Part shown: piece after piece, positions 1-64,000 of the stretch
Position numbering within the stretch: position 1 is the first letter of the stretch
How the letters are laid out: every line of letters starts with the position of its first letter
Assembly: GCA_016713425.1 (NCBI GenBank)
Contig: JADJPE010000005.1
Location: 992,111-1,056,110, forward strand
DNA: 64,000 bases
Direction: 5' to 3'
DNA from: Deltaproteobacteria bacterium
GTDB taxonomy: Bacteria > Myxococcota > Kuafuiibacteriia > Kuafuiibacteriales > Kuafuiibacteriaceae
Notes under the pieces: model-generated
Seen by the model: only the letters and a program-made list of their open reading frames with translations
Told to the model about the DNA's origin: nothing
The model's database searches: none
Position numbers and translations under genes: made by a program

Positions 1-4
1 ACTC

Positions 5-304
5 ATGCGGCTCAAACAACGACTGGGGCGCGCGAGCGTCCTCGGGCTGCAATACGGCCCCGCGACCAAGTCGATGCCACCGCGGGTCGTGCTTCGGTTC
101 GACCAAGACGATCCCAACCTGAACGGCGCCCACGTGGTCCAGTTCGTCGAGCAAAACAAACACCGCCGCCGTCTCACACCGGACGGGCGGCTCGTGGTTC
201 ATCTCGTGCCGGCCGAAGACCTCCGAGAGATGCTTCATCAAGCCATGGAACAGGTCGAGCAGCTCCTTCGTGTTCGGTACCGCAGCGCGGCAAACAACGC
301 CTAA
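5..304 (+). CDS. Hypothetical protein, possibly the C-terminal part of a gene that starts upstream of the window
   Basis: The ORF is open to the window edge, with no stop in frame at nt 2-4. Composition is protein-like but I recognise no motif. Confidence 0.3.
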   Translation: MRLKQRLGRASVLGLQYGPATKSMPPRVVLRFDQDDPNLNGAHVVQFVEQNKHRRRLTPDGRLVVHLVPAEDLREMLHQAMEQVEQLLRVRYRSAANNA

Positions 305-503
305 GGAACCACGTCGACCGCCCTCGCCCCTCCTTGGCCCCCAGAAGGCACGGCTCGAGACCGAGAGGTCGGCCTGAGAGCTCGCCGTTCTTTGCTAGGG
401 GGGGCCTTATTAGGGGGCCCTTGTTTGGGGTGGCTTTATTTGGGAGTGGCCTACTCCGGTCAGCCTAAATGACCGCTGCACACAGGCGCCTACGTCAGGC
501 CGC

Positions 504-2657
504 GTGCGGTCGGGTGGGGCCGATGCCTTGGGAGCGCTTGGGAAGGCTGCTAGGATGCGCGCACCGGACGGGGGTGACGTGGCGCGACAGATAGGTCGGT
601 TCCTGGTCTACGAAGAGATCGGGTCTTGGGATGCAGGTTCGGTCTTCCGAGCTTTTGAAGTGCGGGGACTGGTCCGACCCGCAATCCTGAAAACTCTGTC
701 TCCAGCCCTGAGGGACCGGGCAGATTGCATCGAGATCCTAATGGAGGAGGCGCGCATCGCGAGCGAGCTTTCCCACCCCAACATCCTGAGACCGCTCGAT
801 GTCGACGAGGGCGATCTAGGTTGGTATTCGGCGTTCGAACGCGCGCACGGACGCACGCTCGAAGGTCTGATGGAGGAAAGCCGACAGCGAGGCGTCGGGC
901 TCGATGCCAACGCGGCCCTTCACATCGTCATCCAGGTGCTCAACGGACTTGCGCACGCCCACGAACACACCGATGCGGCGGGGCAGCCACTCGAGATTGT
1001 CCATCGCGACGTGTCGCCGCGAAACATCTGGATCTCCTACGCCGGCAACGTTGCGCTTGGCGGATTCGGCTATGCGTCGATGCGCGGCCGGACCAACCTC
1101 CCGACTCCGGGCATCGAACGTCCCCGGCTCGACTACCTCAGTCCCGAGCAGGTGGCTGGGGAAAACCTCGACCCTCGATCCGATGTGTTCAGCATGGGTC
1201 TGATCTTGTACGAGCTGTTGGCAGGCCGAAAGGCATACGACGGAAGCGCCCTCGACATCCGCGCCAAAGCCCGCCGCGCCGATATCGCCCCTTTGCGAAG
1301 GATTGCCCCACACACCCCAGCGCCGCTCGAGCGCATCGTCGAAGGTGCGCTGACCGTAGATCCCAACAATCGCTACCCAAGCGCGAGCGCGTTCAGCGAC
1401 GCGTTGGTTCGCTTCCTCGTCGCCCACGACGCGACCTTCGGCGCAAAGAGGTTCGCTTCGGCACTCGCAATCCTGTTCGGCAACGTCGTCCGAGACGAGC
1501 GGCAAAAAGACGACCAGATCCGCGCTGAACTCTTCACACAGACTGAGGCCGCCCGGTTGCTTTCCTTCTCATCGCTGCAGGCCTTCAACGAGCCCAGCTT
1601 CAGCCAACCAAGTGCCAGCCTTCGTCAGCTCGGCGCGCCGAACCAGGCACAACCGAAAGGCCACGGCCTGGCCCTGGGACAAGGGCATGGACACGGACCA
1701 GGACCGGGACCAGGACCAGGACCAGGACCAGGACAGATGAGTGCGCAAGGAGCGCTTCTCGGCGGCCTCAATGGTCTCGCCGCGAATCCCGTTGCCCACC
1801 GCGCGACCATGCCTTCCCCCGCGCCCGGCTCGCCCACCTCCGGACTTGAGCTGCCAGCACTCGCACCGGCCGGACTTGCGCCCACGCCCGCCTCAGCGAA
1901 CATAGCCGCCGCCGGAAGCATGGAGACAGCCTTCAACGCCGGAGCTCCGGCCCCATTTCGTCCGAAGCTGCTCAGCGCCGCGTTCATCTTGGCCGGACTC
2001 TTTCTCATCGGCCTCACCATCTTCGCCCTCTCCTCCGACCGGAACATGCGGCTCGTGAAGAGCAAGGTCCGCGCCGCCTTTATCGGCCGAAAGCCAGGCG
2101 CCACGCTCATCATCGAATCGATTCCGCCGGGCGCCAAGGTCTTCATCAATGATGACGATACCGGCAAGACCACGCCGCTCACGGTGAACAACATCGAGTC
2201 TGAGACCGATCAACTCGTACGACTCGAGCTGGAAGGAGAGAAGGCCGTCACCGAAACCGTAAACCTGCGCGCAAGCACCGAGCGAACGGTTACGATGGTC
2301 TTCAAAGATGCGATGGTTTCTCTCGAGCTCCTAACGGAGCCCAGCGGCGCCGAAGTGCTCATCAATGACCGTCCCGCCCCTCAATTCACACCCCTCACGA
2401 TGGATGTCCGCGTGGGTCAGCCGATCAAGCTGACGGTCAAACGCGAAGGATACAAGCCGCACGAGGCAACACTCGAACCGCGACGTGGCGAGCCGGTCAA
2501 GCTCGACGTCAAACTCGAGAAGACCGCCGAGTTGCTGGCCGCGGAAGAAGAAGAAGCGGCCGCCATCAAAGAGAGTGAGGGCGGAGGTGAACGCGGTCAA
2601 GGGCGCGCATCGCCGAACCGAAGACCGAAGGACAAACCTCGGCGACGACATCGCTGA
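504..2657 (+). CDS. Membrane-anchored Ser/Thr protein kinase-like protein, predicted pseudokinase, with a GP-repeat linker, one TM helix and two C-terminal PEGA domains
   Basis: Kinase-fold motifs are present in order: AILK (VAIK-like Lys), EEARI (helix-C Glu), HRDVSPRN catalytic loop, GFG in place of DFG, SPE, and DVFSMGLILYELL. A (GP)n tract (GHGHGPGPGPGPGPGPG) follows, then a hydrophobic segment LLSAAFILAGLFLIGLTIFAL, then two PEGA-like modules (GAKVFINDDDTGKTTPL.. and GAEVLINDRPAPQFTPL..). The start may instead be the in-frame ATG at 555. Confidence 0.8.
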   Translation: MRSGGADALGALGKAARMRAPDGGDVARQIGRFLVYEEIGSWDAGSVFRAFEVRGLVRPAILKTLSPALRDRADCIEILMEEARIASELSHPNILRPLDVDEGDLGWYSAFERAHGRTLEGLMEESRQRGVGLDANAALHIVIQVLNGLAHAHEHTDAAGQPLEIVHRDVSPRNIWISYAGNVALGGFGYASMRGRTNLPTPGIERPRLDYLSPEQVAGENLDPRSDVFSMGLILYELLAGRKAYDGSALDIRAKARRADIAPLRRIAPHTPAPLERIVEGALTVDPNNRYPSASAFSDALVRFLVAHDATFGAKRFASALAILFGNVVRDERQKDDQIRAELFTQTEAARLLSFSSLQAFNEPSFSQPSASLRQLGAPNQAQPKGHGLALGQGHGHGPGPGPGPGPGPGQMSAQGALLGGLNGLAANPVAHRATMPSPAPGSPTSGLELPALAPAGLAPTPASANIAAAGSMETAFNAGAPAPFRPKLLSAAFILAGLFLIGLTIFALSSDRNMRLVKSKVRAAFIGRKPGATLIIESIPPGAKVFINDDDTGKTTPLTVNNIESETDQLVRLELEGEKAVTETVNLRASTERTVTMVFKDAMVSLELLTEPSGAEVLINDRPAPQFTPLTMDVRVGQPIKLTVKREGYKPHEATLEPRRGEPVKLDVKLEKTAELLAAEEEEAAAIKESEGGGERGQGRASPNRRPKDKPRRRHR

Positions 2658-2681
2658 GGAAACCGGCGCCAGGTCGCGCTT

Positions 2682-2700
2682 AGGGCCCGATCAGGGCCCT
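2682..2700. terminator. Putative bidirectional intrinsic terminator hairpin between convergent genes
   Basis: AGGGCCC(2682-2688) pairs with GGGCCCT(2694-2700) around a 5-nt loop GATCA, giving a 7-bp GC-rich stem. It lies between the stop of the kinase-like gene (2657) and the stop of elbB (2700). There is no U-tract. Confidence 0.3.
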
Positions 2701-3353
2701 TAGACCATGCGCAGTACCTCCGCGACGCAAAGTTCGATGCCCGCCGCGACCGCGCGCAGGGGCGCATCGTACATATAGGCGGGCGTCGATACGACCCGGT
2801 TCTCGGGATCGACCACGATGCCCTCGACCGGGCAGCGCTCATGGCGAGCGCCCGTCGCCTCAATCGCCCGGGCAGTGTCACCGTCCATCCCGATGGTGAC
2901 CTTGACCCCATGTGAGCCGAGGACCCGCGCCACGACCGCAGGCGCGATGCATATCGCGCCAATCGGCTTGCGCTGACGGTGAACGGCGACAATCAAGTCC
3001 CGGAGGGAAGCCTCGACGACTGCATCCGAGCCTTCGGTCGCGAAGGTCGATAGGTTGTTGGCGGCACCAAAGCCCCCAGGCAGCACGAGGCCATCGATAT
3101 CGTCGGCCGAGAGATCGGAGAGCGGTCTGATCCGACCACGCGCGATGCGGGCACTCTCGACGAGGACGTTTCGGTGTTCCGCGACCACTTGACCCGTTAC
3201 ATGGTTCACGACCTTGGCCTGGTCGATGTCAGGGGCAGCACATACGACCTCGACCCCCGCCCGGTCCAGCGCAAGAAGCGCGAGCACGGCCTCGCGGATC
3301 TCAGCACCATCTTTGAAACCGCATCCCGACAGAACAACGCCGATCCTTTTCAT
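2700..3353 (-). CDS. elbB: ElbB / DJ-1/PfpI-family (class I glutamine amidotransferase-like, glyoxalase 3-like) protein
   Basis: The N-terminus MKRIGVVLSGCGFKDGAEIREAVLALLALDRAG matches the ElbB pattern MKKIGVILSGCGVYDGSEIHEAVL. A GGAAGGAG RBS sits 8 nt upstream of the ATG at 3353, which I prefer over the ORF-track start at 3371. Confidence 0.8.
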   Translation of the reverse strand: MKRIGVVLSGCGFKDGAEIREAVLALLALDRAGVEVVCAAPDIDQAKVVNHVTGQVVAEHRNVLVESARIARGRIRPLSDLSADDIDGLVLPGGFGAANNLSTFATEGSDAVVEASLRDLIVAVHRQRKPIGAICIAPAVVARVLGSHGVKVTIGMDGDTARAIEATGARHERCPVEGIVVDPENRVVSTPAYMYDAPLRAVAAGIELCVAEVLRMV

Positions 3354-3489
3354 TCTTCGAACTCCTTCCAAGCACCCGTTGGGCTCTCACCCCTTTGGCT
3401 CTCGATGACGCCCGCGGCCCAATGAAGCACAACGACACGGGAAGATAAACGCCCTTGCCTCGAACGCTTCATGCGCCGATAGTCCGATC

Positions 3490-3843
3490 GTGGACCGCGA
3501 AGAGCTGAAAAGAGTCGTTCAGGAGGTCTTGGAAGACGAGGCCGGCTTTGGGTTTGTGGATATCGCCGATCGTTGGCGCGGCGGCACGCTGGTGATTTCG
3601 CCCAAAGACCCTTCTTTGCAGAGCAAAGAGATCCCCGTCGAAACGTTCTTTCACAAGATCGTCATGGTGAGAGACAAGCTCCGCGTCCTCGAACAGAAGA
3701 TCAACGCCAACGCCAGTCTATCCGACGCCGACAAGGTGGATCTTCAGCAATACATCACGAAAGTTTACGGAACGCTCACGACGTTCAACGTCTTGTTCAG
3801 AGGCAAAGATCATCACTTCGTCGGCGCGAAGGGAGAACCGTGA
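3490..3843 (+). CDS. Hypothetical small cytoplasmic protein (117 aa)
   Basis: Amino-acid composition is balanced. Its stop overlaps the downstream start in a GTGA arrangement, suggesting translational coupling. Confidence 0.5.
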   Translation: MDREELKRVVQEVLEDEAGFGFVDIADRWRGGTLVISPKDPSLQSKEIPVETFFHKIVMVRDKLRVLEQKINANASLSDADKVDLQQYITKVYGTLTTFNVLFRGKDHHFVGAKGEP

Positions 3844-4532
3844 GCATCATCGCCGCCACGAAAATCATGAGCGCCATGCAAGTCATGAGCGCCATGAAAG
3901 TCCTAGGCGCCATGAGCGCTATGAGGACAATGAGCGCCCGGATCTCTGCCTGCTCAAGAGACACCGGTGCTGCACCCGCGAGCACGTCACCGACCGCGCG
4001 ATCCCGTCGCGTTCCCCTTGTTCTCTCCGCGCTCCTCATCACGTCGGCGCTCATCCCGTTCGGAGGATGTGCCGCGACACAGCGCCAGAACACGATGCTG
4101 GCCCTTCAAGAATCGATCGATGGCTACAATCATGCGTTGCGCTGGCAGAATTTTGAGGCCGCCGCCGCCTATCTTCCGAACGACCTGCGCACCACATTCT
4201 TGGCTCTTCAAACCGAGAACGCCTCCAATCTCCAGATCGAAAGCTTCACGATCATGAAGGTGGAACTCGAGTCAGAACGCTCGGCAAGAGTACAGGTACT
4301 CTTGAGCTACATGCTGTTGCCATCCGTCACGCTCCAGTCCCGCCGAGTCGTACAGCACTGGCACCGCGTTCAAGATGACTGGATTCTCGAGACCGAGGAC
4401 GACGCCATCTTCCCGCTCGAGGAGGAGTTCGGTGCCGGCTCAGTCTCACCCTCACCCTCCGGATCCTCAGCCTCCGGATCCTCGCCCTCGACATCGTTGC
4501 CCGCCACGCCCGCGCCGTCGCCGGCACCTTGA
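3840..4532 (+). CDS. Putative lipoprotein with a Ser/Pro-rich C-terminal tail
   Basis: A GTG at 3840 overlaps the upstream stop (GTGA). There is an N-terminal MSAM-type 18-nt repeat carrying multiple in-frame ATGs. A signal-peptide-like RRVPLVLSALLITSALIPFGGC has Cys in a lipobox-like position. The C-terminus is SPSPSGSSASGSSPSTSLPATPAPSPAP. Confidence 0.5.
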   Translation: MSIIAATKIMSAMQVMSAMKVLGAMSAMRTMSARISACSRDTGAAPASTSPTARSRRVPLVLSALLITSALIPFGGCAATQRQNTMLALQESIDGYNHALRWQNFEAAAAYLPNDLRTTFLALQTENASNLQIESFTIMKVELESERSARVQVLLSYMLLPSVTLQSRRVVQHWHRVQDDWILETEDDAIFPLEEEFGAGSVSPSPSGSSASGSSPSTSLPATPAPSPAP

Positions 4533-4590
4533 GCTTCGCGCGCACGCCCGCGCCGTCGCGGACACCTTGAGCTTCGCGCGCACGCCCGTT
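4505..4590. repeat. 38-bp tandem duplication (about 2.2 copies) spanning the lipoprotein stop codon
   Basis: cacgcccgcgccgtcgccggcaccttgagcttcgcgcg (4505-4542) repeats at 4543-4580 with 2 mismatches, followed by a partial third copy. Confidence 0.8.
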
Positions 4591-4600
4591 GGGTCGAGCT

Positions 4601-5044
4601 TCAGCGACCCACCGCAATGAGGTACGCCCAGTTCGCGACCGTGGCCAACAAGACGCCAACCCGAAGGGCCAGGCGCGAGGCGTCCGACCGGAAATCGACG
4701 TCCCGCGGGTCGCGACCCGTGAGCGTCGACCATGCGACGCGAAGCGCGAACATGAGGGCAGCGCAAAACGCGAGGAACACGAGTGGATTCATGGAGAATG
4801 CGAGTCCGAGTTCGAGTCGACTCAGCGCGCAGGCTGCGCGCGTGCCGCCGCAGGTCAGGCAAGGAATGCCAAAGATCTGACGAAACGGACAAAGAACCGG
4901 CGGAAGAAGTTCATAGGGCGTGACAAACACGAGTAAGAGCCCGGCCGCGCACACGACCGCAAGCCACCGATCCTGCCGACGTCGTTGCGAACACGCACCT
5001 CGCCGCGCGGTTCGTGAAGCAGACGATATCGCTGGCTGAGACAC
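4601..5044 (-). CDS. DUF2752 family membrane protein
   Basis: The hallmark CPFRQIFGIPCLTCGGTRA (CPF..G.PCPGCGGTR) is followed by hydrophobic helices. Confidence 0.75.
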   Translation of the reverse strand: MSQPAISSASRTARRGACSQRRRQDRWLAVVCAAGLLLVFVTPYELLPPVLCPFRQIFGIPCLTCGGTRAACALSRLELGLAFSMNPLVFLAFCAALMFALRVAWSTLTGRDPRDVDFRSDASRLALRVGVLLATVANWAYLIAVGR

Positions 5045-5047
5045 GCG

Positions 5048-5893
5048 TCAGTGCCCCGACCCCGTGTGAAGAAGTGAGCCGACGGAACCCGCAAAGATGA
5101 CGCCCAGGATTGCGAAACAGCAACAGCAGAAGGTGGCGAGGAAAAGCGGCGCGAGAACAGCAATAACGGCCTTTCCCGTCGATACGCGATGGAGCGAGCG
5201 GATCGCCGTAACCGCGATGAACACACTCCACACGGTGACCCCGATACTGCCGAAGAGCGGGACCACCTGCAGAGGAGATGGTGCATAGGCGTAGGCCATG
5301 GCGCGGAAAGTTGTCTCGAACGATCCGCGCTGCCCGCCCTGCATGATGAGCGCCAAGTGAGTAGCTCCGGCCGATATGAAGAGCGAAATTCCAACCGCGA
5401 AAGGAATCACGATCAGAGATACGAGCTGGTCTGTCGAACCTTGCGCATTCGCGAACGGGGCAAGCAAAGGCTCGAGATCTGGGGCGATGCGCTCCAGGAA
5501 GCGCAGCATCTGACTCGCCAACGCGCGCTGCATCACCAACCCCAGGACACCGCCCGTCACGCCAAGGAGCAACCCAAACACCAGAGCAAGCCCCATGGAG
5601 CGATCAGGTTCTGCCCGCTCGAACAGGGCCGCCGGCCGTAGGAGCACCTCGCGAACAGTCTCGAGAAGCGACGAGGCCGAAGGCCGGACCTCCCAAGGAA
5701 TCCCGTCTGCTCCGCTTGAGAAGTCATCGTCGGACGACACAGAAGCAGGCGCCTCCCACGGCGACGGGCCGCTCGGTTCCGCGTGGGCCGCATTCGCATG
5801 GGCCGCATTCAGCTCGATCGGCGCCCCACAGCTCGGGCAAGACATCTGGCCGGGAAGGGCGTCGAACACGAGAGCGCACTTCGGACATCGCAT
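5048..5893 (-). CDS. Zinc-ribbon plus Yip1-domain membrane protein
   Basis: The N-terminus has a C4 zinc ribbon (CPKC...CPSC). A Yip1-like polytopic membrane region follows (GLLLGVTGGVLGL, IVIPFAVGISLFISAG). It lies 3 nt upstream of the DUF2752 gene, so probably in one operon. Confidence 0.7.
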   Translation of the reverse strand: MRCPKCALVFDALPGQMSCPSCGAPIELNAAHANAAHAEPSGPSPWEAPASVSSDDDFSSGADGIPWEVRPSASSLLETVREVLLRPAALFERAEPDRSMGLALVFGLLLGVTGGVLGLVMQRALASQMLRFLERIAPDLEPLLAPFANAQGSTDQLVSLIVIPFAVGISLFISAGATHLALIMQGGQRGSFETTFRAMAYAYAPSPLQVVPLFGSIGVTVWSVFIAVTAIRSLHRVSTGKAVIAVLAPLFLATFCCCCFAILGVIFAGSVGSLLHTGSGH

Positions 5894-6070
5894 CGAGTCC
5901 GACGATAAGGGACATTTGGGTCGGTGTCAGCTCAACCATCTCACGTCCGCTCATCCTCCCCTGCACACAGGGTCGACCGAATCTCTCATCGATTCTTGGG
6001 GCAAATTCCTCAGAGAATTTCGAAACTTTCGTGTGCAACGTTTCTTGGCGGGCCTGGTAGGGTACGCCGC

Positions 6071-7531
6071 GTGGTGCGAACGAAGGCAAAGTCGGTCTAC
6101 CGGTGCCGGGAATGCGGTCACCAGGCAGCCAAGTGGCTCGGCCGTTGCCCAGGCTGCGAGGCCTGGAACACGCTCGACGAAGAGCGGCTCGAAACAACCG
6201 CCAAGGGCCGTCACAGCGAGCGGACCTTCCGATTGCCCGACGGGGCGCTCGCCCAACCAACCCCACTCGCCAACTTGGCCGTGGTCCCGATCGAGCGAGC
6301 CCGAACCGGCATCTCGGAGTTCGACCGCGTCTTGGGTGGAGGCCTGGTGCCGGGCGCACTCATCCTCGTCGGCGGCGACCCGGGTATCGGCAAATCGACG
6401 CTCCTCCTCCAGGCGCTGGACGGCATCGCGCGGCAACAGTCGAACGGCGCCGCACTCTACGTCACGGGCGAAGAATCGCCCGAGCAAGTCAAACTTCGCG
6501 CCGCGCGGTTGGGCGTCGAAGCCGAACGTCTGCTGCTCTTCGCGGAGACGCGCGCCGATCGCATTATCGAGGCCGCGGTCGAGCGACGGCCCACTGTCTT
6601 GGCCATTGATTCGATTCAGGCGGTGTACGATCCGGAGATCGAAAGCGCGCCCGGAAGCGTCACGCAGGTTCGCGAGGTCTCAGCGCGGCTTCTGTATCTC
6701 GCCAAAGCCCACGGCATCCCGACGTTCCTGATCGGTCACGTCACAAAGGATGGCAATCTGGCCGGGCCACGCGTCCTCGAACATATGGTCGACACTGTGC
6801 TCTATTTCGAGTCGAGCACGAATCATGCGTTTCGAATCTTGCGTGCACACAAGAACCGCTTCGGTTCAACGAATGAGATCGGCGTCTTCGAAATGGCGGC
6901 CGAAGGCCTCAAGGAGGTCACCAATCCCTCGGAGCTCTTCTTGGCCGAACGCCCACGGGGTGTACCAGGGTCGGTCGTGCTTCCCGCGATGGAAGGAAGT
7001 CGCCCAGTGCTCATGGAGGTTCAGGCCCTGGTGTCACCGACGAGTTTCGGAAACCCGAGACGCACGTGTCTTGGCTTCGACGCCAATCGCGCCGCCCTCC
7101 TCATGGCCGTGCTCGAACGCCGCGCTGGACTCGACCTGTTGGGCTTCGACGCCTTCGTCAACGTCGCGGGCGGGATGGAGCTTACCGAACCAGCCGCCGA
7201 CCTCGCCGTGGCCTCCGCGCTCGCATCCTCCTTGAAGAACCGGGCGATGGATCCAAGAACGATCGTCTTCGGCGAAATCGGTCTCGCAGGTGAACTGCGC
7301 GCCGTCACTCAAGCGGAGCATCGCCTCCACGAAGCGCTGAAGCTCGGATTCGTGCGCGCGGTGATTCCTGGCCCGAACTTACGGAAGCTTCAACCGCCAG
7401 CCGGCTTCGAAGTCATAGGCGCCCAGTCGCTCGCAGAGGCGCTCGATCACATCTTCGCCGGCGATGGGCGCAACAGCAGCAACGATCGTAGCCGGGATGT
7501 CAGCAAGCGAAACAGCGGGACCCAGAAGTAG
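6071..7531 (+). CDS. radA: DNA repair protein RadA/Sms
   Basis: The N-terminal zinc finger CRECGHQAAKWLGRCPGCEAWNT is followed by a RecA-like ATPase with Walker A GGDPGIGKSTLLLQ, the KNRFG motif, and a Lon-like C-terminal domain (GEIGLAGELRAV). I take the start as the GTG at 6071 (VVRTKAKSVYRC), not the upstream ATG of the ORF track. Confidence 0.9.
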   Translation: MVRTKAKSVYRCRECGHQAAKWLGRCPGCEAWNTLDEERLETTAKGRHSERTFRLPDGALAQPTPLANLAVVPIERARTGISEFDRVLGGGLVPGALILVGGDPGIGKSTLLLQALDGIARQQSNGAALYVTGEESPEQVKLRAARLGVEAERLLLFAETRADRIIEAAVERRPTVLAIDSIQAVYDPEIESAPGSVTQVREVSARLLYLAKAHGIPTFLIGHVTKDGNLAGPRVLEHMVDTVLYFESSTNHAFRILRAHKNRFGSTNEIGVFEMAAEGLKEVTNPSELFLAERPRGVPGSVVLPAMEGSRPVLMEVQALVSPTSFGNPRRTCLGFDANRAALLMAVLERRAGLDLLGFDAFVNVAGGMELTEPAADLAVASALASSLKNRAMDPRTIVFGEIGLAGELRAVTQAEHRLHEALKLGFVRAVIPGPNLRKLQPPAGFEVIGAQSLAEALDHIFAGDGRNSSNDRSRDVSKRNSGTQK

Positions 7532-7626
7532 ACAAGAATCAGGCCGACATCACAACAAAGACCGGAACAAAGGACGACGCATCAACCGCTGAGCCACCCT
7601 CAGCGCCGTGAAAGAGGACAAAGGAG

Positions 7627-8001
7627 ATGGGCGAGTTTTTCTTCGTCGCACTTGGGGGCGCCATCGGAAGTGGCGCTCGATACATTGTATCGGTCTTCGT
7701 CGATCGATGGCTCCAACGTTCGTTTCCCTTCGGCACTTTTGCCGTCAACGTCCTCGGCTCGCTTCTGCTTGGCGCACTGATCGAATACTTCATCGCACAC
7801 AAATCGCACCATCCGGGGCTGAGACTCGCGTTAACGACCGGGTTGATGGGGGGCTTCACGACTTACTCGACGTTCAACTACGAGACACTCCACCTCACCG
7901 GGGAAGGCGCATACGGTGTGGCCGCGCTCTACGTGGCTGCCACGCTTGTGGCCTGCCTCGTCGGGGGCGCGATCGGCATTCAACTCGGCCGCTTGTTTTG
8001 A
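7627..8001 (+). CDS. crcB: Fluoride ion channel CrcB/FluC
   Basis: It is 124 aa with four TM helices and the GGFTTYSTF motif typical of CrcB. An AAAGGAG RBS lies upstream. Confidence 0.85.
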   Translation: MGEFFFVALGGAIGSGARYIVSVFVDRWLQRSFPFGTFAVNVLGSLLLGALIEYFIAHKSHHPGLRLALTTGLMGGFTTYSTFNYETLHLTGEGAYGVAALYVAATLVACLVGGAIGIQLGRLF

Positions 8002-8078
8002 CACACCATGGAAGAACACGAACCGCGTGACATTGAACCAGAGCTCTGGTAGCGCCGCAGCAGAGAGGTCACGAACAT

Positions 8079-8318
8079 ATGAACCGAAACATCATCCACA
8101 CGATCATCTTCAGCGGATTCCTGGGCCTATCCTTTTCATGCAAAGGTGCAGGCGCCGATCTGAAGGCAAAAGCTCAACAGGAAGCTTGCGCCGAAAGCTG
8201 CGACAAGGCTCGCGCCGAGTGCGAGGAGAAATGCGCAGAAGAAACCGATGCCGACGCATGCAAGCTCGCCTGCGGTGCGGCGAAGGACAAGTGCGTCAGC
8301 GAGTGCAACGAAAAGTAG
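8079..8318 (+). CDS. Small secreted Cys-rich (four CX3C motifs) putative lipoprotein
   Basis: The signal peptide ends in the lipobox LSFSC. The mature region is about 60 aa and K/E/A-rich, with CAESC, CEEKC, CKLAC and CVSEC. Confidence 0.5.
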   Translation: MNRNIIHTIIFSGFLGLSFSCKGAGADLKAKAQQEACAESCDKARAECEEKCAEETDADACKLACGAAKDKCVSECNEK

Positions 8319-8458
8319 TCGCCGTCGCTGATTGCACGTTGCGAGCGGAGTCGCGCGTCGAGGCCAAGAGGCTCGCCGATGCGCGCTCCGCACGCGCCTC
8401 GAGATACGCGAACCTCGGCCACCGTCAACGAAGCCTCCGATTCCCGACGATCTCTAGC

Positions 8459-9577
8459 TCAGTTGCTCGTGCTCGAAAAAGCGACGACTTCGCCGAGCTC
8501 AATAAAGGCATGCGACGAATCGCTCGGTGCGATGACGAAGCGGAGCCACGGCGTCACCTGCTTGGGTCGGAAGTTCACGAGCGCCGACAGTGCACGGTCG
8601 CTCCCATTCCCACCGCAGAACTTGCCCTTGGCACTCCACCCCTGACTCGCGGACTTGGCCTCAGCCACGGTGTCGAAGGCCGTCGTGTTCGTTTCGATGC
8701 TCACACAGGCCTCATAGGCATTGTTCACGAGGGAGCCGAGGAGGCCGGCATCGGAAATCGAGGCACCGTTGTCGAACTTGACGTAGATCGCCGTGGCCTG
8801 GTTCTGAATGGTCTCGCGCGTCGTCACATCGCCGTCGTCGGCGCGGGTGTCGGTGAGCGCTTGGTCGCTGCCGGTTCCGACGGCCCAAATCCCCGCCACC
8901 GAGACGGGATCACCGGTGGGCGCCGGAACCGAGGCTGGAACGCTGAACTTGGCACGCGCGCGATACTGAAGGCCCTCGCCCGTGACGTAGCCAACGAAAT
9001 TCCCTCCATCCGAGTAGTAGTTGTAGAGCGAGAAAGTCGAGATGCCGAAGGTTAGGCGGTCCGTGCCGGTCGAAGAACAGCCGCCGAGCGTCGTGTCCAT
9101 CCCCGCCTCGCATCGAACGACGAGCTGGGGTGACGCCTGCCCGCCCACCTCGACGCGATAGAAGTTTCGACCACTGCTCGGCTCTGGCTTCAAACGACTC
9201 CAGGTGAAGTCGACGAGCCCCAACGACGCGCGTTCGAAGCTGACCTCCGCCTGAGCCGGCCAAAGCATCAGCGTCCCGGTATCCCACCCGAAGTCAGCCT
9301 CGCCGAAGGTCTGCACCTTTGTGAAGACGCCGGCGCGCCCAAGCGTATCGCTCGGGTCCTTGACCACGATGACAAGATCCGCCCCCTCGACGAGTCCCAT
9401 CGCATCGGCGGTCGTGCCCCGCACCGCGATGTCTTGGCCCGAAAAGGTGAAGCGGAACGTGCCGTCCGACGTCGTTCGCGTCGACAGAATGTGCTCAAAT
9501 CTGAAGACTGAGCTCGGGAACGTCACAGTTTTCGCCCGGGTCGCACTCGAAGAGGTCGTCGACCGACGGCTCGACAT
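8459..9577 (-). CDS. Secreted or surface protein, probably the downstream frame of a frameshifted lipoprotein gene
   Basis: It is a 372-aa beta-rich extracytoplasmic-type sequence with no signal peptide of its own. It overlaps the 3' end of the signal-peptide-bearing ORF 9495-9788 in another frame. Confidence 0.5.
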   Translation of the reverse strand: MSSRRSTTSSSATRAKTVTFPSSVFRFEHILSTRTTSDGTFRFTFSGQDIAVRGTTADAMGLVEGADLVIVVKDPSDTLGRAGVFTKVQTFGEADFGWDTGTLMLWPAQAEVSFERASLGLVDFTWSRLKPEPSSGRNFYRVEVGGQASPQLVVRCEAGMDTTLGGCSSTGTDRLTFGISTFSLYNYYSDGGNFVGYVTGEGLQYRARAKFSVPASVPAPTGDPVSVAGIWAVGTGSDQALTDTRADDGDVTTRETIQNQATAIYVKFDNGASISDAGLLGSLVNNAYEACVSIETNTTAFDTVAEAKSASQGWSAKGKFCGGNGSDRALSALVNFRPKQVTPWLRFVIAPSDSSHAFIELGEVVAFSSTSN

Positions 9578-9788
9578 CGAAGCCCGCGATGCGGTTCTGG
9601 TCGAAGAACTTGATCATCCGTACTTCTACGTTGCTGAGCGCAGAACCGTCGGCGCTGAGTAGCCGACCACTCGCCGTAAGCTGGGCGTTGGGGTCGAGCT
9701 TGGGATTGCTGTCGCAGGCTGAAAGCATCGCCCAGCCCACCATGAGGCAGCCGACCAGCGAAAAGCCGCGCATCGTCGAAACGTTCAT
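9495..9788 (-). CDS. Lipoprotein signal peptide plus N-terminal fragment, probably the upstream frame of the same gene as 8459-9577
   Basis: An ATG at 9788 is preceded by a perfect AAGGAGG RBS 7 nt upstream. The signal MNVSTMRGFSLVGCLMVGWAMLSAC ends in the lipobox LSAC. The frame stops at 9495, inside the 8459-9577 ORF. Confidence 0.45.
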   Translation of the reverse strand: MNVSTMRGFSLVGCLMVGWAMLSACDSNPKLDPNAQLTASGRLLSADGSALSNVEVRMIKFFDQNRIAGFDVEPSVDDLFECDPGENCDVPELSLQI

Positions 9789-10101
9789 GTTCGTGATTCC
9801 TCCTTGGACTCCGTGCTCTTTACACCGCAGCGGGCCGTCGAGGCCGACCGTGACTGCCCTCACGCGTTGAGCGACGGTGCGACGGTCTGTAGCACAGAAG
9901 ACAGGGGTACGGCACACGCGATCGGCCTTCACCGACTGCGACCACCTTGACCGCGCTCGACCCCCTCAGTACACCCACTCAAGTGGAGACATGGCTTCGC
10001 CTCTTGCTACTCGCGGGTGGAGGCGTATTGGCGCTTTCGGCTGGGTTGAGCCTCTATCATCATGCGCGGTTCGCTGAAGCCTTTCTCCGGCTCGTATTCG
10101 T

Positions 10102-11565
10102 GTGAACCTGCGTGATCTCAGCGGGGCTCACGCCCTGGTCTTAATGACAGGGTTGGGCTTTCTCCTCCAGTGGACGGCCCTCGTCATCGTGGGCCGAGCG
10201 CTCTGGGACGGCGTCCGCCAACGAAGGCGCGACCGCATGCCGGCTCCGGCGTACGTGAGCCCACGCGTTCGCGTTCGTTCAGATCTCTCCAACAACCCGG
10301 TCGGACCCACCACCCAAGGATCGAATCTCGCCCTGGCCCTGGCCGTCGCAGGCTGGGCGCTCCCGCTCATCGCGGCCACGATCAGTTGGCGACGCGCGTT
10401 CTTGGAGATCAAGTCGGTCAACGCGGTTCACGCCTTCGCCGAGCGCTTGGCGCTCCTCGAACGCGGCCTCGCCCATCATCTTTCGACATCGAACTGGACC
10501 TCCTGGAGCGTCTTTGCGGCTTGCCTTCTGGGCGCACTCATTTTCGCGCTCGACGCAAACGAGCGATACGCATACGCCCCTCGACTTGAGCGCCTCACCA
10601 TGACGTACGCGCCGGGTGCGGCTGGCCTTCTGTTCGGCTTTCTGGCCGCGGCCGCTGCGCTCTTCACGGAGCAAGTCAGGCGGTCGTTCAACACCATCGA
10701 CGATAGCAACTCGAGTGACCGCACGACTCAAGCGCTTCATACACTCGCGGAAGCACGCGTCCTGCTCGACGGCGCTGCGGCCACTGCGCTCATTGGGGGC
10801 ATCTTCGTGGTCATCATGATCGCTTCGGCCCTCACACGGACAAAAGCATCGTCGCCGCCCGCCGAACCGTCGACGAGGGGTTCTGAAAGAAGCGCACCAA
10901 GACGAGTCTCGGCCCGCCGCATCCTGCTCGCGGTGGCCGCGATGATGTTGCTGGGTATCTACTTCTCGGTCGAAGTCTGGTCGTTCGCAGAAGAAAACGA
11001 GGCCGAGCCCCTCCCGATCACACAACGCGGACGCTTTCCCTTCAGCCCCTCGGTCACCACGCCTCAAATCGAAGGGCCAGACGTCATTGACGCCGATCTC
11101 GAGCGCGAGCTCGAGACCCAGGCCGCGCCAACAATCGCCCTCAGCCCAGACCACGTCGAAGTCGCCGGTTTTTCAAGGCGCATCTCGAACGTCGCCTCTG
11201 CGTTGATCGAGCTCCGAGAGGTTCAGACGCTGCGTCAAGCGAAGAGTTCTTTCTCCGGAGCCGTCCTCTTTCTTGTCGATCGCAACGTCGATGGCCAACG
11301 CCTCAAGCGCGTGCTTCGCGCAACCGAAGAAGCAGGCTACGGGCGCGTGTACTTCCTCTTCGTCATCGCCAACGCCATTTCGCGCCCGCTCTTGGGAGAC
11401 CTTGAGACACTACACACGACGTCGGTCAGCGCCTGGCTAAGGCAGACGTCGGAGGCCAAAGTCATCGAGATTCCGGACCGTGAGCGCTTCAACGAGACAG
11501 CCAGACGCATCGTGGACGCGCAAGCGAATGGCGCGCCCATCGTCGTCCTGTTGGTCGACGAATGA
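10102..11565 (+). CDS. Hypothetical polytopic membrane protein
   Basis: It has a GTG start and multiple hydrophobic helices (LVLMTGLGFLLQWTALVIVG, LALALAVAGWALPLIAATI, IGGIFVVIMIAS, LLAVAAMMLLGIYF). I recognise no catalytic motif. Confidence 0.55.
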   Translation: MNLRDLSGAHALVLMTGLGFLLQWTALVIVGRALWDGVRQRRRDRMPAPAYVSPRVRVRSDLSNNPVGPTTQGSNLALALAVAGWALPLIAATISWRRAFLEIKSVNAVHAFAERLALLERGLAHHLSTSNWTSWSVFAACLLGALIFALDANERYAYAPRLERLTMTYAPGAAGLLFGFLAAAAALFTEQVRRSFNTIDDSNSSDRTTQALHTLAEARVLLDGAAATALIGGIFVVIMIASALTRTKASSPPAEPSTRGSERSAPRRVSARRILLAVAAMMLLGIYFSVEVWSFAEENEAEPLPITQRGRFPFSPSVTTPQIEGPDVIDADLERELETQAAPTIALSPDHVEVAGFSRRISNVASALIELREVQTLRQAKSSFSGAVLFLVDRNVDGQRLKRVLRATEEAGYGRVYFLFVIANAISRPLLGDLETLHTTSVSAWLRQTSEAKVIEIPDRERFNETARRIVDAQANGAPIVVLLVDE

Positions 11566-11644
11566 TCCTCGAGCTCGTCCCGCTAGCACGCACCAGCAAA
11601 AGCACGAAAGGGCACGCGCACGAGATCGAGATCGAGATCGAACG

Positions 11645-12283
11645 ATGATGGTAGACGACGACTTTTTTGCCCGCGACGCCTGCGAGGTCGCGAAGGACCT
11701 CATCGGAAAGGTTCTTCGGCGACGCACAGATGGCCTCTGGCTTTCTGCCGCGATCGTGGAAACAGAGGCCTACTACATGCGAGAACGAGCGAGTCATGCC
11801 TCGCTCGGGAGGACACCATCGCGGGAAGCACTCTTCGCTCCGCCGGGTACCATCTATATGTACTACGCGCGCGGGGGCGACTCTTTGAACGTAAGCTGTC
11901 TGGGTGATGGTGATGCGGTCCTCATCAAGGCCGGCATGCCGCAGGTCGATGCCATTTCGAAAGCGAATTCGCTCGAACGTATGCGAGTGCTGAACCCTGG
12001 TCCCCGGGGACAGATTCGAGCGGATGAGCGACTTTGTGGAGGCCAAACGTTGCTAGCCCGCGCACTTGGGTTGCGGGTACCGGAATGGAACGGCCAGCGC
12101 TTTCGAAGGCGTCTGTTCTACGTCGACGACATCGGTTATCGACCGCTCGAGATCATCGAGACGCCACGGATTGGAATTCCGGCGGGACGCGACGAGCACC
12201 TCATGTATCGCTTCGTCGATGCCAGCCGCGCGCAGTATGCCACGCCGCGTGCGCTCAGGCGAGAACCAGCGACCGATCGCTAG
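11645..12283 (+). CDS. mpg: DNA-3-methyladenine glycosylase (Mpg/AAG family)
   Basis: Matches the Mpg family at ARDACEVAKDLIGKVLRRR, IVETEAYYMRERASHASLGRTPSREALFAPPGTIYMY, and NVSC..GDAVLIKAG. The ATG lies just after a (GAGATC)3 tandem repeat. Confidence 0.85.
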   Translation: MMVDDDFFARDACEVAKDLIGKVLRRRTDGLWLSAAIVETEAYYMRERASHASLGRTPSREALFAPPGTIYMYYARGGDSLNVSCLGDGDAVLIKAGMPQVDAISKANSLERMRVLNPGPRGQIRADERLCGGQTLLARALGLRVPEWNGQRFRRRLFYVDDIGYRPLEIIETPRIGIPAGRDEHLMYRFVDASRAQYATPRALRREPATDR

Positions 12284-12284
12284 G

Positions 12285-12704
12285 CTACGCGGTCCCTTCG
12301 TCTTTGGAGTCGATGAGCGCCGCCTCCATAAGCACCGCCTCCACAAATTGCGTGACGTTCGGCGGGGGCGACGCGTGTGCGCGTCGGCCGTGCGTAAACG
12401 CGCGCACAGCCGTTTCCACGGCCTGCCGAAACTCGTTTCCATCGACCTCCTTCTTCCGCCGCGGCTCCATCTCGCGGAGGACGCCGGGAAAGAGGACCGT
12501 AAGAGCGCCTGCAGACCACTTCTCGTAGAAATTCGGGGTGTGATCAGCGGCCGTTCTTGGCTTCCTTGGCTCTAGAGTCGCCTGCTCGAACGACGGGCGG
12601 CGCACGTCGGGGGCGGCAGGAGCATGATTTCGCCCATGCCCATGCATCGCTTGTAGTCTTGCCGCGATGGCTCGATGCGGCGAATAGTAGTTCCGGATTT
12701 CCAT
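12285..12704 (-). CDS. Hypothetical protein (weak call)
   Basis: This is the C-terminal part of a long minus-strand ORF. It has protein-like composition (FYEKWSAGALTVLFPGVLREMEPRRKKEVDGNEFRQAVETAV...). The full-length ORF would overlap the HD-domain gene, so I call only the distal part. Confidence 0.3.
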   Translation of the reverse strand: MEIRNYYSPHRAIAARLQAMHGHGRNHAPAAPDVRRPSFEQATLEPRKPRTAADHTPNFYEKWSAGALTVLFPGVLREMEPRRKKEVDGNEFRQAVETAVRAFTHGRRAHASPPPNVTQFVEAVLMEAALIDSKDEGTA

Positions 12705-12827
12705 CCCAGGATGGGGTAGACGCAGCCAGCACGCACTGTCAAGCCAGTGAGTTGCGGTCTGCCCCCGTTCAATGAGCAAGGGACGTCTGTTGCGGGCCAC
12801 CTGACATGATGCGCCGAAGCTGAAATA

Positions 12828-13415
12828 GTGGGGCTCGTGGGCGATCCCCGTGAAGAGCACGAAAGCGACAACGGCATCTCGGTGCTTCTCGAAGCCTTGG
12901 TCTTCGCGTCCAAGAAGCACCGTCATCAACGGCGGAAAGATCGCGAGGCATCGCCGTACATCAACCACCCGATCATGCTGGCCAACATTCTCTGGAACGA
13001 GGCCGAGATACGCGACCTCACGGCCGTAGCCGCGAGCATTCTGCATGACACCGTGGAGGATACCGAAACGACGCTCCAGGAGATCGAGCTGGCGTTCGGA
13101 CCGCGCGTGGCTTCGGTGGTCGCCGAGGTGACCGACGACAAGACGTTGCCAAAGCAGGCGCGCAAACAACTTCAAGTGTTGCACGCAGCAAGTGCGAGCG
13201 ACCAAGCTAAGCTGGTCAAGATCGCGGACAAGATCGCCAACCTCCGCGACCTCGCGACCTCACCGCCACCTTCCTGGAGCTCGGAACGGGTCTCGGCGTA
13301 TTTTGAATGGTCGAAGGCGGTGATCGACGCTTTGCGAGGCAACCACCCGAGGCTCGAGGCGCTGTTCGATGAAGCCTACGCCAACGGTACCCGCGAGCAG
13401 AGCGAGACAAGATAG
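12828..13415 (+). CDS. HD-domain protein of the RelA/SpoT hydrolase type, a small (p)ppGpp pyrophosphohydrolase-like protein
   Basis: Motifs include KKHRHQRRKDREASPYINHPIMLANIL, ILHDTVEDT, and FGPRVASVVAEVTDDKTLPK...VKIADKIANLRDL. It has a GTG start. Confidence 0.75.
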   Translation: MGLVGDPREEHESDNGISVLLEALVFASKKHRHQRRKDREASPYINHPIMLANILWNEAEIRDLTAVAASILHDTVEDTETTLQEIELAFGPRVASVVAEVTDDKTLPKQARKQLQVLHAASASDQAKLVKIADKIANLRDLATSPPPSWSSERVSAYFEWSKAVIDALRGNHPRLEALFDEAYANGTREQSETR

Positions 13416-13628
13416 GATAAACAGCCCGCCAGGCGCGCTGGGTGCCCTCAGGAGGCGCCGCCGCCATCCGTCTTCGCTGATTGCGCACAAGACGCCTGTC
13501 TCGGAGTACAGGGCGTGACCTTGTTTCTGTCTGCGAAAAGTGTGAACAATCTCGGTCCGGTTTCGCCTGAAACATTTTCGCGGTCGGCGCGTAGATTCGG
13601 CGATCGAACCTATTCAACGGAGGTTTCT

Positions 13629-13949
13629 ATGAACACGAGCAAGATGTCGAAGCTGTCGGCGGGGATTTTGGGTGCTGCGGTAGCCGGCCTGATTGCAGGT
13701 ACGGGCGCCGCGCCAACGGCGGCTTACGCCGCCGAGTCAACACGGCATGTCGACGCCAAGAGCGGCTGCAACGGCAAACATGGTTGCGGCTCGGAAGAGA
13801 AGGAAGAGAAGGACGAAAAGCATTCGAAGGACGAAAAGGACTCGAAGAAGAAGGGGCACGCGGAGAAGACCAAGAAGCCAAAGAAAGGCGACGAGAAGCA
13901 CGCGTGCGGCGGAGCCCACGGTTGCGAAGGCAAAGACAAGACGCACTGA
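13629..13949 (+). CDS. Small secreted Cys/His-containing, Lys/Glu/Asp-rich protein, putatively metal-binding
   Basis: An ATG at 13629 follows a GGAGG RBS. The signal peptide is MNTSKMSKLSAGILGAAVAGLIAGTGAAPTAAYAAE. The mature part carries C-NGKHG-C-G and C-GGAHG-C-EGK embedded in a KEEKDEKHSKDEKDSKKK tract. Confidence 0.55.
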   Translation: MNTSKMSKLSAGILGAAVAGLIAGTGAAPTAAYAAESTRHVDAKSGCNGKHGCGSEEKEEKDEKHSKDEKDSKKKGHAEKTKKPKKGDEKHACGGAHGCEGKDKTH

Positions 13950-13982
13950 TCGGGCCCTAAGATAGCCGCGACCGCGTCGGCC

Positions 13983-15443
13983 TCAAGCAGCCCGAAGCTC
14001 CCGGAGAGCGTGCCGCAAAGTCACAAAGCCAAAGGGTCCAAGCGCCAGCACCGAAAAAACCAACGTCATCAGGGCGACGTCTATGTCGGGAAGAAACGCA
14101 ACCGCGAATCTTGGCGCAAAACCGACAGCAAGAGCCAACACGAGGCCCACCACGGTGTAGCGCACGTCAAAGGCAAAGCCGGTGACCTGCTCGCGGCGCA
14201 GGGCAAGCACAACAACGATGTGTCCGACCAGCGCACCGAGCGCGGCTCCGATCATGAGCCCAGAAAGCTCTCCCAGGTAGAACCCAGCGAGACACCCAAC
14301 CAGCGAGGCGACGGTCTTGGCGATCATGCTCATCGCCCATGGCCGGGACAATCCAAGCGCGAGCAGGGCGCGTCCCGCGGACTCATGGAGAAACGAGAAC
14401 CAAAGCCCGATCATCGAGAGCTGCGCAATCCATGCCGCATCTTGGTACCGCTTGTCATATAGGAGGAAGAAGAAGGCCGGCGCCGTCGCCGCACCCGCAC
14501 AAAAAGCCAGGAGACCAACCGAGAGGATGGTGCCTCGAGAGCGCTTGAAAGCGCTCTCGAAGTGGGCTCGACTCTCGGTGTTCGACTTTGCGAGGGCCGG
14601 CATGACCACCGCTTCGGTGATTCGGCTCGACATCTGCGTGAGGACAGCCGTGACCATGATGCCTACGCTGTAGACGCCGAGCACATCGAGAGGAAGTAGC
14701 CGCCCGAGCAGCATCACGTCCAATCTCATGGAAAAGAACGCGAACATGGTGCTCACGAAGATCCACCGACCGAACGAGAGAATGTCCTTCGCAAAGTCAC
14801 GGTCGTATTGAAACCTGTTCCTCGGTCCGGGCACCGCGAGATGACTCAAGACCAATCGCACGAGCGCCGCGACGATATGCCCAGAAACAAGCGCCCACAC
14901 GTTACGGTAGTAGAACGCGAAACTCAGCGTCGCTCCCAGCGCAGAGATCTGTGAAGCCAGCTCGATCAAGACCAGCCGCCCGAGGTCCATGTGGCGCATC
15001 AGCCTCGGGAGCTTCGTCGCCTCGAAGCCGCGCATGGGCGCTGTCAGGCCGGTTACGATGATGAGCGGAACCAACGATGGATTGTCATAGAAGCGCGCAA
15101 CCGGCACTGCAATCGCGACCGAGGCGACAAAAAGAAGAAGGCCCCGACTCGCTTGAATCGTAAAACTAGTATCCAGGAAACGTTGGTCGTCGCCCTTCGG
15201 ATGGCGAACAATCGCCGCCCCTACCCCGACGTTGGACATCAGCTCGATCGCCTGCATCACCATGACGACGATCGCCATGACGCCGAAGGCTTCAGGGACA
15301 AGAAGTCGCGTGAGCAGCATGTTGCCCACGACGCGCAACACTTGACCGGTGCCTTGGCCTACGACGCTCATGACGCTCGCTGAAAATGCGCGCGACTTGA
15401 GTGACTTCGGTGAATTCGATGACGACATGCGGCGCAGACTCAA
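13983..15443 (-). CDS. wzx: Polysaccharide biosynthesis protein, Wzx-type oligosaccharide flippase family
   Basis: The 486-aa protein has about 12-14 TM helices. The N-terminus VVGQGTGQVLRVVGNMLLTRLLVPEAFGVMAIV is typical of this flippase family. Confidence 0.7.
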   Translation of the reverse strand: MSLRRMSSSNSPKSLKSRAFSASVMSVVGQGTGQVLRVVGNMLLTRLLVPEAFGVMAIVVMVMQAIELMSNVGVGAAIVRHPKGDDQRFLDTSFTIQASRGLLLFVASVAIAVPVARFYDNPSLVPLIIVTGLTAPMRGFEATKLPRLMRHMDLGRLVLIELASQISALGATLSFAFYYRNVWALVSGHIVAALVRLVLSHLAVPGPRNRFQYDRDFAKDILSFGRWIFVSTMFAFFSMRLDVMLLGRLLPLDVLGVYSVGIMVTAVLTQMSSRITEAVVMPALAKSNTESRAHFESAFKRSRGTILSVGLLAFCAGAATAPAFFFLLYDKRYQDAAWIAQLSMIGLWFSFLHESAGRALLALGLSRPWAMSMIAKTVASLVGCLAGFYLGELSGLMIGAALGALVGHIVVVLALRREQVTGFAFDVRYTVVGLVLALAVGFAPRFAVAFLPDIDVALMTLVFSVLALGPFGFVTLRHALRELRAA

Positions 15444-16870
15444 GTGCGGAAGACGTGTTGGTCGCTGCTCGAAGACGGAGGCGAAAACGTGGCGCCAGGG
15501 CTCGCAATGAGACCCGGATAGAGGCTATAGAGGCTACCGGCCAGGAACAATGGGAAGCTCGTATACCACCCATTCGGGATGAGATCGATGGCACGTGCCG
15601 CCACCAAGAGGCACAAGCCGGCCATGAGCACACGGTCCTCCGGGTCACCGATCCGCGAGATCCGCCACCCCACCTTCAGCACAGGGTAAATCAACATCAA
15701 GAGGCATGCATACAGGCCGAGCAACCCCTGGGACCCGAGCGCGATGATCCAGTATCCGTCGGTCGCCGAGATGTCTTGCCCCGTTCGCATATCGAAGATC
15801 CGGTTTCGCCCATACGTCCCCCACCCGAAGACGGGACGTTCCATCGCGCGATCCACAAGGTTGTCTTCGTTGCGAAACCGATACTCCATCGACCACGCGC
15901 GCTCTGGGTTCCACGCATACAACTCCTTGAGCACGACTTCATAGGGAAACACGTCGACGACTCGGATCAGCGGATAGGCTGCAAGCACCAGACACACAAC
16001 CACCGCGAAACGTCCCTGGTTCTTGGGCTTGAAAACCTTCATCACGCCGAAGAAGACAACCCCATAGATGATCGCGGCCGTGCTCTTGACGACCACCATG
16101 ATGATGAAGAGATACCCAAGCACAACCCTAGAGCTGAACCTCCCGGTCGGAATTCGGACCTTCCGAAGGACCGCCGCAGCCAGCATACACATCATGAAGA
16201 ACTGTCCGACCGCGATCCCGCTATCCATGAATAGAAGCGGGCGCCATCCGCCGTAGCGACGTACGGTCGTGAATTCGTTCGGATGAACGCCATAGAAGTT
16301 GGCGTGAAGCTGCGGACTCATGCGGATCTCCCACAGCGCGAACAAGGAGTAGATGACGCCCGCCCCAGCCATGTATTTCAAGAGCAACCGCAGATCTTCG
16401 CGGGAACGAATCAGAACACGGCCGAGATAGAAAGGGATGCCGAACTCGAGAACGCTCTGCAGCGCTTCATGGAGTCCATCGTACATGGACAGACCTGGTC
16501 GCGTGTTGGGGCCAAACCGCAACGGATCTCCATTCAATTGTCCCGTGAGCAACCATCCAACGACGATCAAGGCCATCAGTGGGCCACCGAGGCGACCGCC
16601 TGGGATCCGTTCCCGCAGCACGCGCCGATGCACGAAGTAGAGCCCAGCCAGCAGGTAAAGGCCGATCAGGTGCTCCTTGTGCAGCTCGGGGAGCCCGGGC
16701 AGCTTGAACTCTGCGACCTGCGGCAAGAACATCAACCCTCCCAAGTAGACCCCAACGGCTGCCTTGGTGGGCGGATAGTGCTTCAACGCAAAGACCGTGG
16801 CGGGGAGCCACAACAACAGTGCGAGATATGCAAGAGCGTTCGGCACGACGGCGAGGCCGGATGATGCCAC
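15440..16870 (-). CDS. O-antigen ligase / Wzy-type polymerase family membrane protein
   Basis: The 476-aa polytopic membrane protein has a large periplasmic loop. A 4-nt overlap with the wzx start indicates a Wzx/Wzy pair. Confidence 0.6.
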   Translation of the reverse strand: MASSGLAVVPNALAYLALLLWLPATVFALKHYPPTKAAVGVYLGGLMFLPQVAEFKLPGLPELHKEHLIGLYLLAGLYFVHRRVLRERIPGGRLGGPLMALIVVGWLLTGQLNGDPLRFGPNTRPGLSMYDGLHEALQSVLEFGIPFYLGRVLIRSREDLRLLLKYMAGAGVIYSLFALWEIRMSPQLHANFYGVHPNEFTTVRRYGGWRPLLFMDSGIAVGQFFMMCMLAAAVLRKVRIPTGRFSSRVVLGYLFIIMVVVKSTAAIIYGVVFFGVMKVFKPKNQGRFAVVVCLVLAAYPLIRVVDVFPYEVVLKELYAWNPERAWSMEYRFRNEDNLVDRAMERPVFGWGTYGRNRIFDMRTGQDISATDGYWIIALGSQGLLGLYACLLMLIYPVLKVGWRISRIGDPEDRVLMAGLCLLVAARAIDLIPNGWYTSFPLFLAGSLYSLYPGLIASPGATFSPPSSSSDQHVFRT

Positions 16871-17105
16871 CGCTCAGCAACCGGCGCCACACTCGAAATG
16901 AGCTCTAAGACGGCGCCCCAGCAATGGCCGGCAGCCGTGCGTTCGAAAGATCTTCACCGGGCGGCGCATGCCATCCTCGACCCAGCCGGAATGCAAATTC
17001 TCCTGGCCGGGGAGGCGGCCGCCGCTCGAAACGCCGTCACAATCAACCGTCTGGAGGCGCCAGACATGACATCGTCAGTCTGATCGACTGGCGAGGCGAA
17101 GCGCA

Positions 17106-18701
17106 CTACGGGACCTGGAGCAAGATGTGGTTGGACAGGCCCCCGGGGCCAGCCGCGTCGTACTTCGAGACCGCAGCGACGATATCGAGTCTCCCGTCGA
17201 GGTCGATGTCCATGAGCTCGACCCCGAAGACGTTGTCGGGAAGACTCACGGTGTCTTCGACCTGAGCAAAGCTCCCGTCAGGCTGCTGCAGCAAAATCTC
17301 GATCGCGTGGCCGTTGTGCGTCAAGGTCTCGGCGTTGTTGCTGATGACGATGTCGATGAGCCCATCGTTGTTGAGATCCCCGAGCGCCGTGTCTTGGTTG
17401 TCATACGGCCCCCCTTCCGGGAACGGAAGCGCTGTCGACACGAAATGCCCAGTGCCATCATTTCTGAACAGGTAGGCAGGCGTCGGCACGAAGGTACCTT
17501 CCTGAGCGTAGACATCGCTCACGACAACGACGTCGAGATCTTGATCGGCATCGAAGTCGTCGACCCCGCACTTGAAAGCTCGGAGGATGCCCTCGGGAAT
17601 GCGCGCCACCCCATCCCCGTCGTCTTCGCTCTGATCGACGAATTGTCCGTACTTCCCGGAAGCCTCGACGTTCACGAGGAGTCTCGGCCGGCTAAGACCG
17701 CTCCCCGCGAAAATGTCGACTGCGCCGTCGCCCGTGAAATCGGCAAGCGCTACGCAGAACGTGCCGTCACGGTCGGACGTCAACGACGGAAGTCGCGCAT
17801 CGTCTCTCGTGAACGAGCCCATTCCGTCGTTGATCAAGAGTGCATTCGGCCGACCCTTCGCTTCCTGCTGAAGCAAGAGATTCGTATCGATCGCGATCGG
17901 CACCAGGAGGTCGACGTCACCATCGAGGTCGACGTCCCCCGCCGCAACACGCCCAAAGACATAACCGTTGTCGGACTCGGGGGCCGCAACACAAGGCGAC
18001 GTCGCGCATGCCGGAAGGCTCGGAACTGCGTCCGCATCGAACTCGAACGTCCCATCGCCCTTCGACATGAAGAGGCCAATCTGGCGTGCCGTCGTGGCCG
18101 CTCGGCTCACGACGACGTCGGAAGCGCCGTCGCCATCTACGTCGGCCGCAACGCCGTAGAACCACGTTTCCGTGGCATCGACGACGCCGTGCGTGAAACG
18201 ACCGCCACCCACATTTCGTGAGAGATCCAGTCCTCCCGGCGGATCGTTGTCGGCGAAGCCCTGCTGACTCACCCAGAGCACGTCGATGTCGCGGTCGCGA
18301 TCGGCATCGAGCAGAACGACGTCGGTGGTCGATCGATCCGTCAAACCATCGAGCACGTCGTCCGCCAACGCAAAAGCACAGGTGGTCAAGGTACAAGAAG
18401 AGGCAACCGGCGCCGCGTCCTGCGTCCCAGCATCGCCAGCATCGCCAGCATCGCCAGCGTCGCCAGATCCCGACGCATCTCGTGCCCCTGCGTCATCAGA
18501 TACGGACGCATCCTCGGGCGCACCCGCACCATCAACCCCCGACGCCCCATCCATCGTCACCGCCGCATCGCTCGTGCCTGAGCCCGGGGGCTTGGGCGCG
18601 TCATCCGAACAGCCCGCAAGAACGCAGGCGACTGCGAGGATCGAGAGGGCCGCGGCGGCGAAGAACGGATCGAGCGTGTGGTCGGATGCAAACGGTTTCA
18701 C
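17106..18701 (-). CDS. FG-GAP / VCBS repeat lipoprotein
   Basis: The signal with the lipobox LAGC is followed by a (DAG)n low-complexity tract. There are repeated DxDxDG calcium-binding loops, including DVDGDGASDVVV, DVDLDGDVDLLV, DFTGDGAVDIF, DLNNDGLIDIV and DIDLDGRLDIV. Confidence 0.7.
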   Translation of the reverse strand: MKPFASDHTLDPFFAAAALSILAVACVLAGCSDDAPKPPGSGTSDAAVTMDGASGVDGAGAPEDASVSDDAGARDASGSGDAGDAGDAGDAGTQDAAPVASSCTLTTCAFALADDVLDGLTDRSTTDVVLLDADRDRDIDVLWVSQQGFADNDPPGGLDLSRNVGGGRFTHGVVDATETWFYGVAADVDGDGASDVVVSRAATTARQIGLFMSKGDGTFEFDADAVPSLPACATSPCVAAPESDNGYVFGRVAAGDVDLDGDVDLLVPIAIDTNLLLQQEAKGRPNALLINDGMGSFTRDDARLPSLTSDRDGTFCVALADFTGDGAVDIFAGSGLSRPRLLVNVEASGKYGQFVDQSEDDGDGVARIPEGILRAFKCGVDDFDADQDLDVVVVSDVYAQEGTFVPTPAYLFRNDGTGHFVSTALPFPEGGPYDNQDTALGDLNNDGLIDIVISNNAETLTHNGHAIEILLQQPDGSFAQVEDTVSLPDNVFGVELMDIDLDGRLDIVAAVSKYDAAGPGGLSNHILLQVP

Positions 18702-18778
18702 GGAGGCACATTACCAGTTGCGCCCTTTCTCCGCCATGCCCTCCCCTTGCCCGCCCTAGACCTCGACGCCCGGTCGCC

Positions 18779-19045
18779 CTAGATGAACATCGCCGGGCTG
18801 ATCTCGAGCGAAACCTCCGACACCCGGTCCACGGGCAGGCCGGCTCGCTGCGCATGCTCCCGCACCGACGCTTCGCTCGGGGCATCATACTCACAATAGA
18901 TCTTGCCTTCGGCATCCGAAACATAGCTCCGGACCCACCGAACGTCTTGCATACTCGTGATCACGTCCTTGGACTTTCGGGCTGCTGCGTCGAGCTGCTC
19001 GCGCGTGAGCGTGCCTACCGTCCGTTCAACAATATATCTTGGCAT
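18779..19045 (-). CDS. DUF4242 family protein
   Basis: The 88-aa sequence matches the family pattern MPRYIVERT...LT.E.L.AAA..S..V...M.DV.W..SYV....K.YC.YDAPS....REHA...GLP.D.V.EV. Confidence 0.7.
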   Translation of the reverse strand: MPRYIVERTVGTLTREQLDAAARKSKDVITSMQDVRWVRSYVSDAEGKIYCEYDAPSEASVREHAQRAGLPVDRVSEVSLEISPAMFI

Positions 19046-19091
19046 CAGATTTCCCCATTCATTCGCTTCATCGAAGCGGTTTCGTCGAAGC

Positions 19092-22000
19092 TCAAGAACT
19101 CAGGTCGCCGAGTTCTCGGCAAACCTTCCTGAGCATCTCATCCCCAAGCTCGTCGGCGATGTCGATCGCGATGGAGATCTCGGAACGCCCGCGCGCCGTT
19201 TCACCTATCTCGCTCGAAATGCGGGCAAGGTAATAGGCCATCCATCCCTCGCCTTTCCGATCACCCCGTCGTCTACGCAGCGCCAAGGACTGGCGATAGA
19301 GATCATAGGCCACGTTGAGCTCTCCTTGCTGGCGCCTCACGCCCGCGAGCGCAGCCAATCCGTGACCCTCGAGCAAGCCCTGCTCTGTCTCTCGATTGAT
19401 CGCCACCGCCTGCTCAAGTTGCTCCGCCGCTTCCTGCAGGCGGCCAAGGTCTCTGAGCGTGACGCCAAGACTGTTGCGGATCAAGCCCTCGTGGCGGCGG
19501 TCGCCCGCCATCCGAAACAGCGCCAACGCTCGTTCATAATGAGCCAACGCTTCAGAAAACGCGCCTCGACCCCATTCGAGAATACCCATCGTATTCCGAA
19601 GACGCACCTCGGTTGCGGCATCGTCTGCTTCCGCGGCGAGCGCGAGCGCCTCCGCGTAGTAACCGATCGTAATCGCCACATCCTGGTTCGAGCGCTGGCT
19701 CGCACGCCCCATGCCTTCGAGCGCCTGAATCTGGCGATTCGGATCCATCGTGAGGCGCGCGCTCGCCAATCCACTTCGCCAGGCTTCGAGCATCGGCGCG
19801 AACTGCCCCAGTGCCTCGTGCGCATCCGCAACCTTCGCCCACATCGAAAACTCGTCTTCGCGACTCTCGAGCTGTGCGAAGACCTCAGCCGCTTCTCGAA
19901 GATAGGCGATCGCGTCCTCGTAGCGTTCGAGCGTCAGCAGAATACTCCCAAAGACCTGCAGTGACTGCGACAGCCCTGTCGCGTGTCGTGTCTTTCGGCA
20001 CATCTTCACGGAGTCCTCGTAAAGCCGAAGGCTCTCGTCAACTCTCCCCTGGAGCAAATAGACGTGGGCAAGCGAGGTCAGATGGTAGGACCTCTGAATC
20101 GGAAGCATAGACTCGCCGCCGAGGACGACGCCTTGTTGAAAGTAGGCCGCGGCCTTCTCGAGGTCTCCGAGCGAACGATGAACCGCGCCCAACATGTGGA
20201 GCGCGTTGAGCTTCTTCTCGACGAGATCGGTTCGTGCTTTGTCTTTCTCCTCCGCATCGGCAACCGCGAGTGCCTCCTCGAGGCAGTCTCTCGCGCGCGC
20301 AAGGTCGCCCTTCCCTTTGAGCACGTTGCCCAGGTTCGAGAGATCACCAATGACGGCCGCAACATCCTCCCGTGCTCGGTCGATCGTGAGCGCTGCCTCC
20401 ATATACGTCGTCGCCTCATCGTATCGTTCCTGGTGCCAACTCAAGAGCCCCAAGCTCCGAAGTGCGTTGCGCTCACCGACGGCATTGCCGAGGCTCCGCG
20501 CGATCTCTCGAGCCTGAGTCAGAGCGGACGTCGCCGAACCGAACTGTCGAAGCAGCGTGTGGAGGTCACCCTGTCTCAGGAGGATCTCAACGCGAAGCGC
20601 GTCGAGCTCACCGCCTGCGCCTTCGGGGTCCACGATCAACATGAGCTCATCGATGATCTGCTGCTGTCGACCGCGAAGTCCAAGCGTCTCACACAGCCGC
20701 TCTTCGCCGAGCAAAACCTCAGTGAGCAATCGTCGGCGCTCACTGCCTTCAGGCAGCTTGTCGATCCAGCCTTGGACCTGCTCAACGAGCTTGTGGGCCT
20801 CTGCGAATCGATAGACGGACTCCGCCCTGGAGACAGCCATCCGCCCATAGTGGATCGCTCGACGCCACTCGGCCGATCGACTGAAGTGGTGCGCGAGTTC
20901 GTCGAGATGCTGATTCAGCCGGTCCTTATAGAGCGTCTCGATGGCGTTTCCAACGCGGAGGTGGATGGATTCGCGTTGATGCTGAAGCAAGCTTTCGTAG
21001 GCGACGTCACGCGCCAGCAGGTTCTTGAATCGATAGGCCGGTTCGGGAACGACGCGCACCTTTTGAAGGAGGCCAGCTTTTCGGAGGAGATCGAGAGACG
21101 TCATCACGTCGGTGTCTTCTCCGAGCGCCTCCTGAAGAACCCCGCGGCCGATGTCTCGTTCCATGACGGAGGCAACCGCGAGTACCCGTCGCAGCACCGG
21201 CGCCATGCGGTCGATGCGCGCGCGAATCACAGCATGTACACTGGCGGGCAGCTCGATCTTCTCGAGCGAATGCCGAAGCACAACCCGGCCGGCGTCGACT
21301 TCGATCGCGGCTTCTTCCACGAGTTTGTGCGCAACTTCCTCGATAAAGAACGGATTCCCGCCCGTTCGATCATGGACGCGCTCGGCAAGGTCGCTCGGAA
21401 ACAGGGTCGCACCAAGGGCTGACCTCAGGACCGCTAGGGTCCCTTGCGCCGACAGTGCGTTCAGGGTGATGCCCGTGTGGTGCTCCGGCTGTCCAAGATC
21501 GACTGTCCCATCAGGTCGGTAGGTCACGATCGCGAGAAACGCCGACGTCGTGATGAGCTCGCCAATCTGTCGAAGGACGTCTCTCGAGGATGCGTCGGCC
21601 CAATGCCAGTCCTCAAGACAAAGAACGACCAAACGATGCCGACTGCTCGCGACCATCAACGCAGCGATCGCTTCAACGATCGCGAGGTGCAAGTGCTCCT
21701 TGGCAACGTGCTGGGGAATTGGATGCGCCTCGTGAGGCATCGCGAGGAGACTTAGATAGAAGGGAATGAATTCCTCGAGGTCGGGGTCGATCTGGCGAAC
21801 GCGCGAAACCACGTCGTCGGCTACACTAGAAGCGCTCGAAACCGGCGTTTCCGCGCTCTGATCGAAGACCAAGAGACTCCGAACGATCTCGACGAAGGGA
21901 CCGTACGCCAATGCCGCGGTCGAAGGCGAACAGCGCCCCAGACAGAGACGCCAATCATGGTCGTCGATCCGACGCCGGAACTCTTGAATCAAACGCGATT

Positions 22001-24167
22001 TTCCAAGACCCGGTCCCCCTTCCAAGGTGATGATTTGCCCCACGCCGCGGCGCGCTTCTCGTAGGCAGCGATCGAGTTGCGCAAGCACCGCTTCGCGCTC
22101 CACGAGCGCCGTCGCCTCGCCACGATCCCACCGTTCCTCGCTGCGACGGTCGCCCTGATGCGTACCGACCACGCGATGCGGCATCATCGGCCGAGAACGC
22201 CCCTTCATCGCGAAGGACGGCTGTGGTTCAGTGCGAAACAACGACGACACCTGACGCTGGGCGTCAGTGCTCAGAAAGACCTCACCCCCATCGGCTTCGT
22301 CGGCCAACCGACGCGCAGTATCGAACGCCAGCCCGGCCATTCGATAGAGTTGGCCGACACCCTCCGAACGCCGCAAGACAACGAACCCGGTGTCGACCCC
22401 CGAGCACAAGAGGGTCGTCAAATCGATGGACTTTGGAAGCCCATCGCCGAGCGTTGGGACGCGATGGTGGATTTCCAGGGCAGCCTGAGCCGCCCGCAGG
22501 AGATCGTCTTCGCGTGTCGCATCGATGCCGAAAACCAAGGTCGCTGCAGCTTCGGACAGTCGATTGACAAGGCCTCCGTGGCCCTCAGTCACTGCCGTGA
22601 CCTCAGACCAAAGTCGAGACATGAAGGGTTCGAGCTCCGTGGGCGACAACGTCTCCATCAGCTCGGCGTACCGAGCCAACCTCGTAACGACGACGCTGAC
22701 CTGGCGACGCTCGCCCAAACCCGTGGCCACGAACGACGCCCCGGCCCCAGATTCTTGGTCGCCGCTGGATGCCGCAGCGAACGATCCGGAGGCAGGATCA
22801 AAGCCCGCAACAGGTATCGAACGAAGCGCTCGACCAAATGCTTGAATCGACGGCGGGCGGCCGGCCGGGTCTTTGACCAACGCGCCATGCACCACCTCGG
22901 CCAGGCGTTCGGAGATCTCTCGCCTCAGCGATCGAATCGAAGGGGGTTCCTCGTGAAGGATCGCGTAGATCGTCGCATGGTCGACATCGCCTCGGAATGG
23001 GCGATGTCCCGTCAGCATCTCGTAAACGACGACCCCCAAGGACCAAATGTCCGTGCGCGCATCCACCACGTCGCCCCGCGCCTGCTCGGGGCTCATGTAG
23101 GCGAGCGTACCGAGCCGAGAGTTCCCAACGGTCAGCGTCACATCCGTCATCTTGGCCACGCCGAAGTCCAGGATCTTGACGACTTGTTCCCGCGTAACCA
23201 ACAGATTCGCCGGCTTGATGTCGCGGTGAATAACACCTCGCGCATGCGCGCTCATGAGCCCGCGCGCCACTTGCAAGGTTAGGTCGAGCGCCTCCGGAAT
23301 CGGAAGCTGGCCTCTCTCCAAGCGCTGTTTGAGCGTCTCGCCTTCGTAGTAGGCCATCGCAATGAACGACTGCTCGGTGCCCACTTCGTCCCGCAAGGTC
23401 TGTCCAATCTCGTAAACCGTGCAGATGTTCGGGTGCTCCAGCGCGGCGGCGGCTCTGGCCTCGATGAAGAACCGCTGCTTCGCCGCTGCATTGCCCGCGA
23501 GCTGTGGGGGCAGAAACTTGAGCGCGACGGCACGATCGAGGCGCGTATCCTGCGCCCGATAGACCACACCCATACCCCCGCTGCCCAGGGGGGCTTCAAG
23601 CCGATACTGGGCGACCATTGTGCCCGGCATCAGGGCATCGAAATCGTGCCGCTCGGCCGACCGCTCGGCGCCGCGGGCTCGACCGGAGCCCGAACCGAAG
23701 GCGGGGGCCGATGCCGAAGCTGGTGCAGAAGCCGGTGCAGAAGCTGATGCAGAAGCTGATGCAGAAGCTGGTGTAGAAGCTGATGCAGAAGCCGGTGCAG
23801 AAGCCGGTGCAGAAGCCGGTAGAGAAGCCGAACTTCCGACCCGAAAGCCTGCCGAACGTTGAGGAGGGAGCGTCGAAGAAGGTATGACCGCCGTCGATTC
23901 GAATGGGCTGGAAACTCGAAACTGTTCGTCGCGGGGTGGGTCGAAATTCCCTGAGCGCCCCTCCGTCGCCTCATGGGCAGTCAGAAGTGCCTCGACGGCG
24001 CCTCGCACGACCTCGTCGTCCCGACAAGCTTCCGTGAGAAAACCTGGTCGTTCGGGTGGAGACAACCGGAGCGCTTGCCGAAAGAGCGCCTCGATCAAGA
24101 GCCAGTTGCGCATGCCTCTTCGTCTCTCAAGAGAGCTTCCGAAGAGTATTCTCACCCCGCGAACCAC
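19092..24167 (-). CDS. Multidomain STAND protein: Ser/Thr kinase, degenerate class III cyclase-like domain, AAA/NB-ARC-like ATPase, TPR repeats
   Basis: The kinase is intact (GSGGMGVVYRA, ALKF, HRDIKPANLLV, DFGVAK, SPEQ). An (SA/PA)n linker follows. The cyclase homology region (VSVVVTRLARYAELMETL...GGLVNRLSEAAATLVFG) has both metal-binding Asp replaced. The P-loop is LEGGPGLGKSRL with Walker B LVVLCLEDWHWAD. A C-terminal run of about 600 aa is TPR. Confidence 0.85.
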   Translation of the reverse strand: MVRGVRILFGSSLERRRGMRNWLLIEALFRQALRLSPPERPGFLTEACRDDEVVRGAVEALLTAHEATEGRSGNFDPPRDEQFRVSSPFESTAVIPSSTLPPQRSAGFRVGSSASLPASAPASAPASASASTPASASASASASAPASAPASASAPAFGSGSGRARGAERSAERHDFDALMPGTMVAQYRLEAPLGSGGMGVVYRAQDTRLDRAVALKFLPPQLAGNAAAKQRFFIEARAAAALEHPNICTVYEIGQTLRDEVGTEQSFIAMAYYEGETLKQRLERGQLPIPEALDLTLQVARGLMSAHARGVIHRDIKPANLLVTREQVVKILDFGVAKMTDVTLTVGNSRLGTLAYMSPEQARGDVVDARTDIWSLGVVVYEMLTGHRPFRGDVDHATIYAILHEEPPSIRSLRREISERLAEVVHGALVKDPAGRPPSIQAFGRALRSIPVAGFDPASGSFAAASSGDQESGAGASFVATGLGERRQVSVVVTRLARYAELMETLSPTELEPFMSRLWSEVTAVTEGHGGLVNRLSEAAATLVFGIDATREDDLLRAAQAALEIHHRVPTLGDGLPKSIDLTTLLCSGVDTGFVVLRRSEGVGQLYRMAGLAFDTARRLADEADGGEVFLSTDAQRQVSSLFRTEPQPSFAMKGRSRPMMPHRVVGTHQGDRRSEERWDRGEATALVEREAVLAQLDRCLREARRGVGQIITLEGGPGLGKSRLIQEFRRRIDDHDWRLCLGRCSPSTAALAYGPFVEIVRSLLVFDQSAETPVSSASSVADDVVSRVRQIDPDLEEFIPFYLSLLAMPHEAHPIPQHVAKEHLHLAIVEAIAALMVASSRHRLVVLCLEDWHWADASSRDVLRQIGELITTSAFLAIVTYRPDGTVDLGQPEHHTGITLNALSAQGTLAVLRSALGATLFPSDLAERVHDRTGGNPFFIEEVAHKLVEEAAIEVDAGRVVLRHSLEKIELPASVHAVIRARIDRMAPVLRRVLAVASVMERDIGRGVLQEALGEDTDVMTSLDLLRKAGLLQKVRVVPEPAYRFKNLLARDVAYESLLQHQRESIHLRVGNAIETLYKDRLNQHLDELAHHFSRSAEWRRAIHYGRMAVSRAESVYRFAEAHKLVEQVQGWIDKLPEGSERRRLLTEVLLGEERLCETLGLRGRQQQIIDELMLIVDPEGAGGELDALRVEILLRQGDLHTLLRQFGSATSALTQAREIARSLGNAVGERNALRSLGLLSWHQERYDEATTYMEAALTIDRAREDVAAVIGDLSNLGNVLKGKGDLARARDCLEEALAVADAEEKDKARTDLVEKKLNALHMLGAVHRSLGDLEKAAAYFQQGVVLGGESMLPIQRSYHLTSLAHVYLLQGRVDESLRLYEDSVKMCRKTRHATGLSQSLQVFGSILLTLERYEDAIAYLREAAEVFAQLESREDEFSMWAKVADAHEALGQFAPMLEAWRSGLASARLTMDPNRQIQALEGMGRASQRSNQDVAITIGYYAEALALAAEADDAATEVRLRNTMGILEWGRGAFSEALAHYERALALFRMAGDRRHEGLIRNSLGVTLRDLGRLQEAAEQLEQAVAINRETEQGLLEGHGLAALAGVRRQQGELNVAYDLYRQSLALRRRRGDRKGEGWMAYYLARISSEIGETARGRSEISIAIDIADELGDEMLRKVCRELGDLSS

Positions 24168-24334
24168 GCAACCTCATGCGCACCGGACAAGTCCCTGGTG
24201 GGTTGGCGTGCGCGCCTATGCGCTCAAATATTTGAACACAGGCCGTAAAGCCGGCGCGGGAACTGCCGATATTCCTACTCATGAGGCCCTTCGGTCGCGG
24301 CTGCGACGTAGGAGGCCGAAGGAGGTCATGTGAC

Positions 24335-25513
24335 ATGAGAATCGCCACATCCGACATTCAAATGGCGAGCAGACACGCGGCCGTCAGTCGTCGGGAGGTT
24401 AGAACCTCATCTCGGGTCTGGATTGGCGAGCGCCGCCCCAACTTCGAAGGCTCGCCCCCCCCGCTCTCGCCATCACCGGCCAACAGCACCGGAGCCGGTC
24501 GGTTAGACACCGTTCATCTCTCGAAAGCCGCGCTCGAAGCGAAACGCTGCAACGAAGTCACGCCCGCCGATACGGAAGTCTCGTCGGAAGACGAGACGAA
24601 GATGGCGCTCATCGTCAGCATGGTCGAGATCCTCACGGGTAAGAAGCTGAAGCTGTTCTCACCCAAGGAGTTCACCGAGGAACTCGAGCGGGCTCAGCGC
24701 GATGCAGAGTCGACTTCGAATGACCTCAACGAAGCGCGCGCCGGCCGCGACTCTCCGGCGCGTGGCCGGAACGACGGAGTTCGCGACCCCGTACGCACGA
24801 CCGAGGCCAACCGCGCGGAGGCGGGGAGCCCATCCTCGGGTTCGGGCTTCGGAGTGGAGTTCGACTACTACGAACGCCAGTTTGAGTCTGAGAAGACTGT
24901 GTTCACCGCGGATGGGGTCATGCGGACGAGGGACGGAAAGGAGGTTTCGTTCTCGGTGAACGTTGGCTTGAGCCGAGAGTTCATGCGCGAGCAGAGCATC
25001 TCTCTTCGCGCCGGTGATGCCGTCGTCAAAGATCCTCTCGTCCTCAACTTCGGTGGCTCCGCGGCCGAACTTACGAGTACTCGGTTCAACTTTGACATCG
25101 ATTCGGACGGACGTTCGGACCAAATCGCGTTTGTGGGTCCGAACAGCGGTTTCCTGGCGCTCGACCGAAATGTGGACGGCGTCATCAACGACGGCACGGA
25201 GCTGTTCGGCGCTCGAACCGGCGACGGATTCGCCGAGCTGGCCGCCTACGACGAGGACAACAACCAGTGGATCGATGAAAATGACTCGATCTATGAAGGT
25301 CTCCGGATCTGGTCAAAAGACGGCGAGGGCCGCGATAGCCTTCAGACGCTCGGCCAGCGGGGCGTGGGCGCGATCTATCTGGGTCACGTCGCAACACCGT
25401 TCTCGCTGAAAGATGGAAACAACGAACTTCAGGGGCAGATCCAAGCAACCGGCCTGTTCCTCGAGGAGAACGGTTCACCGGGCACGGTTCAGCAGATCGA
25501 CCTGGTCGTCTGA
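24335..25513 (+). CDS. Conserved hypothetical protein with EF-hand/dockerin-like DxDxDG calcium-binding loops
   Basis: An ATG at 24335 is preceded by GAAGGAGG. The loops are DIDSDGRSDQIAF, DRNVDGVINDGTELF and DEDNNQWIDENDSIY. It is divergent from the STAND gene. Confidence 0.55.
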   Translation: MRIATSDIQMASRHAAVSRREVRTSSRVWIGERRPNFEGSPPPLSPSPANSTGAGRLDTVHLSKAALEAKRCNEVTPADTEVSSEDETKMALIVSMVEILTGKKLKLFSPKEFTEELERAQRDAESTSNDLNEARAGRDSPARGRNDGVRDPVRTTEANRAEAGSPSSGSGFGVEFDYYERQFESEKTVFTADGVMRTRDGKEVSFSVNVGLSREFMREQSISLRAGDAVVKDPLVLNFGGSAAELTSTRFNFDIDSDGRSDQIAFVGPNSGFLALDRNVDGVINDGTELFGARTGDGFAELAAYDEDNNQWIDENDSIYEGLRIWSKDGEGRDSLQTLGQRGVGAIYLGHVATPFSLKDGNNELQGQIQATGLFLEENGSPGTVQQIDLVV

Positions 25514-25575
25514 TGTCGATCAAGCCGGCGTAGTCGTGGTTCCTCGGCCCCCGGCCGTGCGGTCATCCGTTCGGC

Positions 25576-28500
25576 TCACCCATCGGCGGAGCGTTTCAGG
25601 AGCGCTTGGAGCTTGAGGATCTCGACGAGCTCGACGAGCGGAGAGCCGAGCGCCCGAAACGCCTCGAGGTTCTGGATCGAGCTCTTCGCGAGTGGGATGA
25701 GTGCCTCGTTGAGCATCCGCGCTTGTTCGGCAATCAGATCCTCCACGCCCACTGGCGAGGCGCTCTGCACCACCACGCTGCTGGGGGGCTTCTCGGCGGC
25801 CGCTGATATCATCCGGCGAATTCCTTCGAGCTCATTCCCCAAGAGACCGATCGAAGCCGAGACGCGCGTCACCGGATCGTCATCCTTGCCCCCAAGTTGC
25901 TGACGTCGTCTGAACTCTCTCTTGATCTCCGCCCACCGAACCGCCGATTCCTCCGAGATCGTGCCCCGAAGCTCCGCGAGTTTGAGCAGATTGTGCTCCG
26001 CACCCGACGTAAGCGTCTGCGCTTCACGCGCGTAGTGCGCATCGATCAATGTCTCGAGCTCCATCGCGTCGAGCGCGGGGGCGACCCTCTCGGCGATCTT
26101 GTTCATATTCCGATAACTGCCCTGGAGCTTAAACGCCGGCTCGGTTCGATACTGGTCGTCCGTCGAAGCCGACCCAATGTAGGCTTTGTTCACGCTCAAG
26201 AGCACCGACTGAACTCGAAACAGATGCTTGAGAACAGCGACGACGTCCTGCGTCTCGAGCGCCGAGTAGCTCCGCGAGAAGGTCGAGACTGGGACCTCTT
26301 CACCCCTGGCCATCCGCACAAAACATCGAACATCGGCCAGCGATCGCGTCGCCACATGCCCGAGCACTGCGTTCGACGTGAGGGCGTTCTCGATGTAGCT
26401 CTCAGCAAAGAGATCCTCACGTCCATCCAAGACCTCGCCCAGATTGTAGACATCGGCTCGATTCGCCAACATGTCAGGCACCTGAAATCGATGACCGGAC
26501 TCGGTGTACGGATTTCCGGCCATCGCGACGCAGAATTTTCGGCCTCGGAGATCATACGTCTTCGTCTCGCCTCGCCAAACACCCTCGACCCGCCTCGAAC
26601 CATCGCAAAGCGAGATGAATTTCTGCAAGAAGACCGGGCTGGTGTGCTGAATGTCGTCCACGTAGAGCATGACGTTCGTCGCCATCTCGAAAGCCTGATT
26701 CAGCTTCTCGACCTCTTGGCGCGACGTTGCATTCGGAGCCTCCGTCGGGTCGAAAGACTCCACCTCGACCCCGAGCGCTGGGCCGTTGATCTTCATGAAG
26801 ACCATGCCAAGCTGATTCGCGACATATTCCATGAGGGTCGTCTTGCCGTATCCGGGAGGCGAAACGAGCAGCAGAAGACCCATGAGGTCAGTGCGTTTGG
26901 TCGCTCCGACCGCGCCGAGCTGTTTCGCGAGATTGTCTCCGATGAGCGGCAGATAGACCTCATCGATCAAGCGATTTCGCACGAACGATGTCAGAACCCG
27001 TGGCTTGAGCGCATCAACGCGAAGGCGCCGACTGGCCTCGACCAACATGCGTTGTCGCGCCTGCCGATAGGCTCGAAATCCGGGAACACGCGTACCGATG
27101 AAAGCCGAGAGGCGCGTCAAGAACTCATCGAGGCGACTCGAGAGCGTTCCCGACGCGACCCGTGCGTGTCTCGCCAAGAGGTCGCGGACCTCGAGCGTAA
27201 CATCGGCTCTGGTCCGTTCGCGATCGAGCTTCCCGTCGGTAACCAACGCCACGGCCGCTTCGCGAGTCGCCCACCGATGACCGGCCACCAGCGCGCCTTC
27301 GGGAAGATCGTCCATGAAGGCGCCTAGCCACGCCTCAGCCAGCGAAAGCTTCGCCGCCAGGTTGTCGTCGAGTGCGTGGATGTCGCTCTCGAAGGCGGTG
27401 CGCAAACCCTTCGCGTCGTAGTGCCGGACGAACGACTCCACAAGCGTCGCGCCCGCATCGCTCAGCACGAACCTTGGTCGCTCGACCTTGAGCTCCTCGA
27501 ACAGATATCGCGCCGCCGCCCGCACCTCGTCGTCGTGAGCGTCGAGTCCCCATTCCTCGAAGCGGCACAGCATGGCGCGTGCAATGTCGTCCCTCAGCCT
27601 GGACGCGGCATTCAACAGCGCCGAAGATTTCGGCAGACGTCCTAGACTAAAGGCGCGCCTCGCAAGTTCAGCCTTCGCCTTGTCGCTCGGCGAGAACGCC
27701 CAGAACAGCGTAGCAAGTCCACGCGCCTCAGGACTGAATCGCAGAAGACCGGCCGCGGCTTGGACCGTCAGAAGACGGCTCAAGATCCGCGCCGCATCAT
27801 GGTCGTGAATCCCCCGTTCGTAGCCCTCGTCGTACCGAGTCGCCGCAACTTCACGTACGATCGGTAGAAGCCCATCGGCGCCTTCGAGGTTGGCTTCGAT
27901 GAGCGACGCCATCGTCAACGAAGGCGCACCGCGCGCGTTCGCATTCGCATTCAGGTTCGGGCTCGTTCCCGCAATCAACGAACGCTCGGCTTCGAAGAAG
28001 ATCGAGCAGGCGAGAAACTCGCCCCGGCATACATCATCGCTCTCGGAAACTAGCGTCTGCGACCAATAGGATCGCGTGGCCAAGAAGGCTTCATCGTCGA
28101 CCCGCTCGTAGAACTCGGTACCGGTCAGATGAATCGCCATCCCGTCTTCACGCGGGACCATCGTGAGCTCGAAAGGCTGGACGTTGACGTTGAACTTGTG
28201 CCGCCCAAGCCGAATGACGTCGGCCCCATCCTCGAAGAGTTCGAGTCGATCGCGAAGCTGTCGCACGGCGTCCTGGCCGCACGCCTTGAGCTTCGCCACC
28301 ACCTCGTCCGACCTCAGACTGTCCCCGAGCGCGGCGAGTTCGGCGGCAAGCGACCGAACCTTTGCCACCATCGCATCGCCGGCGAAATAAGCGTTGAGTT
28401 CGGCCTCACTCTTGAAGCTTTTCGCTCTCCGCTCAACGCTCGATAGAATGCGATTCGCCGCCTGAACGATGCTGTCGATGCGCCGATTCTGTGCGTCGAC

Positions 28501-30843
28501 CAAGGTCTGTCGTTTGGCGGCCACCGCTTCCACGATCTCTTGACGCTTGTCCGCCAAATCAGGGGTGAACTCGGACACGTCACCGAAGCGACTCTCGAGC
28601 TCCTCGATCTGCACGAGAAGACGCGCCTCCTCGAGATCGCAGCGCGCTGGCGTATCAGCCATCGCAACCGCATTCGCGATCGACTGGGCGAGAAGTTTGA
28701 GCTGAGCCCCGAACTCGTGGCGGCTTTCCTGGGTTCGAAGAACTTGCCGCCGCCCTTCGACGGCCGCGCGAGCGCGATTCTGGTGCGACAAGGCCTCAGC
28801 GATATCATCGAGAATCTGGGTGCGCTTGAGCGCATCGTCGATCTTGAGGTTCGCGACGATCTCCGAGAGCGAAGCCAAACCCTCGCTGCTCTCAACCACC
28901 TCGTTCTCGAGCGGCGCGAGGTCGGTCAACCGGTCGACGCGCGCCGACCCATCCACCAACGCCTCGGCGCGCGTACGAAGCGGCTCGAAAGATCGTGGGT
29001 CGAGTAGGAGATCGGTGCAATGGGCCCCTACGCGGTCAAGCGCCTCAACAATCTCGCCTTCGAGCTGGTCGAGACGCTCCAGGTCGATATACCGGACATC
29101 ACGCTTGGTCATGAGGCGCCCGCGATGTCCCTTGAGCGCAGCCAGCGCATGCGTAAACTCGTCGAGCTTCGACCAATTGTCGGGCCGAACCTCCCGAAGC
29201 AAGTTATGTTGCTCAACCTCCGTCTGCTCGAGTGTCGCGCGCGCGACGCGCCGAAGCGCTTGAACCTTCTCGAACTCGGCGACGATCAAATCGGCGTTCC
29301 GCTTGAGTTCAGCGATCTCTGACTTCAGATCCCCAACGTCATCGGCCGAAAGCCAATAGTAGTCGTCGAGCATGCGGGTTGCGTTCTTGATGAGATCTTC
29401 GAAAGTCGACCGCGCCGGCGCGTCCGAGTTGGCCAATCGGCCGAGACTCAACGCATCTGAAATGCCACGTACGAGGTCTCGATTCCCAACCTTGGAAAGG
29501 AACGATCCGTCGGTGGGTTCGCGCGCTGCGTACTCGTCCGACATGAACGGCGTTCGCCAAAGCTGCATGGCGTGCACACGGGAGGGCTCAGGATTCGTGG
29601 TGCGACAAAGAATCATGGTCCCGTCTTCGAGAAACGCAAAGCCCTCGCATTGAAGCGGCGTCTTGACCTCTTTTCGGATGACGTTGTACGGGAGCAGCGT
29701 GTAAAGGCCCGCCTCCCGGTCATAGAAGGCATAGAGAACATCCTCTCCGTTGGGTGAAGGATAGACGCGTTTGAATTCGAGTGCGCCGGGGTTGGGATCG
29801 AAGACCTTCGACACCCCATCGCTCAAGCAATAGCCGCCGGGGAAGATGATCCCATGTTCCTCCGGGAGCTGCACACACGCCAAACCGATCGCATCGATCC
29901 GTTCCACGGTCTGGCTCCGTACGCTGAACACAAGATAGCGCCATCGCTCTTCAGCGTAGGGGCGGATCTTGAGCAAGATGAGCTCGCCGAGCTTTGCATA
30001 CTGGATATCGGCGTCATCCAGCGACTGCCGCGGATCGTCGACGGGCTCGCGGTAGATCCCGAGACCATCGTGGGTGTTGTTCTCGATCTTGACCGTAAGA
30101 TCGCCTCCCACCGTCTCAACGAACACTTCGTCCAGGATCGATACATGCGGGTGCTTGCCCACCACATGATCTTCTCGCCGCGTCCGAATCCACTCAAAGT
30201 CGTGGCTCGGCGGGAAAACGTGTTCGTCATCGCCTCGGTTGTCGATGTACGAGACCCGGCCATCGTCCGTCACCGACCAACGAAAGACCTTCACATCGTT
30301 CGTGGTCGCGCCGATCTGGAAAACAGCCAGGAGCCGCCCGGCGGGTCTTCGAATCTGAACAAGACGCGCCGACTTGTAGTACTGATAAAGTTCCGAGAAA
30401 TCCCGCTTGAAGTCAGGACCGTCGAATAGACCGGGAATCGACGCCTCCGTCAGCAAAGACGCATCGACACCTCCGTCGGTCGGCTCGATCGTGAAGAGCG
30501 TAAATACGTCGCGGACGGCAACCTCACGCCGAAGACCAAGGTGAACGTTGTGACCCAAGATCAACGTACCATCGATGTGGGCAAGGTCGCGCGGGCGTGC
30601 GCTCTGCTCGGTACGAACGCGCGTATTGCCAATAACCTGAAGCTCTATGCCTCCGAAAGCCGCCTTGCGCTTCTCATTGAGGGCGTTCGCCTTCGCCCCG
30701 AGGCGCGAGGCCCCTTCGCGGAGCCTCGCCCGCAGGACCTCGTAGCTACCCCCGTCGAGTCCTCCCCCTGCTGCGGCTTGCGCGCCATCAGGACCAGGCG
30801 TCTTTTCGACCGCCCCCGCGTCGAGCGATTTGTCAGCAGTCAT
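25576..30843 (-). CDS. Giant (1755 aa) soluble protein with a single AAA_5 (MoxR/dynein-like) ATPase core and long coiled coils
   Basis: Walker A is GLLLLVSPPGYGKTTLMEY, Walker B is VMLYVDDIQH, and the sensor-1/Arg region is KFCVAMAGNPYTESGHRFQVPDMLANRADVYNLGEV. About 1150 aa lie N-terminal of the ATPase, including a beta-rich N-domain and extended coiled-coil segments. I see no TM helices. Confidence 0.85.
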   Translation of the reverse strand: MTADKSLDAGAVEKTPGPDGAQAAAGGGLDGGSYEVLRARLREGASRLGAKANALNEKRKAAFGGIELQVIGNTRVRTEQSARPRDLAHIDGTLILGHNVHLGLRREVAVRDVFTLFTIEPTDGGVDASLLTEASIPGLFDGPDFKRDFSELYQYYKSARLVQIRRPAGRLLAVFQIGATTNDVKVFRWSVTDDGRVSYIDNRGDDEHVFPPSHDFEWIRTRREDHVVGKHPHVSILDEVFVETVGGDLTVKIENNTHDGLGIYREPVDDPRQSLDDADIQYAKLGELILLKIRPYAEERWRYLVFSVRSQTVERIDAIGLACVQLPEEHGIIFPGGYCLSDGVSKVFDPNPGALEFKRVYPSPNGEDVLYAFYDREAGLYTLLPYNVIRKEVKTPLQCEGFAFLEDGTMILCRTTNPEPSRVHAMQLWRTPFMSDEYAAREPTDGSFLSKVGNRDLVRGISDALSLGRLANSDAPARSTFEDLIKNATRMLDDYYWLSADDVGDLKSEIAELKRNADLIVAEFEKVQALRRVARATLEQTEVEQHNLLREVRPDNWSKLDEFTHALAALKGHRGRLMTKRDVRYIDLERLDQLEGEIVEALDRVGAHCTDLLLDPRSFEPLRTRAEALVDGSARVDRLTDLAPLENEVVESSEGLASLSEIVANLKIDDALKRTQILDDIAEALSHQNRARAAVEGRRQVLRTQESRHEFGAQLKLLAQSIANAVAMADTPARCDLEEARLLVQIEELESRFGDVSEFTPDLADKRQEIVEAVAAKRQTLVDAQNRRIDSIVQAANRILSSVERRAKSFKSEAELNAYFAGDAMVAKVRSLAAELAALGDSLRSDEVVAKLKACGQDAVRQLRDRLELFEDGADVIRLGRHKFNVNVQPFELTMVPREDGMAIHLTGTEFYERVDDEAFLATRSYWSQTLVSESDDVCRGEFLACSIFFEAERSLIAGTSPNLNANANARGAPSLTMASLIEANLEGADGLLPIVREVAATRYDEGYERGIHDHDAARILSRLLTVQAAAGLLRFSPEARGLATLFWAFSPSDKAKAELARRAFSLGRLPKSSALLNAASRLRDDIARAMLCRFEEWGLDAHDDEVRAAARYLFEELKVERPRFVLSDAGATLVESFVRHYDAKGLRTAFESDIHALDDNLAAKLSLAEAWLGAFMDDLPEGALVAGHRWATREAAVALVTDGKLDRERTRADVTLEVRDLLARHARVASGTLSSRLDEFLTRLSAFIGTRVPGFRAYRQARQRMLVEASRRLRVDALKPRVLTSFVRNRLIDEVYLPLIGDNLAKQLGAVGATKRTDLMGLLLLVSPPGYGKTTLMEYVANQLGMVFMKINGPALGVEVESFDPTEAPNATSRQEVEKLNQAFEMATNVMLYVDDIQHTSPVFLQKFISLCDGSRRVEGVWRGETKTYDLRGRKFCVAMAGNPYTESGHRFQVPDMLANRADVYNLGEVLDGREDLFAESYIENALTSNAVLGHVATRSLADVRCFVRMARGEEVPVSTFSRSYSALETQDVVAVLKHLFRVQSVLLSVNKAYIGSASTDDQYRTEPAFKLQGSYRNMNKIAERVAPALDAMELETLIDAHYAREAQTLTSGAEHNLLKLAELRGTISEESAVRWAEIKREFRRRQQLGGKDDDPVTRVSASIGLLGNELEGIRRMISAAAEKPPSSVVVQSASPVGVEDLIAEQARMLNEALIPLAKSSIQNLEAFRALGSPLVELVEILKLQALLKRSADG

Positions 30844-30955
30844 ATCGAAGCCGCTCCATCAAGATCATTCGTCTAGGCCACATGGTCGGTCGCTCGAACC
30901 GGCTCGACCAGCGTTGGTTTCGCTCGATCGAGCCGGCCTTCGACCGGTGTTCGTT

Positions 30956-33067
30956 TCAGTTGACACCTTTGCTGGACACATCAAGGCCAAGCTCCCTGGC
31001 CTTTTCGATCAGACGCTCGAGCTTCGCCCGGGTCGCACCGTCGGCACCGAGCATCGCCTGTGAGAGAAAGGCCGCTACGCTCAGGTTCTGGAGCTCTTTT
31101 GAGCCGGTCGGCAGCGCCTTCAAAATCTCGTTCGGGAGGTTCGCATTGCCGCTCAGATAGTCACCGAAGAGCTTTTGCAGCGTCGCCGATTGATCAACCA
31201 ACCCATCGGCCGACTGCCCAAGAGACACCGCTCGGATGAACTGGTCGAAGAACGCGCCATCGCCACCGACGATGTTGATCTTGGCATGCTCGAAGGCCTC
31301 CTTGAGGATCGTCGCCCGTGCTTCGGCGATATCCTTTCGCACCTTGATCTCCGCGAGGTCGATGTCTCGCTCCTTCTCGAGCTTGAGGCGAAACTCCTCG
31401 TGCTCGCGTCCCACGCCATCCAGGAGCTTCATCGCATCGGCCTTGCTCCGAAGGCCCTCAGCTTCCGCATTCAGGCGCTCACGCACCGCAACCGCTTCCG
31501 CCGTCCCGAGCTTCTCGCGGGCGGCCGCATCCGCTTCCTTGACCTTGGCGGCCGCAAGACCCTTCTCCTGGTCGCCTTGCGCCTCGGCCAGCATTTGATG
31601 CCGGGTCACGGAGGCTTGTGCAAGACCTTCCTTCTCGAGCGCCACCGCGTGGGCTTCCTTCACTCGAACATCAGCCAATCCTCGCGCAGCGGCCTCAGCC
31701 TGGACACCTTCCGCCAGCCGAATCTTGGCGCGGGCCTGGCGGTCTGAGGCTTCGACATCGGCTTCAGCCAAGGTGATCTTCTGCTTCGCCTTGAACTTTG
31801 CGACTTCCTCCTCGGCCTCAGCCAGACGAACGTGCCCGATGAGTTCCTCTTGCGCCCGCGCTTCTGCCGCCGTCACTTGGACTTCCTTGGTTCGCTTGGC
31901 TTCCGCAATCGCGCGCAAGTCCTTGATGCGTTCCTCCTCCTCAGCCACGGTCTTGTCGACGACGATTCGAGAGCGGATCACGTCCGCGATCTCCTTACGC
32001 TGAACCTCGATTTCCTTTTCTTTCGCGATCTGAGCCAAGTTCGTCTCTCGCTCGCGCGAAATCGCCTCGAGCATCCGGTCTTTTTCGACGCGCTCGCTCT
32101 CGACGAGCACGATGCGCTCCCGATTCTTGCGCGCGACCTCGACCTGCCTTTGCTTCGCCTCTTCGCCGACCTGGACTTCTTCATCCGCCTGGATCTGTGC
32201 GATCGCCGCTTTCCTGTTTTCTTCCGCCTGCACGCGCTGCGTTTCAGCGGTTTCGCGCGCTTGCACGGTCGCGATCTCCCGCGCCTGCTTGGCGCGCGCG
32301 TCCGCTTCCTGTCGTTCCAACGCCAAGATTGCCTCAGCCGCCTCGACGTTCTGCTTCTTGATGGCCTTGCGTTCGCTCTGCCGGAGCTCATTGGTTCGAA
32401 TACTCTCGGCGGTCGTCAGCTCGGTGATCTTCTTGATGCCTTGCGCATCGAGGATGTTGTCCTTGTCGAGCGCATCGATCGGCGTCTGCTCTAGGAAGTC
32501 GATGGCCGCGTCTTCAAGGCTGTACCCATTCAGATCTTGCCCGATTTCCTTCTTGATACGATCACGGAAATCGTCTCGCTGAGTGTAGAGGTCGATGAAG
32601 TCGAGCTGTTTCCCGACCGTCTTGAGTGCTTCGGAGAACTTTGCCTGAAATAGCTCCTCGAGCGTCTCGCGCTGCGATGCGCGATCGCATCCCACCTGCG
32701 AGGCGACCTTGAGCACGCTATCGGTGTCTTTGTTGACCTTCACGAAGAAGGTGACCTTGATGTCGGCGCGAATGTTGTCGTGACAGATGAGGCCTTCTTT
32801 GCCCCGACGGTCGATCTCGATCGTCTTGACCGAGATGTCCATGATCTCGGCTTTGTGCACAATCGGAAGGACGAGACCCCCCTTGAACGTCACTTCGGGT
32901 TCTTTGCCACTGATCTTGTTGATGATGAGCGCCCGACCTTGCTCGACCTTTCGGTAGAACTTGGACACCATGAACGCGAATCCAACAAACACGAGAATGA
33001 CCGCACCCACCGCGGTTCCAAGGAATATGAGCGTATCTACAGACATTGTTCTACCCATCTGCCACAA
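30956..33067 (-). CDS. Flotillin-like SPFH/Band-7 protein (YqiK/FloT type)
   Basis: An N-terminal TM anchor precedes the SPFH domain (RALIINKISGKEPEVTFKGGLVLPIVHKAEIMDISVKTIEI...). About 450 aa of E/A/K/R/Q-rich coiled coil follow, and the C-terminus is typical of flotillins. Total length is 703 aa. Confidence 0.9.
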   Translation of the reverse strand: MWQMGRTMSVDTLIFLGTAVGAVILVFVGFAFMVSKFYRKVEQGRALIINKISGKEPEVTFKGGLVLPIVHKAEIMDISVKTIEIDRRGKEGLICHDNIRADIKVTFFVKVNKDTDSVLKVASQVGCDRASQRETLEELFQAKFSEALKTVGKQLDFIDLYTQRDDFRDRIKKEIGQDLNGYSLEDAAIDFLEQTPIDALDKDNILDAQGIKKITELTTAESIRTNELRQSERKAIKKQNVEAAEAILALERQEADARAKQAREIATVQARETAETQRVQAEENRKAAIAQIQADEEVQVGEEAKQRQVEVARKNRERIVLVESERVEKDRMLEAISRERETNLAQIAKEKEIEVQRKEIADVIRSRIVVDKTVAEEEERIKDLRAIAEAKRTKEVQVTAAEARAQEELIGHVRLAEAEEEVAKFKAKQKITLAEADVEASDRQARAKIRLAEGVQAEAAARGLADVRVKEAHAVALEKEGLAQASVTRHQMLAEAQGDQEKGLAAAKVKEADAAAREKLGTAEAVAVRERLNAEAEGLRSKADAMKLLDGVGREHEEFRLKLEKERDIDLAEIKVRKDIAEARATILKEAFEHAKINIVGGDGAFFDQFIRAVSLGQSADGLVDQSATLQKLFGDYLSGNANLPNEILKALPTGSKELQNLSVAAFLSQAMLGADGATRAKLERLIEKARELGLDVSSKGVN

Positions 33068-33105
33068 GGCACGAGAAACCTAGTTCAACCTAACCCAACT
33101 TGCCT

Positions 33106-34044
33106 TCACGCTGACCGGTTCGACCGACCTTGGTCCGTATCGCCCCAATCAAACGCTTCAACATAATAGAGCTCACGAGCGGCGTCATAATCGACGATCA
33201 ACGCTTCCTGCCCTTTGGAGAGACGCCCGCCCGGACGACATCGAACCGGAACCAGGAGCTCATGGCCACCCGTTCCCACGCGCGCCTCTCCAAAGACGTC
33301 ATCGACGTAGCCGGTGATGATCGTGCATGTCGTTCCGACGATATCGGTTCGACGCGGTGCCGTTTGCGTCAAAAAGAGTGGGCCGAGCGGCCGCGAGAGC
33401 ATCCCCGCGACCGGCAGCGACGCGACAAACGAAGCACCGAGCACGAGGATCCCGAAGCCCCAATGAGTGAAGGGCGATCCGATCGACGTGAGAAAGAGCG
33501 CGCCCAGATACGAGAAGGCCCAACTCACCAAGATCGAGAAACTAAGCACGACCGTAACCGGCGCACGACGAAGGCCAAGTGATGAAACAAGCCCCATGAG
33601 CGAAAGACCGTCGGCTGCAGTGCCCAAGCTCGATGGCCCCGCACTCACCGTCCCCATCGTACTCATCGCAGCCATCGCCGACGGAGAGACGCTCGCCACC
33701 GCGACCGCCGATGCCGCACCCTCCGCCAAGCCTTCGGTACCGCCCTCTGCCAGTCCTTCCGCGGCACCCTCCGCCAATCCTTCCGCGGCACCCTCCGCCA
33801 ATCCTTCCGCGGCACCCTCTGCTAGTCCTTCCGCGGCACCCTCTGCAGCGCCCTCGCCAAGACCTTCGAGTTGGCTTGTCGGGTCGAGGAGTGCCACATC
33901 GAGTGCGCCGACGATCACAAAGCCCCAGTAAAGCACCACGATGATGAGCGCCCCACTGAACACGATGGTGGGAAAAGAGAGTGCCAAGGTGAGGAATTCG
34001 TTCACGAAAGGACCTCGATGCGACAGCGCGAAAGCCGAGGACAT
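33106..34044 (-). CDS. YqiJ/NfeD-like inner-membrane protein (flotillin partner) with an (AEGAAEGL)n repeat linker
   Basis: The N-terminal TM pair LTLALSFPTIVFSGALIIVVLYWGFVIVGALDVALLD resembles E. coli YqiJ. Further TM helices follow. The C-terminal OB-fold-like GTTCTIITGYVDDVFGEARVGTGGHELLVPVRCRPGGRLSKGQEALIVDY resembles NfeD. It sits 38 nt upstream of the flotillin gene. Confidence 0.7.
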   Translation of the reverse strand: MSSAFALSHRGPFVNEFLTLALSFPTIVFSGALIIVVLYWGFVIVGALDVALLDPTSQLEGLGEGAAEGAAEGLAEGAAEGLAEGAAEGLAEGAAEGLAEGGTEGLAEGAASAVAVASVSPSAMAAMSTMGTVSAGPSSLGTAADGLSLMGLVSSLGLRRAPVTVVLSFSILVSWAFSYLGALFLTSIGSPFTHWGFGILVLGASFVASLPVAGMLSRPLGPLFLTQTAPRRTDIVGTTCTIITGYVDDVFGEARVGTGGHELLVPVRCRPGGRLSKGQEALIVDYDAARELYYVEAFDWGDTDQGRSNRSA

Positions 34045-34343
34045 TCGTGACTTGCGAGCGACACGCGATCAGGTAGAAGCACCTCGGCTTCGATGTCCAG
34101 CCCCCGGATCGAAAACGCAGACGGGTTGCTGTCGACCGGTCCGTCGACGAATGGACAGGTACTCGATGCGCCTAAAAGCCTACCGCGGCGCATCCTCAAC
34201 GGCGCATCGGTCCGAAACCCGAGCCCGAAGCGCACGCCCGCAAGACTCGACGCTCGATAGGCTTCCGCATACGGCCCGCATCCTCTAGAGTCCGGCCTTA
34301 GCGATAACGCCGTTGCAGAAGGCGCAACCGCGGAGCAAACCGG

Positions 34344-34970
34344 ATGAAACGACACTCGCCTTCCGCCGAGCGCAACAAGGGTCCGATTGGAGACGTCCTC
34401 GGCCACGTTCTATCGGCCTCGGGCCGAGCGCTTGAAGTCGCAAGCGGCTCTGGCCAACACGTGGTCGAGCTCGCGCGACGATTTCCGAGCTGGTCGTGGC
34501 AGCCGACCGATCCCGACCCGGACGCGATCGCAAGCATTGAAGCCTATCGGACAGAGAGCGAGCACCTCAATATACGCCCCGCCCTCCGACTCGACGTGTG
34601 CGTCGAGCCTTGGCCTGTTGACGCGGTCGATCTCGTCCTCGCCATCAACATGATTCACATCGCTCCGTTTGAAGCGGCCGTCGCGCTCTTTGGTGGCGCA
34701 GCACGGAGACTCCCGCCGAAGGAAGGACTCCTTGTCACGTACGGCCCATACTCTGAGAACGGCGTGCTCGAGCCGGAGAGCAATCGCGCATTCGATCGCT
34801 CGCTTCGCGACCGCAATCCCGCGTGGGGAATTCGTGATCTCACGGAGCTCGATCGCCTGGCGACGACATCAGGACTCGAGCGAACTGAAACCTTCGAGAT
34901 GCCCGCGAATAATCGTCTCTTGGTGTTTCGATGCGTTGGGGCTGCGTCATCCGTAACCCAAGCCACTTAG
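34344..34970 (+). CDS. DUF938 family protein (SAM-dependent methyltransferase-like fold)
   Basis: Motifs: ERNKGPI..VL, LEVASGSGQHVVELARRFP..WQPTDPD, NMIHIAP, YGPY...G..EPESNRAFDRSLRDRNPAWGIRD, MPANNRLLVFR. Confidence 0.75.
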   Translation: MKRHSPSAERNKGPIGDVLGHVLSASGRALEVASGSGQHVVELARRFPSWSWQPTDPDPDAIASIEAYRTESEHLNIRPALRLDVCVEPWPVDAVDLVLAINMIHIAPFEAAVALFGGAARRLPPKEGLLVTYGPYSENGVLEPESNRAFDRSLRDRNPAWGIRDLTELDRLATTSGLERTETFEMPANNRLLVFRCVGAASSVTQAT

Positions 34971-35009
34971 TCCTCCTCGGCGGAGGTCACCACGTCGGCG
35001 CGCGATCCT

Positions 35010-36536
35010 CTAGGAGGATGAACGTTGCGCGCCCTGGACTCTGGGACGCCGAATGACCGTCTTCTTGGCTTGAGTCGATCCCGACGCCGACGCCGATGTC
35101 GTCTTCGTTTTCTTCGTCGTCATGGGGCTAACGGAGCGTGTGTGCTCTGCCGGTGCGGCGGCGATCCCATCCGCCACGCGCGTGTGTGATGACGGCTTCT
35201 CTGTATCCCGAGCCTTCTCGTTCTTCTTCGACCTCTTCCGCTGGGTACGCGGCGGCAGACTGCTCGATTGCGCAGAATGGTTCGCGCAAGCCTCGCCAAG
35301 CGATGCGCCCTCAACGTCCCCAACCGCGACCGGGTCCAAGAGCGAAGGAATCTCGTCAGGCGCCACGGCCTCGTCAGGCGCCACGACCTCGTCAGCCGCC
35401 ACGACCTCGTCAGCCGCCACGACCTCGTCAGGCGCCACGACCTCGTCAGGCGCCACGACCTCGTCAGGCGCCACGACCTCGTCAGGCGCCACGACCTCGT
35501 CAGCCGCCACGACCTCGTCAGCCGCCACGACCTCGTCAGCCGCCACGACTTCGTCAGGCGCCGCGGCCTCTTCAAGACCGGCGACCACCTCGGGCGCCGG
35601 GACGCTGTCGGGTGCTGCGGCCTCAATCACGACCGCATCGACACGATCAGCGTGGGGATCCGCGTCCGCGGGCGACGGGCAAAGGAATGCGTCCGACACC
35701 TTTGTTGTGTCCGTCTCCTCGAGCGCTTCGTTTGCGGCCACCGTGCGGGTCACTCGCCCCGAACGTTTCTTCGGCCGTGTGGGGAACGCGAGGCGGGTGA
35801 AGGCTTCGTCGTAAAATATCAGGGCGGCCTCGAGCAGAAGACGGGCTTGGCGAAGAATGCGCTCAACCTCTTTCGCGCGACAGAGTAAACGCTGCCGCAA
35901 CGCCTCAGCCTCCGCGGCCGAGAGGTCGGAGCCCGCCTGCGCGGCCCTAATGGCATCTCGTTGGGCGCGAAGCTGATCGACGACCGGTTGCGCGAAAGCA
36001 TACGCGGGCTCTTCAGCGAGAAGCCGCGCAACATACCCAGTTCGCAGGCGTCGTTCGAAGTCTTCGGCGTACTCATCGAGGGCCTCGAGCCGAGCCTTGC
36101 GAAGCTGCTCGAACTTCCGGACTGGGAACAGGACCTCGGCAATCGGCGCGCGTGCGCCAAGGTGGAACGTGATCCCCGCCAGCAATCGCTCGAGCGTATC
36201 GACCCACGGAACGGCAAGACTCAGCGCATGTTCTTCGCGGGCGAACGCAAATTCGGGCAGGCCGCGCACTTCGGCGAGAAGCTCGGCGCTCTCCGCCTCG
36301 GTGCGCATCAAGATCTCGGCCGCGATGGACACGATCGCACGGGCTCGATCAGCGCCTTCGATCTCCTCCAGACGCGCATGAGCCAAGAGCGCGCGCTCGT
36401 GCGCCACACTGAGGAGCAGGATCCAGTCGTAGGCATCGAAGCAATCCATCTTCCAAGAGCGGGTTAACACGTTCAGACTCTGTGGCCATCGCCAATCGAA
36501 CGCCAAAGGCCGTGACATCCTTGACCCAAGGCGCAC
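35010..36536 (-). CDS. Hypothetical protein with an internal (DEVVAA/DEVVAP)x~14 tandem repeat and a basic K/T/S-rich C-terminus
   Basis: An alpha-helical N-domain is followed by an 18-nt coding tandem repeat at about 35350-35575 and then a Lys-rich tail. I find no known domain. Confidence 0.5.
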   Translation of the reverse strand: MRLGSRMSRPLAFDWRWPQSLNVLTRSWKMDCFDAYDWILLLSVAHERALLAHARLEEIEGADRARAIVSIAAEILMRTEAESAELLAEVRGLPEFAFAREEHALSLAVPWVDTLERLLAGITFHLGARAPIAEVLFPVRKFEQLRKARLEALDEYAEDFERRLRTGYVARLLAEEPAYAFAQPVVDQLRAQRDAIRAAQAGSDLSAAEAEALRQRLLCRAKEVERILRQARLLLEAALIFYDEAFTRLAFPTRPKKRSGRVTRTVAANEALEETDTTKVSDAFLCPSPADADPHADRVDAVVIEAAAPDSVPAPEVVAGLEEAAAPDEVVAADEVVAADEVVAADEVVAPDEVVAPDEVVAPDEVVAPDEVVAADEVVAADEVVAPDEAVAPDEIPSLLDPVAVGDVEGASLGEACANHSAQSSSLPPRTQRKRSKKNEKARDTEKPSSHTRVADGIAAAPAEHTRSVSPMTTKKTKTTSASASGSTQAKKTVIRRPRVQGAQRSSS

Positions 36537-36557
36537 CTTGCCCTCAGCTAACCAGCG

Positions 36558-37889
36558 GTGGCCACCAGCCAGTCGTTCAGATCTTTCGATCCCGATCCGT
36601 CGGCCCGTTCGTCCCCGGCCCGATTGTCCGCGGCCCGATTGTCCGCGGCCCGATTGTCCGCGGCCCGATTGTCCGCGGCCCGATTGTCCGCGGCCCGATT
36701 GTCCGCGGCCCGTTTGTCCCCGACCGCACTCTCCCTATGGGATGCCCTCAGGATCGCGGCTGTTCTCACATCGACCACCGCCACGTGGTTGTGGGTCATC
36801 GGCTGTACGGGCTGTAGCCGCGAAGAGACAGGTGAAGCCAAGCCTCAGACGAAGGGGTCAGGGACCATCACCTTTCCAGTCGACGTCGCGCCCGTAAAAA
36901 CGCAGCCCGCGGACTACCGCATCGAGGCGGTCGGAACCATCGAGGCTTTCGAAGAGGTGCAGGTCACCTCACGGGTGGGTGGCGTCGTGGAACGGGTTGC
37001 TTTTGCGGAAGGCGACAGCGTTCAGGAGGGCAACCGACTCGTGTTCATCGAGCCGAAGCGCTATCGGCTCGCGGTCGAAGCCGCGCGCGCGACGTTGGCG
37101 CGGGCGCAAGCCGAGAAGGCGAGCGCGGAGCTTGCGCTCAAGCGTCGGGTCGACGCCAACGCCAAGAGCCCGGGGCTCGTGCGGAACGAAGACATCGACC
37201 AGGCCCGCGCACGCTTCGACATTGCGAGCGCGGCGGAGGCTGAGGCCCGCTCGGCCGCGAGTCTGGCGGAGCTCAATCTCCGCGACGCATACGTCCAGGC
37301 ACCGGTGTCGGGAACGATCGACACCCGCATCGTCTCCACCGGGCAATACGTTCAGCCCGGCACGAAGCTCGCTACGATCGTCCGGCGCGAACCACTCTTG
37401 TTTCGGTTCAGGGTCTCCGAGGCCGAAGCGGAGCGTCTGTCGGTTGGTGTGCCTCTCACCTTCGCGGTGCGTGGACAATCTGGCACGTTCGATGCGCGCA
37501 TCACCCACGTGGCCGAAACCGCCGACTCGACCTCCCGCATGGTCGCGATCACCTCCGAAGTCACCGACAAGCGACGCGACGTCCTGAGACCCGGCTCGTT
37601 TGCCCAAGCCACCGTCGAGGTCGGCGGCGAGCGGGAAGTACTCGTCATCAGCGAGACCGCCGTACGCCCGACAGAGCGCGGCTTCTTGGTTTTCGTCGTC
37701 GAAGGCGAGCGTGCGCGAGCCCAAGTCGTGGAGCTGGGGCTTCGAACGGCGAACGGCATGATCGAGGTTCGGACGGGTCTTCATGTGGATGACATGATCG
37801 TCGTGCGGGGTGGCGAAGCGCTTCGCGAAGGTGCAAAGGTGCGCATCACAGAGCCAGGGACGGGCGTCCGGAAAGACGGCGCCTCTTGA
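36558..37889 (+). CDS. Efflux RND periplasmic adaptor subunit (membrane fusion protein)
   Basis: A lipoprotein-type signal LWVIGCTGC follows the repeat tract. The region YRIEAVGTIEAFEEVQVTSRVGGVV...GDSVQEGNRLVFIE carries a biotinyl/lipoyl-like motif, followed by a coiled-coil hairpin, beta-barrel and MP domains. The true start may be one of the in-frame TTG codons inside the 15-nt repeat. The stop overlaps the permease start (ATGA). Confidence 0.8.
   Translation: MATSQSFRSFDPDPSARSSPARLSAARLSAARLSAARLSAARLSAARLSAARLSPTALSLWDALRIAAVLTSTTATWLWVIGCTGCSREETGEAKPQTKGSGTITFPVDVAPVKTQPADYRIEAVGTIEAFEEVQVTSRVGGVVERVAFAEGDSVQEGNRLVFIEPKRYRLAVEAARATLARAQAEKASAELALKRRVDANAKSPGLVRNEDIDQARARFDIASAAEAEARSAASLAELNLRDAYVQAPVSGTIDTRIVSTGQYVQPGTKLATIVRREPLLFRFRVSEAEAERLSVGVPLTFAVRGQSGTFDARITHVAETADSTSRMVAITSEVTDKRRDVLRPGSFAQATVEVGGEREVLVISETAVRPTERGFLVFVVEGERARAQVVELGLRTANGMIEVRTGLHVDDMIVVRGGEALREGAKVRITEPGTGVRKDGAS
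36601..36735. repeat. 15-nt tandem repeat (cggcccgattgtccg), 6 perfect plus 2-3 variant units, in the leader/5' coding region of the RND adaptor gene
   Basis: Read directly from 36601 to 36735. In the adaptor-gene frame it encodes (ARLSA)n. The unit length is a multiple of 3. Confidence 0.9.
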
Positions 37890-40800
37890 ACTTGACCGAG
37901 GTCTCGATCCGGAAGCCGGTCTTGGCTTGGATGATCATGCTCGCCGCGATCGTCTTCGGGCTGGTCGCAGGGCGACGCATCGGCATCTCGCAGTTTCCGG
38001 ACGTCGACTTCCCGACCGTGAATGTCCGGGTAAGCTGGGAAGGCGCGGCCCCCGAAGTGATGGAGGCCGACGTCGTCGAGATCATCGAAGAGAGTCTGGT
38101 CCAGGTCGAAGGCATTCGCTCGATCACATCGAATGTTCGCCAAGGACAAGCCAACATCACGCTCGAGCTCGAGCTCTCGCGCGACGTCGATCTGGCGGTG
38201 CAGGAGGTGCAGTCGTTCATCGCTCAGGCAAATCGCTTGCTCCCGAGTGATCTCGATCCTCCGGTCGTCTCGAAGACCAACCCCGAAGATCAGCCGATCA
38301 TGTGGATCGGGGTTTCGGGCCCGTACTCCCGTCAGTTCCTGAGCGAGTTTGCGCGCTATCGCCTGAAGGAGCGGCTTCAGACAGTGCCCGGCGTCGGCGA
38401 GATCTTTCTCGGCGGATACCTGGAGCGAAACGTACGCATTTGGGTCGACGCCGACCGTCTGGAGGCACGGAAGCTCACCGTCACCGACATCGCGAGCGCG
38501 CTACGACGCGAGCACGTAGAGCTCCCCGCGGGGCGAATCGAAACCGCCGGGCGCGAGCTGACCGTGCGCGTTCTCGGGGAGGCGATCGATCTCGAGAGCC
38601 TGCGAAAACTCGTCATCCGCGAGGTGGACGGAGCCCCCACCTATCTTTCGGACGTCGCGCTGGTCGAAGACGGCTTCGAGGATGTCCGACGTCTCGGACG
38701 CATCAACGGCGAGCCGGCTCAAGGGCTGGGCGTACGAAAGCAAAGAGGCGCCAATGCGGTCGCGGTCGCGCGTGGCGTCCGGCAGGTGATTCAGGACCTC
38801 GAGAGCACCGGCCCCGAGGGGTTGCGCGTCGGCGTCAACTTCGATGGCACTCAGTTCATCGAAGAGTCGGTGCATGAGATCCAGTTCGAGCTCGTCTTGT
38901 CCGTGTTGCTCACCGCGCTCGTGTGCTGGGTGTTCCTGGGTTCACTCTCGAGCACGCTCAACGTCGTGCTTGCGATCCCGATGTCGCTTCTCGGAACGGT
39001 GGCCATCATCTATTTCCTCGGCTACACGCTCAACACCTTCACTCTCTTGGCTCTTGGTTTGGCGGTCGGCATCGTCGTCGACGATGCCATCATGGTGCTC
39101 GAGAACATCTACCGTCACTCGGAGATGGGCAAAGAGCGACGACTTGCGGCCTGGGAGGGCACGAAGGAGATCACGTTCGCAGCGCTCGCATCGACGGTCG
39201 CCATCGTCGCAATCTTCATCCCGGTCATATTCATGGACGGCGTCGTAGGGCGCTACTTCCTCCAGTTTGGGGTCGCTTTGAGTCTCGCCGTGATTCTGTC
39301 TTATCTCGAAGCGATCACGCTCGCCCCCTCTCGATGTGCACAACTTCTCGACACCTCTCATCAACGAACGACCGCCGTGGGCAGGATCGTCGACCGAGGT
39401 CTGGGTTGGCTTTCCGATCTCTACGCTCGCTGGCTGGCGATCGCCCTTCGGGCGCCAGGCGCAGTCACCTTCCTGGCTCTGATACTCTTCATCGGGTCGG
39501 TCTTCGTGCTGCGCGCGCTTCCGATGGAGTTCACACCGTCGCAAGATCAGAGTCGACTCATGATTCGAACGCAGACGGCCGTTGGTTCGAACCTCGAGGA
39601 GACGGATCGGATCTTCCGCGAAGCCGAAGCCTTCATCAATCAGCGCCCCGAAGTCGATCGCACGATGGCCATCGTCGGTGGTTTTGGGGGCGGGGACGTA
39701 AACAGCGGCACGATCTTCTTGACGATGGTCCCGCCCGAGCAGCGAATGTCACAGGCCGAGTTTGCCGCGATGGCTCGAAAGGCGCTCAACCAGATTCCTG
39801 GTCTCCGCGCGGTGGTCATAGACCTCTCCCAGCAAGGATTCACGGCAAGACGTGGCTTCCCAGTCGAGTTCTCGGTACGAGGGTCCAACTGGAACGAGCT
39901 TATCGCGGCCTCGGACATCATGCGGCAGCAGCTCGCTGCATCAGGTGTGGTGGTCGACGTCGACACCGACTATGAACTCGGTCTCCCAGAGCTTAGGATC
40001 GAGCCGGACCGAGCCCGTGCCGCCAACATGGGCATTTCGATCGAGGATGTCGCGACGACGATCAACGCGCTTATTGGTGGCGTGCGGGTCGGCAAGTACA
40101 ACACCGGGGGAAGGCGGATCGATGTTCGTCTTCGACTTCTTGCATCGCAGCGCGCCCGCCCCAGCGACATAGGGCGCCTCAAAGTCCGGGCACGCGACAA
40201 CCTCCTCGTGCCACTCTCGATCCTGACGACATTTTCCGAGCGTCCCGCGCTCCAGTCGATCACGCGGCAGGATCGAGAGCGCGCGATCTCGATCTTCGCC
40301 AACGTCGCGCCGGGTCACGCGCAGGACGAAGCGCTCCGCAAAGTCGAAGAGCTCGCGGCTGGGCTCCCGGCGGGTGTTCACGTCGTCCTCGGCGGCGCGA
40401 GCGTTGCTTTCCGAGAGTCCATGCTAAGTTTGGCGTTCGCCTTCGCGATGGGCATCTTGGTCGCCTACATGGTGCTCGCGGCTCAGTTCAACTCGTTCCT
40501 TCATCCCGTCACGGTGCTCACCATCCTTCCGCTTTCGGTGGCAGGCGCCGCTGGTGCACTTCTGCTGACCGGCGAGTCTCTCAACATGTTCAGCATGATC
40601 GGGCTCCTGCTCTTGATGGGGCTGGTGAAGAAGAACTCGATCATCCTTGTCGACTACGCCAACCAGCTTCGTGAGACCGGGCTCTCGCCTCACGACGCTG
40701 TCCTTCGGGCCGGTCCGCTCCGACTGCGCCCCATCCTGATGACCACGACCGCCACCATGTGCGCGGCGCTTCCGATCGCGCTCGGGCTCGGCCCCGGATC

Positions 40801-40960
40801 CGAGATTCGCACGCCGATGGCCTACGCGATCTTGGGCGGAATGCTGGTCTCCACGCCGCTAAGTCTTTTCGTGGTGCCCTGCTTCTATTTGCTGGCAAGC
40901 CGTCTGAAGGCATCACGCGGTCGGGCGCGTGTGATGGGTTCTCTCAACTCGGTCGACTGA
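37886..40960 (+). CDS. Efflux RND transporter permease subunit (AcrB/HAE family)
   Basis: A 1024-aa protein. The N-terminus MNLTEVSIRKPVLAWMIMLAAIVFGLVAG is AcrB-like, and the layout of 12 TM helices plus two large periplasmic loops is conserved. Confidence 0.9.
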   Translation: MNLTEVSIRKPVLAWMIMLAAIVFGLVAGRRIGISQFPDVDFPTVNVRVSWEGAAPEVMEADVVEIIEESLVQVEGIRSITSNVRQGQANITLELELSRDVDLAVQEVQSFIAQANRLLPSDLDPPVVSKTNPEDQPIMWIGVSGPYSRQFLSEFARYRLKERLQTVPGVGEIFLGGYLERNVRIWVDADRLEARKLTVTDIASALRREHVELPAGRIETAGRELTVRVLGEAIDLESLRKLVIREVDGAPTYLSDVALVEDGFEDVRRLGRINGEPAQGLGVRKQRGANAVAVARGVRQVIQDLESTGPEGLRVGVNFDGTQFIEESVHEIQFELVLSVLLTALVCWVFLGSLSSTLNVVLAIPMSLLGTVAIIYFLGYTLNTFTLLALGLAVGIVVDDAIMVLENIYRHSEMGKERRLAAWEGTKEITFAALASTVAIVAIFIPVIFMDGVVGRYFLQFGVALSLAVILSYLEAITLAPSRCAQLLDTSHQRTTAVGRIVDRGLGWLSDLYARWLAIALRAPGAVTFLALILFIGSVFVLRALPMEFTPSQDQSRLMIRTQTAVGSNLEETDRIFREAEAFINQRPEVDRTMAIVGGFGGGDVNSGTIFLTMVPPEQRMSQAEFAAMARKALNQIPGLRAVVIDLSQQGFTARRGFPVEFSVRGSNWNELIAASDIMRQQLAASGVVVDVDTDYELGLPELRIEPDRARAANMGISIEDVATTINALIGGVRVGKYNTGGRRIDVRLRLLASQRARPSDIGRLKVRARDNLLVPLSILTTFSERPALQSITRQDRERAISIFANVAPGHAQDEALRKVEELAAGLPAGVHVVLGGASVAFRESMLSLAFAFAMGILVAYMVLAAQFNSFLHPVTVLTILPLSVAGAAGALLLTGESLNMFSMIGLLLLMGLVKKNSIILVDYANQLRETGLSPHDAVLRAGPLRLRPILMTTTATMCAALPIALGLGPGSEIRTPMAYAILGGMLVSTPLSLFVVPCFYLLASRLKASRGRARVMGSLNSVD

Positions 40961-41275
40961 CCCGGTCACATCGTGACCGCGACGGCACGACGCATCAGAC
41001 ATCGACTTACATTTAGGGTGAGCAACCGTATCAGACACCTCATCCTTCAGGCTGCGGCCTGGCGGTCACACTCGAGCCGCGGGTGGCTGCAACTGCGCGG
41101 AGATCTTTACTCATTACCGGCCGGTCAACATGTGGTCAAAGAGCCACACGTGAGAAACCGCACGGTTCCGCGCTCAAACCGTTCGGTTTCTAAGGATTCC
41201 CCGGTGTCGCCCCTGGAGACAATTCTCATTGGCCAAACCGAATGGCACCATGATTGCTATCCAGCGGGCGCAACA

Positions 41276-42730
41276 ATGAGGCAACACCAGCCAGAACGCC
41301 GACGCGAGGCGAGGTTCGGCGGCCCGTTCGCATGCGTGGCGCGGATCCTGATCGCAGCAAGCCTCGCCGTGTTCGGCCTGACCGGAGCACCCAGAGCGGC
41401 GTCTGCGTCCAAGCAAGAAACACGAGCACACGAGCGATCGAAGCGGAGCAACACGCGTCTTCGAGCTGACAAGCGGAGCGCATCGCGGCGAACCAAGGCA
41501 AAAGCGAAGTCGAAGGTAGCGCGCGCGTCGGAGCCCGTTTCGACGGTGGTCGTGACCTTGGACCGCGGGCGAAGCTTTGAGCGAAGCCTAACGGACCACG
41601 GGGTGGGCGCGAAGGATGCGGCTCAGCTCGCGCGCGTCGCTCGTCGCATTGGCGCGCGCGAATCACTTCGTCGAGGCGCGGTCTACGAAATGGAGCTCAC
41701 GGCGAACGGCCGTCTCTTGTCGTTTACCCATCACACCTATCCGGGGATCATTTATCGCGTGGTCCGACGAGGCCAGAAGCTCAAGGCGGAAACGACGCGC
41801 GTCGAACCGCGACATCGCGTCGTGCGGATCTCGGGATCGATCGGCGGGTCCTTCGTGAGCTCACTCGAGCGACTTGGCGGCGATCCAGCGCTCGCGTTCA
41901 TGATTTCTGAGCTGTTCTCTCGTGACGCCGATCTGCTCAAGAAGGCCACGCGCGGGGATCGGATCGACCTCCTCGTTGAACGCATCGAAGCGGGGCCCGA
42001 CCTGCTCGGTTACGGCCACGTACTTGCTGCACGCTATGAGCGCACAGACGGACGCACCTTGTTCGCGTTCCACCACATCACTGAGGATGGCTCCGAAGGT
42101 TATTTCGACGAACTTGGGCGCCCCCTCGCCGGACACCGCTTTCAAGTGCCGGTCGCGAAGGCCCACGTCACAAGCGTCTTTGGAAGCCGGCTGCACCCAA
42201 TTCTCCGCCGGCCGCGACCACACTGGGGCATCGATTTTGCGGCAGCAACGGGAACGCCCATCCATGCAGTCGCGGCCGGGGTCGTCGAGTACGCGCAGTG
42301 GCATCGCCAACTAGGACGCGTCGTCGTCATCCGACATGCGAACGGCGTCGAGACCAAGTACGCGCACATGTCCTATTTCGCGCCAGGGATTCGGAAGGGG
42401 AAACGGATCGGCCGTGGCACCCGAATCGGGGGCGTGGGCGCAACGGGCCTCGCCACCGGCGCTCATCTTCACCTCGAGGCGAAAATCAACGGTCGCCTCA
42501 TCGACCCGGCAACTCTGATCCTTCCTGAGCCGCCCTCGCTCTCTGATACAGAGCTCAGCATGCTGCGAGGTCGAGTTCTGGACACCTGGGAAGAGCTCGA
42601 GTCGGCGCGTTTCCAGTCCTCCGGCGGGTCGTTGATTGGTGACGGCAACACACTCGACCTCAACCTTCCGAACCTCGCGATCGTCGATCCGGAGCAGCTC
42701 CTGCTCGTAGACGATGGCGTCCGCTCCTAG
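41276..42730 (+). CDS. M23 family metallopeptidase (LytM-like peptidoglycan endopeptidase)
   Basis: An ATG at 41276 precedes the signal MRQHQPERRREARFGGPFACVARILIAASLAVFGLTGAPRAASA. The C-terminal M23 motifs are HWGIDFAAATGTPIHAVAAG..V.........G..VVIRHANGVETKYAHM and TGLATGAHLHLE. Confidence 0.8.
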   Translation: MRQHQPERRREARFGGPFACVARILIAASLAVFGLTGAPRAASASKQETRAHERSKRSNTRLRADKRSASRRTKAKAKSKVARASEPVSTVVVTLDRGRSFERSLTDHGVGAKDAAQLARVARRIGARESLRRGAVYEMELTANGRLLSFTHHTYPGIIYRVVRRGQKLKAETTRVEPRHRVVRISGSIGGSFVSSLERLGGDPALAFMISELFSRDADLLKKATRGDRIDLLVERIEAGPDLLGYGHVLAARYERTDGRTLFAFHHITEDGSEGYFDELGRPLAGHRFQVPVAKAHVTSVFGSRLHPILRRPRPHWGIDFAAATGTPIHAVAAGVVEYAQWHRQLGRVVVIRHANGVETKYAHMSYFAPGIRKGKRIGRGTRIGGVGATGLATGAHLHLEAKINGRLIDPATLILPEPPSLSDTELSMLRGRVLDTWEELESARFQSSGGSLIGDGNTLDLNLPNLAIVDPEQLLLVDDGVRS

Positions 42731-42851
42731 CCCTCCCTCGCTCCTAGCCCGCCGGCGCTCCTAGCCCACCCTCGCTCCTAGCCCGCCCTCGCTCCTTGGC
42801 CCGCTGGCGCTCCTAGCCCGCCGGCGCTCCTAGCCCACCGGCGCTCGCCAG
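42723..42851. repeat. Intergenic 17-nt tandem repeat (gctcctagcccgccggc and variants), 7 units
   Basis: The units run from 42723 to 42842 with a partial unit to 42851. Each unit contains CTAG. The first unit contains the TAG stop of the M23 peptidase gene. The array ends 2 nt before the TTG start of the Hsp70-like gene. Confidence 0.9.
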
Positions 42852-42852
42852 T

Positions 42853-44214
42853 TTGTCCTCGACACTGGAGCTAGGCTTTGGCAGACCAGCTCACTTGCAG
42901 TCCGCGAAATCCTTTGGAATCGATTTTGGCACGAGCAATTCGGCGCTGGCGGTGGCCGATGCGGACGGCGCTGTGAGACTCGCCCGCTTCGAGATCCCAA
43001 CGACCGTTCCGTTGTCGACGACGAATCAGTCACGCTTGGCCTCCACCTGCCCGTCGGTGTTGTTCGCTTCGACGCGACGCGCTCAGATCTCAGCCGGATA
43101 CGACGCCATCTCGCACTACATCGAGACCGCTCGCGACGGGCGTTTCATCCAGTCGATGAAGGCGTTCTTGCCCAAGTCGAACTTCACCGGGACGAGCATC
43201 GGGGGACGCGTGCTTCGTTTGGAAGATCTTGTCGCCGAATTCTTGGACCGATTGATTCGAGACGCAAAGAAGTCGCTCGGGGTCGAGCTCGACGGCTTGG
43301 TCACCTTCGGACGGCCCGCGCGCTTCTCGAACGATCCGGAAGAAGAGGCGCTCGCCGAAACCCGATTCCGAGCCGCGATCGAGGCCGTCGGCGTTCGAGA
43401 CTATTCGCTCCTTCGCGAGCCCACCGCCGCCGCCTTGGCCTATGAGTCCGAGCTCACCACCGAGGAAACAGTCTTCGTTGTCGACTTAGGCGGTGGAACG
43501 TCCGACTTCACGCTCATGCGCCTCGGCCCGAGGTATCGGTCGAAAAGGGACGACGCCAGCCGCGTCCTGGCAACGGGCGGCATCTCGGTAGCGGGCGATG
43601 CGTTCGACGGGCAAATCGTCGAAGCTTGCTTGTTCGAGCCGCTGGGCTACGGCAGCCAGTACCGGGCGTTCACGAGCCTCACGCGCGTGCCGCACTGGAT
43701 CTTTCACAAGCTCAAACGCTGGAACCACGTGAGCTTTCTCAAGGAACGAACATACCTGGAGTTCTTGCGCAACGTGGAGCGAACGTCCGATGCACCGGAA
43801 GCCATCGCGGCGCTCCTTCAGGTCGTCGAGGACGACCTTGGCTACGTATTGTTTCGCGCCGTCGAGCGATCGAAACGCGGCCTTCAGCACGAGAGCGAAG
43901 ACGAGAGCGAGATTTTCGATGAAGATCTGCCCGTCGGCGCGGCGCTCACCCGCAAGGCCTTCCGCGAAGCCACGCAGGACCTACGCGACAACATTGAAGC
44001 AACGGCGCTCGAAGTTCTGGCCAGCGGACAGGTTCAGCCGGCCGAAGTCGACGCCGTCTTCATGACCGGAGGGACGAGTCTCCTCCCCGAGATCCAAAAC
44101 ACCTTTCGCGCCCTCTTCGGTCCCGAAAAGATCCGGGTGCGGGACATGTTCACCAGCGTAGTTCAGGGACTGGCGAGCAGCGGTCATGCACAAAGATCGC
44201 GCTCGAATTTGTGA
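42853..44214 (+). CDS. Hsp70 family protein, YegD-like putative chaperone
   Basis: FGIDFGTSNSALAV is the phosphate-1 motif, VVDLGGGTSDFTLM matches the Hsp70 signature, and FMTGGTSLLPEIQ is present. It has a TTG start. Confidence 0.8.
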   Translation: MSSTLELGFGRPAHLQSAKSFGIDFGTSNSALAVADADGAVRLARFEIPTTVPLSTTNQSRLASTCPSVLFASTRRAQISAGYDAISHYIETARDGRFIQSMKAFLPKSNFTGTSIGGRVLRLEDLVAEFLDRLIRDAKKSLGVELDGLVTFGRPARFSNDPEEEALAETRFRAAIEAVGVRDYSLLREPTAAALAYESELTTEETVFVVDLGGGTSDFTLMRLGPRYRSKRDDASRVLATGGISVAGDAFDGQIVEACLFEPLGYGSQYRAFTSLTRVPHWIFHKLKRWNHVSFLKERTYLEFLRNVERTSDAPEAIAALLQVVEDDLGYVLFRAVERSKRGLQHESEDESEIFDEDLPVGAALTRKAFREATQDLRDNIEATALEVLASGQVQPAEVDAVFMTGGTSLLPEIQNTFRALFGPEKIRVRDMFTSVVQGLASSGHAQRSRSNL

Positions 44215-44344
44215 CAGACGCGAGGGCGTCCAAACCTGGCACACTTGCGAAACGAGAAATATCGGCGGCACGCGCTAAAAGTCAGTCATTTCGGCACATC
44301 GATGCCTCGATGTACGAGCGCCAACCTCTGTAAAATGCCAAGGA

Positions 44345-45427
44345 ATGAACGGCTCCCTCGCGATCATCGTTTTTGCAGTCTCGGTGACCAACGTGGCCGC
44401 GACGGGTTTCGTCGGCTACCGACTGAGACATATGGCGCCTCCAGCGACCAATTCTCATTACGCACCTGACACCAAAGACGACAAAAGTGCGACTGCCGAA
44501 ATGTCTGACGCTGGGCTTGATCGTGGCCAGTGGAACAGCGCCCAGGCGGAGACCAGCGTCCCTCGAGCCTCGAACGCCGAGGGCGCCGAGGGCACCGAGA
44601 TCGACGGGTCCACAGCAAGCGCGGAAGGCGATTGGGCACACGACGACCTCGATCTTGCCGAAGAACGCCTCGCGCTCTTCGAGATCGCGCGTGAGCACGA
44701 AGCACGCGTCGAGGACCTCATCAAACGAACACAGAGCTCGACGTCGGAATCCGAGCCAGCCGTTCGCGCCAAGGCTCGGGCCGCGCGTATCGCAAGTTCC
44801 GCGAGCGCTGATCCTGCCGGTCGGGCCGCGTCTTCGGCTCACCTCACCCCGCCCAACGCGGCAAATGTGCCGGACCTCGACCATCTCACAGTGGCCAACA
44901 ACGAAGAAGACGATTGGGACCCGCTCGCGAAGGCGGATCTGTCGGGTTCAGCACGCAACGAGGCGGAGGCTCCCGAAGCCAGCGACACGACGGACAGCGA
45001 GCCGCGCGACAAGAACGTGACGTCGCCCCTCGCCATGGGCTCGATTCGGACGCGTGGTGTCGGCAACGTTTCTTCCGGCCGCAAGCGTGAGACCTCCGTG
45101 CGCGCGCCTTCGGTTGCGAACGTGCCCGCCGCAGATGGGGATGTGTCCCGCAAGCAGCTCCTGAGATTGATCAAGGGCCACATCCCATCTTTCCGCGATT
45201 GTTACGAGCGCATTCTGAAAGAGCACGAGGGACTCGAAGGCAAGATGCGGCTTACGATCGACGTCATGCCCTCCGGACGCGGGAGTCCCGTGCGCATCGA
45301 GTCGGACTCCGTGGGCAACAAGGACCTCCGCGCCTGCATCGTGCGAAGATCGACGCACTGGCGCTTCCCTAAGCCCTTCCGGCCGGTCTCACTCGCGTTC
45401 TCCGTCGTCTTCACGCCCACGCTGTAA
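44345..45427 (+). CDS. AgmX/PglI C-terminal domain-containing membrane-anchored protein
   Basis: An N-terminal TM anchor is followed by a long acidic low-complexity region. The C-terminal roughly 90 aa (RKQLLRLIKGHIPSFRDCYERIL...MRLTIDVMPSGRGSPVRIESDS..LRACIVRRSTHWRFPKP..VSLAFSVVF) match the AgmX/PglI C-terminal family. Confidence 0.65.
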   Translation: MNGSLAIIVFAVSVTNVAATGFVGYRLRHMAPPATNSHYAPDTKDDKSATAEMSDAGLDRGQWNSAQAETSVPRASNAEGAEGTEIDGSTASAEGDWAHDDLDLAEERLALFEIAREHEARVEDLIKRTQSSTSESEPAVRAKARAARIASSASADPAGRAASSAHLTPPNAANVPDLDHLTVANNEEDDWDPLAKADLSGSARNEAEAPEASDTTDSEPRDKNVTSPLAMGSIRTRGVGNVSSGRKRETSVRAPSVANVPAADGDVSRKQLLRLIKGHIPSFRDCYERILKEHEGLEGKMRLTIDVMPSGRGSPVRIESDSVGNKDLRACIVRRSTHWRFPKPFRPVSLAFSVVFTPTL

Positions 45428-45469
45428 CCGGAGCCGCGGCCACGGCGACCGGAGCCCCACGACCGTCGA

Positions 45470-45967
45470 CTACCACGTAGGATGACTCACGAAGGCAGCG
45501 CCGTTGTCTTGCTTCTCGAGGATACGCCCATCACAAAAGACCGTCGTCTCGCGCCCGCTGGGGCCCCGTGCACGAACAAAGACGGAACGGCGCAGCGCGA
45601 GCTTCGCGAGGATGACTCGATCCCGCTCGAGAGACGCGCGGACGCCACATCGGCCGCTGAACTCCCGTGCGATGCGTTCCGCAAGCCAACCGAAACGCGG
45701 GGAGTCTTCCTCGCGTTCAGCCAAAGTGGCCGGACCGGCACCGGCCGCGGTCATTCGGAATGCACCGAACCCGCGATCGCTTGGAGAACGAGGCTCCGCA
45801 GCAACGACGATCGTCGTCGACGCATCGCCGGCCAATGCCGCACGAAGGCCTTCGCACGCAAACGCGCCGCCAACACCCGCGGCGAACCCCAGCCCAGCGA
45901 TCGCGCTCATCGTCCTGATCGTCCTCATCGTCACGCGCCCAGTCACCGGCATGACCACTCCGCTCAC
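45470..45967 (-). CDS. Hypothetical protein (weak call)
   Basis: It is the only ORF in the 45428-46135 gap with partly protein-like composition. It is Ala/Gly/Arg-rich and has no motif I recognise. Confidence 0.3.
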   Translation of the reverse strand: MSGVVMPVTGRVTMRTIRTMSAIAGLGFAAGVGGAFACEGLRAALAGDASTTIVVAAEPRSPSDRGFGAFRMTAAGAGPATLAEREEDSPRFGWLAERIAREFSGRCGVRASLERDRVILAKLALRRSVFVRARGPSGRETTVFCDGRILEKQDNGAAFVSHPTW

Positions 45968-46135
45968 AGCCGATATTTACGACGCTCGGGGCCAAATCTT
46001 CTCGCGAAATCGGCCAGAATCTTCGTCAATCCATTGCTCGTCGGTCTCGGCACAAGAAATTTGCGTCGATCGACCCAATTTCTGCCGCGGACACGAACGC
46101 GGGCTGGCCCGACCGCGCGCACGGGGCTTCAAAGC

Positions 46136-46912
46136 TCAAGGCCGCCGGTTGATGTGGTTGCGAACCCATTCGACCACCTCGACGACCGAAAAAGGCTTCG
46201 CAAACACCGCCTGGGCGCCCGCCATCAGCATCGACTGGCGTGTCGCCTTGTGGGCCGCGACACCGGAGATCACGGCTACCGGAAGCCCCGGCTGACGCGC
46301 CTGCGCATCGCGCAGCAGCACCTCGCCGGACATCTTGGGAAGCATCCAGTCGAGGAGAATCGCACCCACGCGGCGGCGGTGCAAAATCGCCGAAGCGCCT
46401 TCGACGTCTCGCGACAGCACACACTCGAAGCCACTTCGAGATAGAGCGACCTGCAGCATCAGCGCAATCGAGGGGTCGTCCTCGACGATCAACACAACCG
46501 GTGCATCCTGGTCTTTGGTCTTTGGGCGGGGGCCAAGATCACGTGACGCGAGATCGTCCGTCACCTCGGCCGTCGAGCCACGGGCCCAGGCGTGAATAAT
46601 GGGCAAGAAATCTGGGTCTTCGATCTCGAAGCCAACACCTTCGGCGCTCGAGTAGACGACGCTCGCCTCCGTGGTCAGCGCCTGCTTACTCGACTTCGGC
46701 TCGAAGACCAGATGGACCTGCTCACGAAACGACAAGACCCACGGCGCCGACCAATGCACCCACATCCCGGATTCGACGAAGCCGTGGATGTCCGCCTCCC
46801 ATGCGCCGTCGTCGGCACGAAGCACGAGCACTCGGGACGGAATCTCGACGCTCGACACTTCGACATTGTGCGCGCTCCGCCGTGACATTCCAAGGGCCAC
46901 CGCACGGTGCAC
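46136..46912 (-). CDS. Response regulator: PilZ-like N-domain plus C-terminal receiver (REC) domain
   Basis: The C-terminal half VVLIVEDDPSIALMLQVALSRSGFECV...ILLDWMLPKMSGEVLLRDA...PVAVISG is a CheY-like receiver with the phospho-acceptor Asp in LLDW. The N-terminal half is beta-rich and PilZ-like. Confidence 0.7.
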   Translation of the reverse strand: MHRAVALGMSRRSAHNVEVSSVEIPSRVLVLRADDGAWEADIHGFVESGMWVHWSAPWVLSFREQVHLVFEPKSSKQALTTEASVVYSSAEGVGFEIEDPDFLPIIHAWARGSTAEVTDDLASRDLGPRPKTKDQDAPVVLIVEDDPSIALMLQVALSRSGFECVLSRDVEGASAILHRRRVGAILLDWMLPKMSGEVLLRDAQARQPGLPVAVISGVAAHKATRQSMLMAGAQAVFAKPFSVVEVVEWVRNHINRRP

Positions 46913-47007
46913 AACCGAGACGATGAAGTCCTGTTCAGGGACTCCGTCCAGGAACTCGTGCCCAGAAAGGGGTGCCCAGAAGGGCGCGCGCAGGAGGACC
47001 AGACGGC

Positions 47008-48513
47008 TCAGAATCGGTGGGTGTACGAGAACAGATCGGGTCGGCGATCAGCGCGTGGACGCACCGATCCGGCGTTGATCGCCTCCTGGAGCGCATCGAA
47101 GTCGAGATCGGTGGTGATCACGGTCTCAGTATTCGGGCTTGCCTCCACGAGAATCCCGTCCCGCGCGAAGGCGAAGTCCGAGGGCGAGAAGACCGCCGAC
47201 TGTGCGTACTGAATGTCCATGTTTTCGGCGTCAGGGAGGTTCCCTACCGTCCCCGCGCTCACGACATACATTTGGTTCTCGACGGCGCGCGCCTGAGCAC
47301 AATACCGCACCCGCAAGTAGGCTTGCCGGTCGTCGGTGCAAAACGGGTTGAAGATGACGTCGACGCCCTGGTCGGCCAGATACCGAGCGGTCTCCGGGAA
47401 CTCGACATCGTAGCAGATCAGAATCCCCACCCGCGCCTTGGGCGTTTGGATCACGTTGAGCGAATCGCCGCCATCGATGCCCCACCACCGCTTCTCATTC
47501 GGTGTAATGTGAAGCTTCGCCTGCCGGTGCTTGCTGCCATCCGGAAGATATAGGGTGCAGACATTGTGGATCAACGATCCCACCTTGGTCGGATGCGAAC
47601 CGTTGATGATGGTCGTCTGAAAGTCGCGAGCCAAGCTCTCGAAAAGCGCATCGACCTCCGCGGAGTATTCGGTGAGGCGCAAGATCGCCTCCTGCGGCGT
47701 CTTCACATCGATGAACGAAATGAGTTGTGCCGTGAGAAGCTCTGGAAAGAGAACAAAGTCCGCGCCGTAGCCCGATGCGACATCGGTGAAGTAGCGAACC
47801 TGCCGACCGAAATCGGCGAACGTCTCGATCTTGCGCATTCGATACTGTACGCATGACACTCGAACGCTCCGCTGCCGCTTGATGCGTGATCGGTAGCGCG
47901 GATTCAGCCATTCCATCAACGTCGCGCAATCATCGCTCAAGGGGTCCCTCACATAGTGGTGCAAGATCTTTCGATATAGAAACCCGTTCCTGAGCTGAAG
48001 ATTCATCACTGCATCGGCTCGATCTCCGAGCTCGACACGCCGGGCGTACTCCTCGGGCGTCATATCCCTCGCGCAAGCCCCGTACTCGGAGAGGCGACCC
48101 CCGACGACGATGCGCCGGAGGTTGAGCCTCTCGCAAAGCGCCTTCCGCGCGTCGTACAGGCGGCCGGCGAGTCCGTGACGGCGATGCCTTGGATGCACGT
48201 TGATGTCGACGCCGTAGAGCGTATCGCCGAAGGGATCGTGATTATACAGGGTGCCGCCATCGGTCATGCCGGACCACGTGTGGTCGCGATACGGGTCGCG
48301 GCCGAGCGATGCAATCAAAGATGTGGCCGAGGCCACGACTTCACCGTCGATCGTGGCGACGAACTGCCCCTCCCCAAAGACACGAAGATGCGACTCGACG
48401 AGCCTGACGTTCCAAAGAGCATCCGCCTCGGCCGGATCCGGATAGCAGAGCGCATTGAGCGCCACGATGGCCTCGACGTCATCTAGGGTCGCAACGCGGA
48501 TCTCATAATCCAT
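47008..48513 (-). CDS. Bifunctional GNAT family N-acetyltransferase / carbon-nitrogen hydrolase (nitrilase superfamily) protein
   Basis: The N-terminal GNAT is marked by RHGLAGRLY. The C-terminal CN-hydrolase shows the E-K-C triad context ([22 protein letters not shown]). It is paralogous to the divergent neighbour. Confidence 0.85.
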
Positions 48514-48629
48514 GGCCCGAGACTATACACGCTCCGCGGACGAACCATAACGCCGGATTGACGGGCCTTCGAGTCTTCAGCTCGACGCAAATTGACACGT
48601 CTTCGAGCATGGGCGACAGATGCCTGAGC

Positions 48630-50195
48630 ATGAAGCAGCTCAACCTCGAGGAGTTTGAACGCCGGGTCCGCTTGCGCCCGCTCGTCATCGACGATTTCGC
48701 TCAGCTCGTCGAGCTTCAACGTCTCTGCTTCCCGGGCATGATCCCTTGGATTCGCGGCCAGATCGAAAGCCAGCTCTCACACTTCCCGGAAGGGCAGCTT
48801 TGCATCGAATACGAGGATCGGCTGGTCGCGAGCTGCGCCACGCTGATCGTGGATTCGAGCGACGACCTCGATTGGCACAACTGGAGCGCGGTCTCCGACG
48901 CAGGGTTCATTCGAAACCACGATCCCGAGGGCGATGTGCTGTACGGGATCGAGATCATGGTGCATCCCGAGTATCGCGGCATGCGGCTCGCACGCCGGCT
49001 CTATAACGCCCGAAAAGACCTCGCGCGACGGTACAACTGTCGGAGCATCATCATCGGCGGCCGCATCCCCGGTTACGGGCAACACGCCGACCTTCTCAGC
49101 GTGAGCGAATACGTGGAGCACGTGATCGATAAGAAGCTCTTCGACCCCGTGCTCACGGCCCAGCTCGCGAACGGCTTTGTGCTCAAGCGACTCATCCCCG
49201 AGTACTTTCCGGACGACACCGAGTCGCGGGGCTACGCGACGTTCCTCGAGTGGACGAACCTCGATCACGTGCCCGAATCGAGGCGTCGCGTCACGCGCAC
49301 CATCGAGCCCGTTCGCCTAGGCGTGGTGCAGTATGGGATGCACCCCGTCGCAGCGTTTGAGAACCTTGCCCGGCAAGTGGAGTTCTTTGTCGATGCAGCC
49401 GGCGATCAGAAGGCCGACTACCTCCTCTTCCCCGAGCTCTTCACGACCCAGCTCATCTCAGCGACCAACGCCAAGCGCGCGTCCGACCAGGCGCGTGAGC
49501 TCTCGAACTACACGCCCGAGTACCTCGATCTTTTTGCCGATCTGGCGGTCCGATACGATCTCAACATCGTCGGGGGCTCCACGATCGTGCAGGAGGGCGA
49601 CTCGCTTTATAACGTCGCCTACCTTTTTCGGCGCGATGGAACACTCGAGAAGCAGTACAAGATCCACATCACGCCGGAGGAGCGACGGTGGTGGGGCCTT
49701 CACGGAGGCGATCAGATGCATGTCTTCGACAGCGACCACGGGAAGGTCGCCATCTTGGTCGGCTACGACGTCGAATTCCCCGAGCTCGTGCGCATCGCCA
49801 TCAACAAGGGCGCGCGCATCCTGTTTGTCCCTTTCAATGCGCCAGACCGAAGCGGCTACCTTCGCGTGCGTTATTGTGCGCAGGCTCGCTGCATCGAGAA
49901 TCATGTGTACGTGGCGACGGCAGGCGTGGTTGGCAATCTGCCGTTTGTGCAATACGCCGACGTTCACTATGCGGAGTCCGGGATCTTCACGCCTTGCGAT
50001 GTGTCCTTCGCCCGCGACGGCATCGCCGCCGAATGCACGCCCAACATCGAGATGGTCTTGGTGCAGGATCTCGATCTTGAGCTTCTTCGTCGCCACCGGC
50101 AAACGGGCTCTGAGCTCAACTGGAACGATCGGCGAAGAGACCTCTACTCTGTCAACTACCGAGACGGCAAAGACGGCCGGCTCATCGAAGTCTGA
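48630..50195 (+). CDS. Bifunctional GNAT / carbon-nitrogen hydrolase protein, a paralog of 47008-48513
   Basis: It has the same architecture and motifs ([10 protein letters not shown]; [23 protein letters not shown]). I chose the ATG at 48630 by alignment with the paralog N-terminus. The ATG at 48609 is an alternative start. Confidence 0.85.
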
Positions 50196-50227
50196 CCCCA
50201 AGCCGCAGCAAACCGAGAGCCTGACGG

Positions 50228-51196
50228 ATGAAGCTGAATCGTGATTTTGTCCCCCCGAGAAATGTTCTCGAAGCTAGAAAGAGGATGATGACCGCGGTCC
50301 GTGCGTTCTTCGATTCGCGCGGCTTCCTCGAGGTCGAAACACCGATCGCCGTCGTCTCACCGGGGCTCGAGCCTCACCTCATAGCCTTCGAGACCATCGA
50401 GCAGGGCCCGGACCACGCCAAGACGACGCTGTATCTGCACACATCACCCGAATACGCCATGAAGCGCATGATCGGTCGCGGTCTCGGCTCGATCTACCAG
50501 ATCGCGCGCGTGTTTCGAAACGACGAGCGGTCGAACACCCACGCTCCGGAGTTCACGATGCTCGAATGGTACAGGGCACCGGGGAAGATCGCGGACATCG
50601 CGGCCGACACCTTCGCACTCATCGAGTCGATTGCTACCGCCGTCGAGGGCCCCTGGCGCCCCAAGGGTCGAATCCACAAGTCCATGTCCGAAGCGTTCAA
50701 AGGTGCTGGCCTCGTCGATCCGCTCGATCATCCCGAGCGCGACGCACTTCGCCGCGCACTAGGCAACCTCGGCGCCCACGACGATACATGGGAGGATCTC
50801 TTCTTCCGCGCCTTCTTCGAACATGTCGAACCAACCCTCTCGCCCGACCACATCACGCTCTTGGATGGCTATCCCGCGAGCATGGCAGCGCTCGCCGAAA
50901 TCGATCCCGCCGACCCACGATGCGCGCTTCGGTTCGAGGCGTACGTCGGAAACCTCGAGCTCGGAAACGCATTTCAGGAGCTGAGAGACGCGGAAGAGCA
51001 ACGACGTCGATTCGAGGGCGACCTTGCGGAGCGCGCCGCGCGGGGTCGACCGCAGTACCCAATCGATGAAGGTCTGCTCGCCGACCTCGAACAGATGCCG
51101 GTCACATCCGGCATCGCCCTCGGTCTCGATCGCCTCCTGATGTGCTGCCTCGGCCTGCCATGTATCCAGGACGTCATTCCGTTCTCGCCGCGTTAG
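50228..51196 (+). CDS. epmA: Elongation factor P--(R)-beta-lysine ligase (EpmA/GenX/PoxA-like, truncated class II LysRS paralog)
   Basis: FFDSRGFLEVETP, YLHTSPEYAMKRM, and ARVFRNDERSNTHAPEFTMLEWY match class II aaRS motif 2. The C-terminal GIALGLDRL matches motif 3. Confidence 0.8.
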   Translation: MKLNRDFVPPRNVLEARKRMMTAVRAFFDSRGFLEVETPIAVVSPGLEPHLIAFETIEQGPDHAKTTLYLHTSPEYAMKRMIGRGLGSIYQIARVFRNDERSNTHAPEFTMLEWYRAPGKIADIAADTFALIESIATAVEGPWRPKGRIHKSMSEAFKGAGLVDPLDHPERDALRRALGNLGAHDDTWEDLFFRAFFEHVEPTLSPDHITLLDGYPASMAALAEIDPADPRCALRFEAYVGNLELGNAFQELRDAEEQRRRFEGDLAERAARGRPQYPIDEGLLADLEQMPVTSGIALGLDRLLMCCLGLPCIQDVIPFSPR

Positions 51197-51752
51197 CCTC
51201 GGTCGGGTCCGGTGACCACTTGCCCTGCGGTCCGCGGTTCTGTGTCTCGATCGGCGCCTCGAGGCCAAGCATCTGGCCCAAGGCTTCGACCGCCTTTCGA
51301 AAATCAGCGGCGAAATGTCGATGGAGAAGGCCGTGAACGGGCCGAAACAGGAACCCGGGCTCGTAGCCGACCTGCCAAACGAGGCGCGTGCCCGTCAGCC
51401 ACTCGAGTCGCCTGAAACTCGGAAACCACTCGGACTCTCGATCGCCGTCGGCGATCGTGTCGAAGACGACCTCGGGAGGCGCCGAGAACAGGGCCACATT
51501 GCGAAAACCGAAACGCGAGGACTCCGCGAAGCCGGGCGGGCAACGTTCAAGACGAAAAAGAGGCCTGCGAGCAAACACGCATTGCCCCGACCGATCAGAC
51601 GAAGAGTCCATGCTTGCTCTACTTTCCAACCCAGGTGTGCCAAACCACCCGCTTCGCCGGGAGGTTGCGGCTCGCGCGCATGCGGAGCGCAGAGAATCGA
51701 CGGGTCTTCTTGAAACCTGCACCCTCTTCCGGCTCGTCGAGCCCGAACCCAA
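51174..51752 (-). CDS. SRPBCC (START/Bet v1-like) domain, probably the downstream frame of a frameshifted lipoprotein gene
   Basis: The SRPBCC-type segment is FSAPPEVVFDTIADGDRESEWFP...LVWQVGYEPGFLFRPVHGLL. The upstream part of this frame is Arg/Ser-rich junk. Confidence 0.45.
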   Translation of the reverse strand: MGSGSTSRKRVQVSRRPVDSLRSACARAATSRRSGWFGTPGLESRASMDSSSDRSGQCVFARRPLFRLERCPPGFAESSRFGFRNVALFSAPPEVVFDTIADGDRESEWFPSFRRLEWLTGTRLVWQVGYEPGFLFRPVHGLLHRHFAADFRKAVEALGQMLGLEAPIETQNRGPQGKWSPDPTEANAARTE

Positions 51753-52110
51753 CCGACGCCCCGATCGAGTTTGGAATCAGCGAGAACTTCGTGCCCTCGA
51801 CCGTCGAAATCTCGACATCCACCGAAACCTCAGTGCCATCGGCCAACAACAACGGTCCGCCCGGCTTGCGCCAATCTTTCACACCCTCGAGCTCCATCAA
51901 CACCTTCTGGCCGACCCCACGCACCTCGAGCGGCTCTGCGAAAGAGAGCTCGACCCACGTCGGTGACAACGAAAGCGTCTCTGCGAGGACTCGATCTCGC
52001 CCACTCCAAAACAAGTCACACCCTCCTACGGCCGAAAGGAAGCCGAGCTCGAGCGCCAGACACGCCAGGAACCGAAGGCTCGGCCTCTGTCTCTGTGAAC
52101 GGCAACTCAT
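51619..52110 (-). CDS. Putative lipoprotein N-terminal portion, the upstream frame of the same gene as 51174-51752
   Basis: Its start lies 3 nt after the stop of the upstream gene (52113). The signal is MSCRSQRQRPSLRFLACLALELGFLSAVGGC. The frame ends at 51619 inside the SRPBCC ORF. Confidence 0.4.
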   Translation of the reverse strand: MSCRSQRQRPSLRFLACLALELGFLSAVGGCDLFWSGRDRVLAETLSLSPTWVELSFAEPLEVRGVGQKVLMELEGVKDWRKPGGPLLLADGTEVSVDVEISTVEGTKFSLIPNSIGASVGFGLDEPEEGAGFKKTRRFSALRMRASRNLPAKRVVWHTWVGK

Positions 52111-52112
52111 GT

Positions 52113-52814
52113 CTACAAGCTCTCCTCGATCTTGGAGCGGAGCACATCGCGACCGAAACAACCCAAGTCACCACGCTCAGGCTGACAGACAATCTCAAGG
52201 CGACCGTCGATCGTTCCAACCGCAGGCTCCGGGCCATGCCGAAGACGTGCCGCCTTGAGACTCGCAAGCGACGCGCGTCCGAGGTCGTCTCGACCAACCT
52301 GCTCCAAGGCTTCGTGGAGTGCCACGAGTTGCCTCTCGAGCACGCGAAGGGGCTCGCCCGACGTCACGAAGCCCGGCCAGTCGATCTCGATCGCCAATGG
52401 GCCTTTGTCACTGAGCGCGCCCCGCCGACGCTCCACCGCCAACCGCGTGGGCGGCGGCGAGCCGTCCGGCGGCGGGATGAGCGGCCCCGCCACGCGCCCC
52501 GAAGACAGGTCGGCGGCGAATCGATGGGCATCGTGGATCGTCACCGCTTCCAGCATCGCGGGATCGAGATAGCAAACATCGAGCGAGGTGGCGGAACTGC
52601 TCGACAACAAGCGGACCGCGACCGCCCAGCCTTCGCGCTCCTCTTGAAGTGCGAGCAGCTCTCCGACAATCGAACGCCCGCTCCGAAAACAGAATGTCGC
52701 GATAGGCTTCGGTGAACGCCCGTCCTTCGTGCGCGCACGAAGCGTCGCGAGGTCACGGAGAACCGTGGCTACGCGACGCGCCGGCATCGCCTCAATCGTC
52801 TCTTCTGGCCCCAT
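52113..52814 (-). CDS. Hypothetical protein (233 aa)
   Basis: A moderate GAGG RBS is present. It is co-directional and nearly contiguous with its flanking genes. I recognise no motif. Confidence 0.45.
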   Translation of the reverse strand: MGPEETIEAMPARRVATVLRDLATLRARTKDGRSPKPIATFCFRSGRSIVGELLALQEEREGWAVAVRLLSSSSATSLDVCYLDPAMLEAVTIHDAHRFAADLSSGRVAGPLIPPPDGSPPPTRLAVERRRGALSDKGPLAIEIDWPGFVTSGEPLRVLERQLVALHEALEQVGRDDLGRASLASLKAARLRHGPEPAVGTIDGRLEIVCQPERGDLGCFGRDVLRSKIEESL

Positions 52815-52831
52815 CGATCATCGACCTCGGC

Positions 52832-53242
52832 CTAAAGATGAGCTTCGAGATAGGTCGTGAGGGCCTTGATGCGCTCATCCAACTGATGCACGTTCGTACC
52901 TGGCTCGTGATCGAGCGTGAGGACTCCGGCCGTCAGCGTGGCCATCCCTTCGCCGTAGTAGTGACCTTTCCGATTCGTGATGACGATCTTCTGGACGCTG
53001 GCCTTCAGTGCCTCTTTGCCCATGTCGTCCGCGCTGATCGACTTGAGTGCCGCAATGAGAGGTCGGAAATACGTCTTGGTCCAAAACTCCTCATAGTTGT
53101 GGGCGTGCCCTTCCAGGCAAAGTGGCTCCCATTCGACCTCGATCGGAATATCGAAGCTTGCCGCCTCCACAACTTCCTTCTTCAGCTTTGGAAAGACTTC
53201 GTCTTCGAAGCTCTTCTGCGCTCGACGTTCAGCAAGACCCAT
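52832..53242 (-). CDS. Hypothetical protein (136 aa)
   Basis: An ATG at 53242 has a strong AAAGGAGGAG RBS 7 nt upstream. Composition is balanced (MGLAERRAQKSFEDEVFPKLKKEVVEAASFDIPIEVEWEPL...). Confidence 0.6.
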   Translation of the reverse strand: MGLAERRAQKSFEDEVFPKLKKEVVEAASFDIPIEVEWEPLCLEGHAHNYEEFWTKTYFRPLIAALKSISADDMGKEALKASVQKIVITNRKGHYYGEGMATLTAGVLTLDHEPGTNVHQLDERIKALTTYLEAHL

Positions 53243-53544
53243 CGTTGTTCTCCTCCTTTGATCGGGGCGACCGTGCCCCACCCAGCGCGAGAGCATAGGG
53301 AGCGGTCTTCCGTAAAGCAACCGAGCGAGGCGTAGGCACTTGGGTCGCGCTCATGACGAGCGTCACGCCACGAAGTCTAGGCGCGTCCACGGGTAGCCCG
53401 ACCAAGCGCTCAGAAGCGAGAACAGTCACACGGAGCCCGAATACTTGCGAGCGAATGCGTCCTCACGCAAGATGCGCCGCAGCTGCATTTCGCCAGCCGA
53501 TCGAATTTTGGGAGATGAGAGAAGACCACCGGGAGACAAAAACT

Positions 53545-54042
53545 ATGCTGAAGGACCTAACCACCATCACCTTGATTGCCGTAGCGCCCCTGTTGCTTGT
53601 GCGGAGTGCCGAGGCATCGCCAGAACTCAAACCATTCCAAGAAGAGGCCAAGGCCGATTTCGATGAGGCGATGGCGGAGCCTCTCAAGGCTGCAAACGAG
53701 GCGTGTGGCTTGAAGCTTACGGTGACGTCCGAGTACGAGAAGTTCGACGCCAAAGAGTGGAGCGGGAGGGCGCACTACTCCTGGTGCGTCCCGGTTCTAG
53801 AGCAGATCAAGTCACTCTGCGAAAAGCGTCCCGCGTACAAGAAGGTCTTGGTCAAGAAGCTCAAGAGCGTTTCTTGTGTATTCTCCGGCGTGAAACCAGC
53901 GGAGAAGAAGGATGGTTCGAGCGACTTCACGATCCGCAACATGGAGTTCAAGGGCAGCGCATTCGTCTTCCACATGGCGACCAACCAGGCCAACGTCGGC
54001 GACAGCGCTAAGACCGTGCTCGAGAAGGCGCTCAACGAATAG
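53545..54042 (+). CDS. Small secreted protein, first of three consecutive secreted proteins
   Basis: An ATG at 53545 follows a GGGAGA RBS. The signal is MLKDLTTITLIAVAPLLLVRSAEA. The mature protein has conserved Cys spacing (C-G-x-K-L, W-C, S-L-C, S-C) related to the next gene. Confidence 0.55.
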   Translation: MLKDLTTITLIAVAPLLLVRSAEASPELKPFQEEAKADFDEAMAEPLKAANEACGLKLTVTSEYEKFDAKEWSGRAHYSWCVPVLEQIKSLCEKRPAYKKVLVKKLKSVSCVFSGVKPAEKKDGSSDFTIRNMEFKGSAFVFHMATNQANVGDSAKTVLEKALNE

Positions 54043-54044
54043 CT

Positions 54045-54788
54045 ATGTGGTGGTTAGGCGTAATGGCGGCCGTCATCGGCCAAAACGTTCCGGAAATCTC
54101 CTCAGCCAAGGTCTTTCGAGGACCGGCGGGCGAACGCGTAGAAGTCATCGCGCTCAAGCCGGTCTCGAAAAACCTTGCGCTCCTCCGCGTGCAGGGCGCG
54201 GATTCAGCACACGATGGGCTTGTCTTGCCGTGCGAAGTTCAAGTCGACGGGTCCACCTCGAAGTACGTGACCCGGCACGACGGCGGCAACTGGACGATCA
54301 TGAGTCTGAGGGGTGGAAGAGCCGACGTCGAGGTTCCGGGACGGCCCGCCTTCGCCGCATCTTTTGACAAGAAGCTGACCGAAGCTCTCAAGCCAGATGA
54401 AATCTTGAGCGCCCACCGTGAGCAAGAGAGCCGGGGAACATTGAAGCTGTTCCAGCGGAAATCTTACCCCAAGATGGAAGCCAAGTATCAGGGACTCGCC
54501 CAGGAGGCTGCGGCCAAGCTGAGCAAGCGTTGCGGCCACACCGTTTCGATGCGGTTTGACTGGGGCTCGTTTGGCGACGAGGTCATGGCCGAGGTCAACG
54601 CCTGGAAGGCATGCGCGCCGATCATCGAACGTCTCGAGCGGTCCTGCGATACGGTGAAGAAGGCTTCCGAGATCGTGTGCAAGATGGGTACGACGTTTGG
54701 GCTCGAGATCGAAGAGAATGCGATATCATTCACGACAACACCGTCCGGCCAGAAGGATGGGCCAGGCTTCCTATCGAAGCAGAGGTAA
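54045..54788 (+). CDS. Secreted protein with a Cys-containing module similar to 53545-54042
   Basis: It starts 3 nt after the previous stop. The N-terminus MWWLGVMAAVIGQ is hydrophobic. The C-terminal part KRCGHTVSMRFDWGSFGDEVMAEVNAWKACAPIIERLERSCDTVKKASEIVCKMG resembles the preceding protein. Confidence 0.5.
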   Translation: MWWLGVMAAVIGQNVPEISSAKVFRGPAGERVEVIALKPVSKNLALLRVQGADSAHDGLVLPCEVQVDGSTSKYVTRHDGGNWTIMSLRGGRADVEVPGRPAFAASFDKKLTEALKPDEILSAHREQESRGTLKLFQRKSYPKMEAKYQGLAQEAAAKLSKRCGHTVSMRFDWGSFGDEVMAEVNAWKACAPIIERLERSCDTVKKASEIVCKMGTTFGLEIEENAISFTTTPSGQKDGPGFLSKQR

Positions 54789-54795
54789 CGCAGAC

Positions 54796-55602
54796 ATGAC
54801 ATGGTCACGCGCATTCTTGGGCGTCCGTCTGGCAACGGCGGTCGCGGTATCAATGGCCGTTCTGGCGCCGGGGTCAGCCCCGGCCGCCGCGGAATCCGAG
54901 TCAGGAGGATCGACTTGGACGCTCGATAACCTCGGGGCCGCCCTCAAGGATCGCTCCTACGCTGAGATCCTCGACCGTGCGTTGGATGTACCGGCTACGA
55001 ATCGGACCGATGCCTGGCGCAGCGCCGTCGCGGAAGCCGCGGCGGCGGTCATCCGAAAGATGACACCGGCCGAGAAGAAACCGCTCTCGGTGGTAGACCG
55101 TGCCGCCGAGCTCGTCACCCGCTTCGAGTTCCTCGAATCTGCACCGGCTTTCGCGGCCGCGCGCGGCGAGGTCATCGTAGCGGCGCTCCGACGGTGCTGG
55201 GACGCGGACGACCAGCGATGTCTTCGTGGGCTCGAAGTGCACACGAAGACGTTGTCCGGCAAGGCGGCACTGGATGCGGCGAAGGTCCTTCAGCGAGGCA
55301 GCCCCGCGTGGAGCGCAGCCAGCTTCATCAAGCAGGCCGTTTCGGGGACACCTGACCTCTGCAAGGAAGCGCTGGTCAGCAAGGTCGCGCTGTCAGCGCT
55401 CGGCACCCCCGAAGATCAAACGTTCGCTGCCGACGCACGCCGCGTTGCGTTCGAGTTGTGTTGGGACGATCTGAAACCCGCGCTCAAAGCCGGGATGGTC
55501 GGCGCGTCCAATGCCTACCTCAAGAACGCGTGCAAATCGATGCGGGAGAAGAAGGCCCTGTCGGAGCTTCAAGACGAGATCTGCCGGGAAGAAGATCTCT
55601 GA
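54796..55602 (+). CDS. Secreted hypothetical protein (268 aa)
   Basis: An ATG at 54796 precedes the signal peptide MTWSRAFLGVRLATAVAVSMAVLAPGSAPAAA. The alpha-helical mature part contains 8 Cys. Confidence 0.55.
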   Translation: MTWSRAFLGVRLATAVAVSMAVLAPGSAPAAAESESGGSTWTLDNLGAALKDRSYAEILDRALDVPATNRTDAWRSAVAEAAAAVIRKMTPAEKKPLSVVDRAAELVTRFEFLESAPAFAAARGEVIVAALRRCWDADDQRCLRGLEVHTKTLSGKAALDAAKVLQRGSPAWSAASFIKQAVSGTPDLCKEALVSKVALSALGTPEDQTFAADARRVAFELCWDDLKPALKAGMVGASNAYLKNACKSMREKKALSELQDEICREEDL

Positions 55603-55900
55603 GCCCGGCCGGACGTCCTGACACAGGCGACCACCTGATGGCTCCCATCCTCGAGCAATCCACCCCGATCCACCGATCCACCGATCCACCCACCCGATCC
55701 ACCGGTTCTCTGATTCGAACGACCAACGACTGTCTGGCCGGACGCGACAGAGTCATCACCCCCGCGCACCGAACCTGACTGACGGGTCGTACGGCATGAA
55801 GTGTGCTTTGGTTCTCAGGAGCATGCGCCCGGCGATCTCGACCCATCGAACATGCGACGCGACCAAGGCCACAAGGTGGCCGAGATCAGGGCCAACAACC

Positions 55901-58105
55901 GTGCGCACACGACTCGCTTTCGGTCTGATGTTCTTGTGCCTCGGAAGCGCCTCGCTGAGCGGCTGCCAAGAGACGACCTCGAGTCAATCGCGGGAGAGCA
56001 CGGCCGCATCGAACTCGGAGACGATGACCGCCCATGCGGTCGGCTTTGTGGACGGCGTGGACGAGGATAGTGCGGGCACTGTTCTGGTCCACGGGTGGGC
56101 GTGCGTCCATCAGCAGCCCCATCCGATCGCCATCCATGTCTACGTGGGCGGCCCGGCTGGCCAGGGTGGAGAATTCGTCGGCGCCACGGTGGCAGACTCG
56201 CCGCGCGAACGAGCCGTCGGTCATGAATGCGGCGTCGAGTCGTCCAACTTCGGCTTCGTCTTCCGACTCGACCTCGACGCCAACGCCGAGCTCGCGTTCG
56301 CCGGCAAGTCGGTCTTTGTTCACGGCATCTCCGAACCATGGGGCGGCCACAACGAACTGCTGGAACATTCGGGTCGATTCTCAGTCCCAACGCCGACCAC
56401 GCCGACGACGCCGACCACGCCGACGACGCCGACCACGCCAACGACGCCGACCACGCCAACGACGCCGACCACGCCAACGACACCGACCACGCCAACGACG
56501 CCGACCACGCCAACGACGCCGACCACGCCAACGACGCCGACCACGCCAACGACGCCGACTACGCCAACGACACCGACCACGCCAACAACACCGACCACGC
56601 CGACCCGCGTGTTTTCGCTTTCGCCGGTGGGCTTCGACCCCGGTCTGCAAACGCGCCGCGCCGCGGGCCTGTTTCCAGGAGAACGCTTCTACTTCGAAGC
56701 GTGTCCAGATTCGCCGACGCAGCACTGCGCCGGCACCTTCGCCAACGGATCGGGCTTCTACACACTGCCCGGCAACCAAGCCGACGCCATGAACGATCCT
56801 CGCCGTCAGGCGTGCACGATTAACTCAGGAGAGCCATTCACGCCTGTGCTCGATGACGGACGAGATCCGTTCGCGCCCGGCGCCTGGGACGATCCATCGA
56901 TCCATAACTTCCATGTCCCCTGCCCCTTCTATTTCGCTTGGGAGTCCGACGACCAGGGCAGCCCCGTTGCGCGCGTCACCATCGACACGCGCGCGTATCA
57001 GCCGGGCCCCACGGTCAACAACTACCATGGGCTCCAGACGAACCTAGCGATTGGGTCGAGCTACGGCGGCATCGACTTCAACAACGCATCGATGACGCCA
57101 CGCGCCGTCGATGTCGAGTTCGCGGATTTCGAGTTCAAAGCCCAGATGTGCCCCGGCCGTGCGGCCTCGGACGCAAACCAGTTCGGCGTCTTTCACTACT
57201 ACGCAAGCTTCTACAACGCCGAGAACCAAGGCGGATTCACCATCGCCTTCGACTACGGGTTCTTTAGCCACCCCGGCGGCGGAACCGTCGAACCCGTCTA
57301 CATCCAGCCAGAATCCGACCTCGGCGGCCCTCAGACGGACACCTTCCGAGCGCATTTCCACGTCCACAGCCATCAACTCGGCATCATACCGGATGGCGCA
57401 GGCGTCGTGCTCGACGCCTCGCCGGACTGCAGCACGCCCATGAGCTCGATCCCTTGGCGAAGGGTCCGGGCCCCGATTGGCGCGGTGATTCGTCATCTCG
57501 TCGCCACCGGAGAGATCACGGAAGCCGTTCTCGACCGAGCGAAGTACGTGGGTGGCATCATCGCAGGACCAGAGCACTGGGGGCGGATCAAGACGACGGC
57601 CCTGGTGAGGAACCATTCTCTGTGGGCCAAGGTTGTGACCTCGCCGCACAGCGTCGGGGTCGACGGCATCCCAGAGGGGAAGTTCCGGTTGGCGGGCGAC
57701 GCGGAGCGACATGTCTACTACGCCAATGGGCAAGGCGGTCACTGTCGCTATCCGACCTTCGACGCCGCAGGCGTCGAAACCGCGCTGGACATTGAGCGCG
57801 TCTACGACGTTGCGCCCGAAACCGTTTCGGGTGCCAGCGAAGTATGCGGCGGTTCCGGCGCCGAGACAGCCATCAGTCGAACACAGGACAGCGGCCGGTA
57901 TCCCGCAGGCCTATTCCGAACCAAAGCAGAAGGCCGAAGTTGGATGTACTACTCGAACGGTGTCGACGCGTTCTGCCGCTATGTCGTGCCGGCACATGCG
58001 GGTGTTTCCAGCGCGAATGCCATCACCACCGTCTACGACACCCCACCGTTCGCGATGCGCAACGATGGCTTCTGCCCAGGGGCCGACGTCTTCTTGGCGC
58101 GTTGA
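55901..58105 (+). CDS. Large lipoprotein with a (PTT)x~24 linker and a triplicated roughly 50-aa module
   Basis: A GTG at 55901 precedes the signal RTRLAFGLMFLCLGSASLSGC with the lipobox LSGC. A 9-nt tandem repeat (PTT) runs 56389-56600. The module HVYVGGPAGQGGEFVGATV, HVYYANGQGGHCRYPTFDAAGVE, SWMYYSNGVDAFCRYVVPAHAGVS occurs three times. Confidence 0.7.
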   Translation: MRTRLAFGLMFLCLGSASLSGCQETTSSQSRESTAASNSETMTAHAVGFVDGVDEDSAGTVLVHGWACVHQQPHPIAIHVYVGGPAGQGGEFVGATVADSPRERAVGHECGVESSNFGFVFRLDLDANAELAFAGKSVFVHGISEPWGGHNELLEHSGRFSVPTPTTPTTPTTPTTPTTPTTPTTPTTPTTPTTPTTPTTPTTPTTPTTPTTPTTPTTPTTPTTPTTPTTPTTPTRVFSLSPVGFDPGLQTRRAAGLFPGERFYFEACPDSPTQHCAGTFANGSGFYTLPGNQADAMNDPRRQACTINSGEPFTPVLDDGRDPFAPGAWDDPSIHNFHVPCPFYFAWESDDQGSPVARVTIDTRAYQPGPTVNNYHGLQTNLAIGSSYGGIDFNNASMTPRAVDVEFADFEFKAQMCPGRAASDANQFGVFHYYASFYNAENQGGFTIAFDYGFFSHPGGGTVEPVYIQPESDLGGPQTDTFRAHFHVHSHQLGIIPDGAGVVLDASPDCSTPMSSIPWRRVRAPIGAVIRHLVATGEITEAVLDRAKYVGGIIAGPEHWGRIKTTALVRNHSLWAKVVTSPHSVGVDGIPEGKFRLAGDAERHVYYANGQGGHCRYPTFDAAGVETALDIERVYDVAPETVSGASEVCGGSGAETAISRTQDSGRYPAGLFRTKAEGRSWMYYSNGVDAFCRYVVPAHAGVSSANAITTVYDTPPFAMRNDGFCPGADVFLAR
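56389..56600. repeat. Coding 9-nt/18-nt tandem repeat (ccgaccacgccaacgacg) encoding (PTT)n
   Basis: Read directly. About 23-24 near-perfect 9-nt units. Confidence 0.9.
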
Positions 58106-58174
58106 CGCATTGACACCTGACACGCATTGACACCTGACACGCATTGACACCTGACGCGCATTGACACCTGACGC
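58102..58174. repeat. Intergenic 17-nt tandem repeat (gcattgacacctgacac) with 4+ units, an array of phased TGACA/TGACG boxes
   Basis: ttgac-gcattgacacctgacac x4, immediately after the lipoprotein stop (58103-58105) and about 170 nt upstream of the cytochrome c lipoprotein gene. Each unit carries two TGAC(A/G)C half-sites spaced 7 nt apart, and the unit includes a TTGACA -35-like hexamer. Confidence 0.9.
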
Positions 58175-58343
58175 GCCGGCACACCTATCCCTTCCCTCCA
58201 GCGCTGCCCTCCGACGCCCGATATCCGGAGCTCCGCTGACCCGATCTGTCTTCTGTCTCTCACGGCGGGATTGACAAGAATCGGACGCATGCGTGATGGC
58301 GAGCCCGCGATCCCTTGATGCAGAAGGGACGGGAGGAAACGTG

Positions 58344-58706
58344 ATGAACCTAAGACGCTTCGGTTTGGTGACCGCGCTTTTGCTCGGCAGCACATTGGGA
58401 TTCGCATGCGGCGAGACGGACGTGGGCGAATGCCCAGCTGATTCGACCGAGACTCAAGTTCGGGGCCAGCAGCTCGTGGTCGATCGCTGCATGGGGTGCC
58501 ATGCATCGACGCTTACGGGGAGCGATCGAAACAACGCGCCCAGCAACCTGAACTTCGACGACCTATCCGTGGTCCGGAACGAGGGCAACGAGCTGTTCGA
58601 GGAAATCGACGCCGGAGACATGCCCCCGAGCGGCCCGCTCTCAAGCGCCGACAAGGAAAGCATCCGTGTTTGGTTGGCCTGCGGCGCGCCGGACGTCATA
58701 GACTGA
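58344..58706 (+). CDS. Small c-type cytochrome-like lipoprotein
   Basis: An ATG at 58344 follows a GGGAGG RBS. The signal MNLRRFGLVTALLLGSTLGFAC has the lipobox GFAC. There is a single CxxCH heme-binding motif (CMGCH) and a downstream Met (DMPP) that could be the axial ligand. Confidence 0.6.
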   Translation: MNLRRFGLVTALLLGSTLGFACGETDVGECPADSTETQVRGQQLVVDRCMGCHASTLTGSDRNNAPSNLNFDDLSVVRNEGNELFEEIDAGDMPPSGPLSSADKESIRVWLACGAPDVID

Positions 58707-58870
58707 GCTTTGAGCAGCGCCGAACGCGGGCGGTTGCGCCACTGCGGAAATCGGGGATTGACCCCCCTCTCGGCGTCAAAACAGCGAAGACCGAAGACGA
58801 TGCTGGCCAGGGACCTGCGCTTCGAGTACAGGCCGTCGAGGTCCACGTCGTCCAAGACGCAAACGTGGGG

Positions 58871-60748
58871 ATGCTTATGGCGGACGTTTTCGGAATTGAG
58901 CCGAGCTACTGGGATATCACTGGGCAGCTGCGCCACGCAGCGCCCGAGGTCATGGAGCGGATTCGGAAGTCGCTTGGGTCTGACCAGTACCCTGAAGGGC
59001 CGCCACAAGATGGGCATGTTCGCTTCGTGCGAAGCGGCGAACAGGCAGACGTCGGGCGCGCTCGGATCGAGCTCGAGTCCGGCGGCGACCTAACGGTCGA
59101 TGGCGTCCTGCCCCCTGACCTCCCCATCGGCTATCATACGCTGCACAGTCTCGAACGCGAGCGGGTCGAACGCCTGTTCGTAACCCCGGGTGTGTGCTAC
59201 CGACCAAGCGAGCGGGCGTGGGGTTTCGCGGTTCAGATCTACGCCACCCGCTCCAAGAAGAGCTGGGGAATCGGCGATTTTGGGGATCTGGGCGAGGTCG
59301 CCGCGATGTCGAAGCGGCTCGGCGCCGGGATGATGCTTCTGAACCCTGTCCACGCACCCGCCCCTCATGACGAGCAGCAGCCGAGCCCCTATTTCCCGGT
59401 AAGCCGGCGATTCTTGTCGCCTCTTTACATTGATGTCGAAGCCGTACCGGGCGCCAGCGACGTCGGGGTCGATCTGTCGGCCCAGCGCGAGGCCGGCCGC
59501 AAGCTCAATTCGGACCGACGCATCGACCGAGATGCCGTGTGGAAACTCAAAAGGAGTGCGCTCGAAGCCATCTGGGCCCGTCATCGCCCGGGCACGAGTG
59601 AGTTTCAGAAGTGGGCAGCCGCTCAAGGCCGTGCGCTTCGTGAGTTCGCGACCTGGTGCGTCTTGGTTGAGAAGCACGGGCCTCTCTTCCGCAAGTGGCC
59701 GACGCAATTCCGGAACCCTTCGGACCCGGCCGTCGCGGCCTTCGGCGAGGCCTCGATCGAGCGGGTGCGTTTCTTCGAGTGGATGCAGTGGCTCGCACGC
59801 ACGCAGCTCGCGCGCGCGTGCACGCTGCCGTTGACCGTCCAAGATCTCCCGGTCGGTGTAGACGCCGAAGGCGCGGATGCTTGGGCCTTCCAGGACGTAC
59901 TGGCCGAAGGTGTTCGAGTCGGTGCGCCGCCCGACCCGTTCAACTGGCACGGCCAAAACTGGGGTGTGCCGCCGTTTGTCCCGTGGCGCCTTCGTCGTTC
60001 CGGATACCGAGCGTTCATCGAAACGCTGCGAGATACGCTCAGCGGCGCGAGTGGCCTGCGCATCGACCACGCGATGGGTCTCTCCCGTCTTTGGTGGATT
60101 CCGCCAGGCTGTTCGCCCACGGAGGGCGCGTACGTGCGCTACCCGGCGCACGAGTTCTTCGACATCATTGCGATCGAAAGCCATCGCGCCAAAGCCGTGA
60201 TCGTGGGCGAGGATCTCGGCACCGTCGAAGCTGGATTCCGAGAGGAATTGCAGCGACGTCAGATGCTGTCGTACCGGGTGCTCTGGTTCGAAGAAGGCGA
60301 TCCGGCGCACTGGCCGGAGCTCGCCCTTGCCTCGGTTACGACGCACGATCTACCGACCGTAGCGGGACTGTTCAGCGGCGCGGACTTCGAGCAGCAGCAG
60401 CGGTTCGGGATCGACCCCGACCGAAACGCGGGACAGGCGCTCAAAGAGCGTCTCGCACGGGACAGCGGTCTGCCGCCTGACGCGAGCATCGAAGACGCGA
60501 TCCTCGGAACGCACAAGCGGCTGTCGCGAGCCGCGACCCAGTACGTCGTCGCCACGCTCGAGGATGCCGTCGCGGAGGCACAGCGCCCCAATGTACCGGG
60601 CGCCGCGAAGAACGAGCCGGAGAACTGGTCGCGTGCTCTATCCGTGGCCGTCGAAGACCTCGAAAAGCATCCCCTGGTGGTCAAGCTGGCCGAAACGCTC
60701 GGCGCCAATGGCCGGGCAATCAAGGGCTCTGTTCAAGATTCAAAATAG
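58871..60748 (+). CDS. malQ: 4-alpha-glucanotransferase (amylomaltase, GH77)
   Basis: GH77 motifs: MADVFGIEPSYWDITGQ, WGIGDFGDL, RIDHAMGL, GEDLGTV. Confidence 0.8.
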   Translation: MLMADVFGIEPSYWDITGQLRHAAPEVMERIRKSLGSDQYPEGPPQDGHVRFVRSGEQADVGRARIELESGGDLTVDGVLPPDLPIGYHTLHSLERERVERLFVTPGVCYRPSERAWGFAVQIYATRSKKSWGIGDFGDLGEVAAMSKRLGAGMMLLNPVHAPAPHDEQQPSPYFPVSRRFLSPLYIDVEAVPGASDVGVDLSAQREAGRKLNSDRRIDRDAVWKLKRSALEAIWARHRPGTSEFQKWAAAQGRALREFATWCVLVEKHGPLFRKWPTQFRNPSDPAVAAFGEASIERVRFFEWMQWLARTQLARACTLPLTVQDLPVGVDAEGADAWAFQDVLAEGVRVGAPPDPFNWHGQNWGVPPFVPWRLRRSGYRAFIETLRDTLSGASGLRIDHAMGLSRLWWIPPGCSPTEGAYVRYPAHEFFDIIAIESHRAKAVIVGEDLGTVEAGFREELQRRQMLSYRVLWFEEGDPAHWPELALASVTTHDLPTVAGLFSGADFEQQQRFGIDPDRNAGQALKERLARDSGLPPDASIEDAILGTHKRLSRAATQYVVATLEDAVAEAQRPNVPGAAKNEPENWSRALSVAVEDLEKHPLVVKLAETLGANGRAIKGSVQDSK

Positions 60749-63190
60749 GCTGGCCGTCGTGGTGGTCGGGACGTAGGTGAGCGCCGGAAGAGGCGCTCGC
60801 CCGGGATCACGATAAGGCGCATAAGACGTCGGTACCGAGCCTCGCACGAGCCCAACCCACTGCCCTTCGCTTTCGACCAACAGCGCTTCGTCCGGTATGG
60901 GGAAGGCGTCGTCGGGCGACGCCGGCAGGGCCTCCACGATCGTGATCCAGGCCGGAAGAGCGGCGCGACCACCCGTCTCCTTGTCGCCCAGTGATTCGTT
61001 CCCGTCGGTCCCCACCCAGACCCCCACGGTGTAGCGCGGCGTAAAGCCGACGAACCAGGCATCGATGTTGTTGTTTGTCGTGCCCGTCTTGCCTGCGCGC
61101 TCGTAGCCACGCTTGTAGGCCCGCCGCGCCGTGCCAGCCCGAACGACTTCGCCCATCATATCGACGATCTCGTAGCTCACGGCCGCCGGCAACGCGCGTC
61201 GAGGTGAAGGTCCTGGCAAGATGGGCCAGTCCGTGTCGCCGTCCTCATTGGCGTCGGGCACGAGACGACCGGCCAAGCCGATCACACGCCCTTGGGGTCC
61301 GATCACTTTGTCGATGTAGACGGGCTCCATCGCGATCCCCATTCGCGCAAAGGCCGAATAGGCGCGCACCTGGTCCAGTAGGGTGACCTCACTCGAACCA
61401 AGGGCGAGCGTGGGATCGGCGCGCAGCGGCGATCGCACACCCAGCGCCGCGGCTCGGCTGACGACCGCGTCGGCCCCCACCTCGAGGAGGAGGCGAATCG
61501 CGACGCTGTTGAGGCTCTTGGCCAGCGCCCGCCGAATCGTGATCGGCCCAAAATATCGACCTCCGTAGTTCTTGGGTACCCAGCGGCGGCCGGCCGCGCC
61601 GGGAAGATTCAACGGGGCGTCGACCACCACGTCGAGTTGAGTACGTCCCTGCAAGAGGGCCTGCGTGTACACGTACGGCTTGAAGCTGCTGCCCGGCTGA
61701 CGGCGAGCCTGCGTCGCCCGAACAAACCCCTCGAGCGTCGACTGATAGCCGCCCACGAGCGCAATGATCCGCCCTGTCGCATTCTCCATGACCAGGGCTG
61801 CACCTTCGGCGGACGGCCGTGGATCGAGGCCAACCGTCTCCTCCGTGATCTGACAGACGCGAAGCACATCGCCCGATTGAACCGAGGACTCGAGGCGTTC
61901 GGTCGACGCCGAACGCGACAGGCGCTCGTCATACGTCACGCGGACGCGCGCCTGCCGGTCGGAAGGATTGAGCCCAAAACGCCAAGGGCCGGCCAGAAGT
62001 TGATCGAGGTCGGCCGGATCGCCCACCAGCGCATCGAAGCAATCACCTCGCTCCGGACGCTCCAGCGCGCCCGAGGCCGGGTCGCGACGCAATCCAGGCG
62101 CTCGCGCCAGGAACGCCTCCCACTCGGGCCGGGCGAGATGTTTGACCGTACTGCGATGCCCTTGGCGATCGGTATGAGCGAGGAGCGCTTCCTGAACCGC
62201 CTCCTCGGCAACCGCCTGGATGCGTCGATCGAGCGGCGTATAGACCTTGAGCCCCACCTTGACGGCAACTTCGGTCCCGTAAACAGCCCGGAGCTCCCGC
62301 CGAACTTGCGTCACATAGGAAACACCCACCCGATCACGCTCGAGCAACTCGACCGGATAGGACGCGGGATCGTCGAGATATCGAGAGGCTTCTCCGCGCC
62401 CGAGAAAGCCTGCGTCCTCCATCGTCACCAGCACGATCTCGCGACGACGTTTCGCACGCTCGGGATAACGCTCCGGCGCATAGATGGAAGGCGCGGGTAC
62501 AAGCCCGGCCAGGAGCGCAGCCTGACCCGCATCCAGAAGCGACGCCGGAATGCCAAAGTAATCGCGGGCGGCCGCCTCAACGCCGTAGTTCCCGGATCCG
62601 AGATACACGTAGTTGATGTAGACCTCGAGGATCTCATCCTTCGACAGCTCCTTCTCGAGACGCCACGCCAAAACGGCCTCACGCAACTTTCGGCGATACG
62701 ATCGCTCCTTGTCGTTGAGGATGTTCTTTACGAGCTGCTGAGTAATGGTCGATCCGCCCTGTCGAACCGTTCCGCTTTGCAGATTCACCCAGAAGGCGCG
62801 GACGATGCCTAGCAGGTCAATCCCTTGGTGTTCGTAAAATCGACGATCCTCCGCAGCCACGAACGCGTTCTTGACGTGGAGCGGCAACTCATCGAGATGG
62901 ACCCACATTCGTCGCTCGAGATAGAACTCGTCGACGAGAACGCCCGCGGCGTCGTACACCTGGCAGCTTATGGGCGGACGCCACTCTCGAAGCGAAGAAA
63001 GATCCGACGGCAGAGTCTGCAAGATGTTGCGGTCGAACCAGTAGTAGCCGTAGCCACCGAGAATCGCAAAGATGAAGAGGAGCACACCGAGAACGCGCAG
63101 TCCGCTCAGAAGGAAGCGACGCGAAAAAATCCGACGCCCTTTCGCCGTCGGATTCGCGTTCGCGTTCGCGGGCGTGTCCGCATTCGCCAT
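60740..63190 (-). CDS. mrcA: Penicillin-binding protein 1A (class A PBP, glycosyltransferase plus transpeptidase)
   Basis: An N-terminal TM anchor is followed by the GT51 motifs EDRRFYEHQGID and GGSTITQQLVKN. The transpeptidase carries SxxK (GSSFKP), SxN and KTG (KTGTT). The 3' end overlaps malQ by 9 nt, convergently. Confidence 0.9.
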   Translation of the reverse strand: MANADTPANANANPTAKGRRIFSRRFLLSGLRVLGVLLFIFAILGGYGYYWFDRNILQTLPSDLSSLREWRPPISCQVYDAAGVLVDEFYLERRMWVHLDELPLHVKNAFVAAEDRRFYEHQGIDLLGIVRAFWVNLQSGTVRQGGSTITQQLVKNILNDKERSYRRKLREAVLAWRLEKELSKDEILEVYINYVYLGSGNYGVEAAARDYFGIPASLLDAGQAALLAGLVPAPSIYAPERYPERAKRRREIVLVTMEDAGFLGRGEASRYLDDPASYPVELLERDRVGVSYVTQVRRELRAVYGTEVAVKVGLKVYTPLDRRIQAVAEEAVQEALLAHTDRQGHRSTVKHLARPEWEAFLARAPGLRRDPASGALERPERGDCFDALVGDPADLDQLLAGPWRFGLNPSDRQARVRVTYDERLSRSASTERLESSVQSGDVLRVCQITEETVGLDPRPSAEGAALVMENATGRIIALVGGYQSTLEGFVRATQARRQPGSSFKPYVYTQALLQGRTQLDVVVDAPLNLPGAAGRRWVPKNYGGRYFGPITIRRALAKSLNSVAIRLLLEVGADAVVSRAAALGVRSPLRADPTLALGSSEVTLLDQVRAYSAFARMGIAMEPVYIDKVIGPQGRVIGLAGRLVPDANEDGDTDWPILPGPSPRRALPAAVSYEIVDMMGEVVRAGTARRAYKRGYERAGKTGTTNNNIDAWFVGFTPRYTVGVWVGTDGNESLGDKETGGRAALPAWITIVEALPASPDDAFPIPDEALLVESEGQWVGLVRGSVPTSYAPYRDPGRAPLPALTYVPTTTTASLF

Positions 63191-64000
63191 GGACCTCGCG
63201 TGTACGCCTCATCCCCGCGATGTTCAAGAAGGACCACAAGAGCCCGAAAACATCGCGCCCGAAACCGCGCTCGAATCCACACGCCAAGATCACGTCGCGA
63301 TCGTCGAGGTCGAAGTCCAAGCCCCTGAAGACCTTCCCTACGCCGTCGAGGGGAGAGCACTCCTTGGGCTCCTCTTCGAGCGCTCACTCGCCGACCTCCC
63401 CGGGGTCATTCCCATGATCGAGGGAACCGCCCCCTCACCCGGCTTCGCACAATGGAACGATCCCGGGGCCGTGCGATGGCAGCTCACCGTGTCCGACCGC
63501 GGCGGCCGCCAGGAGCTCGACCTCGCGAGCGCGCTCTGCATCGACCGCACGACCTGCGTCACCGCGACCGCGACCGGGGCACGGGCGCAACTCGAACAAT
63601 CGGTCAGTGCGCTGACGTCATCGATCGCGCGCCAACTCGGTCGTGCGCGCGCGCGCGAAGCGCAGCAGACGCACGCATCATCGATTTCGAAGGATGACTA
63701 CGCGGTGCTGATGACGGGCCGAGCGGCCGCGGTACTCTACGGCTTCCTAAAGGTCGACCCGGCGGCGTTTGAAGATCGCCACCGCGATCCGCCCGTGCGC
63801 GCCGTCTTCCTGGACCCCAGCATCGAGCTCGCCCAGTGGATCCTTGGGCGAGTCCGATTCTCGCGCGAGGCCCCCGGTGCCGAGAACGCCTTTCTCTCCG
63901 CGGTCGCGCTCCACCCAACGGACGTCGCAGCGCAAGCGGACCTCGCCACGACACTCGCAAAGCTTGGACGGCTCGAAGACGCAGCGGCGGTTTGGGACAA
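63189..64000 (+). CDS. Hypothetical acidic protein with C-terminal TPR-like helices, partial and running off the window end
   Basis: This open frame is absent from the ORF track because it has no stop codon. I translate MDLACTPHPRDVQEGPQEPENIAPETALE...DYAVLMTGRAAAVLYGF...AFLSAVALHPTDVAAQADLATTLAKLGRLEDAAAVWD. The ATG at 63414 is an alternative start. Confidence 0.4.
   Translation, partial: MDLACTPHPRDVQEGPQEPENIAPETALESTRQDHVAIVEVEVQAPEDLPYAVEGRALLGLLFERSLADLPGVIPMIEGTAPSPGFAQWNDPGAVRWQLTVSDRGGRQELDLASALCIDRTTCVTATATGARAQLEQSVSALTSSIARQLGRARAREAQQTHASSISKDDYAVLMTGRAAAVLYGFLKVDPAAFEDRHRDPPVRAVFLDPSIELAQWILGRVRFSREAPGAENAFLSAVALHPTDVAAQADLATTLAKLGRLEDAAAVWD

Follow-up and report, generated by a model that had tools for sequence, protein, structure and literature searches.

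The closest described system is the operon reported by Ravi et al. (mSystems 2024), which encodes a YqiJ/YuaF protein, a Band-7/flotillin protein and a "beta-propeller + coiled-coil + AAA+ ATPase", with or without a CesT/Tir-PspA pair upstream (PMC11237479). Its PspA-less 'abbreviated operon' is widely distributed, and a role in sub-membrane dynamics was proposed for the operon (PMC11237479). SPFH-NfeD cages protrude into the cytoplasm (cited in PMC13086221), and the phenotypes of bacterial flotillin knock-outs are often weak (PMC13086221). A 2025 review points out that bacterial PspA has no known ATPase of the Vps4 type (PMC7619361).

The window (the whole stretch of 64,000 nucleotides that was analyzed) contains a locus that agrees with the Ravi operon in its three proteins and in the order and orientation of their genes. 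The CesT/Tir-PspA pair and the PLD hydrolase of that operon are absent from the window. Since the CesT/Tir-PspA pair is absent, the locus corresponds to the 'abbreviated' form. The preliminary description of this DNA had regarded the architecture as undescribed; however, Ravi et al. explicitly report the operon, including the form that lacks PspA (PMC11237479). The window locus is a further instance of an operon that is already in the literature. Another locus, on a Hymenobacter plasmid (Tir-like chaperone, PspA, DUF1449, flotillin and 'DNA repair ATPase'), matches the Dokdonia example of Ravi et al., and its ATPase is 42.7% identical to that of the window. The features of the window locus are as follows.

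25576..30843, minus strand: gene of the DUF3686-family ATPase, 1755 aa (NCBI name 'DNA repair ATPase')
26164..26907, minus strand: single AAA+ module (ATPase residues ~1313-1560)
28744..28992, minus strand: DUF7902 (ATPase residues 618-700; Pfam)
29356..30699, minus strand: DUF3686 N-terminal domain (ATPase residues 49-496)
30844..30955, minus strand: flotillin-ATPase spacer, 112 nt
30956..33067, minus strand: YqiK-type flotillin gene, 703 aa as the ORF with TTG start
33106..34044, minus strand: YqiJ/YuaF (short NfeD)-like gene, 312 aa (ORF and translation)
33716..33843, minus strand: 24-nt tandem repeat, 5.3 copies, coding for the (AEGAAEGL)n linker (Tandem Repeats Finder)
34045..34343: divergent intergenic region, 299 nt, between the YqiJ-like gene and the DUF938 methyltransferase gene; presumed operon promoter region
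34344-34970, plus strand: DUF938 methyltransferase gene, the neighbour across the divergent intergenic region

The three minus-strand ORFs and the gaps of 38 and 112 nt between them, as given in the preliminary description, agreed with the ORF list. Pfam, BLASTP, hhalign and hydropathy analyses supported its reading of the three products: the first is YqiJ/NfeD-like, the second is a flotillin of the YqiK type, and the third is a soluble ATPase whose AAA+ module is single. As judged from the alignment with homologues, the likely start of the flotillin is the ATG at 33046 and not the TTG at 33067, which would give a protein of 696 aa and a gap of 59 nt to the YqiJ-like gene. By consensus scan, terminator and promoter consensus sequences were absent from both intergenic gaps of the trio, and neither a consensus promoter nor an intrinsic terminator was found on the coding strand of the 112-nt spacer. 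This spacer carries GGAG about 10 nt 5′ of the ATG of the ATPase gene. On the minus strand of the divergent intergenic region, a sigma-70-like site was not found by consensus scan.

The synteny set consisted of the best loci among at least 5990 homologues of the ATPase, namely 84 loci, 80 of which had enough upstream DNA. In 79 of these 80, the ATPase gene is directly preceded by a flotillin gene of the same orientation, and most of the 84 have a homologue of the YqiJ-like gene 5′ of the flotillin gene. The loci came from at least six phyla (Myxococcota, Actinomycetota, Gammaproteobacteria, Acidobacteriota, Planctomycetota and Eremiobacterota). The flotillin-ATPase adjacency was also observed in a planctomycete and an alphaproteobacterial MAG, and on Pseudomonas and Hymenobacter plasmids. 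The gap between the two genes in the homologous loci has a median of 34 nt, and in many cases the flotillin stop and the ATPase start overlap by 4 nt. Pairwise identities of the flotillins and the ATPases were correlated (r = 0.94, Mantel 0/999), as is expected for any two co-inherited genes. A lack of synteny of the giant ATPase with flotillin/NfeD genes elsewhere had been set beforehand as a refuting outcome; instead, the synteny was overwhelming. Since the trio recurs in nearly all testable loci and in at least six phyla, it is far from a chance adjacency. As the preliminary description had it, the E. coli operon is yqiJ-yqiK only: K-12 has no ATPase gene downstream, and a DNA search of 5,426 E. 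coli genomes did not find the ATPase gene.

Genes other than the trio were less regular, each being present in 14 of the 82 neighbourhoods at most. The recurrent extra neighbours encode PspA, a CesT/Tir-like protein, a rhomboid protease and enzymes of polyamine metabolism. YjfI(CesT/Tir)-PspA lies directly 5′ of the trio in about 10 gammaproteobacterial loci, in pQBR103 and in Hymenobacter. The rhomboid gene recurs in Gammaproteobacteria and abuts the ATPase gene in seven loci. No recurrent VWA gene was found among the clusters of the 82 neighbourhoods; a lone, non-conserved VWA gene is present about 6.7 kb 5′ of the ATPase gene in one locus (L002). In the 64-kb window, no PspA was detected by tblastn and the PspA HMM. 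One marginal HMM match (54012-54785; 11.8 bits, E 0.005) was rejected, as the ORF in that frame (54045-54788) has no Pfam match. We regard it as very likely that the locus is a PspA-less member of a widely conserved three-gene operon.

The ATPase is a member of Pfam DUF3686 (PF12458; E 1.6e-192, 640 bits against a gathering cutoff of 25), and DUF7902 (PF25472) was also matched (E 3.3e-19). PF00004 gave 31.8 bits, spanning only the half from Walker A to Walker B. Across the family, the DUF3686 ATPases have 1600-1900 residues. No TM segment was predicted by hydropathy, and a peptidase domain was absent in Pfam. From the N-terminus, a divergent domain that resembles a beta-propeller is followed by a long coiled coil, then by a helical domain and finally by the single AAA+ module. 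AF2 models, in which fragments of the window protein were aligned with full-length database homologues, were confident at both ends of the ATPase. The DUF3686 N-domain is modelled as beta-rich and propeller-like, with a long helix (residues 33-63) before it and a helical bundle after it. Its structural neighbours are weak but consistently propellers; since they are weak, a binding role of this domain is a guess. The charged helical/coiled-coil spacer covers about 400 residues (about 500-900), and residues 501-900 are 35-43% charged with 4-7% Pro+Gly.

The motifs GYGKTT (1331), MLYVDD (1392), AMAGNPYTESGHRF (1440) and NRAD (1461) each occur once, and the protein has one P-loop; here the preliminary description was accurate. 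The Walker A GYGK1334TT, the Walker B D1396-D1397, the sensor-1 N1444 and R1462 are invariant in the family, and from its sequence the AAA+ module looks catalytically intact. Since the Walker B is Asp-Asp, in contrast to the usual Asp-Glu, the rate and mode of hydrolysis are uncertain. The AAA+ core begins near residue 1313, and therefore about 1300 residues precede it, not about 1150 as first estimated. Its nearest solved folds are the MoxR-type CbbQ and NorQ, together with midasin and dynein, and the modelled fold is MoxR/dynein-like. The earlier assignment to the AAA_5 (MoxR/dynein-like) type stood at the level of fold, whereas the PF07728 (AAA_5) score of 19.3 bits falls below the gathering cutoff of 22. 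A PDB sequence search with the single ATPase protein, and with profiles of its N- and C-terminal regions and of the flotillin, gave matches at the Walker A level or none. A second, degenerate AAA domain before the core was considered and rejected, because residues 880-1290 are modelled as mostly helical and the protein has a sole P-loop. An MIT-like identity of the helical bundle after the propeller was also considered; MIT matches score no better than unrelated helical bundles, and the bundle looks the same as a generic one.

In the flotillin, the N-terminal TM segment is followed by an SPFH/Band-7 domain and a long coiled coil rich in Ala and Glu, and the C-terminal region is conserved. By hydropathy, there is one TM segment at residues 7-39, followed by K/R residues. 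The Pfam Band_7 match is unstable: the 703-aa ORF scores 31.3 bits against a cutoff of 23.6 and the 696-aa form 13.1 bits, so that the score shifts with the start, and 6 of 32 homologues pass. In contrast, E. coli YqiK was matched both in BLASTP (E 2e-34, 28% identity over 434 aa) and in hhalign (probability 99.9%). The C-terminal ~220 residues do not align with YqiK. Homologues from other phyla show 47-69% identity.

The YqiJ-like protein has three hydrophobic segments by hydropathy (residues 16-55, 162-189 and 195-217). A Pfam search gave no match, and pairwise BLASTP against E. coli YqiJ was not significant. With a profile of 30 homologues, however, hhalign gave a probability of 93.2% (E 3e-7) for E. 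coli YqiJ over TM2-TM3 and the C-terminal domain, which is soluble and can be aligned with the C-terminal region of the E. coli protein. The Hymenobacter homologue carries a DUF1449 annotation. The acidic (AEGAAEGL)n linker noted in the preliminary description is indeed present, between TM1 and TM2. It had been read as a sign of an extended oligomeric assembly. In the alignment, however, most homologues have a short linker or none, and in some Myxococcota and one alphaproteobacterial MAG its length reaches about 130 aa; the linker is a spacer that varies between lineages, and so it is not conserved as an element of assembly.

The positive-inside rule predicts a cytoplasmic location both for the SPFH and coiled-coil part of the flotillin and for the YqiJ-like C-terminal domain. 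The solved SPFH and SPFH-NfeD assemblies (HflK/C, QmcA-YbbJ and Flot1/2) form a cage or dome over a patch of membrane. The flotillin and the YqiJ-like protein therefore probably build a structure of this kind at the inner membrane. The ATPase would probably oligomerize through its AAA+ ring, and the propeller heads on the long coiled-coil arms may dock on the cage or on proteins held by it. ATP hydrolysis would then drive assembly, opening, turnover or remodelling of the complex, in the maintenance or repair of membranes under stress. In lineages where CesT/Tir-PspA, and in Gammaproteobacteria also a rhomboid protease, has joined the operon, the machine may work with PspA polymers. Taken as a whole, the best explanation is a PspA-less form of the conserved operon whose ATPase remodels a flotillin-NfeD cage, to which we assign a probability of about 55%. 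Taken by itself, the proposed action of the ATPase, namely ATP-driven remodelling near the membrane together with a flotillin-NfeD cage on the cytoplasmic side, is tentative and falls somewhat short of an even chance. The missing VWA partner, the Asp-Asp Walker B, the weak structural neighbours of the propeller-like domain and the lack of a PspA gene in the window weigh against the best explanation. A more detailed picture is speculative: a hexameric MoxR-like motor with six propeller-tipped coiled-coil arms might hold on to the cytoplasmic flotillin-NfeD dome, and to PspA polymers in genomes that have them, and so open the dome, take it apart or recycle it.

An unlikely alternative, though the strongest of those considered, is that the ATPase chiefly remodels or disassembles polymers of PspA/IM30 (ESCRT-III superfamily) as a Vps4 analogue, the flotillin and the YqiJ-like protein being only a platform. 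PspA is adjacent in about 12 of the 84 loci, in contrast to the flotillin, which is adjacent in essentially all. No PspA was detected in the 64-kb window; in genomes of this sort, the ATPase would act on PspA encoded elsewhere. Also against this alternative, the MIT matches score no higher than unrelated helical bundles, and the AAA+ fold is MoxR/dynein-like and not Vps4-like.

The patchy distribution across phyla despite strong sequence conservation, and the presence of the ATPase gene on megaplasmids/chromids (13 PLSDB records), would fit a conflict system, against phages or otherwise, that links a large NTPase to a sensor or effector in the membrane. Defence systems often include large NTPases with several domains, which also favours this reading. 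However, the ATPase gene had no match in 50,697 phage records, and its neighbourhoods lack recurrent defence genes; the recurrent extra partners are those listed above. In PADLOC-DB 2.0, the ATPase matched only generic AAA proteins (TRIP13, mad8 and IetA; E 1e-4 or weaker), and the flotillin and the YqiJ-like protein had no match. We therefore consider a conflict system improbable. That the ATPase is truly a DNA-repair protein, and its adjacency to the flotillin functionally meaningless, is very improbable: the Pfam text of DUF3686 ('ATPase involved in DNA repair'), the NCBI name and RuvB among the top AAA+ Foldseek matches (E 4e-6) speak for it, whereas no support for the name was found in the Pfam domains, gene neighbourhoods or literature searched, and the gene context is all membrane-related. 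The name "DNA repair ATPase" in the database is apparently incorrect.

Remodelling of a flotillin-NfeD cage, with the probability given above, remains our preferred reading. Since the ATPase is in an operon with the flotillin across at least six phyla, it is the clearest candidate for a partner that consumes energy. If the speculative hexameric picture is true, the DUF3686 ATPase would be the ATP-driven regulator that has long been missing for the sub-membrane scaffolds of bacteria, and its action would be the first step known to require energy in the dynamics of flotillin microdomains. A hexameric DUF3686 motor would be the bacterial functional counterpart of Vps4 on ESCRT-III. Targeted literature searches on the DUF3686/PF12458 family and on a link between the ATPase and flotillin found nothing, and a P. 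aeruginosa SPFH survey does not include the DUF3686 ATPase.

Compared with known systems, E. coli yqiJ-yqiK and B. subtilis yuaF-floT are NfeD-flotillin pairs with the same gene order as the window. The flotillin is homologous to that of E. coli and the YqiJ-like protein remotely so; the trio flotillins, at 47-69% identity across phyla, are yet only 28% identical to E. coli YqiK. HflK/C-FtsH, the precedent named in the preliminary description, likewise combines an SPFH scaffold with an AAA+ machine. However, FtsH is a membrane-anchored protease of the classical AAA type that is enclosed on the periplasmic side, whereas the trio ATPase has no TM segment, no peptidase (M41) domain and a MoxR-like fold, and its flotillin is predicted to face the cytoplasm. 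MoxR operons typically carry a linked gene for a VWA-domain partner. The MoxR proteins of CbbQ-CbbO, NorQ-NorD and RavA-ViaA have about 300 aa and a VWA partner; in contrast, the window ATPase has about 1300 aa before its AAA+ module, no linked VWA gene and the Asp-Asp Walker B. PspF differs in its sigma-54 activator/HTH domain, which the trio ATPase lacks in Pfam. The likeness to Vps4-ESCRT-III is that an AAA+ ATPase is gene-linked, in a subset of genomes, to PspA, a membrane polymer of the ESCRT-III superfamily. Unlike Vps4, the trio ATPase is of another AAA+ clade and has no convincing MIT domain, and the linkage to PspA is facultative.

The operon of Ravi et al. is the same system. Since it is already in the literature, the window locus is a good experimental target and not a discovery. 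Their paper does not include a structure, an AAA+ clade assignment or quantified synteny. To that published neighbourhood note, the present analysis adds a quantification of the synteny, in which the flotillin stop often overlaps the ATPase start, models of the ATPase that are confident at its two ends, a MoxR/dynein-like clade for its AAA+ module, and a recurrent rhomboid protease partner in Gammaproteobacteria.

In the window, the three minus-strand ORFs of the trio matched exactly the positions of the preliminary description.

33106-34044, minus strand, YqiJ-like protein, 312 aa
30956-33067, minus strand, flotillin, 703 aa
25576-30843, minus strand, ATPase, 1755 aa

The gaps of 38 nt and 112 nt were re-measured with the same values, and a consensus scan of the coding strand detected neither terminator nor promoter in either gap. 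Each ATPase motif quoted earlier occurs once, and the P-loop is single. In contrast, the sequence before the AAA+ core, previously put at about 1150 residues, was re-measured as about 1300 residues. By hydropathy analysis, the ATPase has no membrane segment, the flotillin has one, at its N-terminus, and the YqiJ-like protein has three. The following genes surround the trio.

19092-24167, minus strand, Ser/Thr kinase, AAA_16 and TPR protein (STAND-like regulator), 1691 aa, past the 410-aa ORF
24281-25513, plus strand, convergent ORF downstream of the ATPase gene, 410 aa, no Pfam or NCBIfam match
35010-36536, minus strand, flanking ORF, 508 aa, no Pfam match, NCBIfam wall_bind_EntB at 17.2 bits against a cutoff of 780
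36558-37889, plus strand, HlyD-type gene of the upstream RND efflux pair
37886-40960, plus strand, AcrB-type gene of the same pair
40973-42730, plus strand, M23 peptidase gene
42853-44214, plus strand, Hsp70/MreB-like ATPase gene

The 410-aa and 508-aa ORFs may or may not be real genes in this 61% GC DNA. The STAND-like gene is not kept beside the trio in other loci, and the genes at 36558-44214 are envelope-related, yet have no conserved linkage to the trio elsewhere.

In a locus scan with one genome per species, a relative was encoded at 597 loci or more. The best 80 of these were kept, and they belong to Myxococcota, Actinomycetota, Gammaproteobacteria, Acidobacteriota, Planctomycetota, Eremiobacterota and others. 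With the window flotillin as a tblastn query, a same-strand homologue was found in each of the 80 loci that extend upstream beyond the ATPase gene. The flotillin gene is the direct upstream neighbour in 79 of these, and the synteny test proposed earlier comes out positive; in the exception, the locus L018, it is 6.4 kb off. Most loci have the YqiJ-like gene ahead of the flotillin gene, and the same trio was found in a further two, of a planctomycete and an alphaproteobacterial MAG. The median flotillin-ATPase spacing is 34 nt. In at least nine loci, almost all from actinomycetes, stop and start overlap by 4 nt, the signature of translational coupling; the three-gene unit is often coupled in this way. 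Pairwise identities of flotillin and ATPase were correlated in 67 loci (r = 0.94, Mantel 0/999), which fits inheritance as a unit but is also expected of any two co-inherited genes. In unbiased clustering of all other neighbouring ORFs, no cluster was present in more than 14 of 82 loci. Judged by gene neighbourhood, the conserved unit is the trio, and the observation is genuine and robust.

In a few loci of Myxococcota, several kilobases of DNA, which may be insertions, interrupt the operon. In L018, they separate the flotillin (1302-3590) and ATPase (9956-15736) genes, and in L011 and L016 the YqiJ-like gene is 2.9 and 1.4 kb, respectively, from the flotillin gene.

The flotillin is clearly homologous to E. 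coli YqiK (BLASTP E 2e-34, hhalign 99.9%). Alignment of homologues suggests that it starts with ATG at 33046 rather than TTG at 33067. The whole-protein Pfam Band_7 score is 31.3 bits. Since it falls to 13.1 bits without the first seven residues, which depend on the start codon choice, the Pfam call is fragile for this subfamily; only 6 of 32 flotillin homologues passed Band_7. The YqiJ-like protein gave no significant match to E. coli YqiJ in pairwise BLAST, and its relationship is at the profile level only (hhalign 93.2%, E 3e-7). Across lineages, its acidic Gly/Ala-rich linker varies from absent to about 130 residues (alignment A7 of YqiJ-like homologues). In the window, the (AEGAAEGL)n stretch noticed before proved to be a recent-looking 24-nt tandem array of 5.3 copies (33716-33843). 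Lys/Arg residues follow the flotillin membrane segment; in the YqiJ-like protein they border the TM2-TM3 hairpin on the linker side and the C-terminal-domain side. From the positive-inside rule, we infer that both proteins have their soluble parts in the cytoplasm, the compartment of the ATPase.

The ATPase matches Pfam DUF3686 (PF12458) at residues 49-496 (E 1.6e-192), DUF7902 at 618-700 and AAA models at 1324-1447 (PF00004 at 1324-1399, AAA_5 at 1324-1447). A word-indexed search gave at least 5990 family sequences at E <= 1e-10. The N-terminal domain alone retrieved 731 cluster representatives at 50% identity; it is N-terminal in every one, and complete proteins have about 1600-1900 aa. No solved structure of a family member was detectable by sequence search. 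Confident AlphaFold2 models were built on 61-sequence alignments. In that of residues 25-560 (pLDDT 88.6, pTM 0.85), a long helix at the N-terminus is followed by a beta-rich module and then a helical bundle. The model of residues 880-1755 (pLDDT 83.6) has a largely helical domain, then a single AAA+ module of alpha/beta-plus-lid type, and ends in a helical tail. Walker A K1334, Walker B D1396-D1397, sensor-1 N1444 and R1462 are invariant across all alignments made. The second Walker B residue, usually Glu, is Asp (MLYVDDIQH, window 26653-26658) in alignments of 14, 43 and 61 sequences; by these alignments Asp-Asp is a fixed family trait, and it may lead to slow or regulated hydrolysis. The ATPase is soluble, with a MoxR/dynein-like motor that is apparently competent, a coiled coil of about 400 residues and a head that resembles a propeller.

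SPFH proteins build closed domes on membranes, by themselves or together with NfeD partners; examples are HflK/C, QmcA-YbbJ, which protrudes into the cytoplasm, and Flot1/2 (PMC13086221, PMC11260169, PMC13000311). The flotillin and YqiJ-like protein are thus members of cage-forming families. In general, AAA+ proteins of the MoxR type form rings that remodel particular partner complexes. We tentatively propose, with rather less than even confidence, that the ATPase N-terminal head docks on the flotillin-NfeD dome or clients held there, and that ATP would power the assembly, opening, recycling or other remodelling of this structure in membrane maintenance or stress. Where co-encoded, PspA and rhomboid might be part of the same process.

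CesT/Tir-like (YjfI) and PspA/IM30 genes lie directly upstream in about 10 gammaproteobacterial loci, pQBR103 and a Hymenobacter plasmid. In pQBR103 (a Pseudomonas megaplasmid; L083, NC_009444.1 84461-97641), the trio is fused with an entire yjf-type cluster of polyamine and PspA genes, in the order YjfI, PspA, rhomboid, DUF2491, DUF350, DUF1190, glutathionylspermidine-synthase-like, YqiJ-like, SPFH and ATPase. An MvaT-family gene follows the ATPase gene on the opposite strand. In seven gammaproteobacterial loci, a gene for an intramembrane protease of the rhomboid family (about 188 aa; Pfam Rhomboid, E 3.6e-19) comes directly after the ATPase gene and abuts or overlaps its end, often right at the stop codon.

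L047, 15421-15978
L052, 15319-15891
L068, 15196-15759
L071, 15175-15750
L074, 7268-7834
L075, 15201-15764
L081, 14889-15458

In pQBR103, it (L083, 1415-1969) follows PspA and not the ATPase gene. The 64-kb window contains no CesT/Tir-like, PspA or rhomboid gene. That PspA is the true substrate of the ATPase is an unlikely alternative. The family was absent from the phage collection and from E. coli. Among the PLSDB records labelled as plasmids, 13 carry it; these are megaplasmids, chromids and several records of chromosome size. That the trio serves in conflict or defence is still less probable, as PADLOC was negative and the locus neighbourhoods were without defence context. NCBI names the window ATPase and its relatives "DNA repair ATPase"; no DNA-related domain in the protein and no paper found in the literature supports the name, and a genuine DNA-repair enzyme is very improbable.

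Should the ATPase turn out to provide the energy-dependent regulation of flotillin or PspA scaffolds in bacteria, the trio would be of far greater interest. The preliminary interpretation was reasonable, but published comparative genomics had anticipated it. The architecture, thought undescribed, had been reported by Ravi et al. (mSystems 2024, PMC11237479; bioRxiv 2020), who describe a CesT/Tir-PspA operon with three further genes and whose available parts make no mention of a rhomboid gene for it. Experimental work on the operon was not found in the literature. The Dokdonia example in their Table S3 has the same gene order. The Hymenobacter locus has the architecture of this operon, and its ATPase shares 42.7% identity with that of the window; therefore, they represent the same system. 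With a probability of about 0.9, the window trio is a member of the known operon.

Follow-up and report, generated by a model that had tools for sequence, protein, structure and literature searches.

A minisatellite of 15-bp units over the translation-start zone of an RND efflux adaptor gene in a Myxococcota genome

A tandem array of 15-nt units lies across the 5' end of a gene for an RND efflux adaptor, facing a divergently oriented gene, and its position raises the question of whether changes in its copy number control the efflux pump or whether it is a repeat that happens to have grown there. The original prediction took the former view and proposed a contingency or phase-variation locus. 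The analysis reported here covered the surrounding 64 kb of DNA (referred to below as the window), which comes from a 7.3-Mb contig of a metagenome-assembled genome with 62% G+C; the coordinates of the relevant features are collected in Table 1. The reading that best accounts for the data, to which a probability of roughly 0.55 is given, is that the array is an ordinary young minisatellite private to its lineage, and a predicted VNTR, that has come to occupy an unusual position over the adaptor's translation-start zone.

Table 1. Positions of genes, conserved blocks, repeat units, and candidate start codons at the locus, numbered along the window; Cys refers to the lipobox cysteine of the adaptor
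Feature	Position	Strand	Remarks
Divergent conserved Myxococcota hypothetical gene	35010..36449	-	true start ATG 36449
Intergenic blocks conserved with the 82% ortholog	36461..36560	unstranded	
Conserved block GGGTTAACACGTTCAG	36461-36476		
Conserved block GGCCAnCGCCAATCGA	36484-36499		
Conserved block CCTTGACCnAAnGnGCACCTTGCCCTCnGCT	36519-36549		includes TTGACC
Conserved block CGGTG	36556-36560		
GTG, alternative start in the CGGTG block	36558-36560	+	in frame in the ortholog too; Cys at residue 83
5' degenerate unit CGGCCCGTTCGTCCC	36601..36615	+	12/15 match (3 mismatches), no TTG
Array core, six perfect CGGCCCGATTGTCCG units	36616..36705	+	exact search, TRF
TTG codons in the array core	36624, 36639, 36654, 36669, 36684, 36699		Cys at residues 61, 56, 51, 46, 41, 36
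3' degenerate unit CGGCCCGTTTGTCCC	36706..36720	+	13/15 match (2 mismatches), holds TTG 36714-36716
TTG in the last degenerate unit	36714		Cys at residue 31
Weak third degenerate unit CGACCGCACTCTCCC	36721..36735	+	9/15 match (by eye)
ATGCCCTCAGG, with out-of-frame ATG	36742..36752	+	opens a 51-codon ORF ending at 36897
TTG downstream of the array	36789		Cys at residue 6; hydrophobic core gone
RND efflux periplasmic adaptor (membrane-fusion lipoprotein) CDS, from the likeliest start	36714..37889	+	
RND permease (ACR_tran, AcrB-family)	37886..40960	+	ACR_tran 2.2e-268

The array is real and has the anatomy that was first described, with six perfect units and two to three degenerate units at its flanks. 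An exact search of the window found the unit CGGCCCGATTGTCCG six times, perfect and contiguous, and TRF reported a period of 15 with 8.2 copies, 94% matches, and a score of 211 over 36596-36719. The degenerate units CGGCCCGTTCGTCCC and CGGCCCGTTTGTCCC are in register with the perfect core, the weaker CGACCGCACTCTCCC follows on the 3' side, and a possible remnant of a further unit is found 5' of CGGCCCGTTCGTCCC, at 36587-36600; the whole array measures 135 bp. Isolated near-matches to the unit are to be expected, at 5.7 per window with three or fewer mismatches; eight units in exact register are not chance. The array thus shows what defines a minisatellite, namely at least four head-to-tail copies of a unit of at least 10 bp at high identity, and its combination of a perfect core and degenerate edges is the typical appearance of a recently expanded VNTR. 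Translation of the adaptor frame bears out the reading (ARLSA)n, with each unit giving ARLSA, and the unit length, as a multiple of three, means that a change in copy number keeps the frame and causes no frameshift. All six frames are, however, open across the array, so that the open adaptor frame carries no coding information there.

The gene at whose 5' end the array lies has an intact body. The ORF at 36558-37889 encodes an RND efflux periplasmic adaptor (Pfam HlyD_D23, 9.5e-21; HlyD_3, 1.3e-18), and its mature part scores strongly as coding, at +11 to +23 per 30 codons by codon log-odds. The signal peptide, MSPTALSLWDALRIAAVLTSTTATWLWVIG, is followed by the Cys of a lipobox, V-I-G-C, at 36795-36806 (Cys codon 36804-36806) that was called by pattern match only. 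The adaptor stop codon is overlapped by the TTG at 37886 of the permease gene (TTGA), after which comes a gene for an M23 peptidase; no regulator gene is adjacent to the array. The Pfam alignment of the permease begins at residue 4, so its start must be TTG 37886 or TTG 37892, which shows that the operon uses TTG starts lacking a Shine-Dalgarno sequence.

The proposal that changes in copy number would alter promoter spacing for both divergent genes was not supported. The span originally given for the divergent gene, 35010-36536, is wrong, the GTG at 36536 not being its start. Its ortholog and 15 family members all start with M..(L)EAYDWI, which identifies ATG 36449 (MDCFDAYDW...) as the true start, and the array thus begins 152 bp from it. 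A family search showed the divergent gene to be widespread in Myxococcota, although the relatives found in that search are all at most 51% identical and thus too distant for alignment of intergenic DNA. Within the intergenic region, four blocks are conserved with the ortholog of the locus described below, and these presumably make up a candidate promoter/operator region. All four lie upstream of the array, on the side of the divergent gene, so that neither the spacing among them nor their distance to the divergent gene is affected by copy number; a change in the number of units would be expected to alter only the distance from the blocks to the adaptor's signal-peptide coding sequence. A promoter scan of the region detected no sigma-70-type promoter, and a sigma-54-like element considered in the GCACCTTGC block was dismissed on visual inspection, the GG-GC spacing being wrong. 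Judged by these candidate elements, the array is probably not a promoter spacer of the kind seen at phase-variable loci.

The age of the array is indicated by comparison with the only close ortholog of the adaptor, P0002, which shares 82% amino acid identity and is found on five contigs from five samples. Gene order on these contigs is the same (DUF938, hypothetical, adaptor, permease, M23, HSP70-like), and the intergenic region, at 142 bp, has no array at the orthologous site. Four of the five contigs, from different samples, were aligned over the intergenic region and are identical there. Neither a dimer of the unit nor the pattern of conserved intergenic blocks had any match in 185,579 species genomes or in JGI metagenome contigs. 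As the array is absent from the ortholog and its unit was seen nowhere else searched, it is best regarded as a young, private expansion. GTG 36558 is conserved in both genomes, in frame and without an intervening stop, and the stretch from it to the codon of a conserved Cys (TGT 36813, the second Cys) measures 255 nt in the window, compared with 123 nt in the ortholog; the excess of 132 nt corresponds to nine 15-nt units less 3, making the array a clean addition to a region otherwise conserved in length.

The same comparison bears on whether the array might be a row of binding sites, operator- or iteron-like, for a regulator of the divergent pair. The palindrome CCGCGG occurs at every unit junction, and the array is placed, as such sites would be, in an intergenic region at the 5' end of a gene. 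An operator of this kind is nonetheless highly improbable, given that the ortholog keeps the same operon without it, that the unit was found nowhere else searched, that a regulator gene is not among the immediate neighbors, and that, with a period of 15 bp, neighboring sites would be turned to opposite sides of the helix.

Where exactly the array was inserted relative to the ancestral start depends on the alignment. Two global alignments of the window and the ortholog score nearly equally (17.0 and 16.75). In one, the ortholog start ATGCCCTCGGG pairs with ATGCCCTCAGG at 36742, with 10 of 11 positions matching, when only about 0.004 matches as good are expected by chance per 250-nt region. In the other, the ortholog ATG pairs with approximately 36588-36592, where it has been lost, and the frame is kept throughout; this places the array within formerly coding n-region sequence. 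The first alignment invites the interpretation that the 5' end of the adaptor gene is damaged, in that an indel put an ancestral ATG at 36742 out of frame, the array is debris in a decaying start region, and the signal peptide is no longer made efficiently. Beyond the quality of the match itself, this would account for the 51-codon ORF that this ATG now opens and for the lack of any in-frame ATG, and a second ATG, at 36737, is likewise out of frame. Decay is nevertheless improbable in view of an adaptor body that is intact, at 82% identity with the ortholog and with a strong coding score, and of a permease gene that is intact as well and coupled to the adaptor start-to-stop. The alternative alignment does without a frameshift and is equally good, and an in-frame TTG yields a signal peptide of normal length.

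An assembly or sequencing error, either in the array or in the frame relation near 36742, is conceivable in a metagenome-assembled source, and tandem arrays are hard to size. It is rendered very unlikely by an independent short-read contig from Logan, SRR11674035, which is 100% identical to the window over 33790-35398 (1,609 bp) and ends inside neighboring arrays on both sides. Such breaks fit real repeats longer than the assembly k-mer, and together with the sequence identity they support the view that the assembly is accurate and that the neighboring arrays are real, the 15-bp array itself lying beyond the part covered. The DUF938 neighbor was the only protein that retrieved a short-read contig of the same strain; exact-protein look-ups of the source adaptor protein (P0001), of the permease with two alternative starts, and of a guessed edge-truncated adaptor gave no match.

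The neighboring arrays are themselves informative, as the locus lies in a stretch of DNA exceptionally rich in them. The window contains eight arrays with a TRF score above 100. By a SATFIND-like criterion, an exact decamer occurring at least four times at constant spacing, six of the window arrays are counted, corresponding to about 94 per Mb. In a survey of 119 bacterial reference genomes the medians are 0-3 arrays per Mb, the richest bacteria listed, such as M. tuberculosis and X. campestris, have about 4-5 per Mb, and the richest prokaryote listed, Methanosarcina vacuolata, has 89 per Mb (PMC6749651). The divergent gene holds an 18-bp array of its own, encoding (DEVVAP/A)n, at 35352-35574, and two further arrays lie in spacers upstream of genes, at 58105-58176 and at 42722-42846. 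The latter is about 50 nt before the HSP70-like gene and is absent from the ortholog. At both homologous in-gene positions the ortholog contigs do carry arrays, whose units are unrelated to those of the window and whose copy numbers differ (24 bp x 9.7 against x 5.3, and 18 bp x 6.7 against x 12.4). This high density and the turnover seen in the ortholog suggest that the birth of arrays is a property of the genome of this lineage and not of the efflux operon.

Because the array grew where it did, it does bear on the choice of start codon, as the original prediction had argued. From the upstream stop to the lipobox the adaptor frame contains no ATG, and a search 3' of the array found no canonical in-frame start that keeps the hydrophobic core of the signal peptide, so that ribosomes making a functional signal peptide must initiate no further downstream than the last unit. 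The core is retained only from these canonical in-frame starts: seven TTG codons of the array and GTG 36558, which is in frame with the adaptor as stated originally; every such start, save this GTG, lies in the array. An in-frame TTG had originally been described in each unit, and one is indeed present in all six perfect units and in CGGCCCGTTTGTCCC (Table 1), although not in the first degenerate unit.

Signal-peptide length discriminates among these candidates. A lipobox is recognizable in 104 of the 120 closest homologs, with the Cys at residue 6-32 (median 23), and in the ortholog it is at residue 31. Among the starts that keep the core, only TTG 36714 places the Cys within the family range, the others giving positions from 36 to 83. 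The database protein for this gene, P0001 (391 aa), also begins at TTG 36714, leaving the six perfect units outside the CDS, but that annotation was probably guided by homology and is then not independent of the length argument. TTG 36714 may tentatively be taken as the single most likely start, though at somewhat less than even odds. GTG 36558 is possible and a distinctly weaker candidate, one of the upstream TTG codons in the array is a weaker one still, and the absence of any proper start, or a damaged gene, is less likely than either. Initiation at 36714 would leave the n-region with a net charge of 0, the family mode being +2, and two stronger, out-of-frame ATG codons follow within 30 nt. 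Genes of this genome are mostly without a recognizable Shine-Dalgarno sequence, which makes a test for one uninformative for any of the candidates.

If translation began further upstream, the array would itself be translated, from GTG 36558 or an upstream TTG, as an Arg-rich (ARLSA)n extension of the n-region that signal peptidase II would remove. The extension would be cytoplasmic and would obey the positive-inside rule, and each step of slippage would add or remove five residues and a charge of +1. This account is compatible with a VNTR, departs from the best explanation only in what is translated, and is a possible alternative, albeit not the favored one. Several observations speak for it. 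No stop interrupts the frame after the conserved GTG, which is in frame in the ortholog too; the region minus the array has the length of the ortholog to within one codon; the in-frame alignment pairs P-S-A-R-S-S with P-S-G..R-S-V of the ortholog; and with upstream starts the charge of the n-region rises from 0 in the direction of +2, the family mode. The period, moreover, is a multiple of three, as it is in all four window arrays within ORFs (12, 24, 18, and 18) and in none of the three outside them (17, 17, and 38), which hints, with a likelihood ratio of about 3, that the frame matters at the 15-bp array as well. Set against these, a Cys at residue 36-83 compares poorly with residue 6-32 in 104 homologs, and the openness of the frame is uninformative where six frames are open. 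The array has no coding signal in the adaptor frame (a codon log-odds of -0.16 per unit, or about 0), its CGA codon is disfavored, and the upstream UUG codons are buried in a predicted hairpin of the array. This hairpin, from the minimum-free-energy RNA structure, is formed by pairing among the six perfect units, and UUG 36714 is not part of it.

Under the favored interpretation of a private minisatellite, the array is most likely a product of slipped-strand mispairing, in a genome where arrays form at very high density, and it came to sit between the promoter/operator-like conserved blocks and the hydrophobic core of the signal peptide. The six perfect units would be transcribed as an untranslated leader, translation would begin at TTG 36714 of the last, degenerate unit, and the resulting 30-residue signal peptide would be removed by signal peptidase II. 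With initiation upstream of that codon, whether at GTG 36558 or at one of the array TTG codons, the only consequence would be additional Arg-rich ARLSA pentapeptides in the cleaved n-region, so that the mature adaptor would be the same at any copy number, whichever start is used. Slippage in steps of 15 nt could at most tune the length of the leader, or the length and charge of the n-region, and with a unit of this size it cannot switch the gene off by frameshift. The array would on this account be nearly neutral.

A contingency locus, in which the copy number of the transcribed array tunes or switches pump expression through the leader or through the choice among TTG codons, was the original proposal, and such a function is unsupported. 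Six perfect units do confer a high potential for slippage, the array fills the start zone and supplies start codons, and a repeat in a 5' UTR is known to exert graded control elsewhere (PMC12721329). It is unlikely all the same, as the in-frame unit provides no ON/OFF switch, the ortholog runs the same operon without an array, and arrays occur throughout the genome, even in genes for which switching has no evident use. Predicted structure does not speak for it either. The predicted folds of the leader RNA and of the array as RNA and as DNA are no more stable than shuffled sequence (z = -0.37, -0.50, and -0.73 against dinucleotide shuffles), the self-pairing of the array, at -51 kcal/mol, has z = -0.5, and a search of Rfam returned nothing in the array and a single sub-threshold chance match outside it. 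One version of this proposal deserves mention, although it is doubtful: a 'start-codon ladder', in which the n-region's length and positive charge, or else the leader's length, would depend on copy number together with the choice among TTG codons, so that adaptor export and the number of pumps would be tuned. If true, this would amount to graded contingency control without frameshifts in a free-living, array-rich myxobacterium.

Repeats in or near a signal-peptide or start region are known from phase-variable genes of pathogens. The opa genes of Neisseria have CTCTT repeats in the signal-peptide coding region, and lic1 of H. influenzae has CAAT repeats with several alternative ATG codons. The array resembles these in its location and in having alternative starts tied to the repeat tract. 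Their units, however, are not multiples of three and act as ON/OFF switches by frameshift, the hallmark of a phase-variable SSR switch, which a 15-nt unit cannot do. To our knowledge, graded repeat control without a frameshift is documented in only a few host-adapted pathogens, and for this reason the array would matter more if its copy number were variable and tuned the output of the efflux pump. The documented case closest to such tuning is that of hmw1A and hmw2A of Haemophilus influenzae, where a 7-bp repeat, (ATCTTTC)n, in the 5' UTR grades expression by copy number with no frameshift; these repeats make up one side of a long hairpin, opposite a separate G-rich partner, and the hairpin is cleaved by RNase III (PMC12721329). 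There, as here, a tandem array lies between a promoter (a candidate one here) and the start of a gene for a cell-envelope protein. The present array differs in having a predicted fold no better than that of shuffled sequence, a 15-nt unit, and a soil-type host with 62% G+C, and it appears to resemble the hmw repeat only in position. The literature was also searched for tandem repeats in myxobacteria or in signal-peptide n-regions, and no specific report emerged.

Among known kinds of repeat, the array comes closest to the bacterial VNTR or minisatellite, of which, judged by its sequence, it is a predicted member. VNTR loci are used for MLVA typing, examples being the in-frame 12-bp vrrA repeat of Bacillus anthracis and, in Mycobacterium tuberculosis, the MIRU-VNTRs; some of the latter are located between genes of an operon, where they overlap start or stop codons. 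Like VNTRs, the array is private to its lineage, has a unit that is a multiple of three, lies at a gene boundary, and presumably originated by slippage; with them and with the 'satellites' of a broad genome survey it shares short head-to-tail units, a perfect core, and degenerate edges (PMC6749651). Polymorphism is the defining feature of a VNTR, whereas this array is known from the sequence of one genome, and it differs further in carrying the gene's only usable in-frame start codons. As it stands, the array matters little: it is a tidy case, from an uncultured member of the Myxococcota, of a private minisatellite that has grown over a start zone and probably supplies the start codon. The more notable lead is genome-wide. 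The bacteria of the survey fall far below the approximately 94 arrays per Mb of this window, and if the window is representative, its density is matched there only by Methanosarcina (PMC6749651); such a density, should it extend across the genome, prompts one to ask which factors promote slippage on this scale or allow it to persist.

Tandem Repeats Finder (TRF) identified eight tandem arrays with scores above 100 in the 64-kb window. Those within open reading frames have periods of 12, 24, 18, and 18, and those outside have periods of 17, 17, and 38.

Tandem arrays and out-of-frame ATGs in the window
Feature	Position	Strand	Detail	Source
Tandem array	4505-4588			TRF
Tandem array	23707-23831			TRF
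Tandem array	33716-33843	(-)	24-bp x 5.3	TRF
Tandem array	35352-35574	(-)	18-bp x 12.4	TRF
Tandem array	36596-36719		adaptor gene 5' end	TRF
Tandem array	42722-42846		17-bp x 7.3	TRF
Tandem array	56390-56601		18-bp x 11.8	TRF
Tandem array	58105-58176		17-bp x 4.2	TRF
Out-of-frame ATG	36737		opens 26 codons	
Out-of-frame ATG	36742		opens 51 codons	

Two of the arrays within genes have counterparts in the ortholog, a syntenic locus whose adaptor shows 82% amino acid identity. The array in the divergent hypothetical gene encodes (DEVVAP/A)n, and the matching site (contig L003:2969-3088) carries an 18-bp x 6.7 array of unrelated unit that encodes (SASDDA/SASEDV)n; this segment of the gene is a fast-evolving acidic linker. 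Likewise, ORF 33106-34044 holds the 24-bp array, and its orthologous gene has a 24-bp x 9.7 array (L003:493-725) with a different unit. A short-read contig of public run SRR11674035 (Logan; L006) is 100% identical to 33790-35398, with both of its ends breaking within tandem arrays, and this run holds the window's strain.

Other arrays lie beside genes. The 17-bp x 7.3 array (unit CGCTCCTAGCCCGCCCG) begins in the final codons of an M23 peptidase gene and has its 3' end ~50 nt upstream of an HSP70-like gene; the ortholog's 124-bp spacer at the matching site (contig L001, 7218-7342) is without an array. ORF 55622-58105 contains the 18-bp x 11.8 array, and at its stop codon the 17-bp x 4.2 array begins, with a unit, ACGCATTGACACCTGAC, that includes the -35-like hexamer TTGACA.

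Between the divergent genes, intergenic blocks common to the window and the ortholog (36461-36560) are candidate promoter/operator elements for the pair. Among them are a GTTAAC-centred near-palindrome (36457-36474) and a TTGACC-containing block flanked by an 11-nt inverted repeat (arms 36482-92 and 36555-65). Shortly downstream of the likely TTG start of the adaptor, two out-of-frame ATGs open within 36737-36897, the second in a context that repeats the ortholog's start context ATGCCCTCGGG (10/11 match). The permease start is limited to TTG 37886 or 37892 because of the Pfam alignment, and the former, in TTGA at 37886-37889, overlaps the adaptor stop, whereas 42 nt separate the two genes in the ortholog.

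Six of the window's arrays pass a SATFIND-like criterion (an exact decamer at least four times at constant spacing), which corresponds to ~94 per Mb over 64 kb. With bacterial medians of 0-3 per Mb in a published survey (PMC6749651), the density of short-unit tandem arrays in the window is exceptional.
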